Shown one piece after another: positions 1 to 64,000 of a DNA stretch of 64,000 nucleotides. A program made the position numbers and the translations under genes. Numbering within the stretch: the first letter of the stretch is position 1; the number at the start of each line of letters is the position of its first letter. The notes under the pieces are model-generated. The model was not told the origin of the DNA. It saw only the letters and a list, made by a program, of their open reading frames with translations, and did not search any database. Origin of the DNA: Eledone cirrhosa (Eukaryota); the NCBI GenBank assembly GCA_964016885.1, contig OZ024741.1, forward strand, positions 50,530,001 to 50,594,000, read 5' to 3'.

Positions 1-429
1 AACACATTCATTCAGAGACACAGAACACAGTAATATACACAGACACACACAAATCATAGCAACATACTCATACCAAGACACATCCAGGCAATGCTCACAC
101 ACCCAGTCATGTCTTACTCATGTTTTTGGTTGTACGTCGATTCTGAAGATACTACAGCTGGCTCAGGTGTGTCGTAGCAAGTTATAGTCAAGTCTGTTGA
201 CGTAGTAGTAGTAATATCAGTAGTAGTAGTAGTAGTTGTATGAATAGTTACAGTAGTAGTAATAGTAGTTGTTGTTGTTGTGGTTGTCATGTTGGTATGA
301 TAAAGTGGGAGAAGTGAGTCAGTAGGAAGGCTGTCATCGTAACAAGTGATCACCTGCAAATATGTCTGGAAATAGAAGCAAGGTAACAAATCAGGATTTA
401 AAAGAAAAAAAAAATATTTATATAAATAA

Positions 430-620
430 TAATTGTTTCTACCTTTTGGCACAAGGCCAGCATTTACCCCAGTGCATTACTGGTACTTTATTTTATTGAC
501 CCCGTAAGGATGAAAGGCAAAGGTAACCTCGGCAGGAATTGAACTCAGAATGTAAAGGGCCATAACTCTATACCGCAAAGCATAGTGTCTGATGCTCTAC
601 CAATACTGCCAATCCATTGC
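430..620 (-). mobile_element. Second tRNA-derived SINE family with a Meta-domain-like core
   Basis: Core cctttcatccttacggggtcaataaaataaagtaccagt resembles the Sauria/MetaSINE domain; other copies at 31267-31455 (+), 49935-50115 (-), degraded at 28475-28612 and 43170-43270. Confidence 0.7.
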
Positions 621-1059
621 CCTTATATAATTAATAATAATAATAAAAATTTTTCCTTTTAGTATTTGTTCCCTTAAAAAATTTTCTTTTCTTTTTGGAA
701 AAAATAAATTAAATTAAATTAAAGATAAAAAAAGAAAGCAACAAAAATAGGATGTAAAGATAAGGAGATAAGGGGAAGAGATGAAAGTGTCAAGGAAGAA
801 AGATGTCATTTTGTTGATGTCTGCGGTGGAAGGCCAGAAGAACAACTAACCATTGACAGAGGATCTCTTGCTCAATGCACATTGCAACATACTATTAAAA
901 CCTTACAAGGAATTAGCTGGCTGCAAAACAAAAAAAATCTTCACATGCAAACATATACATACTAGTGTACCACATGACCTAGTGGTTAGGGTGTTGGACT
1001 CACAACCACTGCTACTGCTGGCTGAGAGAGACAGAGAGATGGGAGGAGGAGAGGAAGGA

Positions 1060-1265
1060 GCATGAATGTCCTTGGGGAGCTAAACCCTTTTTCTGCAAGT
1101 AGTTGATAGCACCACGATGCCAAATTTTGTCCATTTTCAAGAGAAGTCGTTACTAGTTACATTTGAAGTCCTCTTTGAACAGTTAGATGTCAGTTTACCT
1201 AGAAAAAAACAATGCAGTTATTAATAAGATGAGTTGAAATTAATGCATACAAGATTTCACAGCTC
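1060..1265 (-). mobile_element. Mariner transposon 5' remnant
   Basis: The minus strand from 1134 reads MDKIWHRGAINYLQKKGLAP, a mariner transposase N-terminus pattern. Confidence 0.6.
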
Positions 1266-1371
1266 TAGCATCACACCTTCATAGTCAGCCTATGAACTTT
1301 TCAGCCCACTCTCATATGATCAAAGATGTTCCAACCATGACTATCCCACCATTTATTCAGACAGTATCATT

Positions 1372-1712
1372 TCATCATCATCATTTCATTTTACGTCTGC
1401 TTTTTCCCTGCTTGCAAGGGTGGGACGGGAACTGATTCTGGCTTGATTTCTACAGATGGATGCTCTTCCTAACACCAACCTCATTTACAGTGAGTGCTGG
1501 GTGCTTTTTTGCCGTGGCACCTCCACGGCCACTTTGTAGTGGAATGATATGGACCCCAGTCCCTATCATCTCATTTCTACAGCTGAGTAAACTGGAGCAA
1601 TGTGAAATAAAGTGTCTTGCTCAAGGAAACAACACATCACCCGGTCTGAGAATTGAACTCACAACCTTTCGATTGCAAGCCCAATGCTCTAACCATTAAG
1701 CCATGTGCCTCC
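1372..1712 (-). mobile_element. tRNA-derived CORE-SINE with RTE-derived tail
   Basis: A/B boxes (tggcttaatgg, gagttcaattct), MIR-CORE-like ccttgagcaagacacttt...ctcagctgtagaaatgag, RTE tail and (ATG)n. Confidence 0.85.
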
Positions 1713-2075
1713 ATCTCTCAAACATTATCCAATGTGTCCTTTTTTGGTTTTTAAACCCAAGTCAACCTAAATTAGGCAGACCTATAAATCAAAGCTGTTC
1801 CAAACATGACCATCCCATAATTTATTCAGACATAGTGTATCTAGGATTAAATTATCCAATGTGTTTTTAAGACTGTAAAGAATGAATTGAAGTAGATTTG
1901 GCCTGGTGGGGTAGGGGAAGTCATAGCAAACCAAGTTGGCCAATCAAAAATAGCAACAAAGACCTCTACCAAGAGAAGCATTTTTTAAAAAACAGCTTTG
2001 GAGGAAAAGAGCCTCAGAAATTGATGAGATAAAGATAGGACATTCTTAGACCGGAGACATGACCAAATATCTACA

Positions 2076-3797
2076 ACAGAGTGGACTACACTAAAAATAG
2101 AGTAAACTCTACTAAAGACAGAGTGGACCCCACTAAAGATAGAGTGGACTCCACTAAAGACAGAGTGGACCCCACTAAAGACAGAGTGGACTACACTAAA
2201 AATAGAGTGAACTCTACTAAAGACAGAGTGGACCCCACTAAAGATAGAGTGAACTCCACTAAAGACAGAGTGAACTCTACTAAAGACAGAGTGGACTCTA
2301 CTAAAGACAGAGTGGACTCTACTAAAGACAGAGTGGACTCTACTAAAGACAGAGTGGACTCTACTAAAGACAGAGTGGACTCCACTAAAGACAGAGTGGA
2401 CCCCACTAAAGACAGAGTGAACTACACTAAAGACAGAGTGAACTACACTAAAAATAGAGTGAACTCCACTAAAGACAGAGTGGACTCTACTAAAGACAGA
2501 GTGGACTCTACTAAAGACAGAGTGGACTCCACTAAAGACAGAGTGGACTCCACTAAAGACAGAGTGGACTACACTAAAAATAGAGTGAACTCTACTAAAG
2601 ACAGAGTGGACTCTACTAAAGACAGAGTGGACTACACTAAAGACAGAGTGGACTCTACTAAAGACAGAGTGGACTCCACTAAAGACAGAGTGGACTCCAC
2701 TAAAAATAGAGTGAACTCTACTAAAGACAGAGTGGACTCTACTAAAGACAGAGTGGACTACACTAAAGACAGAGTGGACTACACTAAAGACAGAGTGGAC
2801 TCTACTAAAGACAGAGTGGACTCCACTAAAGACAGAGTGGACTCCACTAAAGACAGAGTGGACTACACTAAAAATAGAGTGAACTCTACTAAAGACAGAG
2901 TGGACTCTACTAAAGACAGAGTGGACTACACTAAAGACAGAGTGGACTACACTAAAGACAGAGTGGACTCTACTAAAGACAGAGTGGACTACACTAAAGA
3001 CAGAGTGGACTCTACTAAAGACAGAGTGGACTCCACTAAAGACAGAGTGGACTCCACTAAAGACAGAGTGGACTACACTAAAAATAGAGTGAACTCTACT
3101 AAAGACAGAGTGGACTCTACTAAAGACAGAGTGGACTCTACTAAAGACAGAGTGGACTCCACTAAAGACAGAGTGGACTCCACTAAAGACAGAGTGGACC
3201 CCACTAAAGACAGAGTGGACTACACTAAAAATAGAGTGAACTCTACTAAAGACAGAGTGGACCCCACTAAAGACAGAGTGGACTACACTAAAAATAGAGT
3301 GAACTCTACTAAAGACAGAGTGGACTACACTAAAGACAGAGTGGACTCCACTAAAGACAGAGTGGACTCCACTAAAGACAGAGTGGACTCTACTAAAGAC
3401 AGAGTGGACTACACTAAAGACAGAGTGGACTACACTAAAGACAGAGTGGACTACACTAAAGACAGAGTGGACTACACTAAAGACAGAGTGGACCCCACTA
3501 AAGACAGAGTGGACTCCACTAAAGACAGAGTGGACTCTACTAAAGACAGAGTGGACTACACTAAAGACAGAGTGGACTCTACTAAAGACAGAGTGGACTA
3601 CACTAAAAATAGAGTGAACTCTACTAAAGACAGAGTGGACCCCACTAAAGACAGAGTGGACTCCACTAAAGACAGAGTGGACTCCACTAAAGAAACAGTG
3701 GACTACACTAACAGTAGAGTGGACTCCACTAAAGACAGAGTGAATCCCACTAAAGACAGAGTGGACTACACTAAAAATAGAGTGGACTACACTAAAT
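2076..3797. repeat. 21-bp minisatellite, about 82 units
   Basis: Unit ACTAAAGACAGAGTGGACTCT with interspersed variants; produces the 572-codon repetitive ORF. Confidence 0.97.
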
Positions 3798-4019
3798 GAT
3801 TAAGGAGACAGTATTTATGTCTGCTAATATATGGACCAGTCTATTTTACTACAATAGGTACTAAGGAAACAATATCTACCTCCTCCAATTATATGGATCT
3901 ATCTCTAGATTTTACTACATTAGCAATATAGAACTTAGTCTATATAAATTGGAAGAACTTGAGATTATATAAACTAATATAAAAATTTATATTCAGGCAT
4001 TACTAGAATGATACTAATA

Positions 4020-5440
4020 AGAGTAGGAGTCCATCATGGCTCCATTCTTAGCTCTCTCCTGTTTATTATCATCCTGCAGGCTATAACAGAAGAGTTTAAG
4101 ACTGGCTGCCCATAGGAACTTCTGTATGCAGGTGATCTAACTCTTATAGCTGAATCTATGGCAGAACTAGAGAAGAAAGTTTAAATTTGGAAGCAAGGGC
4201 TAGAAACAAAATGTCTTAAAGTCCACTTGGCAAAGACCAAAATCCTAGTGGCCCAGATTCCCTCAAGGAAATGGCGTAGCTCAGTGTGCAGGAAAGGAGT
4301 AGGTAGAAATTCCATCCTATGCCTCAAATGCAAACTATGGGTACACCAGAGATGCAGTGGGATTTCAGACAGACTAGCAAAGAATGCAGGTTTTATATGT
4401 GGTCATTGCACAGGTGCAGTAATTAGCAAGAGCCCACAGGGTACTAGCTCCTTTAAATGACCAGAGGATTCTGTAGAAGTAGTTGATAATTTCTGTTGTC
4501 TGCGTGACCAAATTAGCAGTGGAGGTGGGTGTGCCGAAAGTAGTGTAGCCAAACTGAGAAAAGGATGGAGGAAGTTCAGGGAGCTACTACTGCTGATAAC
4601 TACTATTTTCCCTCAAAATGAAGGGCAGCTTGTATGGTGTGTGTATACGAACAGCAATGTTGTATAGTAGTGAAACATGGGCATTGTAAGCTGAGGACCT
4701 GCGAAGATTGGAAAGAAATGAAGCTGGCATGCTTTGATGGATCCGTATTAGTAACATACCTGAACAGCAAAGCATAAATGAACTGAGAGATAAACTGGTC
4801 ATAAGAGGGATGAGATGCAGTGTTGCAGGGGAGGACATGTATGGTATGGACATGTGATGCATATGAAGGATGACAGCTGCATAAAAAGGTGCAGGGCACT
4901 CAAAGATGATGGAAGCTATGACCTAGGATGAGGTGATAAAAGCTGACCTTTCACAATTGTACCTCATGAAGACGATGACATAGGATCGAGATGTTTGGTG
5001 TTTTGCAGTAATACAGAAGACCCACCTTCCCATGTGCACGAGTTGAAGCCTACATCTAGTACACCCCACCCACCACCCCACCCATACACCACTCTCCCCA
5101 CCCTTCCTCCATGTCCTACATCCCAATCCTTCACCAGATAAGTGCCCCACCCAAGATCTACCTTTCACCCCCCTCCTCTATAAAGTGGTTGAGTAGGTGT
5201 CACGAGAAAAAGCACCCAGTCCACACTAAGGTGGTCATGTAGGAGTCACAACAAAAACCACCCAGTATACACTGTAAATGAGGTTGGTGTTAGGAAGGGT
5301 ATCCAGCCATAGAAACCAAGCCAAAATCAGTTCTGTATGAGCAAGGCATGGTCATCTGATCTGGCTTATCTCATAACAGACAACTTGTCTAACCCATGCT
5401 AGCATGGAAAAATAGTCGTTAAACGGTGATGATGATGATG
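4020..5440 (+). mobile_element. Degenerate 5'-truncated RTE LINE
   Basis: GVHHGSILS and PxELLY RT remnants, Cys-rich finger, 3' UTR module and (GAT)n tail; many stops. Confidence 0.85.
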
Positions 5441-5752
5441 AAGTTAGCCTATATACCACAACAACCTTTCAAGAAACTGATAGCAACGAGAAGATTTGTC
5501 CTATGTGATAATAGCCCAGTTAGTATAACTATTGGTTTAGTATTAAATATATTAGTCTACTTGCTAGCTGTGACTTCCTGGGTTAGTAAAACCATCGGTT
5601 TAACTTATGTTGAAGAATACATTGTGATGGAGCCACATTCAGAGAAACTAAAATCACTGCCCCCACCCCAATACACACACCTTCGAGAAAGAGAAAAGGT
5701 GAAAAAAGATTAAAAGAAATCTTAAATACTTGCATACATTTGCTGATAATCT

Positions 5753-5928
5753 TCAACGTCTATGTCTTTTAGAAGGCCAATCGTCCTCTCTGGTTGATGG
5801 AGCTCTTATAGGTGGTTCAGCTTCTAGAACTTTCAGGCGTTGCCCTGCAATGCTCTGTCTATGGAGAGTGTGCATGGCCCTGGCAGCAGCTTCTTTGCAG
5901 GCAAAATTTGCATAACCGTAATTACGCC
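5753..5928 (-). CDS. RBM45: RBM45 coding exon 11 (last RRM, C-terminal NLS-like motif, stop)
   Basis: (G)RNYGYANFACKEAAARAMHTLHRQSIAGQRLKVLEAEPP...WPSKRHRR*, cf. human KNVGYAKY...LKVMLADSP...NKRQRTY. All 11 exons sum to 1578 nt (525 aa + stop). Confidence 0.92.
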
Positions 5929-6854
5929 CTGGTGAAAAAGAAAACACAACAGTCAGGTCACATACAAGTGCTACAGGTAACATGTAACCCAGTACAACCT
6001 GTCACATAGTTGGTTTGTTGGCAACTAAATCGTCAACAATGGTTTCACGAATGCCTCTCATCACAAACAAACTGGTTCACGAACAATTTTTCCACACATG
6101 AAACGCCTTGGGTGATGAACAGCATCTCAAGTACCAAACATGCAAGCCAGCATCAACAGTTGGCGACAATCTGGGAGTATTGGCAGGAAAGCATCATTTA
6201 CTGTGTAGTTAATTACTATAGTGATATCTGTCTTACAGAATCTCTCTCGCTGTATTTCTCTCTCAACATTTTGTATGGGAAAAATAGTTTTGGCTTACGA
6301 ACATTTCAAGTGATGAACGGCCTTCAGGAACGAATGTAATAGTATTATGAGACACAGATTAAGAGAAGACTCTTTAGTCTGGCTGAGGATGTAATGATCT
6401 CTCTAGAACTGGTGTGATGATAAAATGTACTTAGTACACTCTGTAAAGTGGTTCAGGTTAGGAAGGACATCCAGCTATCAAAATAGAACATACTAACAAA
6501 ATATGGTCCCTGAACCTATCTTGGAGGGTAGTAACTTCAAATAAGAACAGACTTGAACAATAACAACCCATCCAGCTCATACAAGAATGGAAAACTAATG
6601 TAAATTAACCAGGAGGATATTCTCATGAAGATCATCAGTGATCGAGACATTTAGTATTTATTGTGACTTTGATTGTTTTACCTGATGACTAGAGACTGTG
6701 TCAGATAAAAGATTACCATTAGAATAGAAGTTGGATCAGCTCTCAAGTTACTACAGGGTCACATATATGAAATGATGTGGGATCACTGAAGACTGAAAAC
6801 CTTCATAAATATTTTAAAAAAAGGAATGCAAATAAGTGTTTAGTGGAGAATCAT

Positions 6855-7064
6855 TAACCCTTTACCATTTACATTACTCAACTATATTATCATGGTAAAA
6901 ACTTTACCATACATAATCATCTCACATAATATGGAAGCTATGGATATTATTTATTTTGAGAACAATACCTTAACATCAGTATGAGCAGCCAGTTACAGCT
7001 GGTTTGAACAGAAAGAGGTGAGAGAATTCTGGTCAGATATGGCTGGGTTAAATGCTAAAGGTTA
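6855..7064 (+). mobile_element. piggyBac-type MITE
   Basis: TTAA|CCCTTTA(G/C)CATTTA ... TAAATGCTAAAGG(G)|TTAA ends; other copies at 31183-31590, 44281-44680 (two inverted), 46838-47103 and 61921-62148. Confidence 0.7.
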
Positions 7065-7288
7065 AGCATTGTTGCAAAAAAAATTTTTCTGTTGGGGACA
7101 ACAAGTAATTATTTCATCAACCATCAAATGATAAAAAACAAAATCTATCGTAGAGGAATATAAACTTAAAATACAAAGTCTCATAACTGCACAGTATTTT
7201 GTCCAACACTAACAATTCTGCCAATTCACTGTTCTATATCTCAGATTTTAAATAACTAAGAAAAATAAAAAAAGAAATTTTCATTTAC

Positions 7289-7529
7289 CTGATAGTAAAT
7301 AGACATCAATGAGGTCTCCAAATCGACAGAAGCAGTCCCGCAGGATTAGTTCAGGGACAGCGGTAGGTTGACAGACTATAATAAGACGTTGACGAACAAC
7401 TGTGTCTTCAGACCGCAATGGTTGTGTACGAGGCAGACTGATGTTTGAGTAACGGACACGCTCTAAAACGTGTTCGTTTGCCAAAATACGCTCAGGATTG
7501 ATGCCAGCTTTCTCCAAAACCATTGCTGC
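7289..7529 (-). CDS. RBM45: RBM45 coding exon 10 (start of last RRM)
   Basis: AAMVLEKAG...VVRQRLIIVCQPTAVPELILRDCFCRFGDLIDVYLLS(G), cf. human [38 protein letters not shown]; tttcag and gtaaat boundaries. Confidence 0.92.
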
Positions 7530-7651
7530 CTGAAAGAGAGAATAACCCATCAATGTGTGTCATCAAATAAACATGGACAGGATAATTACCTTAAAGACAT
7601 CTACCGACATTCTACACTAAAGACAGTGTAACCATTGTTTACAAAATACAA

Positions 7652-10071
7652 AAACAAGGGAGTTCCTAAAAAATAATTTACTAGAGGCGACGGATGAGGT
7701 CTGTGGCTGGAGTAAGACCTCAAGCAGGAGGAGAGTGACTTGGTGGTAGAACAATAAGGTAGATGAAGCAGTTAAGGCCAAGAGACGGGCATGGAAAGAA
7801 TGGAAGAACAGGGGAGCAGGGTACATTACATAGAGACCAAGAGCGAAGCTAGGCGACAAGTATACTTAGCTAGGAGGGAAGCAGAGGATAGAAAATTCAA
7901 GCATGTTTTGCAACGTGAGGACCAGAAACAGGAGGTGTTCAAGATTGCGAGGCAGTGTGTCAGAGATAGTTGTGATGTCATTGGAGAGAAGTGTATCCGG
8001 AATGATAAAGGTGAGCTTTCCCTCACAAGTGCTGAGAAGAAAGATGCATGGAAGAGTCATTATGATAGATTACTAAATGAGGAGAATGCATGGGAAGAAG
8101 AGACCCTACCCCAAGTAGACCCTATAGAGGGGCCAGCAGTACAAGTCAGCAGCAATGTAATAAGTAAGGCAATCAAAGATACGAAGATGGGGAAGGCAAC
8201 CAGTCCATCGGGTATAGCTGCCGAGATGCTGAAGGCATCTGGGTCTGTAGGTCACACTATAACCACACGTATTGTTAACCAGGTAATACTAGAAGGTGTC
8301 ATACCAAAAGATTGGTGCAGTAGCATCATTGTCAACTGCTACAAAGGTAAAGGTGATGCACTAGATAGAGGAAACTATAGAGGTATAAAGTTGATGGGCC
8401 AGGTCATGAAAGTAACAGAAAGAGTTACAGCACAGTTGATTAGGGACCGGGTGAAAATAGACGAGATGCAATTTGGTTTGTACCAGGAAGAGGCACCACT
8501 GATGCCCTCTTCCTTGTGAGGCAGTTACAGGAAAAGTACCTAGCTAAAAGTAAGCCACTCTACTTGGCATTTGTCGACCTTGAGAAAGCCTTTGACAGAG
8601 TTCCACGTGCTGTAATCTGGTGGGCTCTTAGAAAACTAGGAGTAGATGAATGGCTTGTGAAAGCGGTACAAGCCATGTATAGGGGAGCAGTCAGCAAAGT
8701 TAGGATTAGCAATGAGTATAGCGAGGAATTTAGCGTACAGGTTGGGGTCCACCAGGGCTCTGTTCTTAGCCCCCTCCTGTTCATCATAGTCCTGCAGGCA
8801 ATAACGATGGCAATAGACTGGATGCCCATGGGAACTCCTGTATGCTGATGACCTCGCACTCATAGCTGAATCTATGGTAGAACTAGAGAATAAATTCCAA
8901 ACTTGGAAGCAGGGACTAGAAAGAAAGGGTCTCAAAGTCAACATGACAAAGACTAAGGTCCTTGTAAGTAGACGAGAACACAGAACCCAGATCCCCTCAG
9001 GGAAATGGCCTTGCTCAGTATGTAGGAAAGGTGTAGGTAGGAACTCCATTCTTTCCCCCAAATGCAAACAATGGGTACACAAGAGATGTAGCGGGATCTC
9101 AGGAAGCTTAATTAAGAATGTAGGCTTCACATGCACCAGCTGTGCTGGGACAGCAAGCAGCAAACAGCCACAGGAAACAAGTACCACCAATCTCTGGGAG
9201 GGCTCTGTAGAAACAGTAGACAGCTTCTGCTACCTAGGTGACCGAATTAGCAGCGGAGGTGGGTGTTCAGAAAGTACAATAACTAGGGTAAGAACGAGAT
9301 GGAAGAAGTTTAGGGAACTACTACCACTGTTAGCTGCAAAAGGCTTCTCCCTCAGAATGAAAAGCAGACTGTATGATGCGTGTATCCAAACAGCAATGTT
9401 GCATGGTAGTGAGACCTGGGCACTGAAGGTGGAAGACTTACGTAGATTAGAGAGAAACGAAGCCTGCATGCTCCGATGGATGTGTAACAGTAATATACGT
9501 GAACGACAAAGCATAAATGAATTGAGAGAGAGACTGAGCATAAGAGGAATCAAATGCTGTGTGCAGGAGAGGCGGTTGCGTTGGTATGGACATGTGATGC
9601 GTATGAAGGATGACAGCTGCATAAAAAGGTGCAGAGCACTAGAAGACCTGGGATGAGGTGATAAAAGCCGACCTTACCCAATTACACCTCTCAAAGGCAA
9701 TGACACACGACCGTGACCTCTGGCGTCACGCAGTAAAACAGAGTACCCGACCTCCCATGGGTACAAGCTGTAGCATATAGACAATATGCCCCCACACCCC
9801 CCACCGCAAGGTGGTCGTGGAGGTGCCACGGCAAAAAAGCACCCAACCCACACTGTAAAGTGGACGTGTAGGCGCCACGAAAAAGCACCCAGCACTCACT
9901 GTAAATGAGGTTGGTGTTAGGAAGGGCATCCAGCTGTAGAAATCAAGCCAAATCAGTTCCTGTATGAGCAAGGCATGGTCAGCCGACCAGACACTGCCCA
10001 CAACAGGACAACCCATCTAACCCATGCTAGCGTGGAAGAACAGACGTAAAACGGTGATGATGATGATGATG
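7652..10071 (+). mobile_element. RTE LINE family A, 5'-truncated, frameshifted
   Basis: ORFs 7791-8519, 8516-8848 and 8874-9656 give RT (FVDLEKAFDRV, GVHQGSVLSP, YADD) and the C-terminal domain; long 3' UTR ending in (GAT)n. Confidence 0.92.
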
Positions 10072-10419
10072 AATATAAGGGTGTCATTATTAAAAATTCT
10101 GTAAAAAAAATGTCTAAATCTTAATAACGATAGAAAAATGTGTGATCAACCATGCTAGAATTACCCCTCCCTCCCCCAAAATGGACATAGAAATCATCAT
10201 CATCATCACTGTTTTATGTCTTTTTCCACACTGGAATGTGTTGGATGGGTTGTCACAATCTGATATTACACAGTTCAGATGATCACATCTCCCTCATATG
10301 TTTCATTTTGACATGGATTCTACGGCTTGATGCCCTTTCTAATGTCTAACTACTTTACAGATTGTAGTAAATGTATTTTATCATGGAATTGACTATATTT
10401 TTGAGAAAAGACTGGGTGT

Positions 10420-10905
10420 ATTTTATATATATATGCTTTACACATGAGTTTTCCAGCACAGCTTTAGACATGAGTCTTGTCTTGTTAGCAGCACAGCTTT
10501 AGACATGTCTTGTTGACAGCACAGCTTTAGACATGAGTCTTGTCTTGTTGGCAGCACAGCTTTAGACATGAGTCTTGTTGACAGCACAGCTTTAGACATG
10601 AGTCTTGTTGGAAGCACAGCTTTAGACATGTGTATAGTCTTGTTGGCAGTACAAAAATGGTGTATTTTATATATATGCTTTAGACATGAGTCTTGTCTTG
10701 TTGGCAGCACAGCTTTAGACATGAGTCTTGTTGGAAGCACAGCTTTAGACATGTGTATAGTCTTGTTGGCAGTACAAAAATGGTGTATTTTATATATATG
10801 CTTTAGACATGAGTCTTATCTTGTTGGCAGCACAGCTTTAGACATGAGTCTAGTCTTGTTGGCAGCACAGCTTTAGACACGTGTATAGTCTTGTTGGCAG
10901 CACAG
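10420..10905. repeat. Composite 32-37-bp tandem repeat
   Basis: gcacagctttagacatgagtcttgt units; resumes at 16155-16210 on the far side of the Gypsy insertion. Confidence 0.9.
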
Positions 10906-11611
10906 ATTGTTGTGAGTGTATTTTATCATGGAATCAACTATATTTTACAGAGTAGACTGAGTTGTAACGCTCTCTAGACAGGGAAGTAGTTAGAGTTACT
11001 TCTCGTCGAAAGTCTAGAACCCTTTTTTGCAACTTCCGGAAAGAGGTTATAAATAGAGGCAACCAAGCCCGCTCTTCTTCTCTTTGGCACTTTCCTTCGA
11101 ACCTACAACACTGGAGATGAACATGTTAACCACGAGCTTGGACTAAACCTAAATATGCATGAGGATATTTTGTGTACCACGATTCTGACGGAGTTAAAAT
11201 AAAATGAAGACTTGTATTCGATATGGTGTTTTGTAAATATATCTTATCCTTTTCTGTATATAAATTAGTAGTTAGATTCTGGTGATATTTACTCAAGTAA
11301 ATAATCCTGGGTCTGACAGAACACTAAAATGGTGACCCGACGTACAGGAACACCAACTAAGAAAAAAAAATGATAATTCCCGGATACACCTCGTGTTTTC
11401 GTTTTCAACACAGCTTTCGCTTTTGTATCTGCCATTTTGCTTCCTCCGTATTACATCACTTCAGCAATTCATGCTACCACCACGTGCGTATATATATATT
11501 TTTGAAAATACAACTAATTTTCTTTCAAATGTGTTGTCATTGCCTGATTCACGGAAGTTAAACCACATGTGCGGCAGTTAAAAAACATTTCACCCAGCGA
11601 CTACTACATTC

Positions 11612-12376
11612 ATGATGAGTAATTCTTCGCTACCGACGTATTCAGGTGATGCAGAGTTGTGGTTTGCACAACTAGATTTGTATTTTGTTGCACATGGCGT
11701 CCAAATGGTACAACAGAGGTTACACGTGCTCATAAGCGGAATCCCTGCCTCGCTCGCCGTGTCAGTAAAGGATATCACCGATCCCCCACAAGGCGTCACT
11801 TACGAGACCCTTAAGGCAGAAGTGCTCAGACGGAACAGTCGTTCGTCTGAGAGCAAATTTTGTTCCTTGTTGGAGGAGGAAAACCTGGGAGATAGAACCC
11901 CGTCCCAGTTTTTTCGGCGCATCCGAGAACTGAGCGACTCAATGGCAGAGGATAACTCTTTCGTAAAACAATTATTCTTCTCCCGTTTTCCAACAAATGT
12001 GCAGACCATACTGGCAAATATAGTCGACACCAGTTCCTTGGACCAAATTGCAGCCTCAGCGGACCGCATAATGGAATTTTCTCGAGTACCCACTTCGGCA
12101 GATCCACACATTGCTTCTGCTACTTTTAAAGCACAGCCTGTTCCACCTCGTGAGGACTCTATATTGAGAGCCATTGACGTGCTAACTCGTCAAGTGACTA
12201 AACTGTGTCGAGAACGATCACATTCCAGATGGCATCCACGAAGTCGTTCTCCTTCTTTTCATCGTCGTGCCAAAACCCCCACCAACAACTCTTCTATATG
12301 TTGGTATCACGTGCGTTTTCGTGAAAAGGCGAATCATTGCATTCAACCCTGCTCTTTCGGGACTTCGGAAAACTAA
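11612..12376 (+). CDS. gag: Gag of the Gypsy element
   Basis: 254-aa ORF with WFAQ and LGDRTPSQF motifs and a C-terminal CWYH..F...A..C..PC (CHCC) motif typical of CsRn1-type gag. Confidence 0.85.
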   Translation: MMSNSSLPTYSGDAELWFAQLDLYFVAHGVQMVQQRLHVLISGIPASLAVSVKDITDPPQGVTYETLKAEVLRRNSRSSESKFCSLLEEENLGDRTPSQFFRRIRELSDSMAEDNSFVKQLFFSRFPTNVQTILANIVDTSSLDQIAASADRIMEFSRVPTSADPHIASATFKAQPVPPREDSILRAIDVLTRQVTKLCRERSHSRWHPRSRSPSFHRRAKTPTNNSSICWYHVRFREKANHCIQPCSFGTSEN

Positions 12377-12427
12377 ACCTGGAGAATCTGGGCACGGCAG
12401 ATCTCTCCTCCATTAATTCTCCTTATC

Positions 12428-15227
12428 GTGCCTTTTTTTTTTATAAAAGATCGAATTTCAAACAAATCGTTTATGGTCGACACAGGATCTAGCTGCAGTA
12501 TTTGGCCCCTTCGTTTCAGCTGTACCAAGCCAAATTTTTTCGGTATTTCCTTGTATGCAGTAAACCAGTCTCCTATAAAAACTTATGGACAAATATCTCT
12601 ATCATTGGACCTAGCTTTGCGTCGGGATTTCAAATGGATTTTCGTTGTAGCGGACCTACCGCACCCTATTCTCGGTGCGGATTTTTTACACCACTACTCA
12701 CTGTTAGTAGATGTCAGGAAACAGAAACTTGTGGATGGCACATCTTTATCTCCGCCTGCTCATAGTTCTACTGTTGCCATCACAAGTCCCGCGTGTTTCA
12801 TAGCTGCCTCTGGAAACCAGTTTCATTCTCTTCTTGCCTTGTTTCCCGAGTTAACTGACATTTCATTTAAACCGAACCAAGTAATCCTCTCGACTCGACA
12901 TTTTATTACAACAACTGCTCCACCTGTTTTTTCTCGGCCACGTAGGCTGGCTCCAGACAGACTAAAAAAAGCCAGGGATGAGATCGATCACATGCTTCAA
13001 ATTGGTTTTATACGACCGTCCACCAGCCCATGGGCATCCCCGCTTCATTTGGCTTGTAAGGGTGAAGCGGATTTTAGACCTGTGGGTGATTATAGACGAC
13101 TTAACGCTATCACAACACCTGATCGTTATCCTCTACCAAATTTACAGGATTTTTCATCCGCTCTGCATGGATGCAAGATATTTTCTAAAATAGATCTGGT
13201 ACGCGCTTACCATCAAATACCCATGCATCCGGAAGACATACCAAAAGCAGCTGTGACCACCCCTTTTGGTTCGTTTGAATTCCTATCCATGCCTTTTGGT
13301 TTGCGGAATGTTTCTAGTACATTCCAGCGTTTTATCGATGAAGTCATGCGTGGATTGGATTTCGTGTTTGCTTACGTTGATGATCTCCTCATAGCCAGCG
13401 ATTCGAATGATCATCATCATCAACATCTATCTCAGTTATTTCAACGTCTCCAATCGTACCAAGTGAGAATCAACCCAGCTAAATGTGTGTTTGGTGCAGA
13501 TTCACTGGAATTCCTCGGACACCTTATAGATTCAGAAGGCATTCGTCCTTTGCCAGCTAAAGTAGAGGCGATTCAGCAATTAGCACCACCAACATCCTTG
13601 AAACAATTACGCCACTTCCTAGGACTAATTAATTTTTATCGTCGCTTTATTCCTAACTGTGCGGACAAGTTATTCCCCTTGACACAGTTTTTAAGAGCTG
13701 CAAAAAAAGAAAGATGAAAAAATTTCACTTTCTGCCGATGCATTGCAGTCTTTTAAATCCGTCAAGTCTGAGCTAGCTAAAGTTTCTTTCCTTGCCCATC
13801 CTGTTGCAAATGCGAGACTTTCCTTATCTGTTGATGCATCTGATCGTGCTGTTGGCGCAGTTTTGCATCATGTAATCGATCATGAAGTTCAACCATTGGC
13901 ATTTTTCTCTCGCCGATTAAAACCAGCAGAACAGAGATATAGCACTTTTGACAGAGAACTTTTGGCGATTTATCTTGTCGTGAAGCATTCCCACCACCTT
14001 TTGGAGGGGCGGGAGTTCACGATATTCACGGACCACAAACCGTTAACATTCGCTTTACAATCCAAGTCAGACAAGTACTCTCCGAGAGTGTATAGACATC
14101 TGGATCTCATCTCACAGTATACCATTGATATCCTTCATATAGCTGGAATTTCCAACATACCCGCAGACGCACTATCTCAGCTTTCTGTGTGTTCTCTTGC
14201 GTCTCCTGCACATATCGATTTAGTTGCCATTGCAACTGACCAACCTACTTTGGATTCGTTGGACATTTCCTCTGACCAGTTCTCCTGCTGCAGATTGGAA
14301 TATTTACCTCTTCCATCTTCTGAAGGGAAAATTCTCTGCGATGTTTCTACTGGCTCACCCAGACCACTTGTTCCAGATTGTCATCAGCGTACCGTTTTTG
14401 ATGCACTTCATTCCTTGTCACATCCCGGCATAGCTGCCACGGTGAAGCTTATTACGGCTCGATTCTTCTGGCCTAATATGCGTCGTTTAATCACCGGTTG
14501 GGCACGTTCTTGTTTGATGTGTCAGCGCTATAAGATTCATCGGCATGTCTGCGCTCCTCTTGGGAAATTCAGCCCGCCTGACGCACGTTTCCGTCATATA
14601 CGCATGGATATTGTTGGTCCATGGCCCGTTAGTCGTGGATTCACATACATATTGACTTGTATCGATCGTTTCTCTCGGTGGCCTGAAGCCATACCCCTCA
14701 TGGACATAACACCCGAGTCCGTTGCCCGAGCTTTCATTTCCAATTGGATTGCTCGTTTTGGTGTTCCTACTAAAATAACTACGGATCGTGGACGCCAATT
14801 TGAGGCTTCCTTATTTCGTGAAATATCACGACACTTGGGTGCTCATCACATCCATACGACCAGCTATCACCCAGCCTCCAATGGAATGATAGAGAGGTTT
14901 CATAGGCAGTTGAAAGCTGCACTTCGCGCTACTCCTGATCCACAACGTTGGACTGAATTTTTGCCTATCGTGCTTCTTGGTTGTCGTGCTGCCATTAAGA
15001 CAGATTTAGGTTTTTCTTCTGCTGAACTTCTTTATGGTACCACATTGTCTCTTCCTGGACAAATGTTAGCACCAATGGATTCATCACATCTTGTCACCAG
15101 CATTCGTTCGTATTTCCCGGATCTTCCACCGATGAACCCTCATGACCAATCTATTTTGTCTGCTGTCCCATTGGACATCTCTACGTGGACACACATTTTC
15201 ATACAGAATGATTCCGTCACCTTATAA
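12428..15227 (+). pseudogene. pol: Pol (protease, RT, RNase H, integrase) split by a frameshift near 13702-13710; integrase C-terminus disrupted
   Basis: VDTGS protease, YVDD RT, DASD/FDRELLA/TDHKPL RNase H, HHCC and D-D-E integrase across ORFs 12428-13717 and 13743-15227. Confidence 0.9.
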
Positions 15228-16640
15228 TACGTGCTTTTGCACACACCCAAACATTTCACAGTGGCTGTCAATGGTCGGAAAGAGACAATATCCATTGACA
15301 GAGCAAAAAAAGGCTTTCTCCGAAAGTCTCATCACACTGCCTGATACACCTTGTACATACACTCCTACACCAACATTTTCACTTCCACCGCAAACACCAC
15401 ATACCACACCTTATGTCACACGATGTGGCAGGATGGTAAAATGGCCACGAAAACTCTCAAAAACAATATACATTTAAACCCCATGCATTAACATACCTTT
15501 TCTTTTTCAGTTTTCAGATAGAACTAGTGTCAGAAAAGTCTGTACACTAGTGTTGTATGAACTATTTGACTTTGAAAAACATTGATTTTACTATTGAGCA
15601 TCAATATTCTCTGCTCCTATGATTTATCATTCGTTACATTCAAACATTCTTTGTAAAAATGCATTACTTGTTTTATGCTCATTTTGCTATTTGCTTACTC
15701 ATGTTTTACTCATTCATGTTCTTGTACTTTTTGCCTTGTTCCTCATGTTCTCGCTACAATGATTTCATTTGGTCATTCGACTTCTCGTCTGAGAAGGGAG
15801 TCTTGTAGCACTCTCTAGACAGAGAAGTAGTTAGAGTTACTTCCCGTCGAAAGTCTTCCGGAAAGAGGTTATAAATAGAGGCAACCAAGCCCGCTCTTCT
15901 TCTCTTTGGCGCTTTCCTTCGAACTTACAACACTGGAGATGAACATGTTAACCACGAGCTTGGACTAAACCTAAATATGCATGAGGATATTTTGTGTACC
16001 ACGATTCTGACGGAGTTAAAATAAAATGAAGACTTGTATTCGATATGGTGTTTTGTAAATATATCTTATCCTTTTCTGTATAAAAATTAGTAGCTAGATT
16101 CTGGTGATATTTACTCAAGTAAATAATCCTGGGTCTGACAGAACACTAAAGAGTGTATTTTATACATATGCTTTAGACATGAGCCTTGTCTTGTTGGCAG
16201 TACAAAAATGGTGGGCTGATAAGAAGGCCCAGTCTTATCAAGTTAATACCTAACATACAGATATAAAGGAATGAAAGAGGCACAATGTATTTATTGTGCA
16301 TATATATATTGCATGTGTGTGTGTGTGCATATATATAATGAGTGCATGCGTCTTGGAACGTTTTTTTTGTTTAACCCTTTCATGACAGTGTTTCTAATGA
16401 AATAAACTATTTCAATTAATTTCTGAGGAATTTTGAAAGATTTACTAAAATTATTAATTATTGCCACATGTATTCTAGTTTGTAGAATAGATACACAATA
16501 TCTCTACTATGTGACACATGAGGAGACTAAAAGGGTTTCTGTGAGATAGGGCATCTGTTGTAAAACATTATCCCAAAACATCCCATGTGACTGTTAGCAT
16601 GGGAAAGTGGTTGTAAAAATATTGATAATGATAATACACA

Positions 16641-17316
16641 TACGAGGTGTTGAAAAAGTATCTCATTTTATTTTTCCCATGGGAAGTGGGAAGTAATGGA
16701 ATAAGGGAGACAAAAGTATGCAATGTGGAAATACATGCGTGGTTTTTGGCAAGTGTGTTGGATGTGCCAGGCAACAGGCATATGAGGTGTTGTTATTACT
16801 TGTCATGTTCTCATTTCACCCAATACTGCCAACAAGAATCCTGAGTTCTGTAAAACTGTGATAACTGGAGATGAGATGTGGAAGTACATCTAAAGCTCAA
16901 TTATCACAGTGGAAGTATTCAACATCACAAAGACCCTCCAAAAAGTAAGTCAGGTGTAAAGTAAACTCAAGGTGATGTTGATTGTTTTCTTCAACTACTG
17001 AAGTGTTTTGTATCATGTATACACACCAGAAAGACAATTACAAAAGAGTACTATCAGGAAATCTTCCAATCTCTTCATGATACAGTTTGGCACCAGAGAC
17101 CAGATCTTGCAAAACTGTCAATGGCATCATGGCAGACTGTGACAGCAGATCAGATAGCCATTTCAGAAGAAACATTCCAGACATGATTTGAACAGTGGGA
17201 GGATATGTTGACCGAGTGTGGGGAAGCACAAGGGACCTACTTCAAAGGGGATTAGCAATCCAACATCAAGTACATACTTTTCCCTCGGTCTAAATACTTT
17301 ATCAACAGACCTTGTG
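16641..17316 (+). mobile_element. Internally deleted mariner transposon
   Basis: Starts TACGAGG; ITGDExW, KVMLIVFF, KEYY and C-terminal TYFKGD* remnants; matching degenerate right TIR. Confidence 0.7.
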
Positions 17317-17394
17317 TGTGTGTACACACAGGCATAGCTGTCTGGTTAAGAAGTCACTTCAAAGTCACTTAAGTTTAATTGTACTGTATGGGAA

Positions 17395-17740
17395 TCATCA
17401 TCATCATCATCATTTTACGTCCGCTTTTCCCTGCTTGCAAGGGTGGTGGGACGGGAACTGATTCTGGCTTGATTTCTACAGCTGGATGCCCTTCCTAACA
17501 CCAACCTCATTTACAGTGAGTGCTGTGTGCTTTTTTTGCCATGTCACCTCCATGACCACTTTGTAGTGGAATGATATGGACCCCAGTCCCTATCATCTCA
17601 TTTCTACAGCTGAGTAAACTGGAGCAATGTGAAATAAAGTGTCTTGCTCAAGGAAACAACACATCACCCGGTCTGAGAATTGAACTCACAACCTTTCGAT
17701 TGCAAGGCCAATGCTCTAACCACTAAGCCATGTGCCTCCA
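17395..17740 (-). mobile_element. CORE-SINE copy
   Basis: Near identical to 1372-1712. A 5'-truncated plus-strand copy lies at 18050-18225. Confidence 0.85.
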
Positions 17741-18265
17741 TGGGAATAAAATTGAAATAAGTACTAGGGTTATTATGATTTACTAAATCCCTAAAAGATT
17801 GGGTGTTTCACCATGGCTAAGAATATACATGTACATGTACATACATATATATTAAAAATAGGAGAAAGTCAATGGAAAAACAAAAAAAAAGATGGTCAGT
17901 CTCATCTCTTCAGTCAACCTGGAAATCGCTACAGTTTTGGTGATTGAAGATTGATACTATTAATTTCAGTGCTAATTGGAACATAACAAAACAGGTAGAG
18001 ACAAGTTACGCCTTTAAACGAATTATACAAATATATATATATATATATGTCCTTATCATTCCACTGCAAAGTGGTCGTGGAGGTGCCACGGCAAAAAAAC
18101 ACCCAGCACTCACTATAAATGAGGTTGGTGTTAGGAAGGGCATCCAGCTGTAGAAATCAAGCCAGAATCAGTTCCCGTCCCACCCTTGCAAGCAGGGAAA
18201 AGCGGACGTAAAATGAAATGATGAATGAAATGATATGAAAGTAAGAATGAGATATTCAAACTGAC

Positions 18266-18332
18266 CTTCTTGAAAGTATCCTTTGGTGTTGATGTCCATA
18301 GTGGAGAACCTGCAACTGCACCCTCCATATAG
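18266..18332 (-). CDS. RBM45: RBM45 coding exon 9 (NAGNAG acceptor, alternative start 18335)
   Basis: Acceptor ttag/cag, YMEGAVAGSPLWTSTPKDTFKK, donor gtcagt; bridges the phase-2 end of exon 8 to the phase-0 start of exon 10. Confidence 0.75.
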
Positions 18333-18714
18333 CTGCTAACACAAAAGTATCACAAAATTACAGAAAATAGTGTTGGACTATGTTCAGTTACCTCCCCTTT
18401 TATGTTCTAGTTTTTACTTCTCATCCTCCCAGAGATCAATAAAATCTATAACAGTTATATACTGGTTGTCTATTTAATTGTCAATTTCGCTGTTTTATAA
18501 GCCATTATAGTAGCAGAGTGCTTTATGGTATGTAGTTATGTCCCTTTAAAATCTCATCTGTTACTATAGTAACACGTTTTGATACATATTACTAAATTAA
18601 AAACCACAAGTTGCTATGGTAACCACTATTATTCTGGCCAGCATAAACCAATAATTTGTTGATAACCCTCACCTCACCCCAACACTCCAGGGAGTCACTG
18701 ACTTCCAACAGTGT

Positions 18715-19140
18715 TACTTACAGAGACCAAAGTAGAGGTCAGTAGAAACAGGCAGTTCTCTCCAGCAGTCCTGGAGGCCTTGCAAAGGTCATAGGAGCTG
18801 ACCCTTACTTCTTACAGAAACCAAAGTAGACAGGCAGTTCTCTCCAGCAGTCCTGGAGGTCTTGCAAAGGTCATAGGAGCTGACCCTTACTTCTTACAGA
18901 AACCAAAGTAGACATGTGGTTCTCTCCAGCAGTCCTGGAGGCCTTGCAAAGGTCATAGGAGCTGACCCTTACTTCTTACAGAAACCAAAGTAGACAGGTA
19001 GTTCTCTCCAGCAGTCCTGGAGGCCTTGCAAAGGTCATAGGAGCTGACCCTTACTTCTTACAGAAACCAAAGTAGACAGGTGGTTCTCTCCAGCAGTCCT
19101 GGAGGCCTTGGAAAGGTCATAGGAGCTGACCCCTACTTCT
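18715..19140. repeat. 82-bp tandem repeat, about 5 units
   Basis: cccttacttcttacagaaacc recurs at 18802, 18884, 18966, 19048 and 19130. Confidence 0.93.
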
Positions 19141-19204
19141 TTTGACAAGTCATAAAAAAATACATAAATAGATAAAATAAAATATTGTCACTACACCTTT
19201 CACC

Positions 19205-19346
19205 GTTGCTATAGTAACTGCTGTAATACCTAGATATGTCACTGTTGCTATGGTAACTGCTGTAATACCTAGATATGTCACTGTTGCTATAGTAACTGCT
19301 GTAATACCTAGATATGTCACTGTTGCCATAATAACTGCTGTAATAC
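19205..19346. repeat. 39-bp tandem repeat, about 3.5 units, adjoining the exon 8 donor
   Basis: ctgttgctatagtaactgctgtaatacctagatatgtca units. Confidence 0.9.
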
Positions 19347-19350
19347 TTAC

Positions 19351-19501
19351 CCATCTCCGTAACCAATGTTCATGTCAACATTTGATGGTTGGTCTGCATA
19401 ACGGACATGTATTCGTGAACCTATAGGATACTCAAAGCCATCTAGTTTGTCTCTTGCATAGGCAGCAGCTTGTGGAGTACAGTACCTGGCATAAGCTATA
19501 C
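19351..19501 (-). CDS. RBM45: RBM45 coding exon 8 (RRM3), minimal form using the last of eight tandem acceptors
   Basis: (G)IAYARYCTPQAAAYARDKLDGFEYPIGSRIHVRYADQPSNVDMNIGYGD, cf. human [25 protein letters not shown]; donor GG|gtaagt. The 5' boundary is ambiguous (see findings). Confidence 0.85.
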
Positions 19502-19944
19502 CTGTAGTAGAAACAACATTATTACAGCTACTATCACAACCTCTGGTATAAGCTATACCTGTAGTAGAAATAACATTATTACAGCTACTATCACAACCTC
19601 TGGTATAAGCTATACCTGTAGTAGAAATAACATTATTACAGCTACTATCACAACCTCTGGTATAAGCTATACCTGTAGTAGAAATAACATTATTACAGCT
19701 ACTATCACAACCTCTGGTATAAGCTATACCTGTAGTAGAAATAACATTATTACAGCTACTATCACAACCTCTGGTATAAGCTATACCTGTAGTAGAAATA
19801 ACATTATTACAGCTACTATCACAACCTCTGGTATAAGCTATACCTGTAGTAGAAATAACATTATTACAGCTACTATCACAACCTCTGGTATAAGCTATAC
19901 CTGTAGTAGAAATAACATTATTACAGCTACTATCACAACCTCTG
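19485..19944. repeat. 57-bp tandem repeat, 8 units, spanning the RBM45 intron 7/exon 8 boundary
   Basis: Exon-start position recurs at 19501, 19558, 19615, 19672, 19729, 19786, 19843 and 19900. Confidence 0.96.
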
Positions 19945-19988
19945 ACATTAGTAGTACAAACATTATATAAGAACATTTTAATATTTAC

Positions 19989-20198
19989 CAGTATTTTCAT
20001 CAAGATCACAATATTCAAGACCTGGTACAAGGGTGAGGAGACGTGTAAGGTAAGACTGACTGAGACCCAGGGCCACAGTTAGATGTAGAAGTTGGTAGTT
20101 ATTGTGTGGGTAGTACTGGATAGAATCTAATGGACCCATACCTGATGAAGAACAGCCATCCGTGTTACCACCAACTCCACCACCACCTCTACCAGCAT
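19989..20198 (-). CDS. RBM45: RBM45 coding exon 7 (start of RRM3/HOA region); alternative in-frame acceptor at 20204
   Basis: AGRGGGGVGG...LLHLTVALGLSQSYLTRLLTLVPGLEYCDLDENT, cf. human IFDIVPGLEYCEV; donor G|gtaaat at 19988. Confidence 0.88.
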
Positions 20199-20561
20199 CT
20201 GAAACTAGAAAAAACAAACAATTTAAAACAATAATATTAATAAAAAAATAACATTACCAGAGAACATTATAGAAAATTGTGATCAGAAACAAACAAATAA
20301 ACAACTAAATGTGGTATATGTATGTGTGGTTATGTAGAAGTTCTCTTGCATGTATATATGTATGTATGTGTATGGTTATGTAGAAGTTCTCTTGTATATA
20401 TATGCATATATATGCATATGTATGTGTGTGGTTATGTAGTTCTCTTGCATGTACATGTGTGTATATATATATATTTAAGTGTAAGTGTATGTATGTATGT
20501 GTGATTATGTATAAGTTCCCTTGCATGTATATATGTGTGTATGTGTATGTAGTTATATAGA

Positions 20562-20825
20562 CCCAATCCGATCTGATCCAACCCATTTTGATACAATCTG
20601 AGCTGATCAGATCTGCCCCTAAGCAATTTGATCCAGCCTGATCCAGATTCAATCTAGATTGATCTAGTCTGATTTAATTCGATCCAGTTCAGTCTACTCC
20701 GATCTGGTCTGATCCAATCCAGTTCGATTCAACCTGGTCTGAAGCAATCTGATCCGAATTGATCCAGTCCAATCTGATCTGAATTGATCCAATCTGAACT
20801 AATCTGATTCCACCCAGTCTAATCG
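20562..20825. repeat. Degenerate 5-bp microsatellite (GATCC/GATCT/AATCT)
   Basis: About 50 imperfect pentamers. Confidence 0.85.
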
Positions 20826-20829
20826 CTCA

Positions 20830-23800
20830 AAGTAAAACCCAGCCATGAAAAGATAAGACTATAGGCACCTTAAAGGGTCACTCTAACGAGGTTGTAGAAA
20901 TGCTTGAACGTAAGGAGGTCGATGTTTGTTGTATTCAAGAGACCAGGTGGAGGGGTGGGTCTGCTAGATTCATCGTGGGTAAAGAACGATGCTATAAGCT
21001 TTTCTGGGTGGGAAATGACAATGGGCTGGGTGGAGTAGGAATCATGGTAGCAGAAAAGTGGGCAGATAAGATAATAGACGTAAATAGAGTGAACGACAGA
21101 ATAATTAAAATAAGACTTGTCCTCAATAGAACTACGGTGACAGTAATATCTGCGTACGCACCCCAATCCGGACTGCCCGGCACTATAAAAGACAGATTCT
21201 ATGAGACACTGATGCTCACTACCTCCCAAATAACCGACAGTGACTATATAATTATTGCAGGCGACCTAAATGGTCACATTGGACAACATTGTGACGGCTA
21301 TGACGGAATCCATGGAGGCTATGGGTTTGGTACTAGAAATGAGGAAGGCTCCAGAATCCTGGAATTCTGTGACGCAAATAACCTAACTATCTGTAACACT
21401 AACTTCAAAAAAACGAAACAATCACCTGATCACCTATAGATCGGGGGAACACACAAGCCAGGTAGATTATATCCTTACCAGGAGACGTGACAGAGTGTCT
21501 GTTGTAAACACTAAATCCCTTCCCCATGAAGAATGCACGTCTCAACATAGACTCATAATCAGCGACCTCATAGTCAGGACGAGACGTATTCGACAACAGA
21601 AGAGGACTATCCTCAGGAGAAAAATATGGAAATTAAAGGACCCCACAGCCAGTCATAAATTTAAAAGCATATTACTTGATGATTTTGATAGTAAGGAAGA
21701 GCAATTAGAGTCGTACAATATAGAGGAACAGTGGGAATTCCTGAAAGCTAACCTGCTGAAGGCGACAGATGAAACCTGTGGCTGGAGCAGGCCTATAGGC
21801 AGGAGGAGAGTAACTTGGTGGTGGAACAGTAAGGTGGAGAGGTCAATCAAGGCCAAAAAGCAGGCTTGGAAAGCATGGCGGGATGGGGGAAGTAGAGAAG
21901 ACTATCAAGTGGCCAGGAGGTAAGCTAGGAGACAAGTGTACTTCGCAAGAAGGGAAGCAGAGGAAAGAAAGTTCAAGCATGTTCTACAACGCATGTTCTA
22001 CAACGGCTGGGCCTTCGGAAATAGTTGCTGAAATGCTGAAAGCATCTGGAATGGTGGGACACACTATGGTCACCTGGATAGTAAACCAAGTCATACAGAA
22101 TGGGGTCGTTCCGAAGGACTGGCGCAGCAGCATCATCATTAACTGCTACAAGGGTAAAGGTGATGCCCTAGATAGGGGAAACTATAGAGGCATTAAATTA
22201 ATTGACCAGGTCATGAAGGTCACAGAAAAAGTAATAGCGCAACTAATCAGAGAGCGAATTGATCTAGACGAAATGCAGTTCGGGTTTGTGTCAGGTAAAA
22301 GTACAACAGACGCTCTTTTCATTGTACGACAACTACAGGAGAAGTACCTAGCTAAAAGTAAACCCCTATACTTAGCTTTTGTTGACTTGGAGAAAGCCTT
22401 TGACAGAGTACCCTGCTCGATTATCTGGTGGGCCCTTAGAAAACTAGGTGTTGATGAATGGCTTGTGAGAGCTATACAAGCCATGTATAAAGAAACAGCC
22501 AGCAAGGTTAGAATTAACAACGAATATAGTGAAGAGTTTAGCGTAAAAGTTGGTGTTCATCAGGGCTCCGTCCTTAGCCCCCTACTATTTATTATTGCCC
22601 TTCAGGCTATAACAGAGGAGTTCAAGACCGGCTGCCCATGGGAACTCCTATACGCAGATGATCTAACGCTCATAGCTGAATCAATGGCTGAACTACAGAA
22701 GAAATTCCAAACATGGAAGCATGGCCTAGAAACAAAAGGCCTTAAAGTTAACTTGTCTAAGACTAAAGTGCTAGTTTGTAGGAAGGAAAATAGGGCACCG
22801 GTCCCATCTGGGAAATGGCCATGCTCAGTGTGTAGGAAAGGAGTAGGTAGAAACTCCATTTTATGTCCCAAATGCAAAGTATGGGTACATAAAAGATGTA
22901 GTGGGATCACAGGTAAACTATCTAAGAATATAGATTTTATATGTGGCCGGTGCTCTGGTGCAATAAGTAGCAGCAAGTGCCCACAGAATACTAACTCGTT
23001 CCATTGCACAGATGGTTCTATAGAAATAGTGGACAGCTTCCGTTACCTGGGTGATAAAATCAGCAGTGGGGGAGGGTGCTCTGAAAGTACAGTAGCTAGG
23101 GTCAGAACGGGATGGAAAAAATTCAGAGAGCTTATACCACTATTGGCCGCTAAAGGGTTCTCTCTAAAAATGAAGGGCAGGCTGTATGATGCCTGCATAC
23201 GAACAGCAATGTTACATGGCAGTGAGACCTGGGCATTGTGTGCAGAGGATATACGCAGACTGGAGAGAAACGAAGCTTGCATGCTCCGCTGGATGTGTAA
23301 TAGTAACATACGTGAACGGCAAAGCATAAACGTACTAAGGGAGAAATTAGAAATAAAAGGGATCAGATGTTGTTTACTCGAGAGAAGACTACGTTGGTCT
23401 GGTCACGTGATGCGCATGAAAGACGACAGCTGTATAAAAAAGTGCAGGGCAATAAAAATAGACGGTAGCCACGGAGAAGGCAGACCCAGAAAAACCTGGA
23501 CGACTTGATAAATTCCGACCTCACACACTTACACCTCCCCAAGGCAATGTCACTGGACCGAGAGCTTTGGCGCTACACAGTAATAGAGAAGACCTGCCTT
23601 ACCTAAGTACAAAGTGAAACCTACTACAGTCAGTAGGCACCTAACAAAATACACCCCGTCCCACTACCCCCACCCCATCCACACCACCCCTTCAATGTAA
23701 AGTTATGTTGGTGTCACAACATCCAGCCCGAAACAAATGAGGTCGTGTAGGTGTCACGACAAAAAAAACACACAGTCCACGCTGTAATGTGGCCGTGTAG

Positions 23801-23995
23801 GCAACACGGTAAAAACCTCCCAGTTCCACACTGTAAATGGGGTTGGTGTTAGGAAAGGCATCCAGCCGGAGAAAACCCGCCAGACAGTCCTATGCGAGCA
23901 AGACAACCACTCTTGCCTCAAGTGGGAAAACCCCCGTCCAAACCCATGCAAGCGTGGAATATGGATGTTAAACGATGATGATGATGATGATGATG
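20830..23995 (+). mobile_element. RTE LINE family B, near full length with an internal deletion
   Basis: AP endonuclease ORF 20900-21439 (IQETRW, YAP, GDLNGH), RT ORF 21883-23508 (YADD), (GAT)n tail. Confidence 0.93.
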
Positions 23996-24369
23996 ATACA
24001 AGCTATATTTTGAATTAATTTTCCACACTTTCTCTTTCTCTTTTTGAGGTTCCGCATTCATTTATTTCAATTTCAATATTCAATAATTTTTAAATGCTTC
24101 TTCATCTTTCTCAACTAACTTCATGGCCCTATCAACACTATCTCACCCCACCGTCTCAATTCGTCCTAAACAAGCAAACAATACGCAGCACACCTGTCCT
24201 GTCTCTCTCAAAGGAAAACCTAGCTTATGGTTCTATTTTCTCCACATAACACTCACCCACATCCTATCCACCACCTTCTGGTTAGCTGTCATAGCTGACA
24301 TTACCTTGCACACCCCTCCATTTTCTCAACCGTCTGGCCTGTTGCTTTCTTCACCCACTCTGCTACATC

Positions 24370-27080
24370 ACCAAGGTCAGAAAAGACTGCACATGACAGA
24401 TGTGAACTCCATAGGTCATAATAAAGGCAACCCAGCTAGGAAAGTAGACACTCCAAATAAAAGAAAAACTGATATAAAGTGGAGAGGACTCTTGACTCCA
24501 GTAAGACAACCTCTCTAGTGCTGGTGGCATGAATAAAGCACCCAGTCCACACTATAAAGTGGTTAGTGGTAGGAAGGGCATCTAGCCAAAAAAACCTGAC
24601 AAAAATATGACAAACACAAATACGAATTTCACTGATTGCATATACAGGGCTAACACTAGTCATGTTAGTGCTTCAGACAGTAGTGGGGTGGTTAGAGTAG
24701 CCATGTGCGAGAACCCCTCAACTGTCATCAAGCAATTGCACAGGATTTCTCCCTTTCAGGTACATAGAACCTCTACACAAGTAAATAACAGCTACTGTCA
24801 AGATACAAATCTCAGGATTACCACCCTCAATGTTGGCACCCTGAAAGGTAAATCAGGTGAAATAGTAGAACTATTAGAGAGAAGAGAAGTAGATGTATGC
24901 TGTGTACAAGAAGTGAGATAGAAGGGTGCCTCTGCAAGACTAATCACAAGCAAACAACAGAGATATAAACTCTACTGGGTAGGAAATGATGATGGGGTAG
25001 GAGGTGTAGGCATCTTACTAGGTGAGAAGTGGGTTGATAAGGTGATAGAAGTAGTTAGAGTGACAGAATTATCAAGCTTAGAATAGTTGTAGGAAATAAA
25101 ATGGTGACAATTACATCTATCTATGTTCCATAGGCAGGACTAAATAAAGACCAAAAGGACATTCTATGAGGAACTTTTACAGACATCTTAGGTACTGATG
25201 AAAGAGATGTCATCAGCCTGGCAGGTGACTTCAATGGAGATGTGGGGCAGTATCAGGAAGGATTCTGTGGAGTTCACGGTGGCTATGGTTATGGCTCAAG
25301 AAAGAAGAGGGATTGAAGCTCCTGGAATTCTGTGATGCAAATGAACTAATCACCTGTATCACAAATTTCAGGAAACCAGCCAGCCACCTGATTTCATATC
25401 AATCAGGTGAACACACAAGCCAAATTGATTACTTACTCATAAGATAAGATAAACAAACTATAATAAACACTTTCCTGGTGTAGGCTCATGGCTTAGTGGT
25501 TAGAGCATTGGGCTTGCAAACGAAAGGTTGTGAGTTCGATTCTCGGACCGGGTGATGTGTTGTGTCCTTGAGCAAGACTCTTTATTTCATGTTGCTCCAG
25601 TTTACTCAACTGTAGAAATCAGTTGCAATCCTGCCAAATCAAAGGGTGGCAGTAGTTCCAGTTGCACGCATCAAAAGACTGGTGTAGTGGTTCTGAGAAC
25701 AATGCGGCTTTGCAGATGATCAATGAAAATTGACAATGGAAAGGTGCTCCTGATCGAGTTAGAAGAGAACTATTGACCTTCAGGAGAGGCAGCGACCCCT
25801 GATTGTATTCAGCAACTGAAACAAATATGAAGTACACCAAATCCAATGCTCCTAGTGGCGGCCCAGGTTCTTATTTGCGAGTGCAAACTCAGCCAGATTA
25901 GATTAGATTCCCAGTGGAAGAATGCACTGCCTAACACAAGTTAATTATTAGTGACACCAAAATAAACACAAGACAGAACAAGATATACAGGAAAATATGG
26001 AGACAGAGAGTTTGGAAACTAAGGGACCTCTAAGTTAAATATAAGTTTAGAAAGGCCCTACAGGATGCAGTAGATGAGATGGGTGATGAACTAGGTACAT
26101 ACAACATAGAGGACAATTGGAAATTCTTGTGTGACAACCTTTTGCAAACCACTGATGAGACTGTGGCTGGCGTAAAGCGCCAGCCAGACAGGGGTCACCT
26201 GGTGGTAGAACAGCACAGTGGATAGAGCCATTAAAGCCAAGAGACAGGCATGGAAAGACTAGAAAAAAAAAATGGGGATAGCAGAGACCTTGATCCCCTC
26301 AGGGAAGTGCCCCTGCTCCATATGTAGAAAAGGAGTAGGCATAAAGTCCATATGGAAGGATAACGGGTAGACTAACAGGAAACAAAGACTTTGTATGTAG
26401 AAGATGCACAGGAGTAATCAAGTGAAAGAATATCAGTAATGTAAACCTTTTCAAGTCACATGAAGGATCCATAGAAGTGGTTGATAGCTTCTGCTATCTA
26501 GGTGACTTAATTAGCAGCAGAGAGGGTGCTCTGAGAGCATAATAGCTAGAATAAGGAAAGGATAGAAGAATTTGGAGAGCTTCTCCCACTGTTGACAACA
26601 AAAAGTTTCTCCCTACATACAAAAGAATGACTGTATGATGCCTATATGCAAAGCGAGATGCTGCATGGTAATGAAACATGGGCAGTGACTGCAGAAGACA
26701 TGCGTAGACTGGAGAGAAATGAAGCAACCATGCTTTGTTGGATGTGTAATGTAAGTGTGAGAGAAAGGCAGAGCTTGGAAGAACTGAGGGAGAAACTGGG
26801 TTTAAGAGAAATCCAAGGCGGTATGCAGGAGAATAGACTGTGTTGGTACAGATATGTTATGCGCATGGATCATGACCGGGGGGTAAAGAAATGCCAGTGG
26901 AAGGAAGTCGCAGTAGAGGTAGACCAAGAAAGACCTGGACAGAGGTGGTAAGGGCCAACCTCAAATTGCTGAGACTTACAGAGGAAATGAAAGAACACAA
27001 CAAATGGAGAGATGCTGTACTGAGAAGGACCAAGCACAGAAAAATGGATGTAAAAACGATGATGATAATAATGATGATGG
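24370..27080 (+). mobile_element. Old RTE LINE (family C-like) with 5' UTR, endonuclease, internal deletion and short tail
   Basis: LRITTLNVGTLKGKSGEIVELLERREVDVCCVQEVR start; interrupted by a SINE at about 25484; RT C-terminus at 26460-27050. Confidence 0.82.
25484..25857 (+). mobile_element. CORE-SINE with a different tail, nested in an RTE
   Basis: Same tRNA head and CORE (25484-25620), then an unrelated tail; the RTE frame resumes at about 25908. Confidence 0.65.
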
Positions 27081-27284
27081 TGTGTATGCAGTTATGTACA
27101 AGTTCTATTGTATGTATATAAGTGTGTATGTAGTTATACAAATTTCCCTTGTATATATATATATATATATGTGTGTAAGTAAGTGTGTATCTAGTTATGT
27201 AGAATGTCCTTTGCCCTTTTGTCACACGTTTATTCAATACCAAAATATAATTGAAACAGTTGATCAGAAACTGGCTCTGCTTAC

Positions 27285-27407
27285 TTGGATATGGTGGCAT
27301 AGCTTCAGGAACTGGTGACCTAGAGCCACCTGCTCCACTGTACATATCATTGAATCTGAAACCTAAGCCATCACTTCTCCTCATCTCCTTGAAAGTACGT
27401 TTAACAC
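27285..27407 (-). CDS. RBM45: RBM45 coding exon 6 (linker)
   Basis: Long polypyrimidine tract + ctacag, (G)VKRTFKEMRRSDGLGFRFNDMYSGAGGSRSPVPEAMPPYP, donor gtaagc; 123 nt, phase 1-1. Confidence 0.78.
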
Positions 27408-27469
27408 CTGTAGAAAAAAAAAGAAAAAAAATCAAATACCACAAGTCTGAAAATAATTACTGATCATCA

Positions 27470-28370
27470 ATTCATCATCATTTTACGTCCGCTTTTCCCT
27501 GCTTGCAAGGGTGGGGTGGGTCCTATTCAGCACAGCATATCTCAACTTGTTACGGTCCTTCGTCATTTCCTCCGTGAGTTTCAGCAACCTGAGGTCTGCT
27601 CTCACCACCTCTGCCCATGTTTTTCGTGGTCTACCGCTACTGCGTCTTCCTTCTACTGGGATTTCTTGGCACTTCTTTACCCAGCGGTCATCGTCCATGC
27701 GCATCACATGTCCATACCATCTCAGTCTTCTCTCCTGTACTCCACAACTTATCCCTCTTATACCCAATTTCTTTCTCAACTCGTCTATGCTTGGTCGTTC
27801 ACACACATTGACATTGCACATCCAACAGAGCATGCTTGCTTCACTTCTCTCCAGCCATCGCATATCCTCTGCAGTTGCTGCCCATGTCTCACTACCATGC
27901 AGCATCGCACATCTCACACAGGCATCATATAACCATCCTTTCGTATGCAGGGAGAAACCCTTCTTTGTCAACAGAGGAAGCAGCTCACTAAACTTCTTCC
28001 AACCCATCCTTATTCTAGCTACTATGGCCTTGGAACACCCCCCTCCCATGCTAATCTGATCACTTAGGTACCGGAAGCTATCAACCACTTTTATAGAACC
28101 CACCCGCATTGGAAAAATGTGTCTATCACTGTGATTACTACTACAAACTTTCCATGTACATCTACTGCATACATAGTTTTCCCTACCTGTTAGTTTGCCT
28201 GCTATCCGCCTACATCTCTTGTGTACTCAAGATCTGTATTGCATACATTTTATGGAATTTATGCCAGTTCCTTTCCTACATATTGAACATGGCCATTTCC
28301 ATGATGGAGTCAGAGTATTGTCCTCTCTTCTACTTATCAACACTTTTGTCTTAGCTATGTTCATTCTCAA
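27470..28370 (-). mobile_element. RTE LINE family C, 3' part
   Basis: ORF 27483-28109 (MLHGSETW, RLRWYGHVMRM, GRPRKTW) runs right up to the (ATG)n tail; almost no 3' UTR. Confidence 0.9.
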
Positions 28371-29101
28371 TTATTATTTTTTATGTCTGCTTCTGCATGT
28401 TGCCATATTTTGGAGGAGAATTTTTGAAGCAGTATTCTGCAACAGAGTGACAGCCCAATACCTGTTTTAAGTAGGGGAAGAGTGGTAAGAAAGTTAGATA
28501 AAATGTTTGCCGTTATCATTTCGATTCACTGCTCTCTGAGGTTAAATCCCACTGAAGTCAAGTTTGCCTTTCATCCATTTGAGGCTGATAAAAAAAGTAC
28601 CAGCTTAGTATTGAGGGTTGATTCTTCCTCCATGTCTCTTTCTCACTTCCATTCTCTCACTCTCTAACTTTCTTTGGAAGAAATCTACCGTATTCGGACT
28701 TGGAGAAGAAGTGGGCTATGCCAGATTTTAAAATGCCCTAAAAATGCCATATGTCACTATGGTGCCCCTGGGACTCCTTCAGTGCATTTGACATGCATTG
28801 ACTTGTCAAACTAGTGAGTAGCAGAACATAAATGCCACCAACTGAACAAACAGTGGTCAAATGCAAAGTAAAGACCACTTGAACTAACAGTGGTCAAAAC
28901 CAAAGTAAAGACCACCTGAACTAACAGTGGTCAAATGAAAAGTAAAGACAAAATGCATGGAGACTCACACACATATATACCATAATTTAAAAACTATTTC
29001 CTTGACTAGAAAATGTTGGACAGGCCATTACAGACCAAGTCAATACTTAATTGGAGTTACTAACCTCTTAGATAGGCTAGGACTTGTATCACATGTTCCT
29101 G

Positions 29102-29665
29102 CACTAGCTCCATTTCATTGTGACACCAGCACTAGGTTCATTTCATTTTAACACCAGTACTGGCTCCATTTTATTGTGACACCAACACTAGCTCCATTTC
29201 ATTGTAATACCAGCACTAGGTTCATTTCATTGTAACAGCAGCATTAGCTCCATTTCATTTACACCAGCACTAGGTTCCATTTCATTGTGACACCAGCACT
29301 AGGTTCATTTCATTGTGACACCAGCACTAGCTCCATTTCATTGTGACACCAGCACTAGCTCCATTTCATTGTGACACCAGCACTAGCTCCATTTCATTGT
29401 GACACCAGCACTAGCTTCATTTCATTGTGACACCAGCACTAGCTCCATTTCATTGTGACACCAGCACTAGCTCCATTTCATTGTGACACCAGCACTAGCT
29501 TCATTTCATTGTGACACCAGCACTAGCTCCATTTCATTGTGACACCAGCACTAGCTCCATTTCATTGTGACACCAGCACTAGCTTCATTTCATTGTGACA
29601 CCAGCACTAGCTCCATTTCATTGTGACACCAGCACTAGCTCCATTTCATTGACACCAGCACTAGG
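29102..29665. repeat. 28-bp minisatellite, about 20 units
   Basis: cactagctccatttcattgtgacaccag units. Confidence 0.95.
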
Positions 29666-29909
29666 GAGTTGTCATGTCTGGAGAGACCTCATGACCCTAT
29701 GTTTAACATGTTTTCTAATCTACATTTTTCAGAGTGAACTAGAGTGGTTGTTGTGCTATAAATGAAGGGTCCTATCAACCCTATTTGGCATGGGTTCTAC
29801 AAGTGGATGCCCTTCCTAACAGTAACCATTTTACAGAGTGTATTGGGTGCATAAATATCACCAGCTTTTCACAAAGTGCTAATCAATAAAGCATGTTAGT
29901 ACAACATAC

Positions 29910-30029
29910 CTTGGTCCCTATAATCGTAGTTGTCACCACCACTTCCACCATCTTCCCCTCCATCACTATTGTGTTCATATTCTTTTTCTTGACGAGAAAC
30001 TTTGGGTTCAGCGAACCTGGGCCTGAACA
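29910..30029 (-). CDS. RBM45: RBM45 coding exon 5 (end of RRM2, Gly-rich linker)
   Basis: (V)FRPRFAEPKVSRQEKEYEHNSDGGEDGGSGGDNYDYRDQ, cf. human FRAILAEPK; ag and gtatgt boundaries, phase 1-1. Confidence 0.88.
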
Positions 30030-30270
30030 CTTTGTAATATAGAGAAATGGAAATAATGACACATAAAAGATATGAAAAATTATTGACTTGATTAATAAAG
30101 GATGTAGACTATTATGTGACTGACAGAGAGACCTCTGTATGACAAACACAGACCACTGTTATGTAGTTCATAAACAACACCACTTGCTTTAATTTTGAAT
30201 ATGAAGATATGGAGAGAGACAGACATGCACATATATATATAATATATAATATATATATATATATATATAA

Positions 30271-30612
30271 ATCATCATCATCATTTCATTTTACGTCCAC
30301 TTTTCCCTGCTTGCAAGGGTGGGACGGGAACTGATTCTGGCTTGATTTCTACAGCTAGATGCCCTTCCTAACACCAACCTCATTTACAGTGAGTGCTGGG
30401 TGCTTTTTTGCCGTGGCACCTCCACGACCACTTTGCAGTGGAATGATAGGGACCCCAGTCTCTATCATCTCATTTCTACAGCTGAGTAAACTGGAGCAAT
30501 GTGAAATAAAGTGTCTTGCTCAAGGAAACAACACATCACCCGGTCTGAGAATTGAACTCACAACCTTTTGATTGCAAGGCCAATGCTCTAACCACTAAGC
30601 CATGTGCCTCCA
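30271..30612 (-). mobile_element. CORE-SINE copy
   Basis: Near identical to 1372-1712; tail abuts (TA)n. Confidence 0.85.
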
Positions 30613-30821
30613 TCTAATAGTGTAGATCTGTCTATCAAATTTACTGACAAAGTATTGGTTGGTCAGAGTCTTCAGTAGAAAGTATTAACTTAAGGTGATA
30701 TGCTGCAGTGGGATTAAACTTGAACCTAGTTTGTTACAAACTGAACTTCTTAACCACAAAACCATGTCAATACTTTTATGATTAAATCATATAAAAAAGA
30801 AGAGTCAACTAAGACACATAC

Positions 30822-30936
30822 CTGGGTCACATGACTCAAAAGCCAGTGCAGCATGGTAAGGGCGGTAGAATTGAACATAACCAAATCCAGATTTCCAACC
30901 ATTCAAGACAGTTACAGACTTAATTTCTCCAAATTT
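30822..30936 (-). CDS. RBM45: RBM45 coding exon 4 (RRM2)
   Basis: Acceptor ttttcag, KFGEIKSVTVLNGWKSGFGYVQFYRPYHAALAFESCDP, donor gtatgt; RNP1 motif GFGYVQF. Confidence 0.9.
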
Positions 30937-31049
30937 CTGAAAATAATTAAAAGTATACACAGTAGCTATGAGATTAAAGATGAGAGGAAGAGGAGGAGAC
31001 GATGACGAGGCCGCCTATGGACTACTCCAATGACAGATGACAGTGAACT

Positions 31050-32200
31050 GATCACAGCTGCTTACTTCAATGGACATGTTGTGAAACATTATGAGGGATT
31101 CTGTGGCATACATAGAAGCTATGGTTATGGCAAAAGAAATGAGGAAAAGACTAGTCTTCAGGAGTTCTGTGATGCTCTCAACTTAACCTTTTAGCATTCA
31201 CATTACTCTATATATACTATTGTATTTTCACAGTAAAGGCTTTACCTCAAATAATATCGAATCTAGGGCGGAGGATTGACAGTATCAGTAGAGGGTCGGA
31301 CGCCATGCTTTGCAGCAAAGAGTTACGGCTCTTTATGGTCTGATTTCAAATCTCGCCGAAGTTAACTTTGCCTTTCATCCTTAAGGGGTCGATAAAATAA
31401 AGTACCAGTAATACACTGGGATAATTGCTGGCCTTGTGCCAAAAGTAGAAACAATTATATCGAATTTGGTATTATTTATTTTGAGACCAATACCTTAATG
31501 TCGGAATAAGCAGCCAGTTGCAACCAGTTTGAACAGAAAGAGGTGAGAGAATTCTGGCCAGATATGGCCGGTTTAAATGCTAAATGGTTAATGTTCTGTA
31601 ACACAAACTTTAAGAAACCGTCCAGCCACCTGATTACCTACCAATCATGAGGGCATACAAGCCAAATACACTTCACCCTCACCAGGAAACACGACAGGCA
31701 AATGGTTGTAAATGTCAAAGCATTTCCTAGAGAACAATGTACCTTCCAACATAGACTGGTTGCCAATGACCTTAGAATAAGTGCTGGATGGACTAAGAGA
31801 CAAAAACCAGCCTGGAGAAGGAAAACTTGGAAGCTAAGAGAACCTGTGGCAGGTAACAAATAGAGAAATCCTACTTGACGCCTTTGACAGTAAAGAAGAA
31901 GAGATGGAGACATATAACATAGAGGAAAACTGGGGTTATCTACAAGACGACCTGCTGGAAGCCACAAACCAGGCCTGCAGCTGGAGCAAGGTCTCAGCAT
32001 GATGGAAGATGACATGGTGGTAAAATGATAAGGTAGATAAAGCCATAAAAACAAAAAGACAAGCATGGGGTGACTGGAGGAAAAGGGAGATGGAGAAATA
32101 CCAAATAGCTAGAAGTGACCAGGCCCTAGGTATACCCAGCAAGGGCAGAGGCAGAAAAGAAGAAATCTGCTCATGTTCTGCATCTTGAAGCTCAGAGGTG
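31050..32200 (+). mobile_element. Degenerate RTE endonuclease/linker fragment with nested MITE and SINE
   Basis: FNGHV, GYGKRNEE and TNFKKP remnants on both sides of the 31183-31590 insertion. Confidence 0.7.
31267..31455 (+). mobile_element. Meta-type SINE nested in a piggyBac-type MITE
   Basis: Same family as 430-620; flanked by a duplicated atatcgaat. Confidence 0.7.
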
Positions 32201-32356
32201 TATACATATATATATATTGTGAAAACGTCAACAAGAAAATAGTGATCTCTCAGAACTAATAGTTATTATGATTCATATATATAACTGCAGGATGTGGTTG
32301 TAAATCGTATCTTCAGTTGTAATATTGTGTGCACAAATCATAATAAATATGTACAA

Positions 32357-32577
32357 GTGGTCATGTAGGTGTCACAACAAAAAGCACCGAGCCCACACAC
32401 TGTAAAATGGTCATGTAGGTGTCATGATAAAAAGCACCCAGCCCACACTGTAAAGTGGTTGTGTAGGTGTTACGACAAAAAGCACCCAGCCCACACTGTA
32501 AAGTAGTTGTGTAAGTGTCACGGCAAAAAGCACCTAGCTCATACTGTAAAGTGGTCGTGTAGGTGTCACGACAAAAA
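32357..32577. repeat. Tandem repeat of about 46 bp from the RTE 3' UTR motif, about 5 units
   Basis: gtggtcatgtaggtgtcacaacaaaaagcacccagcccacactgtaaa units. Confidence 0.85.
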
Positions 32578-32835
32578 GGTGATGATGATAGGTATATTAG
32601 TGAAACCATATCAGCCAAGCCAGGGGTTATATTAGCCAAGATGCATGAAGAATGTTACCCTACATTTGCCATATTGAATGAAGAGAAAGAAACTAGATCA
32701 GAGCTAACCAAAGTATACAATAGTGGGCTTGACATAGGTAAAGGGAGGATAGATCCAAGAAGTTGATAGGTAGGTAGATGCGCAGAAATATGGCTGATGA
32801 GAGAGAATTTAACAGAGAACAGGAATGTAACCTAC

Positions 32836-32961
32836 CTCAAATTCTGCATGGAGATCTTCGTCTGTATATGTCTTTGGAACAAGGACAAATAGCCGGACTA
32901 GTTTCTCCTTTTGTCGAAGATCTCGTACAGAACCATCTTGTTTTGAACTGGCAATGAACAC
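32836..32961 (-). CDS. RBM45: RBM45 coding exon 3 (end of RRM1, start of RRM2)
   Basis: VFIASSKQDGSVRDLRQKEKLVRLFVLVPKTYTDEDLHAEFE, cf. human VFIAQSRSSGS...RIFVMIPKSYTEEDL; ag and gtaggt boundaries, phase 0-0. Confidence 0.9.
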
Positions 32962-33115
32962 CTTCAAAATATAGGGATTTAGTAATTATTCAAATATATA
33001 CTGTCTGGAATATAGATCCTAATAAATACTCTCCCAAATATACATCTCATATACATATATATATATATAAAATAAAATAAATAAGTCAAATATTTAAAAT
33101 TTGGCTTCGTTTATT

Positions 33116-33170
33116 ACTGCTATATATATTTCGGTGACAGCCATCTTTGGCTGTGACCTCTTCAGGCAGT
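33116..33170 (-). ncRNA. Type I hammerhead ribozyme motif (mirror copy, sense in RBM45 pre-mRNA)
   Basis: Exact reverse complement of 33411-33465. Confidence 0.8.
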
Positions 33171-33410
33171 CCGAATTGGTGTGGTAGAGACGGGTACACA
33201 TGTTGTTGAGGTGTTTAACTCCGTCAATACTCTGATATGCCCAGTTCCTGGTTGGGTTGTTATTTCTCTGAGGAACTGGAATCATATGATCATATGATTC
33301 CAGTTCCTTAGAGAAATAACAACACAACAAGGAGCTGGACATATCGATGTATTGACGGAGTAAAACACACTTCAACAACATGTGTACCTGTCTTTCCCAC
33401 ACCAATTTGG

Positions 33411-33465
33411 ACTGCCTGAAGAGGTCACAGCCAAAGATGGCTGTCACCGAAATATATATAGCAGT
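33411..33465 (+). ncRNA. Type I hammerhead ribozyme motif
   Basis: ACUGC-CUGAAGA-GGUCACAGCCA(AAGA)UGGCUGUCACC-GAAA-UAUAUA-UA|GCAGU: helix I ACUGC/GCAGU, 11-bp helix II with one mismatch, minimal palindromic helix III. Confidence 0.8.
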
Positions 33466-33623
33466 AATAAACGAAGCCAAATTTTAAATATTTGACTTAT
33501 TTATTTTATTTTACATTACTCCGGAGCAACCAAACCAACCTGCATACTTCGTCGAGTGCTCCAATCTGCATACTGAGGTGTCGGTAAACAACCAACATAT
33601 ACTCAAAAATATATATATATATA

Positions 33624-33776
33624 TATTTGAAAAAAGAGGAAGAATGACATCATCGGTGGTTGATGTTCTTTAATAATTCAAATCTTTACGATCAATAATG
33701 ACTTATTGTAAAGATTTGAATTGTTAGAGAACATCAACCACAAGTGAAGTCATTCTTCCCCTCGTTTCAAATTTAT
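33624..33776. repeat. Imperfect inverted repeat (arms of about 70 bp) between (TA)n tracts
   Basis: gaagaatgac...ttcaaatctttacgat pairs with attgtaaagatttgaa...gtcattcttc. Confidence 0.7.
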
Positions 33777-34919
33777 CTTCATTTTCTAATATATATATAT
33801 ATCCTTTATGTTGTATGGTTTAATTAATAGGTAGCTGGGTTTGTGATTCAGTCATTCTGATGAACAGACCATGATGCAATAAGCAAAAGCATTCAACATT
33901 ATGTGTATCTTAGATCATAGATGTGGTGTCCCGTGTTTGGTACAGGAACAGAATTAAATACTGCAATGGAAATATAAGAAGGCCAGATTCCAATAACTTC
34001 CTGTATTGTTGCTTAATTATATAAAATATTTATGTCATCAGACCATGAAGCAAAACAATCGGTCACATCAGATGGCAAAAACATAAAAGATTTAATTAAG
34101 TAATCCTTAATATAAACAAACGATATGGAGGCAGTCTGGCTTGCCATGCTATCACTAATACGTCATCGCCTCCGTACACTCATACAATTGATAATCCATT
34201 GCATTGTGGGTTAGTAGGTATAGCCAAAGGGGCTTTGTATGTTTGACATCCTTGGTTCTATCCCCAGTCTACTCTCAGTGATACTCTACTCATCTATTGA
34301 ACCATTCATATTTTTGTTTTTTCCATCCTTCTTGGCCCCTCCACATTCATCATCTATGTCTCACTCATGGTATTTCTTATACATGCAACATATACCTTTC
34401 CCTTCAGTTTAGAAACACTCCCCTCCTCATTAACATACATTTGGTTCCCTGAACTTTTCCCATGCACAACTTATTCTAGATACTATCCACTGAATATGTC
34501 CCCAAGATAAAGTGTTTTCACACCATTCCCAAGATCCTCCTCAACATCCTCTCCATCTGTAGCTCCTTCCATAAACATGTTACACACAAATCTAGCTACC
34601 ACATTATTTAATAATCCCTTCACACCATTACATTTTAATGAAAGGAGCAAGTGATATATATAATCACATATTAATGTAGTAAATAGTTATATTCTTGACA
34701 TCTAATTCTGTCTGGAGTCATTTAATTGAAACTGGCTTCTAGTTTACAACTAACTTTTCAAATATATGCCAAATATGGATTTAATTTAATAGATACATTT
34801 ATAGTAGAATCTGCTAATTTTTTTTATGAAATAAATCTGGCAACCATAATTAGATAATGAGAGAGAGAGAGAAAGTAGGGATTAGAAGTGTAATTAATGT
34901 AAAGTAATAATTAACTAAC

Positions 34920-35017
34920 CTTGAGAAGTTTGGGATGACCAGGAATACATTTGCCATTCATCTTTTCCATTGCTAAGAAAGCAGCTGAGGTCTTGTTAAA
35001 TTTGATATACACAACAC
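34920..35017 (-). CDS. RBM45: RBM45 coding exon 2 (RRM1 RNP1)
   Basis: Acceptor tttcag, (G)VVYIKFNKTSAAFLAMEKMNGKCIPGHPKLLK, donor gttagt; phase fits exon 1. Not in the ORF track, translated by hand. Confidence 0.9.
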
Positions 35018-35029
35018 CTGAAATATACA

Positions 35030-35885
35030 AATGAAAAGGCTTTTCAAGATCAACAAAAGTTACATATAGAGGCTTATTCTTGGCTAGGAACTTTTCTTGT
35101 TATTGTCTCACTAGGAAGAAGACATCTGTAGTACTTTTCTCAGGCATAAAACCAAACTACATCTCGTTTAACTTTGCTCTTTCCCTAATTAACTGTGCTA
35201 TAACTCGTTACGTCATTTTCATAACTTTGTACATTAGTTTTATTCCTCTCTAGTTGCTCCTTTCTAGAGCATTACCTTTGCTCTTGTAGCAGTCAATGAG
35301 TGTACTGCTGTGCCAATCATTGGGTCACCAATCTGTATTACCTGATTGACTATGTGGTTGACTAGTTTGGCTCCTACTTCTCCTTGTGCTTTTAGCACCA
35401 CAGCAACTATTTCTGATGGTCCTGTGGCTTTATCATTCTTCATCTCCTTGATTACTTCTTTGACCCTATAACTGTCAATTCCAATAGCTGGTCCTTCTGT
35501 TAGGTCAGCAGGGCATAGTCTCTCATTCTCCCATTCATTCTCTACATATATCAGCCTCACACAGCAACATTTCCAAACCTCTTTCTTTTGAGCACTAGTG
35601 ATGCTTAATGTACAGGAGTCATTTCAAATACAATTTTCCCCAACAACATCCCAATTCACCTCACTTAAAAGCGCCCAGTCCATACTGTAAAATATTTGTT
35701 TTGGTGCCATGATAAAAAGCACCCAGTACACACTGTAAATGTGGTTGGCGTTAGGAAGGGTAAGCCAGAAACAGTCCTGTATGAGGAAGACATGGTAATC
35801 TGATCTGGCTTGTCTCACAATGAGACAACTCATCTAACCCATGCTAGCGTGGAAAAATGGACGTAAAATGGTTATGATGATGATG
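35030..35885. mobile_element. Minus-strand RTE RT fragment (35030-35620) plus plus-strand RTE 3' tail (35660-35885)
   Basis: KATGPSEIVA motif in ORF 35264-35560; tail cccatgctagcgtggaaaaatggacgtaaaa followed by (TGA)n. Confidence 0.7.
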
Positions 35886-35903
35886 ATAATATATATATAT
35901 ATT

Positions 35904-36235
35904 AGGAGGCACATGGCTTAGTGGTTAGAGCATTGGCCTTGCAATCGAAAGGTTGTGAGTTCAATTCTCAGACCGGGTGATGTGTTGTTCCCTTGAGCAA
36001 GACACTTTATTTCACATTGCTCCAGTTTACTCAGCTGTAGAAATGAGATGATAGGGACTGGGGTCCTTATCATTCCACTGCAAAGTGGTCGTGGAGGTGC
36101 CACGGCAAAAAAGCACCCAGCACTCACTGTAAATGAGGTTGGTGTTAGGAAGGGCATCCAGCTGTAGAAATCAAGCCAGAATCAGTTCCCGTCCCACCCT
36201 TGCAAGCAGGGAAAAGCGGACGTAAAATGATGATG

Positions 36236-36236
<1 letters not shown>
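35904..36236 (+). mobile_element. CORE-SINE copy
   Basis: Full head-CORE-tail structure, flanked by (TA)n on both sides. Confidence 0.87.
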
Positions 36237-36266
<30 letters not shown>

Positions 36267-37169
36267 ATTAAATTTGTCACATCTCAATGAAAAGAGATCG
36301 CTAAAAAAATCTCATTCAGAGAAGCAAATACATACAGAACATCTTATACAACATCACTGAGTAGATCCCAATAAAGTAATCTAAAAAGAACACTTCACAA
36401 GCATCTTTCCCTACGGATATATTCTTAGTTAAGCAACCTAAAGCTAGAAGGCTTCACTAAGTTGCCTCACTACAGTTTCAAAACTGAAGAATACCTTAGA
36501 CCATTCCACTAGATTGATATGGTTACCATTAACAGAACAGTCTTTCATCAGAGGGATTCTGTATGGTATAAGAAAAATATAAATACCACTTAAGAGAAAT
36601 GAGTCCATTTTCATCGAACCAGTATGGTGCAATAAAAAAAAAAAATAATATTGCACGCATACCTAGAGCTACTAACACGGTAAACATTTGTATATACAGT
36701 CAAAGTGACGAGCCTTAACTGCCACTAGAAATAGCAGTCAATATGGACTGACTATCAGCTCACCAGGGAGCAGTATATATATTATACATAATTAAATTTT
36801 GTCATGAGTATACATAACACTTCAGTGAAAAGAAGTCGCAAAAAAATCTTATTCAGAGAAACAAATACATATAGAACATCTTATACAAAATCAGAGGGGT
36901 AGATCCTGCAGTAGTGAAGCCTCCTAGCTTTAGGTTACTTGACTGACAATATGTCCCTAGGGAAAAATTCTTGTTCTTCTTAGATTACTTTATTGGGATC
37001 TACCCTTCATTGATTTTGTGTGTGTGTATATATATATAACTCAAGCATTCTACATCTACTTTCCATGGTGGCTTTGATTACACACATTGTTACAGTATGG
37101 ATCAGTTACTGCTCTTCCTCAGAAGTTCTCAACGCTACTGGTAACAAGTAACCCAGTACAACTGGTGCA

Positions 37170-37660
37170 TGGTCGGGTCGTCAGCGACTAAACCAGCAAC
37201 CCCACCAAGCTTGTTCGGCGAGGAGAGTGATTTTGGACAACCTGCAGGATGAAAAACAAGACCTGTCAAAGGGTGAAGGAACTCAGGAGAGTCAACGGCC
37301 ATCCAATAAAGATGTTTTGTTGTTGAGCGGGAGACTCATAGTCTTCATTAAGACATCTCTCTAGGAGAAGGTCACTCTAATATAAAACCTGCGACTTCGT
37401 TTGCATCCAATGATGTAGACCAGTTCTTCTTTTGGGGCAAATGCATTCGATGTTCAGAGAGTGGGATTGGCCCCATGCAAAGCCTTTCCTCACTTATAAA
37501 AGCTTCGAGCACAGGCATCGCTTGATATGTGACATTTCTTGCGCTGCATGGTATTGCTGGCCATAGGCAAGTTCCTAGCAGGACTAAAAAGCCACGTTTG
37601 GGATGCTCATCCTTAAATATCAAACAATGGCATTACTCCAAATCGAGTTGCAGCCATCAT
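37170..37660 (+). mobile_element. Non-autonomous interspersed element, probably derived from an RTE 5' end; related inverted copy at 38640-39120
   Basis: Both copies share the ggtcgggtc(g/a)tc.gcgactaaacc start, caacggccatcc, ctaggagaagg..actc and a gccatcat end next to (TA)n. Confidence 0.55.
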
Positions 37661-37677
37661 ATATGTGTATATATATA

Positions 37678-38505
37678 TCATCATCATCATCATTGTTTAA
37701 CGTCCATCTTCCACACTAGCATGGGTTTGGACGGGAATTTTCCCACTTGGGGCAAGATTGGTTGTCTTGCTCTTATAGGACTGTCTGGCGAGTTTTCTAT
37801 GGCTGGATGCCCTTCCTAACACCAACCACGTTTACAGTGTGAACTGGGAGGTTTTTACCGTGTTACCTACATGGCCACATTACAGCGTGGACTGTGTGTT
37901 TTTTTTGTCGTGACACCTACACGACCTCATTTGTTTCGGACTGGATGTTGTGGTACCAACATAACATTACATTGGAAGGGGTGGTGTGGATGGGGTGGGG
38001 GTAGTGGGACGGGGGTGTATTTTTGTTAGAGGTGCCTACTGACTGTAGGTTTCGCTTTGTACTTAGGCAAGGCGGGTCTTCTGTATTACTGAGTAGCGCC
38101 AAAGATTTCGGTCCAGTGACATTGTCTTGGAGAGGTGTAAGTGTGTAAGGTCGGAGTTTAGCAAGTCGTCCAGGTTTTTCTGGGTCGGCCTACTCCGTGG
38201 CTACCGTCTATTTTTATCGCCCTGCACTTTTTTTTATACAGCTGTCGTCTTTCATGCGCATCACGTGACCGTACCAACGTAGTCTTCTCTCGAGTAAACA
38301 GCATCTGATCCCTCTTATTCCTAATTTCTCCCTTAGTTCGCTTATGCTTTGCTATTACACATCCAGCGGAGCATGCAAGCTTCGTTCCTCTCCACACAAT
38401 GCCCAGGTCTCACTGCCATGCAACATTGCTGTTCGTATGCAAGCATCATACAGCCTGCCTTTCATTTTTAGAGAGAACCCTTTAGCGGCCAATAGTGGTA
38501 TAAGC
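37678..38505 (-). mobile_element. RTE LINE family B, 3' fragment
   Basis: Reverse complement of the 39421-40496 copy, with small deletions; (ATC)n at the left end. Confidence 0.88.
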
Positions 38506-39232
38506 TCTCTCTCTCTATATATATATATATATGTGTGTGTTAGGTGTGTAACTATAGTTAGTCTCGTGTGGGTTGCAGACTGTAAACAGATTAAGTAGAA
38601 TCGAAGTCTGTGTTGCTGATATATATATATATATATATATGATGATGGCGGCCCCCTCGTTATCGAGTATGGCTATTGCATGATATACCATTATTAATAA
38701 TTATTAATTAATTCTATCGTGCAATGCCTGTGCGTGAAGATATTTTTCAAAGTGAGGAAAGACTGTGCACTGAGCCAATCCCACTCCCTGAGCGACAGTA
38801 GCTATAACCCGAAAAGAAAAGATCAACATCATCGGTAACTACTGATCGCAGGTTTTATATCGGAGTTATCCCAGTTTCCTGAGTTGCCTTCTCCTAGAAG
38901 AAAGCCCTGACAAAAGCTAGTGGTCCTTCACTCCCAGTGGTTTAACCGCGCGGTACATGTGTATATACATATTTACACACTTTTGGATGGCCGTTGGCTG
39001 CTATGAGTTCTTCCGACCTTTGTCAGGTTTTGTTTTTTGTCCTACTGGGTGTCCAAAATAACCCTCCTCACCAAGTAAACTTGGTGGGGTTGCCGGTTTA
39101 GTCGCCGATGACCCGACCATGACAGGTTGTATATATACACAGTATGTGTGTAAACAGAGAGATGGAGATCCGTAGATGAAAGACAAAGGAAAACAGTGTT
39201 CAATTTTTTGCAAGTGAGTTTACTTAGTATAA

Positions 39233-39420
39233 ACAAAGTTTCATACACTTAACATGTATGTGCGACCATTTGGAAGGGGCACTTTTAAACTGACCCTTCA
39301 TCTGTACACGTGCCCGAATAACGGGTCAGTTTAAAAGTGCCTCTTTCAATATACAGTGGTGGCTATAATTGGACCCCAAAACAAATGGTCGCACATACAT
39401 GTTAAGCGTATGAAACTTTG
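39233..39420. repeat. Nested foldback (two pairs of inverted arms)
   Basis: Outer arms caaagtttcatacacttaacatgtatgtgcgaccatttg and its near complement; inner arms ggcacttttaaactgaccc / gggtcagtttaaaagtgcc. Confidence 0.75.
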
Positions 39421-40496
39421 TTCCGTTACCTGGGTGACAAAATCAGCAGTGGGGGAGGGTGCTCTGAAAGTACAGTAGCTAGAGTCAGAACTGGATGGAA
39501 AAAGTTCAGAGAGCTTATACCACTATTAGCCGCTAGAGGGTTCTCCCTAAAAATGAAAGGCAGGTTATACGATGCCTGCATACGAACAGCAATGCTGCAT
39601 GGCAGTGAGACCTGGGCATTGTGTGCAGAGGATATACGCAGACTAGAGAGGAACGAAGCTTGCATGCTCCGCTGGATGTGCAATAGTAATATACGTGAAC
39701 GGCAAAGCATAAACGAACTAAGGAAAAAATTAGAAATAAGAGGGATCAGATGTTGTTTACTCGAGAGAAGGCTACGTTGGTATGGACACGTGATGCGCAT
39801 GAAAGTCGATAGCTGTATAACACAGTGCAGGGCAATAAAGATAGACGGTAGCCACGGAGTAGGCAGACCCAGAAAAACATGGGACGAGCTGATAAATTCC
39901 GACCTCACACGCTTACACCTCTCCAAGACAATGTCACTGGACCGAGACCTTTGGCGGTACTCAGTAATAGAGAAGACCCGCCTTACCTAAATACAAAGTA
40001 AAAACCTACTACAGTCAGTAGGCATCTCTATCAAAACACACCCCCGTCCCACCACCTCCACCCCATCCACACCGCCCCTTTCAATGTAAAGTTATGTTGG
40101 TCCCACAACATCCAGGCCGAAACAAATGAGATCGTGTAGGTGTCACGACAAAAAAACACACAGTCCACGCTGTAAATGTGGCCGTGTAGGCAACACGGTA
40201 AAAACCTCCCAGCCCCACACTGTAAATGTGGTTGGTGTTAGGAAGGGCATCCAGCTGTAGAAAACCCGCCAGACAGTCCATGCCGTAATGTGGCCGTGTA
40301 GGCAACACGGTAAAAACCTCCCAGCCCCACACTGTAAATGTGGTTGGTGTTAGGAAGGGCATCCAACTGTAGAAAACCTGCCAGACAGTCCTATGCGAGC
40401 AAGACAACCACTCTTGCCTCAAGTGGGAAAACCCCCGTCCAAACCCATGCAAGCGTGGAACACGGACGCTAAACCTGATGATGATGATGATGATGA
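39421..40496 (+). mobile_element. RTE LINE family B, 3' fragment with a duplication in the 3' UTR
   Basis: ORF 39418-39990 (FRYLGD...RLRWYGHVMRM); tandem duplication of about 120 bp in the 3' UTR (40150-40390); (GAT)n tail. Confidence 0.9.
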
Positions 40497-40532
40497 TACA
40501 TGTGCCGTTTGTTTTATTTCTGTTTACCTTTT

Positions 40533-40564
<32 letters not shown>

Positions 40565-40834
40565 CAATCAAGTTAGTGCTACCGCATTTAATACGAGTAT
40601 TCAAAAGCTAATTACAAATAATTATTGCATATTTCGTTATATAAATCACTGTTTTTATTGTTAACTGGGGTTTTCGATATATTTCTTTGAAAAAAATTAA
40701 CACTGTTAGACATTAATGAATATCTCTGAAGAGTTTTATCGTTATATATCTGAAGAATAATGTAAAATAGGATGAAAGATATAAAATTTAAATGTTGTTA
40801 TAAAGAGTTGTTTTTTTAAAAGAAATTAACGAAC

Positions 40835-40985
40835 CTTTTTCCTCGTTCGTTTGTTTGTCTTTAACGATCCAAATATCCTGAATGGACCCAAATTTACTAA
40901 AACATTCATCATATTCCTCTTTAGTTATTCCTTTACCGGCAATAACGAAGAGACGGCTGTTTGTAGGATAGCGATGGTTAGCCAT
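40835..40985 (-). CDS. RBM45: RBM45 coding exon 1 (ATG; N-terminal part of RRM1)
   Basis: MANHRYPTNSRLFVIAGKGITKEEYDECFSKFGSIQDIWIVKDKQTNEEK(G) resembles the vertebrate RBM45 N-terminus (PPNSRIF...FGDIQDIWVVRDK); phase-1 donor G|GTTCGT at 40834. Confidence 0.9.
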
Positions 40986-41699
40986 CTGTTTTCTAGTAAT
41001 ATACCTGCTTTAGGAGTGTATAACAGTGTTTGACATATATGTGTGTGTGTGTATATATATATTATAATATATAGAGAAGGAGAACAGTAAACACCATCAA
41101 ATATTAGTCAGTAAAAATTACTTCCCTTAGTAAATGAAAACCAATCTCATAGAACAGACGAGAATCTCGTTAATTAGTTATTCCACGAGACTTGTTTAAA
41201 CTCAATTTCGTAACTTTTTCTTTGACCATCCCTCCCCATTCTAAGGAATCGTAGTTTCCAAACTTGTTAAAACTCACGGCTGACTTTATACCTCGATTAG
41301 AAAATATTTATACATATTAATATAGTAGAAACTAGAAATAGAGATATTTAAAAATACAGAAAAAATATTTGTACTTCTTTCTTTGGTAAATAAATGGAGA
41401 AAGATGTGCTTGGTATTTTTTTTGACAATGTTTTCATTCTTAGTACGTTAATTCTTTTTTAATAATAAAAAATTTAATATTTAGTCAAACATACAACAAA
41501 ATAAAGTATTTGAAAGGACTATAAATGCCATAAATAGGAGGGAAAGAGCAAGGACTATTTGGCAACAAGAAAGAAAGGGGGGAAAAGAAGGTTGTGACAG
41601 ACTCTACACCTAGGTTAGAGCATTGTTTCGGCTTTGCCCTGCAGACAAATGGTCAGTGACATCCTTGCAACAGCCATGCCACCTTGCGGGGCTTCTTCC

Positions 41700-42850
41700 C
41701 CAGATAGGCTGCTCTCATTCTGATTTTATGGTGTTGATTTTTATCATTAGATCTGACATTGCTAGATCTCTAACATCTTTTTCAAAGGTGTCAGTGATCA
41801 TATCATGACACTTTCTCTGGATCTAGCAAACAACACCTTTGTTATATTGTGAGTTGTTACACCTCAACTCTCTATTCAACTGAGCAAGATATTGTAACAT
41901 TCTATGACCAGCTTCACAATGGTTTCCACTATTCCATACAAGAACAAGCTCATCATAATGAGAGATTTCAATGCTAGAGTTGGAACTGAGCAACAAACAT
42001 GGCATGACGTTCTTGGGATTAATTAACTCAGAGCTATGAACTCAAATGGGCTTAGGGTGCTTTCACTCTGCAAGGAATTTGATCTTAGGATCACTAATAG
42101 CTTTTTTCAACAGCCTGCAAACCATAAGCCAATATGAATATGCCCTAGATCCAAGGATTGACACATGACTGACTATGTCATTACTCACAGGTGTGGCCTA
42201 AAAGATTTCAAAATTACTTGTTCTTTTAACTCTTCTTGTTATCTCTCAGATCATGCACTGCAGCACAATAATGTTTCATTCAATTTTCCCAACAAAAGCT
42301 GTCTTCAAAAGCCTCCTATCTCATGTTTGATATGGGTGCTTTAAGATCCACTGATAGGAGACTGAAACTTTCTGCAAAACTTGACTCATCCCTCGACTTT
42401 GTTCTGATTTCTGATGACATTGAGGCTTATTGGAAAGCCTCCGTAGATGTCTTAGGATTTTCTATGAGAAACACCAGGACTGGTTTGGTGAAAGCAACTC
42501 AGATGCCCAAGACCTTATCAGTGAGATATATAACCTACACAGGCTTTGGATTGGAGATAAAAACTCAACTAAAAAGAAAGCCTATAAAGACTGTAAGCAG
42601 CAAGTACAGCCCTTACTTAGAAAAATGAAGGATGTATGGTTGGCAGCTAAACAACAAGAAGCTGCTGATTAAAAGGACTCAAGGGCCTTTTATAATGGTC
42701 TGAGGGAGAGCAGGTCAAATCCAATTCTATCCTCTGATGGTACAACCCTATACAAAAAGGTCCTAAATACCGAGTCAAATGTAAATGAAGATGTGATACC
42801 ATCTATTCCTCAAAGGATGGAGATACCCAAATTAGCATTCAATCTGGATT
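41700..42850 (+). mobile_element. Highly degenerate BovB-like RTE LINE fragment
   Basis: DFNARVG, ITNSFF, PRSKxxHxxDYVI and KHQDWFGE remnants; many stops and frameshifts. Confidence 0.65.
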
Positions 42851-44280
42851 TGAACTTCCATCACACAGAACAAAGATAATGCTGGATGGGTCTACATAGA
42901 CCAAGTCAGTACTGAAGACAAGCTAGGGATCTGTTGTCTCGCTTATGTACGGTCGTGCACAGGGGAGGTTGTCATGATTTTCACACAACTGGGGGGGTCC
43001 TCCCAACCCTTTGTTTGGCAAGCTTTCTACAGCTGGATGCTTTTCCTATCACCAACCACTTTATAGTATGTACTCAGTGCGTTTATTGTGTAGATCATCA
43101 AACACTAAGGAGGCTGTCATGTACTTGACATGACTGAAGGGTCCTCCTGACCGTGTTTGGCATTCATCACTCTGAACCCGTTCTTTATTTATTGACACCA
43201 AAAGTATGAAAAGCAAAGTCGATCTCAGTAGGATCTGAACTCATAAAGATATCTTCCAGGCAAGCCACCTGGCACTAACAATTCTGCAAATCCAAGACTC
43301 GTGACTGGTACTTTATCTAGTTATGGCTGTGTGGTTTACAAGTTGAGTTCTGGGTTTGATCCTGCTGCATGGCACCCTGGGTAAATGTCTTCTGCTATAG
43401 CCTTGGGCTTACCAATGCTTTGTGAGTGAGTTGGGTAGATGAGTACACTGATAGCTCGACGTTTGTATGTGTGTGATTGTGTATGTTTTTGCCTAAAAAA
43501 CACTTAAGTTGGTGAATATCTCTTATCACGCTGAAAAGTATGGGTTGGCATTAGGAAGGGCATCCAGCAGTAGAAACTTGCCATGGGTAAAGCAGAAAGG
43601 ATGAAAGGCAAATGTGACCTAGGTAGGATTGGAACTCAGAGAACAGAGACCCAGAACAAAAAGTCATTCAATCTGATGCTCTAGTGACTTTGCCATCTCA
43701 CAACCTTTAAACTATTCAGTTGATATGGTATCGCTCTGATCGACTGACAAGATCCCAGACCTCATTTGCTTGCCGAGTGGGGTGGACCATGTCAAATCGG
43801 ACCAAGGAAACTTTTGTTTCCATTGGTCTTTCCGTTGCTGATACTATCTACCAGTCGCAACTCCTTGGGAGAAGGAGCAATGTGAAATAAAGTATCTTGC
43901 TCAAGGACACAATGCATCACCCAGTCCAAGAATTGAACTTGCAACCTTACGATTGCAAATCCAACTCTCTAACCACTAAGCCACGCACCTTCTAGATATG
44001 ATATACTGTGAACTAATACAATGGGTTTAGAAGAAATCAAAACAAATCAAAAAAGGTATAGTAAAAAATAAAGCCAATTTTATTTTATATAATAAAAGCA
44101 TGAGAATCTAAGCTGACATATGATGAAAGCCTTAAAACTGTATTACACAATCTTAGAGCAAAATATATATAAAGTTAGTTTGGTTGAAGCAGCAGACATG
44201 TGAATTGAGTTCAAAGCCATATATATATATATATAGCAAAAAGTAGAATATTCTTGAACCATTTGTGTCATTTTTGTAGT

Positions 44281-45120
44281 TTAACCCTTTAGCATTTACA
44301 CTACTCTACATTTACTATTGTTTTTCATGATAAAGGCTTTACCTCAAATCATATTGAATCTATGAGATTTTGACATTATTTATTTTGAGAACAATACCTT
44401 AACATTAGTATGAGTGGCTGGTTACAGCCAGTTTGAACAGAAAGAAGTATCAGAATTCTGGTTGGATACAACAAGTTTAATTCTTTAATGTTCAAACCGG
44501 CCAGAATTCTCTACCTCTTTCTGTTGAAATTGGCTGTAACTGGTCGCTCAAACTAATGTTAAGGTATTGTTCTCAAAATAAATACTTTCAAATCTCATAG
44601 ATTCGATATTATGTGAGGTAAAGCCTTTACCATGAAAATATAATAGTATATATAGAGTAATGTGAATGCTAAAGGGTTAATCTTTCAAATCCACATTAAC
44701 CCTTTTAGATACCAAACTGCCTGAAACAGACACTGATTCTATGATATTAAACTGTTTGTTTCAAAATATCTATACTCATCTAAAAACTTCCATCATAATT
44801 TTATGTAAGAAACTTTGTTAAGTCTTAGTTTAAGTTTATACTCCAATGAGAAAGTTATACTTTAAATTCTTGATTATTTTAACCCTTTAGTTACCAACCC
44901 AGCCAAAAGCAGCTTAGCTTCTATGAAATAAAGCCACCCATTTTAAAGGTTTCCTATTTAAATTAAAATCTTCCAATATAATTTTATATAAGAACCTTAC
45001 ATTAAGTTACTACCTTAGTAATGAAATAATTAATAATTTTAGTAAATCCCTCAAAATTCTTAATTAATTAATTAAAATAAAGTGTATCCCATTAGAAATG
45101 CAGTCATGAAAGGGTTAAAA
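44281..45120. mobile_element. Cluster of piggyBac-type MITEs from two families
   Basis: Repeated TTAACCCTTT / AAAGGGTTAA ends near 44281, 44680, 44696, 44880 and 45117; the second family is also at 16371-16470 and 49200-49440. Confidence 0.65.
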
Positions 45121-45869
45121 ATTATTTGAAAGTCATAGGCAATGTTTTTCATTAGAAATATAGTATTGAAAGGGTTAACTGGACACCACAAACATCCCCT
45201 CAATGGTATTTTTAACAGAGACATAGAGACTATTATTGTAAACTCTATTGTCAGTGTGGGTCTTGTGGTTACCTCAGTAAATGTTCTATGTTGCAATGCA
45301 AGTTGAAATGGTAAAATGTTTTCAACTCTTTAACTTCAGATTTGAAACTTCCAGGGAGAACTTAGCCACAAGTTTGATAGAGTAATTTGCATTCTCTTCA
45401 GAATAAGTTGAAAATGCTATTGCCTTGAAATGCTGTGTTAACTCTTTCATATACTATAGCTGTGTGTTAAAAGTAAATTTATATCTGTCACTTTTGATAT
45501 GCACTTTCTAATTATTTGATTAATGGAACAACCTACATGTTAAATTAACATGTCAGTGAATGAGTATTCTACTTGCACTATTAACACACTTCTTAGGGAG
45601 ATTCAGCATTACAGTATATGAAAAGTACATGCCATCTGATGGCCTTCCAAACAGTTTCTGTTTAATCTAATTTCACTAACAAGCCTTGGGTTAAGTCAAG
45701 ACTGTGGTAAAAGACACTGGTTGTAGTTGCCATATAGTAGGATTAAATCTGTAACCGCATGATTGTGAAATGAACTTCTTAACCTATCAACTATACTATG
45801 TCTACACAGCTCTCAGTTATAAAAGAGCACGCTACTTACTACTGACAGAATTGTACAATGGCCACAATT

Positions 45870-46225
45870 CATCAGCATCATTGTTTTATGTCCGTTTTTC
45901 AAAGCTTGCATGGATTGAATGGGTCCTTCTCAGCACAGCATCTCTCCACTCGTTGTGTTCCCTCATCTCCTCTGTGAGTCTCAGCAATTTGAGGTCAGCT
46001 CTCACCACCTCTGCCCAGGTCTTTCTTGGCCTACCTCTACTGCAGCTTCCTTTCACTGGGATTTCTTGGAATTTTTTCACCTGGCAATCATTGTCCATGC
46101 ACATCATATGTCTATACCAACACAGTCTTGCACGCTACTTGAATTCCTCTTAAACCCAACTTCTGCCTGAGATTGTCAAAGATCTGTCTTTCTCTCACAT
46201 TTACACTGCACATCCAACAAAGCTA
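45870..46225 (-). mobile_element. RTE family C-like 3' fragment
   Basis: ORF 45886-46107 ends GRPRKTWAEVV...HASFEKRT. Confidence 0.8.
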
Positions 46226-47139
46226 TTCAGTTCTGAGTGTCTGTGAATTAGTATTAATGCTACAAGCATCAAAGTAGCTTTCTCAACGACTTTAATAATC
46301 ATCACCTAAATTTACCTTCATTTAGATGTTGACAGCTGGATATTTACAATATGTGAACTAAACTACACTGTGATACCTGTGTAAAACCAGATGAACTAGT
46401 AATAGATACAGTACAATGAACACATTTTGGTACCTACTTACAGCTAGGTGGATTGGTGTTGATAATGGACACAGTACAGTGACCTATACCTACAGATAAT
46501 TGGACTGGATTGTTAACAGTACTATATTGTGGTACCTATTTATAGCATGGTGGACTGGTCTTGATAATGGACACAGTATAGTGACACGTTGTAAACCATA
46601 TCTTTTCCATCATATATGTTATCAAGCAACAGGAATATTATATAATGAAATACTGTTTCATTAGCTTGCAGTGCACTGTTTATATCCTGTCATGGTTACA
46701 GCTTCTTGAGTAATGAACAGCATCAAGTTGACCTGCTCCAAGATATATCATATGAAGGCCAACAGTTCAGTGGTTCCTCATTCATCCACAATATAGCATT
46801 AGGCAGTTAATATCAAAGTGCTCTGCCAATAAGCCCTCTTAACCGGTTAGCATTTAAACTGGCCATATCCAGCCAGAATTCCCTCATGTCTTTCTGGTCA
46901 AACTGGCCGCTCATATTTATGTTAAGGTATTGTTCTCAAAATAAATAATATAAAAATCTCATAGATTCCATATGTGAAATAATTCTGTGTGGTAAAGTCT
47001 TTATCATGGAAATATAATAGTATAACCCATGCTAGCGTGGAAGATGGACGTTAAACGATGATGATGATGATGATATGGAGTAATGTAAATGCTAAAAGGT
47101 TAAAGCTTCAGAGTGCCATCTAACAAACCATTTCACATT

Positions 47140-47285
47140 ATGTCTAACATGGTAGTCTAACAGTGAGATATAGCCAGTGTCTAACATAGTGGTCTAACAA
47201 TCAGATATAGCCAGTGTCTAACATACTGGTAGTCTAACAATCAGATATAGCCAGTGTCTAACATAGTGGTGGTCTAACAATCAGA
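47140..47285. repeat. 37-40-bp tandem repeat, about 4 units
   Basis: gtctaacatagtggtctaacaatcagatatagccagt units. Confidence 0.8.
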
Positions 47286-47613
47286 TCAAGTCAGAACATT
47301 TATCTAAATATCAGATACATTACCCATTCTTGATTTTAAATTAAAATTATTTTCAACCTCACTAAATTATTTATATCCCTCACTCACCCACCCCTACCTA
47401 TGTTAAGAATGTTTACTATAGAGCCATGGTTCTTGTTCTTGACCTTTTTCTTTCTTTTTCCATGACTTAAAAGATTCTCTAAAAAATATTTAATGGCTGT
47501 GTCCCAGCATGTTGGCTGGAACACATAATAGAGTTATAGAGTTCTTCTCAATATAAAATATATGCTTGGTGTTAGATTTAGTTAATGTTGTTGATATTTG
47601 TTTTCATCAAGTT

Positions 47614-48002
47614 TCAGTTTAAGAAGATTTCATAGTCTCGTAGTTGGTCAACAAAGCCACAGTTTGGATGAATAACTGGTCGTTTTCCTTTCACATACCA
47701 GAAACTGTCAGAGAAACTCATGCCCTCTGTCTTCATGAGATAACCAATAACAATGGAAGCAGCACGAGAGATGCCAGCATTGCAGTGCACCAGCACGCAA
47801 CCAGAACCACGACCATTTTCTATAAAGTCAAATGCTTCATCAAAGATATCGACAATCTTGCTGTCTGGCAGGTCATAGATCTTGATGGATTTGTAAGTAA
47901 ACTCATCAGGATAGAGATTTTCAACACCAGTTGCTACATTTAAGATGTGGGTCACATTATATTTCTTCAGTGTTTCCAGACTCTGGGCAACATCTTGGGA
48001 AC
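47614..48002 (-). CDS. DUSP19: DUSP19 last coding exon (catalytic domain)
   Basis: (G)SQDVAQSLETLKKYNVTHILNVA...IYDLP...VLVHCNAGISRAASIVIGYLM...PNCGFVDQLRDYE; intact HCxxGxSR active-site loop; phase fits the first coding exon. Confidence 0.93.
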
Positions 48003-48354
48003 CTGTGCACAAAAACATAAAACATTTAAATCAAGGTCAATAGGAATTCTTTCTATGTTGTTTAACCACAGGTCAGTGTTGATCTGCCTAGCCTAAAGGC
48101 ACTCCATCCATAATGAACCTGGTTTTTCAGACTACAATCATTCAACAAGTATGGAAAAGCAGATGTAAAACAGTGTTAACCACCTTGGCACATCACACTA
48201 TTTGCTGGACTACTTTCAAGCCCGCCTCACCTATCCTGATAAATACTTGTTTTTATCTTCAACCTTCCAGTCTCCTTTTTCTCCTAACTTTACTTCTACT
48301 AATGAAGACTAACATCAGATATATTGACACATTCCTTTTCCTTTTCTTACACTA

Positions 48355-48985
48355 TGTGTAAGGTGTTCGTACTGGTTCCACAACAAAAATCCATCAGTAC
48401 ACCCTGTAAGGTGGTTGTGTTGGTACCATGACAAAAATGCACCCAGTCCACCCTTTAAGGTGATTGTACTGGTATCATGACAAAAATTCACCCAGTCCAC
48501 ACAGTAAAGTGGTCATATAGGTGTCATGACAAAAAGCACCCAGCCCACACTGTAAAGTGGTTGTGTAGGTATCATACAAAAAGCACCCAGCAGACACAGT
48601 AAAGTGGTCGTGTAGGTGTTGTGACAAAAAGCACCCAGCTGACACAATAAAAGTGGTTGTGAAGATGTCACAACAAAAAGCACCCAGCCCACACCATGTG
48701 GTTGGCATTAGAAAGGGTATCCAGCCATACAAAACCAAAGCAAAAACAGATCTGCATGAACAAGACAGGTCACCTGACCTGGTTAGCCTCATAACATGAC
48801 AACCTGTCTAACCTATGCTAGCATGGAAAATAGATGTTAAATGGTTTAACGTCCATTTTTCATGCCAGCAATGGTTAGACGGGTTGTTCTATTTGAGACA
48901 AGTTGGATCAGGTGACTGTGTCTTGCTCATACAGATCTATTTCTGGTTTGGTTTCTACGGCTGGATGCCCTTCCTAATGCCAGCC
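48355..48985. repeat. RTE-UTR tandem array (unit about 46 bp, about 7 units) followed by two tail-to-tail RTE 3' ends
   Basis: Same unit as 32357-32577; junction gcatggaaaatagatgttaaatggtttaacgtccatttttcatgc near 48845. Confidence 0.8.
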
Positions 48986-49662
48986 ACTGTCAACAGTGGG
49001 AGTAGCTCTCTGAACTTCTTCCATCCATGAGGCATGAGTTGACCTAAGACTATGGTAAATGACTCTTGCCTAACACATCACAAGACCTAATGATTGCAAA
49101 ACAAATTTCTTAACCAATCAGCTGTGCTGCATCTATAATATCATTAAAATAAAGGCAGCTAACCATTTCAAACATCCACAAACTAATAACAAGGGAGCCT
49201 TAACCCTTTCATGACTGCATTTCTAATGAAATACACTCTATTTCAATAAATTAATGAAGAATTTTGAATGATTTACTAAAATTATTAATTATTTCATTAC
49301 TAAGATAGTAACTTAAAGTTAGGTTCTTATATAAAATTATGTTGGGAGATTTTAATTTAAATTGAAAACCTTTAATATGGGTGGTTTTATTTCATAGAAC
49401 CAGAGCCAGTTTTGGCTGGATTTGTAAACAAAGGGGTTAGTATTACCAATCAACATGATAGAAATAGCAGCCAAATATCCTTCATTGGATAATCTAGTCT
49501 TTAATACCCTCCAAAAAGACAGGATGGTCACAGCTGAATTGTCTTTGATCATAGGTCTGCTTTATCAGGACTGAGCTGAGGCTAAACAACAATCACAACA
49601 ACAAACTACACAATATAAAAATATGACTAACACAAAAAATATGAAAATACAACACTCTTTAC

Positions 49663-49891
49663 CTAAAATAAGACCTGTCCGTATTTCTCCAACTTGAAGA
49701 TCAGCCCTTAAATCTCCAACAAAACCCCACAGACCTTGATTGGTAACAGTTGAGGTGAAACGTCCTGAAGCATCTCTTTTCTCCATAAATATTTTACCAC
49801 CTGGGGTTGTGATCCGAGTTTCAGACATTTTGAGGTCATCTTTCTGGAACTTCTGCAGTTCAGAATGAAGATTTGTGAGATCGTGAGCCAT
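49663..49891 (-). CDS. DUSP19: DUSP19 dual-specificity phosphatase, first coding exon
   Basis: MAHDLTNLHSELQKFQKDDLKMSETRITTPGGK...GFVGDLRADLQVGEIRTGLIL(G), cf. human [27 protein letters not shown]...DLQVGVIKPWLLLG; donor gtaaag. A strong acceptor (ttctctcttcag|A ATG) just upstream implies a further upstream exon, not located. Confidence 0.88.
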
Positions 49892-49934
49892 TCTGAAGAG
49901 AGAAAAAAAAAAAATTTTTTTTTTATTAAAGTAT

Positions 49935-50115
49935 AATTGTTTCTACTTTTGGCACAAGTCCAGCAATTACCCAGTGCATTACTGGTACTTTATTTTATCG
50001 GCCCCGTAAGGATGAAAGGCAAAGTAAACCTCGGCGGGACTTGAACTCAGAATTGCAAGGGCCGTAACTCTATGCTGCAAAGCATGTCGTCTGACCCTCT
50101 ACCAATACTGCCAAT
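49935..50115 (-). mobile_element. Meta-type SINE copy next to the DUSP19 acceptor
   Basis: Near identical to 430-620. Confidence 0.72.
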
Positions 50116-50402
50116 CTACATGTTAAGGCACTCGAATCTCTATGTTTTCCTAAAGTTTTGTAAAACTACACTCCCTGCCCTCCCACTACTACTATCAACC
50201 CATTACCACCACCACCACTGCTATGACATCTGGTACCATTATCTTACTACGACTCACCATACCATACGTATCAGAAGCTCATCTTCCAACATCATCTTTA
50301 ACTTGAACTGAGTCATTAAATCAAGAGACAATTAACAGAAGTTTTAACACACCATATATATATATATATTGGTGTTATTTCTGTTTACCGTTTACATACA
50401 TA

Positions 50403-50739
50403 TGGAGGCACAGGGCTTAGTGGTTAGAGCATTGGCCTTGCAATCGATAGGTTGTGAGTTCAATTCTCAGACCGGGTGATGTGTTGTTTCCTTGAGCAAG
50501 ACACTTTACATTGCTCCAGTTTACTCAGCTGTAGAAATGAGATGATAGGGACTGGGGTCCCTATCATTCCACTGCAAAGTGGTCATGTAGGTGCCACGGC
50601 AAAAAAGCACCCAGCACTCACTGTAAATGAGGTTGGTGTTAGGAAGGGCATCCAGCTGTAGAAATCAAGCCAGAATCAGTTCCCGTCCCACTCTTGCAAG
50701 CAGGGAAAAGCGGACGTAAAATGATGATGATGATGATGA
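50403..50739 (+). mobile_element. CORE-SINE copy
   Basis: Full head-CORE-tail structure. Confidence 0.87.
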
Positions 50740-51182
50740 TATATATTAACACTTACGTGGACCTCTCAAATTCGTTGGATTTTCACCCCGAAACTGGATA
50801 CCAACCCGGAGCTTACCTGAATTTCCACCAGGAAATCTTTTGTATCACTGAAATTTTCTTTGTTTCTTGCATTTAAATATACCACGACTCTCTATCACTT
50901 TTCCTTTACTATAATCTTTCTACACCACCTTCTTCTTCTCACCCGTCTATTTTTCACTCCCACCCTAGTACCTTCAACATGTCCACCAATTCCACCCTGC
51001 CTGTCCCTTCAATCTATCTTATTTCTCATTCTTTCTCCTGATGAAAGACTAGCGTCCGAAACGTTAAGACCCTCTTCCTGCTATATCAAGTGTTAACCTA
51101 ATATATTCCTTCCATATACTGTACCGATTGTGTTGTTATTTCTGTTTACCTTTTACATATATATATATTTATTTATTTATAT

Positions 51183-51350
51183 ATATTCATTTTTTATTAA
51201 GGCTAAAAAGTGAGTCTTGTTACGCTGGAGTTTTGCCTGTTTATCACAGGATCATCAGATAAGAACTGTGTTTGTCTGATATTCTTGTGATAAACAAGTG
51301 AAACTCCAGAGTAACAAGACTCACTTTTTAGCCTTAATAAAAATGAATAT
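51183..51350. repeat. Imperfect inverted repeat with two degenerate hammerhead motifs
   Basis: Arms 51183-51263 and 51271-51350; the right arm reads UUUGU-CUGAUA..CUUGU(GAUAA)ACAAG-U-GAAA-CUC(CA)GAG-UA|ACAAG. Confidence 0.75.
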
Positions 51351-51427
51351 TAAAACTATACTTATGTATCGAGTACTCCTTTCTCTCAGCTGTCAACCAC
51401 ATACAGATATATATATATATATATATG

Positions 51428-52330
51428 CTCTAGGTTATTTTGATCCCTAATCAGTTGTACAATGACTCTTTCTGTAACTTTCATGATCTGGTCCATCAGT
51501 TTGATGCCACAATAGTTCCCTCTGTCTAGTGCATCACCTTTGCCCTTGTAGCAGTTGCTGATGCTGCTGCTTACACCAATCATTGAGTATGGCACCATTT
51601 TGTATTACTTGGTTAACAATATAGGTACTTATGGTGTGTCTTACCATCCCAGATACTTTCAGTATCTCAGCAACCATTCCCGATGGCTCCGCTGCTTTGC
51701 CTGTTTTCATATTCTTATTTGCCTTACTTACTACACTGCTACTGACTTGTACCGCTGGTCCCTCTGTAGGGTCCACCTACAGAGGGACCATTTATCAGTT
51801 TCTCATAATGACACTTCCAGGCTGCTGCCTTTTCAGTTTTAGTAAGGGCAAGTGCATCATTGTCATCTCAAACACACTTTTCTCTCATGACATCACTTTT
51901 TTCCCTGACACACTGCCTTGCAAACCTTAAAAACGAATTCTTGGGTACTTTAATGCTAGGGGCTCTCAGTCTTTTGAAGAAGCATAAAATGAAGCATAAA
52001 ATGAAGTGCCTTACTCAAGAACAAACAATGAGCCACCTTGTCCAAGAATCGTACCACATAACATGCATACATTTTTTACTTTCCGCTTCCCTCCTTGCAA
52101 AGTATACTTATGACCTTGCCTCTCTCCTTGCTACTTAGTAAAGCTCTCTGCTAGCCCTATTTTGCCATTCCTTCCATACCTGTCTCTTGGCCTTAATTGT
52201 TTCATCCATCCTACTATTTCACCACCAAGCCACTCTCCTACTCCAGTCACATACCTCATTTGTGGCCTTCAGTAGATTATCTCTCAGGAACTCCCACTGC
52301 TCCTCTATACCTTATGTCTCTATTTCTTCT
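51428..52330 (-). mobile_element. Degenerate RTE fragments (linker to start of RT)
   Basis: NCYKGKGDALDRGNY and PTEGPAVQV motifs in ORFs 51386-51598 and 51534-51776. Confidence 0.75.
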
Positions 52331-54732
52331 TCCTTATTGTCAAACATCAAGTAAGATATCCTTAATTTTGTTACTTTGCAGTTGCCGCCCATGTCTCACT
52401 ACCATGCAGCATCGTGCATCTCACACAGGCATCATATAACAGGCCTTTCATATGCAGGGAGAAACCCTTCTTTGTCAACAGAGGAAGCAGTTCCCTAAAC
52501 TTCTTCCAACCCGTCCTTATTCTAGATACTATGGCCTCGGAACACCCCTCCCATGCTAATCTGATCACCTAGATACCGGAAGCTATCAACCACTTCTATA
52601 GAACCTACCTGCATTTGAAAAATGTGTCTATCACTGCGACTTCTACTGTCAAATTTCCCTGTACATCTACTGCATACGTAGTTTTTCCCTACCTGTTAGT
52701 TTGCCTGCTATCCGACTACATCTCTTGTGTACCCAAGATCTGCATTGTGTACATTTTATAGAATTTATGCCAGCTCCTTTTCTACATATTGAATATGGCC
52801 ATTTCCCTGATGGAATCAGAGTTTTGTCCTCTTTTCTACTTATCAACACTTTCGTCTTAGCTAGGTTCACTCTCATTCCTCTTGATTCCAACTGCTGTTT
52901 CCATAGCCAGAATTTATTCTTTAGCTCCTCTACTGATTCTGCTATAAGAACCAGATCGTGAGCATAGAGAAGTTTCCATGGGTAGCCAGTCTTAAACTCC
53001 TCTGTTATGGCTTGGAGAACTATAATGAACAAGAGTAGGTTGAGGACCGAACCCTGATGTACTCCTACTTGTATCTGGAATTCCTCACTAAACTCCATTC
53101 CTACTCTCACTTTACTGACAGCACCTCTGTACATAGCTTGCACTGTCCTCACAAGCCATTCCTCTACACCTAGTTTCCTTAGGGACAGATCGGGGTACCC
53201 TATCAAATGCCTTCTCTAGGTCAACAAAAGCTAAGTATAGTGGCTTATTCTTCTCGAAGAACCTCTCTTGTAGTTGTCTCACTAAGAAGAGGGCATCTAT
53301 TGTACTTTTCCCAGCACAAAACCAAACTGCATCTCATCTAATTTGACCCCTTCTCTAATTAGTTGCGCTAATATTCTTTCTGCCACTTTCATAGCCTGAC
53401 CCATCAGTTTTATGCCCCTATAATTGCTCCTCTCCAGAGCATCCCCTTTACCTTTGTAGCAATTTATGAGAATACTGGTGCACCAGTCTTTGGGTATGAC
53501 TCCGCTATATGTAGCTTGATTGACGATGCGTGCAACCAGTTTTGTACCTACTTCTCCTGATGCCTTCAACATCTCAGCAACTATCCCCGATGGTCCAGTG
53601 GCCTTACCATTTTTAATTTCCTTAATTGCCTCTTGGACTCTATATTCGTCAATCTCAATAGCCCGTCCCTCGGTCGGGTTCCTGGGGTAGTTTCTCTCTC
53701 CCATTCATTCCCCTCATTCATCAGTTTCTCATAATGACATTTCCAGGCCTCATTTTTCTGATCATTAGTGACACTAAGTACACCAGCATCATTTTGGTCA
53801 CACTTATCTCCAACAATATCCTGATTTACACTGACACACTGCCTTGCAATGCGGAACACCGCACGTCTCTGATCTTCCCGTCGCAGGACATTGGCAAACC
53901 TCCTACTCTCAGCCTCCCTTTTCTCTTAGCGGCTGTGTATCGGTCTCTACTCCCACCATTGTTCCAAGCGTTCCATGCTAGTCTTTTGTCTCTAATGGCC
54001 CTATCTACCATGCTGTTCCACCACCAGGTCACTCTCTGTCTGGTTGGAGCTCTGCTCCAGCCACAAGTTTCTTCAGTAACCTGCAGTAAGTTGTCACGTA
54101 AGAAATTCCAGTTATCATCTATGTCATACGATTCTAAATTGTCTTCTTTCTCGTCATACACATCTTGAAGGGCTTTCCTAAATTTATATTTTAGTGAAAG
54201 GTCTTTTAGCTTCCAGACCTTCCTGTATGTTTCATTTTGTCTCTTGCTTATTGAGATGTCACTAATGACTAACCTATGCTGTGGGGTACATTCTTCCCTG
54301 GGGTATGCCTTAGTATTTGACACCATCTATCTGTCTCGCTGCCTAACTAGCAAGAAGTCAATCTGGCTTATGTGCTTGCCTGATTTGTAGGTTATTAGGT
54401 GGTTGGTAGGTTTCTTGAAGTTGCAAATGGTTAGTGTACTTGCATCACAAAATTCAAGAAACATCACTCCTTGTTCGTTTCTTGAGCCATAACCGTGCCC
54501 ACCATGTACCCCAGTGTATCCATCCTGGAGCTGTCCAACATGACCATTGAAGTCCCCTGCTAGCATAACGATGTCTCTGTCCTCTGTTATTGTAGCTGTT
54601 TCTAAAAGTTGCTCGTAAAAGCAGTCTTTCTCTTCTTTACCTAGGCCCGCCTGGGGAGCATAGGTAGAGATGATTGTCGTCAGCAGTCTCTTGCCTACAA
54701 CTAATCTAATCTTAATTATTCCATTACTGACT

Positions 54733-55752
54733 GTAGCGGGATCTCAGGAAGCTTAATTAAGAATGTAGGCTTCACATGCAGCAGCTGTGCTGAGACAGCA
54801 AGCAGCAAACAGCCACAGGAAACAAGTACCACCAATCTCTGGGAGGGCTCTGTAGAAACAGTAGACAGCTTCTGCTACCTAGGTGACCGAATTAGCAGCG
54901 GAGGTGGGTGTTCAGAAAGTACAATAACTAGGGTAAGAACGGGATGGAAGAAGTTTAGGGAACTACTACCACTGCTAGCTGCAAAAGGCTTCTCCCTCAA
55001 AATGAAAGGCAGACTGTATGATGCGTGTATCCGAACAGCGATGTTGCATGGTAGAGAGACCTGGGCGCTGAAGGTGGAAGACTTACGTAGATTAGAGAGA
55101 AACGAAGCCTGCATGCTCCGATGGATGTGTAATAGTAATATACGCGAACGACAAAGCATAAATGAATTGAGAGAGAGACTGAGCATAAGAGGAATCAAAT
55201 GCTGTGTGCAGGAGAGGTGGTTGCGTTGGTATGGACATGTGATGCGTATGAAGGATGACAGCTGCATAAAAAGGTGCAGAGCACTAGAAGTCGATGGAAA
55301 CCGTGGAGTGGGGAGACCCAAGATGACCTGGGATGAGGTGATAAAAGCTGACCTTGCCCAATTGCACCTCTCAAAGGCGATGACACATGACCGTGACCTC
55401 TGGCGTCACGCAGTAATACAGAGTACCTGACCTCCCATGAGTACAAGCTGAAGCATATAGACAATATGCCCCCACACCCCTCACTGCAAGGTGGTCGTGG
55501 AGGTGCCACGGCAAAAAAGCACCCAGCCCACACTGTAAAGTGGACGTGTAGGTGTCACGAAAAAGCACCCAGCACTCACTGTAAATGAGGTTGGTGTTAG
55601 GAAGGGCATCCAGCTGTAGAAATCAAGCCAAATCAGTTCCTGTATGAGCAAGGCATGGTCAGCCGACCAGACACTGCCCACAACAGGACAACCCGTCTAA
55701 CCCATGCTAGCATGGAAGAACGGACGTAAAACGGTGATGATGATGATGATGA
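54733..55752 (+). mobile_element. RTE family A 3' fragment nested in the family C element
   Basis: Nearly identical to 9088-10071; (GAT)n tail. Confidence 0.9.
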
Positions 55753-56184
55753 CGACTCTAACTACCTCTACTGTCTTATCGACCCATCTCTCAGCCAGTA
55801 AAATGCCTACACCACCATCATTACCTACCCAGAGAAGCGTATAAGTAAGATGTTTGCCTGTGGTTAGTCTTGTTGAGGCACATCTCCATCTTACCTCTTG
55901 CATGCAGCACACATCCACATGTCCTCTCTCTAGCATCTCCACTATCTCACCAGATTTACCTGTTAGAGTGCCAACATTAAGTGTGGCTACTCTGAGATTC
56001 GACGTCTTCATACTCTTGTTCTTGTGCAATTGCTTGATGACGGTCGGGGGTTCTCGTACATGGTTGCACCAACCACCCCACTACCATGCGCAGCCCTAAC
56101 ATGGTTAGTGTTATTGCAATCCTCATTTGTTGTGCTCATAGTTTTGGGCATTAATATATACTGGTTGGATGCCCTTCCTAACAC

Positions 56185-57252
56185 TTTACAGCATGGACTG
56201 GGTGATTTTATTTGTGCCACCAGCACTAGAGAGGCTGTCTTACTGGACTCAGGGGCCCTCTCCACCCCTCCATTTTACAGCATGTACTGGGTGATTTTAT
56301 TTGTGCCACCAGCACTAGAGAGGTTGTCTTACTGGACTCAGGGGCCCGCTCCACCCCTCCATTCTACAGTATGGGCTGGGTGATTTTATTTGTGCCACCA
56401 GCACTAGAGAGGCTGTCTTACTGAACTCAGGGGCCCTCTCCACCCCTCCATTTTACAGCATGTACTGGGTGATTTTATTTGTGCCACCAGCACTAGAGAG
56501 GTTGTCTTACTGGACTCAGGGGCCCGCTCCACCCCTCCATTCTACAGTATGGGCTGGGTGATTTTATTTGTGCCACCAGCACTAGAGAGGCTGTCTTACT
56601 GGACTTGGGGACTTCTCCACTCCACCCCTCCATTTTACAGTATGGACTGGGTGATTTTATTTGTGCCACCAGCACTAGAGAGGCTGTCTTACTGGACTCA
56701 GGGGCCCTCTCCACCCCTCCATTTTACAGCATGGACTGGGTGATTTTATTTGTGCCACCAGCACTAGAGAGGTTGTCTTACTGGACTCAGGGGCCCGCTC
56801 CACCCCTCCATTTTACAGTATGGGCTGGGTGATTTTATTTGTGCCACCAGCACTAAAGAGGCTGTCTTACTGGACTCAGGGGCTCTCTCCACCCCTCCAT
56901 TTTACAGCATGGACTGGGTGATTTTATTTGTGCCACCAGCACTAGAGAGGCTGTCTTACTGGACTCAGGGGCCCGCTCCACCCCTCCATTTTACAGAATG
57001 GACTGGGTGATTTTATTTGTGCCACCAGCACTAGACAGGTTGTCTTACTGGACTCAGGGGCCCGCTCCACCCCTCCATTCTACAGTATGGGCTGGGTGAT
57101 TTTATTTGTGCCACCAGCACTAGAGAGGCTGTCTTACTGGACTCAGGGGCCCTCTCCACCCCTCCATTTTACAGCATGTACTGGGTGATTTTCTTTGTGC
57201 CACCAGCACTAAGGAAGTTGTCATACTGGACTTAGGGGACTTCTCCACCCCA
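56185..57252. repeat. 89-bp tandem array, 12 units, inside the 5' UTR of the family C RTE
   Basis: Unit starts at 56192, 56281, 56370, 56459, 56548, 56641, 56730, 56819, 56908, 56997, 57086 and 57175. Confidence 0.95.
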
Positions 57253-57594
57253 CACCAATTTATTCGGAGTGGTAGCTCTAATAGACGGGTTGCCTACTCT
57301 ACGGCTTATGGAGTCTCCGTCCGCCATCTGAGCGGAACTTAGTTTAACGTGCTACGTTTATGAGTGGTTAGCGTACACTGCCAGGCATGTATACTGGAAG
57401 CTGATATATCTAGGGTCGGCGGGTGGGAAAAGAAATGGCGATTTCTAGGCTGCTATCATAAACACAAACTTAGCTATTCTATATGAGCGATTTTCCGTTA
57501 CGAATATATATATATATATATACCCACATACACACAAACAAATGTACACAACAGCTATATGAATATAAACATACACATTAGTACATATATTTAT

Positions 57595-58220
57595 CATCAT
57601 CATCATCATTTTCCGTCCGCTTTTCCCTGCTTGCAAGGGTGGGACAGGTCTTATTCAGCACAGCATCTCTCCACTTGTCACGGTCATCTCCACCGTGAGC
57701 TTCAGCGATCTGAGGTCTGTTCTCACCACCTCCGCCCATGTTTTTCGTGGTCTACCTCTACCACGTCTTCTTTCAACTGGCATTTCCTGGCACTTCTTCA
57801 CCCATCGGTCATCCTCCATGCGCATCACATGTCCATACCACCACAGTCTCCTCTCTCGCACACTACATTCTATCCCTCTCAGACATAGTTTCTCTCTCAA
57901 CACATCAATGCTGGGTCATTTCACACACATTGACATTGCACATCCAACGGAGCATGTTTGCCTCATTTCTCTCCAGCCGTCGCATATCCTCTGCAGTTGC
58001 TGCCCATGTCTCACTACCATGCAGCATCGCGCTCCTCACACAGGCATCATATAACCGGCCTTTCGTATGCCTTGGTATTTGACACCATCTGCCTGTCCCG
58101 CTGCCTAACTAGTAAGAAGTCAATCTGGCTTATGTGCTTGCCTGATTTGTAGGTTATTAGGTGGTTGGCAGGTTTCTGGAAGTTAGTGTTGCAAATAGTC
58201 AGTGTACTTGCATCACAAAG
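57595..58220 (-). mobile_element. RTE family C 3' end fused to an endonuclease fragment (internal deletion)
   Basis: ORF 57655-57903; 58070-58220 matches the endonuclease region 54310-54450. Confidence 0.8.
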
Positions 58221-58639
58221 TAAACATCAAAAGAGGAAACAATGCCATTTATCTTATATTATCTTATCTTAACTGCTTCCTTATTCAGACGTAATATATA
58301 TATATAAATCTACGTGTGGGATAAATCTATTTTAAAATTCTATGGGAGAAAAGTGAAATATGAAATATAATTTATATATAAATATACACACAGATACACT
58401 TGTAATATATATATATATTCCTGTATGAGCAAGGCATGGTCAGCCGACCAGACACTGCCCACAACAGGACAACCCGTCTAACCCATGCTAGCATGGAAGA
58501 ACGGACGTAAAATGGTGATGATGATGATGATATATATATAAATGTACACACTTGTACAATTGTAATATATATATATATAAATGTACATACTTGTACACTT
58601 GTAATATATATATATAAATGTACACACTTGAACACTTTA

Positions 58640-59395
58640 AATCATCATCATCATCAACATTTTACGTCCGTTCTTTCACGCTAGCATGGGTTAGACGGGT
58701 TGTCCTGTTGTGGGTAGTGCCAGGTCAGGTGACCTTCTCTTGCTCATATGGGAACTGATTTTGGCTTGATTTCTACAGCTGGATGCCCTTCCTAACACCA
58801 ACCTCATTTACAGTGAGTGCTGGGCGTTTTTTTCCGTGGCGCCTACATGACCACTTTATAGTGTGGGCTGGGTGCTTTTTTGCCGTGGCACCTCCACGAC
58901 CTCTTTGCAGTGGGAGGGGATGGGAGCATATTGTCTATGTGCTTCAGCTTCGGCTTGTTCCTGTGGGAAGTTGGGTCTTCTGTATTACTGCATGACGCCA
59001 GAGGTCACGGTCCTGTGTCATCGCCTTTGAGAGGTGCAATTGGGCAAGGTCAGCTTTTATCACCTCATCCCAGGTCTTCTTAGGTCTCCCCACTCCATGG
59101 CTTCCATCGACTTTTAGTACTCTGCACCTTTTTACGCAGCTGTCATCCTTCATACGCATCACATGTCCATACCAACGCAACCTCCTCTCCTGCACACAGC
59201 ATTTGATTCCTCTTATGCTCAGTCTCTCTCTCAATTTGTTTATGCTTTGCCGTTCGCATATATTACTATTACACATCCATTGGAGCATGTAAGCTTTGTT
59301 TCTTTCTAATCTACGCAAGTATGCACGCATCATACAGTCTGCCTTTCGTTTTGAGGGAAAAGCCTTTTGCAGCTAGCAGTGGTAGCAGCTTCCTG
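58640..59395 (-). mobile_element. RTE family A 3' fragment
   Basis: ORF 58944-59333; family A 3' UTR. Confidence 0.85.
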
Positions 59396-59529
59396 TAATA
59401 TATATATAAATGTACACACTTGTAATATATATATATACATATAAATGTACACACTTGTACACTTGTAATATATATATATATAAATGTACACACTTGTACA
59501 CTTGTAATATATATATATATATATATATC

Positions 59530-61790
59530 AAGGACCAAAAACGTGAGGTGTTCAGGATTGCTAGACAATGTGTCAAGGAGAACCGTGATATTGTCGGTTA
59601 GAAGTGTGTCCGTAATGATGATGGTGTACTGGCCATCACTGACGCTGATAAGAAGGTAGCTTGGAAGTGTCACTACGAAAGCTACTAAATGAGGAGAATA
59701 AATGGGAGAAAGACAGCCTCCCCCACATCGATCCAATAGAGGGACCAGCAGTGCAAGTTGAAGGTAGTATAAGTAAGGCAATCAAAGATATGAAAACGGG
59801 CAAGGCGGCTGGGCCTTCGGAAATAGTTGCTGAAATGCTGAAAGCATCTGGAACGGTGGGACACACTATGGTCACCCAGATAGTAAACCAAGTTATACAG
59901 AATGGGGTTGTACCAAAGGACTGGCGTAGCAGCATCATCATTAACTGCTACAAGGGTAAAGGAGACGCCCTAGATAGGGGAAACTATAGAGGCATTAAAT
60001 TAATTGACCAGGTCATGAAAGTCACAGAAAAAGTAATAGCGCAACTAATCAGAGAGCGAATTAATCTAGATGAAATACAGTTCGGGTTTGTGTCAGGTAA
60101 AAGTACCACAGACGCTCTTTTCATTGTACGACAACTACAGGAGAAGTACCTAGCTAAAAGTAAACCCCTCTACTTAGCTTTTGTAGACCTGGAGAAAGCC
60201 TTTGACAGAGTCCCCCACTCCATTATCTGGTAGGCTCTTAGAAAACTAGGTGTAGATGAATGGCTTGTGAGAGCTATACAAGCCATGTATAAAGAAACAG
60301 TTAGCAAGGTTAGAATTAACAACGAATATAGTGAAGAGTTTAGCGTAAAAGTTGGTGTTCATCAGGGCTCCGTCCTTAGCCTCCTCCTATTTATTATCGC
60401 CCTCCAAGCTATAACGGAGGAGTTCAAGACCGGCTGCCCATGGGAACTTCTATACGCAGATGATCTAACGCTCATAGCCGAATCAATGGTTGAACTAGAG
60501 AAGAAATTCCAAACATGGAAGCATGGCTTAGAATCAAAAGTCCTTAAAGTTAACTTGTCTAAGACTAAAGTCCTAATATGTAGGAAAGAGAATAGGGCAC
60601 TGGTCCCATCTGGGAAATCGCCATGCTCAGTGTGTAGGAAAGGAGTAGGCAGAAACTCCATTTTATGTCCCAAATGTAAAGTCTGGGTGCATAAAAGATG
60701 TAGTGGGATCACAGGTAAGCTAACTAAGAATATAGATTTTATATGTGGCCGGTGCTCTGGTGCAATAAGTAGCAGCAAGTGCCCACAGAATACTAGCTCA
60801 TTCCATTGCCCAGATGGTTCTATAGAAATAGTGGACACCTTCCGTTACCTGGGTGACAAAATCAGCAGTGGTGGAGGGTGCTCTGAAAGTACTGTAGCTA
60901 GAGTCCGAACGGGATGGAAAAAGTTCAGAGAGCTTATACCACTATTGGCCGTTAAAGGTTTCTCTCTAAAAATGAAAGGCAGGCTGTATGATGCCTGCAT
61001 ACAAACAGCGATGTTACATGGCAGTGAGACATGGGCCTTGTGTGCAAAGGATCTACGCAGACTGGAGAGGAACGAAGCTTGCATGCTCCGCTGGATGTGT
61101 AATATACGCGAACGGCAAAGCATAAATGAACTAAGTGAGAAATTAGGAATAAGAGGGATCAGATGCTGTTTACTCGAGAGAAGACTATGTTGGTATGGTC
61201 ACGTGATGCGCATGAAAGATGACAGCTGTATAAAAAAGAGCAGGGCGATCAAAATAGACGGTAGCTACAGAGTAGGCAGACCCAGAAAAACCTGGGACGA
61301 CTTGCTAAAATCCGACCTCACACACTTACACCTCTCCAAGACAATGTCACTAGACCGAGATCTTTGGTGCCATGCAGTAATACAGAAGACCCACCTTGCC
61401 TAAGTACAAAGCGAAACCTACAGTCAGTAGGCACCTCTTAACCAAAATACACCCCCGTCCCAACCCTACCCCCACCACCATCTACACCACCCCTTTCGAT
61501 GTAAAACTATGTTGGTACCACAACATCCAGTCCTAAATAAATGAGGTCGTGTAGGTGTCACGACAAAAAAACACACAGTCCACGCTGTAATGTGGCCGTG
61601 TAGGTAACACGGTAAAAACCTCCCAGTCCACACTGTAAACGTCGTTGGTGTTAGGAAGGGCATCCAGCCATAGAAAACCCGCCAGACAGTCCTGAGCAAG
61701 ACAACCAATCTTGCCTCAAGTGGGACAATTCCCGTCCAGACCCATGCTAGCATGGAAAATGGACGTTAAACGATGATGATGATGATGATG
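59530..61790 (+). mobile_element. RTE family B, 5'-truncated, one in-frame stop at 60230
   Basis: ORFs 59661-60233 and 60267-61403 (YADD, PHD-like finger); (GAT)n tail. Confidence 0.92.
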
Positions 61791-61920
61791 ATATATATAA
61801 ATGTACATATATAATTTATACATATGATGTTTAAATTTTTTATTTTCTACTTCTTTTTTTGCAAAGCACCAGTGAGACAGAGGGTGACCATGCAGTGCAC
61901 TGCCATCATGGACAGAACCA

Positions 61921-62148
61921 TTTACCCTTTAGCATTTACATTACTCTATATTTACTATTGTATTTTCATGGTAAAGGCTTTATCTTACATAATATCTCAC
62001 ATAATATCGAATCTATGAGATTTTGATATTATTTATTTTGAGAACAATACCTTAACATAAGTAAGAGTGGCCAGTTACGGCCGGTTTGAACAGAAAGAGG
62101 TGAGAGAATTCTGGCTGGATACAGCTGGTTTAAATGCTAAAGGGTTAA
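61921..62148 (+). mobile_element. piggyBac-type MITE
   Basis: CCCTTTAGCATTTA ... TAAATGCTAAAGGG TIRs, TTAA at the right end. Confidence 0.72.
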
Positions 62149-62649
62149 AGCCAAGTGGCAGGTGTAGAAAGACTACAAAAAAAGAGGGTTGTAAAGATCA
62201 CTATCAGGTAGCTAAAAGAGATAATTGACAGGTGTTCATAGCAAAGAAAGAAAATGTCTAGCGACGTGAGAATCAGAGATATGGAGTGTTCCATATCTCA
62301 AAACAGTGTGTCTGTAAGAATCTGTTATTGGAGAAAAGTGTGTTTGATTGAAATGATGTTGGTGCAGTTAGCATCACTAACATTTTTTTCAACACGCTGA
62401 CATGTATATGAGTATATTATTATAAACACACAAATACAGACACACTCACAGACATACATGTTAGATGCTGTTTTCTGTAGTTTGCTGTCATCCCTTTCTT
62501 CATGTCATCTCTAGTGTGACATCATCACCCCTTCTTTCCTGCCATCTCTAGTGTGTGAAGTCATCACCCCTTCCTTCCTCAGTCATCTCTAGTGTGTAAT
62601 GGAAGGGTGGACAGATAGAAGTCGCTCAAATTTATATATAGATTGACAT

Positions 62650-63265
62650 ATGATGAACGTGGAGAGAGAGAATAAAGAAGAGGTACTACCTCCAGCCAAC
62701 CCAATAGAGAGACCAGTTATCAAAATTGATAGTTATAGGGTCAAAGAAGCAATCAAGAGGATGAGAAATGGTAAAACTTCTGGACTGACAAAGATAGTTG
62801 CTGAGATGCTGAAATTATCTGAGAAAGAAGGAACTGATCTAGTCACAAGGTAAATACAGGATAGGGTTATACCTAATGATTAGTGTAGTAGTATACTCAT
62901 TAACTGTTAGAAGGGGAAAGATAATGCACTAGAAAGAAGCAACTAGAAGCATGAAACTAATGGATCAAGTTATGAAAGTCACAGAAAGAGTTTTAGTGTA
63001 ACTAACTAGAGAAAGAGTCAAATTAGATGAGCTGCAGTTTGGTTTTGTGTTAGGAGCACCACAGATACCCTCTTCTTAGTTAGACAACTACAAGATAAAT
63101 TCCTAGCTAAGTGTAAGCCATTATATCTAGCTTTCATTGATCTGGAGAAGGCCTATGACAGAGTTCCATGATATCTTATCTGGTGGTCCTTAAAGAAACT
63201 AGGTGCAGAAGAATGGCTTGTAAGAGTAGTGCAAGCCATGTACAGAGCAGTTGTCAGTAAAGAGA
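62650..63265 (+). mobile_element. Degenerate RTE RT fragment
   Basis: IVAEMLK, QFGF and FIDLEKAYDRV remnants. Confidence 0.75.
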
Positions 63266-63325
63266 GATGTATATATCATCATCATCATTTTACAAGTGAG
63301 GAAATTACTAATTATAACAGTACAT

Positions 63326-63685
63326 ATATCATCATCATCATTACCATTTTACGTCCGTTCTTCCACGCTAGCATGGGTTAGACGGGTTGTCCTGTTGTGG
63401 GCAGTGTCCAGTCGGCTGACCTTGTCTTGCTCATACAGGAACTGATTCTGGCTTGATTTCTACAGCTGGATGCCCTTCCTAACACCAACCTCATTTACAG
63501 TGAGTGTGGGTGCTTTTTTGCTGTGGCACCTCCATGACCACTTTTCAGTGGAATGATAGGGACTCCAGTCCTATCATCTCATTTCTACAGCTGAGTAAAC
63601 TGGAGCAATGTGAAATAAAGTGTCTTGCTCAAGGAAACAACACATCACCCGGTACGAGAATTGAACTCACAACCAAGCCATGCGC
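63326..63685 (-). mobile_element. CORE-SINE variant with a complete RTE family A tail
   Basis: Same CORE and hairpin as the other copies, but the 3' end continues as the family A UTR. Confidence 0.8.
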
Positions 63686-63821
63686 TTTCACATATATATA
63701 TATGTATATATATAAGAAGGTATGTAATTCATAGGCTGCGACAATGCGAAAGGTGTGGTATGATTCAAGATAAAAGAAGGTAACAAAGCTGCTCTGTTTT
63801 ACCTGTTCTTTATTCAAATAC

Positions 63822-63860
63822 GACCTTAATTTTCAAGATAAAATCTCCTCATCAGAAGTC
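63822..63860 (-). ncRNA. Minimal type I hammerhead-like motif
   Basis: GACUU-CUGAUGA-G-GAGAU(UUU)AUCUU-GAAA-AUUA|AGGUC, followed by AAUAAA. Confidence 0.6.
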
Positions 63861-64000
63861 AAAAACCTTGGAAAATAGAGAAAAGGTTTTAGCTTGTATG
63901 TGCTATCTTTTCTTGAAAAAAGTAGAGAAAACATTGCAGTGGGTGTGGCTTATCAGATGAGAGAACAGCTCTCCTGTTAAGTAATTTATCATTATGAAGA

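Follow-up and report, generated by a model that had tools for sequence, protein, structure and literature searches.

The window analysed here, a 64,000-nucleotide stretch of the Eledone cirrhosa genome, contains a complete RBM45 gene on its minus strand (5753..40985). With 8,000 candidates scored, the best named protein match of this gene is an Argonauta hians RBM45-like protein, and its gene model comprises 11 coding exons, GT-AG introns throughout and an intact 528-aa open reading frame; the gene identity and exon numbering given in the initial annotation are borne out by this match and model. DNA and protein searches of the species' own genome revealed a second complete RBM45 locus ~465 kb from the first and inverted relative to it (G000 C2:50,053,147-50,093,084, plus strand, 553 aa), and the protein search recovered the full exon set at both loci. 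We refer to this second locus as copy A and to the window gene as copy B. Identity to the Argonauta protein is 439/511 for copy A and 380/503 for copy B. When changes are polarised by Argonauta, 60 amino-acid differences are private to copy B and 7 to copy A; dN/dS between the two copies is 0.084/0.115 over 526 codons. Exons 1 and 4 of copy B have further undergone short deletions, and its Gly tract in exon 5 is shorter. Judged from these sequence comparisons, copy B is the fast-evolving paralog and copy A the conserved one. With copy-B exon 7 as the query, the Argonauta protein was the one match in a set of 18 candidates, and no database protein of copy B was found.

The surroundings of the two genes differ in several further respects. 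Because a 21-bp array lies downstream of both copies (82 units at 2076-3796 in the window; more than 5.4 kb beside copy A, L006 4518-10000), the duplicated segment reaches past the gene. Intron 9 of copy B holds ~5 kb that begin and end in long direct repeats (~10970-16150), missing from copy A, which by eye looks like an LTR retrotransposon. The same intron carries a 35-bp array of 62 units in copy A (L005 7694-9793) versus ~7-10 related units in copy B (10454-10905). Outside this lineage, Babylonia areolata has two RBM45-like proteins (P0022, P0029) in separate clusters, and RBM45 duplicates may therefore not be unique to the lineage studied here.

Where intron 7 of copy B meets exon 8, the boundary itself is reiterated as a minisatellite (19486..19944, minus strand), for which Tandem Repeats Finder (TRF) reports a period of 57 bp, 8.1 copies and 99% matches. 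Each unit consists of the last 41 nt of intron 7 and the first 16 nt of exon 8, as initially annotated and as the unit listing bears out, and CAG/GT is present in 8/8 units. The first exonic bases of the eight resulting acceptors lie at 19900, 19843, 19786, 19729, 19672, 19615, 19558 and 19501, with a spacing of 57. Only the eighth unit continues into exon 8, which from this last, authentic acceptor is 151 nt long (19351..19501, minus strand; 0/151 differences from copy A); units 1-7 carry, at nt 12 of the exon part, a single G>A change. The donor of exon 7 is at 19988 on the minus strand. Intron 7 of copy B is thus 487 nt long as removed with the last acceptor (19502..19988, minus strand) and 88 nt long with the first, and these coordinates agree with the 88-nt distance noted at the outset. 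The seven upstream units (19502..19900, minus strand; acceptors 19900 to 19558) are decoys that are skipped in the spliced contigs of copy A and of a relative; they are in frame, and each would add 19 aa if used. The array translates in the exon frame as RGCDSSCNNVISTTGIAYT, free of stops. TRF, the acceptor positions and the unit listing together uphold the description of eight in-frame, stop-free 57-bp units. Because a unit that is both in frame and stop-free arises by chance in ~9% of cases (0.27 x 1/3, with the intron part shuffled 20,000 times), these two properties are weak evidence for coding use.

We then asked how the array compares with sequencing data and with the rest of the genome. 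Across the 3.0-Gb assembly, a 20-nt acceptor motif has 12 occurrences, of which 8 are in the window array and 4 in copy A; a reversed control has 0. Between the two copies, exons 8-9 with their introns show ~99% identity, as collapsed or mis-polished repeats can, and on this ground the array or the second gene copy could be taken for an assembly artefact. We find that reading scarcely credible. Among the runs compared (X1, X2, X5, X6, X7, X11 and X13, 7 of the 17 listed), run X2 has, at depth 76.2, a loop contig that is exact over its 87 nt (57+30), and the identical exact loop recurs at depth 3.9 in run X6, which belongs to a different study and carries a different organism label. Further, a contig at depth 5.5 in X2 leads from the array into a decayed unit specific to copy A, so that the run contains copy A's own junction into the array. 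The ratio of loop depth to junction-contig depth in X2 is 13.9, and the assembly predicts 10.1, with depth serving as a rough guide and X2 possibly close to the assembly's source; another X2 contig, at depth 4.1, did not qualify as a single-copy yardstick, with a match of only 35 nt and unlike sequence on both sides. Exons 1-6 of the two gene copies are just 83-96% identical, and each copy has its own spliced contigs in run X1. The tandem loop was thus recovered in contigs of unassembled runs from two studies, which confirms that the array is genuine and disposes of the concern that the raw data might hold a single unit.

Copy A shares the array in a shorter form. Its intron 7 is 3,237 nt long and terminates in four acceptors of the 57-bp unit, identical over 26 bases at the intron end and 11 at the exon start, against eight acceptors in copy B. 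The proposal that copy number might vary holds between the two gene copies. Exon identity between the copies is 83-96% for exons 1-6 and 96% for exon 7, and exons 8-9 show 0/221 differences; the tract common to both copies has 17 mismatches in 1,418 aligned nt (~99% identical), and the part of it in the window lies at 18230..19660 (minus strand, A/B alignment). This near-identity over the array and exons 8-9 probably reflects gene conversion between the inverted paralogs, which would have given both gene copies the array. Ordinary minisatellite turnover would then account for the changed copy number; consistent with such turnover, neighbouring arrays differ between the copies too, as in the intron 8 minisatellite with an 82-bp unit (18748-19141), present in 4.8 copies in B and 5.7 in A. 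Intron 8 of copy B also holds a 39-bp minisatellite of 3.8 copies (19200-19346), which starts 4 nt after the exon 8 donor and whose unit junctions form AG/GT. Upstream of the four acceptors, copy A has a further 61-nt duplicate of the exon 8 boundary that is older and decayed (L005 4488-4548); its frame is broken and reaches a stop, it is ~75% alike over 32 nt by eye, and its junction is confirmed by run X2.

The first duplication may have left a trace at the 5′ edge of the window array, where ATGTCAG (19941..19947, minus strand) matches at 6/7 positions ATGCCAG, nt 10-16 of exon 8. Slippage between these two words would likely have produced the first 57-nt duplicate, with the microhomology role proposed from the letters themselves. 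An ancestral 88-nt intron 7, as first suggested, plausibly fits this microhomology; a deletion in copy B that ended in such a unit would fit equally, and intron 7 of copy A is 3,237 nt long.

Similar sequences were found in a related organism. In run X5 (organism B), which has no cover of exon 7, unit-like contigs occur at depths of 93.5-367.9 versus 43.4 for exon 8, and the exon 8 contig begins 18 nt upstream of the acceptor, at the point where a branch is predicted for a duplicated boundary. This related organism has a similar array. Its units carry 3-nt TGT insertions that expand an existing TGT triplet, and one unit variant has the ATGTCAG form; both indel types seen are 3 nt and keep the frame. 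Runs X11 and X13 cover exon 8 and leave the array uncovered, a gap that carries no weight as evidence. By way of a weak hint, a contig in run X13 runs unbroken 25 letters beyond its match, as expected if that organism is without a recent duplicate.

To determine which acceptor is spliced, we turned to contigs that join exon 7 to exon 8. Run X1 carries the same species label and was taken as RNA from its spliced joins; run X7 is from another organism and was taken as RNA by guess. In X1, one 820-nt contig at depth 61.9 passes unbroken across a 487-nt skip between donor 19988 and acceptor 19501, the last one. Its 6 exon 7 differences from the window are the 6 A-versus-B differences there, with two listed sites matching copy A; by its letters, the X1 join belongs to copy A, in which three identical decoys and the decayed unit are skipped. 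The X7 contig likewise joins exon 7 to the last acceptor. Use of more than one acceptor was not found: 2/2 runs with spliced contigs show this single join, for copy A and for a relative, in evidence that consists of contigs, which drop rare forms, and includes a single same-species run. The initial annotation had envisaged a ladder of acceptor use in steps of one unit; both runs instead reach the last acceptor, and no protein bearing the repeat was found.

The last unit was initially set apart by a U/G-richer tract. The variant exists, as a single A>G change, and is missing from the last acceptor of copy A, which nevertheless is the site used; the G variant is thereby ruled out as the selector of the site. 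Because the four acceptors of copy A are identical, the choice rests on downstream sequence and not on the acceptor itself. Putatively, the last site wins because the decoys have only 16 nt of exon sequence behind them and the last acceptor has the whole 151-nt exon, and exon definition would pair the exon 8 donor with the nearest acceptor, which is the last one. We therefore favour, with a probability of roughly 80%, the reading that the array is a near-neutral intronic minisatellite with only the last acceptor in the spliced RNA seen, a usage observed for copy A and a relative and extended by us to copy B.

That extension faces one specific objection. Only 88 nt separate the donor of copy B from its first acceptor, a distance at which intron definition could act in that acceptor's favour. 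Copy B is transcribed: an X1 contig at depth 6.3 shows 0 differences from B across 20129-20204 and extends into exon 6 of that copy. In this contig, exon 7 of copy B (19989..20204, minus strand) joins exon 6 at an AG 6 nt upstream of the site used in copy A, a newly made AG at 20199-20206 that lengthens the transcript by 2 codons. This choice at intron 6 in copy B transcripts means that upstream sites are able to prevail in this gene. If copy B, unlike copy A, often used upstream acceptors of the array, 19-133 extra Cys-bearing residues would enter its protein, and the exons so formed would measure 208-550 nt.

Where such residues would go was examined on the Argonauta protein as modelled by AlphaFold (alignment of 57 sequences, pLDDT >90 in the third RRM fold). 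In this model strand beta2 spans residues 294-300 and beta3 spans 305-310, and the exon 7/8 junction, at residue 304, is predicted to fall in the turn that leads into beta3 of the third RRM fold. The model contains four RRM-type strand-helix patterns, as expected for three RRMs and a middle pseudo-RRM known as HOA, for homo-oligomer assembly. By domain order in the relevant part of PMC11402289, we infer that the third RRM fold is this middle pseudo-RRM, equivalent to the human HOA self-association domain; in the same part of that source, the name RRM3 is reserved to the C-terminal domain of RBM45. Of the earlier statement that the insertion would lie within RRM3, the insertion point is thus supported by the model and the domain name is not. 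The beta2-beta3 turn has a standard 14-residue span in 34/57 aligned homologs and a maximum of 22. Because it reaches at most 22 residues among the 57, even a single unit (+19) would lie outside the range seen.

Upstream use in copy B draws some plausibility from the 88-nt first intron, from units that are stop-free and in frame, from an insertion site in a turn whose length differs by as many as 8 residues between homologs, from the transcription and fast evolution of copy B (60 private changes versus 7), and from the 3-nt indels in the units of the related organism. We consider it unlikely all the same. The only joins seen reach the last acceptor, the chance of an in-frame, stop-free unit is ~9%, and the repeat is absent from the proteins searched. 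In X1, 0/4 aligned contig records lie on the array, and the loop is kept in X2 and X6 (in X6 at depth 3.9), a weak argument, since pieces of this sort may be lost from contigs; with acceptor 1 in use, each loop word would stand ~6.3 times per transcript, and acceptor 7 alone (+19 aa) would give no complete loop. A stronger version of this proposal would make the array of copy B a variable-length coding cassette in some tissues, with copy number and acceptor choice setting the number of 19-residue, two-cysteine units in the oligomerisation domain and the frame kept by selection; we regard this as quite improbable.

A phmmer search of the 133-aa repeat against 1.84 billion representatives gave 33 matches with identity of at most 50% and a longest exact match of 6 aa, none of them with the repeat; on inspection of 5, they look like unrelated repeat proteins. 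The search of proteomes for the repeat peptide, advised in the initial annotation, thus yielded no carrier among these representatives. In the protein search with 8,000 candidates scored, the repeat was absent from the sequences of all 5 matches. In the closest unnamed protein cluster, 4/5 members cross the exon 7/8 junction without an insertion, and the fifth did not fit the pattern. Tetrapeptide matches among the aligned homologs were treated as chance.

The AG/GT at every unit also admits a route by which the array would be removed stepwise through recursive splicing, with an end product identical to the observed join and the same mature mRNA as direct splicing. We rate this route very unlikely. 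The rebuilt donor has 5/9 consensus matches by simple count and is without the +5 G that 8/10 real donors of this gene possess; the same donor-like junction in the mature mRNA is not used for skipping exon 8; and the 57-nt unit is shorter than the ~60-nt minimum intron given for human cells in the portion of PMC3265369 consulted. Recursion, suggested early on, is unnecessary for the observed join. Intron gain by tandem duplication at these AG/GT sites, raised alongside it, was ruled out, as no new exon was seen.

The near-neutral minisatellite favoured here has close counterparts in other animals. In amphioxus, the relevant part of one report describes a "mirage" minisatellite in the globin gene BflGb6 that repeats an intron end and the following exon start in tandem, with 6 versus 3 units between haplotypes and a normal mRNA by RT-PCR (PMC3087553), and further mirages are described, likewise in part of a report, for Adh3, troponin C and PGBD5 (PMC3902484). 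The RBM45 array shares with them four features: a unit that spans the 3′ end of an intron and the start of the next exon, AG/GT signals, copy-number instability (here between gene copies) and mRNA made at the authentic site (here copy A and X7). Unlike the amphioxus arrays, as far as those sections describe them, it lies in a mollusc, its units keep the frame, contain no stop and are 99% identical, two inverted paralogs have it in common, and a related organism has a similar one. The RBM45 array is most likely a mirage minisatellite, of the kind known from amphioxus, that is spliced out.

Human genes offer partial parallels, each taken from a portion of the source cited. In CBS 844ins68 an intron 7/exon 8 junction is likewise duplicated, and the distal site is strongly favoured and gives normal mRNA (PMC2630376); that allele is a polymorphism with one extra 68-bp copy, in contrast to the array of 4-8 in RBM45. 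Boundary VNTRs in F7 IVS7 (37 bp), 6-16, CBS IVS13, LAMIN B2 and PDGF also have an identical splice site reiterated by a minisatellite, and usually only the site beside the intact exon is used, with one or two extra sites in use in 6-16 and CBS IVS13 (PMC1557585); these arrays repeat donors, unlike the acceptors of RBM45. The Rogers model, exemplified by ATP2A1, similarly invokes a tandem duplication with AG/GT, from a site inside an exon to a new intron, whereas in RBM45 an existing acceptor is copied with no new exon or intron seen (PMC3265369). A report of the array or of an RBM45 paralog in cephalopods was not found in the open literature, the scope of which excluded subscription journals and preprint supplements, and in which two preprints on Rbm45 evolution were the only papers listed; the main text of one of them mentions neither duplication nor paralogs.

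The RBM45 array is a natural test of 3′ splice-site choice, in which identical acceptors stand behind a 3.2-kb intron and an 88-nt intron in one nucleus, and the two paralogs allow exon definition to be compared with intron definition. As a side result, the species has a complete, transcribed and fast-evolving second RBM45 whose exons 8-9 are identical to those of the conserved copy. If the upstream acceptors of copy B were used after all, a minisatellite would be adjusting the domain through which an ALS-linked family of RNA-binding proteins self-associates, which would be notable.

What the first reader, a model, noticed from the sequence alone, without database searches (positions are those of the whole stretch)
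33068..33610. Self-masking palindromic hammerhead ribozyme cassette in RBM45 intron 2
Seen: a spacer-less palindrome of about 444 bp whose arms each encode a complete type I hammerhead core (CUGAAGA...GAAA, helix I ACUGC/GCAGU, long helix II, minimal UAUAUA helix III), followed by AATAAA and embedded in (TA)n. The outer ~100 bp holding the ribozymes are perfectly complementary. Inner transition mismatches are mostly G.U wobbles on the plus strand (6 G.U against 1 A.C by hand count). Known: minimal, dimer-dependent hammerheads and inverted pLTRs characterise Penelope-like elements and retrozymes. Inference: any transcript carries one sense ribozyme and its perfect antisense, transcribed first. 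The RBM45 pre-mRNA would hold a cleavage site about 155 nt before the exon 3 acceptor that is kept off by the hairpin, which is also a good ADAR/Dicer substrate.
Basis: partly seen in the sequence, partly recalled or inferred. Interest (0 to 1): 0.8.

Follow-up and report, generated by a model that had tools for sequence, protein, structure and literature searches.

The report
Penelope retrotransposon palindrome with hammerhead ribozymes
This hairpin-shaped DNA in an RBM45 intron is one of many head-to-head scraps of a known kind of jumping gene (a Penelope-like retrotransposon); its two ribozyme motifs are likely passengers rather than a switch for the host gene, though sister copies hint that the ribozyme sometimes cuts in living cells.

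Summary
The palindrome (33068-33513) and both type I hammerhead motifs are real, and they lie between RBM45 coding exons 2 and 3 (minus strand). It is not a unique cassette. It is a 5'-truncated, head-to-head insertion of a high-copy Penelope-like element of the Hydra clade, with a 95-nt tail on one arm and (TA)n flanks. I collected 88 such palindromes; 71 have a tail on one arm with the other arm ending at the shorter site. Larger copies with the same layout carry an intact 892-aa RT/GIY-YIG ORF. Masking of the ribozyme is predicted (+92 kcal/mol to fold it) but follows from the head-to-head geometry. The wobble argument fails: the arm mismatches are mostly subfamily differences, other copies show 197 G.U against 234 A.C, and on the pre-mRNA strand the ratio reverses. 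New points: 5' ends pile up at a likely transcription start, which would explain the palindrome's size. A minority of palindromes (16 of 38 in a genome-wide pattern) stop at the ribozyme cut site, a suggestive fossil of in-vivo cleavage; a control region has a hotspot of similar height. No RNA data were available. Verdict: new member of a known kind.

The parts
33068..33289 (-). Inverted pLTR arm without tail; subfamily B; reads sense on the RBM45 pre-mRNA strand
   Evidence: (96-99% to the best other copies)
33116..33170 (-). Type I minimal hammerhead motif, sense on the pre-mRNA; predicted cut between 33121 and 33120, 159 nt before exon 3
33110..33115 (-). AATAAA after the ribozyme (left arm)
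   Evidence: sequence
33287..33292 (.). Centre of the palindrome; likely transcription start of the element RNA on each arm (33292 on +, 33287 on -), initiator-like TCA+1TAT
   Evidence: 5' ends pile up here; G excess at -1; start inferred, not measured
33290..33396 (+). Inner part of the sense arm, subfamily A haplotype (mosaic patch; breakpoint between 33396 and about 33465)
   Evidence: exact 126-nt contig 33275-33400 in run X4
33409..33513 (+). Outer part of the sense arm, identical to the left arm; subfamily B markers from about 33465 on
33411..33465 (+). Type I minimal hammerhead motif; predicted cut between 33460 and 33461
33466..33471 (+). AATAAA after the ribozyme (right arm)
   Evidence: sequence
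33514..33608 (+). 95-nt one-sided tail; in ORF-bearing copies it runs on into the ORF start, about 55-60 nt before the ATG
33049..33067 (.). Left (TA)n target flank
33610..33626 (.). Right (TA)n target flank
32836..32961 (-). RBM45 coding exon 3 (host context)
34920..35017 (-). RBM45 coding exon 2 (host context)

Best explanation
The feature is a short, head-to-head insertion of a high-copy Hydra-clade Penelope-like retrotransposon into a (TA)n tract of an RBM45 intron, likely made when two cDNAs were primed on opposite DNA strands, and its hammerheads are likely silenced passengers. Shown: family membership, two fixed 3' ends 95 nt apart, the one-sided tail, (TA)n flanks, linkage of the same pLTR to an RT/GIY-YIG ORF, and a pile-up of 5' ends at one site. 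Inferred (about 0.65): the element protein nicks both strands and starts reverse transcription internally at two sites (matching 33513 and 33608), as shown in vitro for the anole element PAc. Both cDNAs run to the 5' end of a capped RNA that begins at the palindrome's centre and are joined there, giving about 2 x 222 bp plus one tail. The templates here were uncut, because both arms span the cut site. In RBM45 read-through RNA the antisense arm is made first and is predicted to lock the ribozyme and its AAUAAA in a duplex, which likely makes the insertion tolerable; that is a by-product of geometry. The inner right arm was likely replaced by, or copied from, a second subfamily (ectopic gene conversion or template switch; not resolved).
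For: Family: 2588 first-look candidates, all 40 scored matched, the 39 other loci at 89-95%. 3' ends of 145 aligned copies: 62 at q220-231, 77 at q317-321, 6 elsewhere (q = position from 33290). Of 88 head-to-head palindromes, 71 have a tail on one arm with the other ending near q227, 4 have a tail plus a shorter arm, 3 have two tails, 10 have none. Intact 892-aa ORF inside the same layout in L082 and L084, the latter a 7.7-kb palindrome. Hydra motifs RMRWK, ADKT, CxCx5C, CKLC and CRH present, no CxxC between GIY and YIG (against PMC8557442 section 11). Atlas neighbours carry GIY-YIG, HTH_animal and RVT_1 in part of their members. 5' ends at q1-3 in 15 of 30 and 12 of 30 loci (the two sets share a few loci), 9 per position against 0.13 upstream. 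Arms share a subfamily in all 87 other palindromes. Ribozyme conserved among lineages: 2 of 55 variable columns against 34 of 140, p=0.0004. A dimer fold with an 8-bp intermolecular helix III is favoured, -44.6 vs -37.4 kcal/mol. Literature: PMC8557442 (inverted copy, tail, (TA)n), PMC11167929 (two internal RT starts flank the tail; both strands extended).
Against: The transcription start is inferred; the self-complementary TCATATGA at the centre could itself attract fold-back or microhomology joins. The G excess at -1 is weak overall (32 of 100 listed rows, p=0.04-0.09) and strong only after dropping direct (TA)n joins and mutated read-through copies (31 of 61; by-eye count); partner microhomology explains some of them. 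The intact ORFs belong to a sister subfamily whose pLTR is 84-86% identical to the window's arm; ORF-linked copies with closer pLTRs that I examined were broken. Pfam gave no significant hit for the ORF. No tree was built. No compensatory base-pair changes were seen among 281 ribozyme copies. The tail (95 nt) is longer than the 30-40 bp described. Palindromes were retrieved with queries centred on q1-q21, so their centres are not an unbiased sample.
Confidence: 0.85

Rival explanations
1. Same element, but the inverted arm arises by fold-back self-priming of one nucleic acid strand, as proposed in PMC3846280, not by two priming events.
For: Arms share one haplotype in 87 of 87 other palindromes and share 1.3 rare alleles per locus on average. 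Many centres overlap by 1-8 nt, some at the self-complementary TCATATGA.
Against: A fold-back copy would have to stop at a fixed site 95 nt short of where the first strand began in 71 of 88 cases. PMC11167929 shows two start sites bounding the tail and extension of both strands. The window's arms differ in subfamily over the inner part, which needs a later conversion under fold-back.
Confidence: 0.2
2. A host-selected switch: the hairpin keeps a ribozyme off in RBM45 pre-mRNA, and unmasking (editing, helicase) cuts the transcript.
For: Ribozyme sense on the pre-mRNA, 159 nt from the acceptor; 0 mismatches in the outer 105 bp; intact core.
Against: Young copy, 98-99% like the closest dispersed copies. 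9 of 87 other palindromes also have no outer mismatch (several are short), and 221 of 281 copies have an intact core. No G.U bias. +92 kcal/mol barrier. Metazoan minimal hammerheads cleaved poorly and not as monomers in PMC4209133.
Confidence: 0.03
3. A non-LTR retrozyme or a MITE-like DNA hairpin element.
For: Non-coding, small, type I hammerhead; long inverted repeat.
Against: No tandem units (one search lists no array here). Ends are asymmetric, centres vary between loci, and the sequence is continuous with an RT ORF in longer copies.
Confidence: 0.03
4. Fold-back sequencing or assembly artefact.
For: Spacer-less palindromes can arise this way.
Against: The arms differ at 14 sites plus an indel, mostly by alleles that segregate in the family. 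The one-sided tail recurs genome-wide. Run X4, from another study, holds an exact 126-nt contig over 33275-33400, but at depth 2 and with only 15 letters left of the centre, too few to count as bridging.
Confidence: 0.01

Closest known systems
Hydra clade of EN+ Penelope-like elements (PMC8557442), including Hydra-1_Obim of Octopus bimaculoides in its supplement
   Same: C-terminal GIY-YIG, RWK and DKT motifs, CxCx5C linker, no CCHH, CxxC and CxH motifs, hammerhead in the 3' repeat, (TA)n targets, inverted 5' copy plus one-sided tail
   Different: A different family from Hydra-1_Obim (2507 bp, 'no pLTR', different hammerhead and protein sequence as read). Here the ORF is 892 aa with long low-complexity inserts, the 3' UTR is about 1.3-1.4 kb, the tail is 95 nt, and helix III is a UA palindrome rather than a 4-bp stem.
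PAc, the Poseidon element of Anolis (PMC11167929)
   Same: Two fixed 3' ends bounding a tail, AT-rich targets, hammerhead in the pLTR
   Different: Other clade. The PAc ORF starts inside the hammerhead and its RT start lies 111-118 nt into the ORF; here the tail ends about 55-60 nt before the ATG. That paper found no RNA-seq ends at the cut site; here some genomic copies end there.
Minimal hammerheads of metazoan PLEs (PMC4209133)
   Same: Short helix I, long helix II, small palindromic helix III, predicted dimer; pairs on opposite strands 100-700 bp apart
   Different: No unpaired base at the 5' start of helix II; a nearly fixed C.C mismatch inside helix II instead.
Animal non-LTR retrozymes (bioRxiv 10.64898/2026.07.22.740005)
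   Same: Non-coding, pLTR-related, type I hammerhead
   Different: Retrozymes are head-to-tail tandem arrays; this is a head-to-head pair with a tail.

Membership tests
Penelope-like element (EN+) | pLTR linked to one ORF with RT and C-terminal GIY-YIG | tested here: met
   Met in related loci L082 and L084 (892 aa; YRDD, LYIG); the window copy has no ORF. Pfam gave no significant hit; the Atlas gave GIY-YIG neighbours.
Penelope-like element (EN+) | Inverted 5'-truncated copy with a tail on one end only | tested here: met
   Window, and 71 of 88 palindromes; the tail is 95 nt, longer than the described 30-40 bp
Penelope-like element (EN+) | Hammerhead motif within the pLTR | tested here: met
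Hydra clade | RWK motif and DKT in place of DKG | tested here: met
   RMRWK and ADKTNN in L082 and L084 against PMC8557442 section 11
Hydra clade | CxCx5C linker; no CCHH; CxxC and CxH around the E and N residues | tested here: met
   CNCRNPESC; one Cys between the GIY-like and YIG parts; CKLC and CRH
Hydra clade | Insertion into (TA)n | tested here: met
   window flanks and the 3' flanks shown
Hydra clade | Phylogenetic placement of the RT | not tested
   No tree built; published Hydra proteins were read in the supplement and compared by eye only
Hydra clade | Generally short (<3 kb) | tested here: not met
   Full unit about 4.1-4.2 kb in L082; the paper gives this as a tendency, not a definition
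Type I hammerhead ribozyme | CUGANGA, GAAA and UH core with helices I-III | tested here: met
   helix III forms well only in the dimer fold. No Rfam hammerhead hit.
Type I hammerhead ribozyme | Compensatory covariation in the helices | tested here: inconclusive
   Pairs nearly invariant in 281 ungapped copies; only a one-sided G-C to G-U change in 32. The region is conserved among lineages, p=0.0004.
Type I hammerhead ribozyme | Self-cleavage | not testable with these tools
   Only indirect genomic end-point data
Non-LTR retrozyme | Head-to-tail tandem units each with a hammerhead | tested here: not met

The most novel reading that the evidence does not exclude
The genome's many Hydra palindromes are a fossil record of the PLE cycle: they map the RNA's capped start and two RT start sites, and a class that stops at the hammerhead's scissile bond shows that a Penelope-like element's ribozyme cuts in vivo and that the cut RNA is still reverse-transcribed and inserted. 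Intact ORFs in the same genome make this testable.
Probability: 0.5. Interest if true: 0.6.

Novelty: new member of a known kind. Interest (0 to 1): 0.32.

Why it matters
The locus itself is ordinary transposon debris, and inverted pLTRs with hammerheads are described. The family is of more use. PMC8557442 calls hammerhead function in EN+ PLEs unclear and the origin of inverted structures unresolved, and PMC11167929 found no RNA ends at the cut site. A genome with many dated palindromes, a likely start site, a class ending at the cut site and intact ORFs gives a direct way to test both questions. My three searches combining Penelope, hammerhead or ribozyme, and cleavage or octopus terms listed no paper with such genomic end-point evidence in title or abstract start; PMC5850863 could not be read. 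The hairpins may also be a source of intronic double-stranded RNA; this was not tested.

Tried and rejected
Rfam: no hammerhead hit; only hairpin-shaped miRNA-type matches below gathering score. Pfam on ORF pieces and on the full ORF: nothing significant. Homolog search with the RBM45 exon: none at E<=0.001; the PDB sequence search identified it instead. Homolog search with an RT piece: 3 unnamed proteins at 38-46% identity. Neptune or Nematis placement was considered and dropped in favour of Hydra because of the CxCx5C linker and the missing CCHH. Wobble selection or an ADAR imprint on the arm mismatches: rejected. A mosaic A/B master lineage: no closer relative among the 39 other loci scored, and no A-inner/B-outer arm among the 87 other palindromes. 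A recombination hotspot at the cut site: cannot be judged, because no diagnostic marker resolves q108-q175. Sequencing runs: no RNA holder listed, so expression, editing and cleavage were not examined. The laid stretch did not include the outer right arm or the right flank, so an empty allele could not be seen. Summed contig depth in X1 is 13 on the unique flank and about 1e6 on the ribozyme core; the tool warns this is no copy number. Earlier findings: none. PMC5850863 not held. Supplements of the bioRxiv preprint were not seen.

Full report
1. Observation. The palindrome runs 33068-33513, with its centre between 33289 and 33290 and no spacer. It folds at -386 kcal/mol, z -46.7. The outer 105 bp pair perfectly; the inner part has 14 mismatches and a 2-nt indel: 6 G.U, 2 A.C and 6 others on the plus strand. 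A scan of all 64 kb found two hammerhead motifs, one per arm and on opposite strands. A 95-nt tail (33514-33608) follows the right arm only, and (TA)n lies on both sides. The next exon on the minus strand matches RBM45, and two coding exons lie upstream. The host is probably an octopus; this rests on my recall of its repeat types and on no call. Below, q means position counted from 33290.

2. It is a dispersed family. The right arm plus tail gave 2588 first-look candidates; all 40 scored matched, the 39 other loci at 89-95%. In 13 of the 30 loci cut out (window included) an inverted arm ending at q220-228 lies upstream. Among 145 aligned copies the 3' ends fall at two sites: 62 near q227 and 77 near q319, with 6 elsewhere. 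Searches across the centre returned palindromic matches on both strands for the loci scored. From all loci fetched by then I built 88 head-to-head pairs: 71 have a tail on one arm with the other ending near q227, 4 a tail plus a shorter arm, 3 two tails, and 10 none.

3. The parent is a Hydra-clade Penelope-like element. Longer copies run upstream through a 3' UTR into a GIY-YIG-type frame. The tail runs directly into the ORF start in L056 and L061. L082 and L084 hold intact 892-aa ORFs inside the same layout as the window, and L084 is a 7.7-kb palindrome of two elements. The protein has RMRWK, ADKT, YRDD, CxCx5C, CKLC and CRH, and lacks the CCHH cysteine pair; these are the Hydra features in PMC8557442 section 11. 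The supplement of that paper lists Hydra-1_Obim, which is a different family. The intact ORFs belong to a sister subfamily (pLTR 84-86% to the window). Pfam found nothing significant, and no tree was made.

4. The arm mismatches are mostly subfamily differences. At all 14 sites the right-arm allele occurs in other copies; at 13 it is in at least 12 of 100, and at one in 3 of 100. The left arm is subfamily B (1-3 differences from near B copies over q21-110). The inner right arm is subfamily A (1-4 from near A copies), and the outer right arm equals the left arm. None of the 87 other palindromes has 5 or more such polymorphic differences; the window has 8. In the others G.U and A.C mismatches number 197 and 234, and mismatch rates are 5.5% inside and 5.3% over the ribozyme half. 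So neither wobble bias nor extra pairing over the ribozyme is a family trait. The perfect outer stem fits a young B/B insertion with a foreign inner patch. Gene conversion and template switch cannot be told apart.

5. The ribozyme. As a monomer it folds helices I and II with helix III open (-18.7 kcal/mol). Two copies form a double hammerhead with an 8-bp shared helix III (-44.6 against -37.4). Forcing the fold inside the palindrome on the pre-mRNA strand costs 92 kcal/mol. The motif is conserved among lineages, 2 of 55 variable columns against 34 of 140 around it (p=0.0004), which points to selection on the element. No compensatory changes were seen in 281 copies, and 221 keep an intact core. 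PMC4209133 reports no monomer cleavage and low dimer cleavage for such motifs, and notes pairs on opposite strands. PMC11167929 reports protein-assisted cleavage that was not needed for insertion in vitro.

6. Why the palindrome has this size (inferred). 5' ends sit at q1-3 in 15 of 30 and 12 of 30 loci from two searches that share a few loci, 9 per position against 0.13 upstream. The site reads TCA+1TAT, like an initiator (consensus recalled). Genome-wide, 226 exact arms lack the templated C at q2; of the 100 listed, 32 have G there, 53 T and 15 A by eye. This is p=0.04-0.09 overall, and 31 of 61 after dropping about 33 direct (TA)n joins and 6 mutated read-through copies. A copied cap would give such a G, but partner microhomology explains some. 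The best model is internal priming at two sites, run-off at a capped 5' end, and joining of the two cDNAs.

7. Possible fossil of cleavage. A genome-wide pattern for palindromes centred just 5' of q176 gave 40 rows, or 38 loci after merging one double hit and one adjacent duplicate. By eye, the longer arm stops at the cut site in 16 loci (within one base, or behind a TA microhomology), probably in 2 more, passes it in 11, ends 3' of it in 7, and is unclear in 2. The 16 show 15 different junctions, in subfamily types with and without the 8-nt insertion. In a sample with free 5' ends, 2 of 30 loci have an arm that starts there. The control at q127 gave 52 loci; 50 were listed and 24 belong to this family. 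Only 1 of 24 stops at the adjacent GC (p=0.001 against 16 of 38), so GC microhomology alone does not explain the peak. However, 8 of 24 stop in one 3-nt bin, 4 of them with one identical junction, and that peak is not significantly lower (p=0.6). The evidence is therefore suggestive only.

8. Host effect. In read-through RBM45 RNA the antisense arm comes first, so the ribozyme and AAUAAA are predicted to be masked. An RNA starting at the centre would not be masked: helix I pairing is predicted at about 0.2 and helix II at 0.65-1.0, apart from the C.C mismatch. No RNA run was listed, so none of this was tested. Nothing suggests host selection.

9. Papers seen. PMC8557442: passages, section 11 and supplement rows. 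PMC4209133 and PMC11167929: parts 1-2 of 4 of the text. bioRxiv 10.64898/2026.07.22.740005: part 1 of 5 and passages. PMC3846280: passages. All others: search listings only.

10. Verdict. Observation confirmed; interpretation partly supported. New member of a known kind; interest 0.32, carried mostly by what the family's end points may show about PLE mechanism.

Noticed in passing
window 33621-33790: A second, unrelated hairpin (72-nt arms, 85% complementary) in the same (TA)n tract. It belongs to another dispersed family (237 candidates); copies L182 and L188 carry a one-sided extension, so it is likely another Penelope-type inverted end.
   Followed up: partly
G000 rows; L084:1346; L006 upstream: A second hammerhead family sharing the CTGAAGAGGTCAC start but with a different helix I and a shorter helix II also forms head-to-head palindromes (26 of the 50 loci listed). 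Further hammerhead-like motifs appeared.
   Followed up: partly
L082:1919-4594; L084; L085: A young subfamily with open 890-aa class frames and near-identical copies, so the family may still be mobile. The ORF has two long low-complexity inserts after the RT.
   Followed up: partly
L055:201-1724 (-); L034:2110-2913 (-); L055:2644-3459 (-): Other Penelope-like ORFs (one with a Neptune-like linker, one a second Hydra-like family) sit beside these insertions, so several PLE families share (TA)n targets.
   Followed up: no
L002 (G000:C5:61325990): A second possible mosaic arm, with an A-like inner part and a C-type outer part, and a breakpoint again between q107 and q175.
   Followed up: no
C5:58213510, C14:33219920, C962:13540: Three palindromes share one junction whose longer arm ends at the base of helix II, a possible structure-induced RT stop.
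   Followed up: no
window 32350-32578, 48357-48694, 55478-55585, 61540-61638, 9811-9905: Recurrent 46-49-bp tandem units of a dispersed SINE-like repeat.
   Followed up: no
window 2076-3796 and 56185-57251: Long minisatellites: 21 bp x 82 and 89 bp x 11.9.
   Followed up: no
window 1646-1703 (-): Partial tRNA-like match (Rfam RF00005, 31 bits), likely the head of a tRNA-derived SINE.
   Followed up: no
window 40985-40986 (-): The RBM45 ATG is directly preceded by AG, so a non-coding upstream exon may exist and would change the intron number.
   Followed up: no
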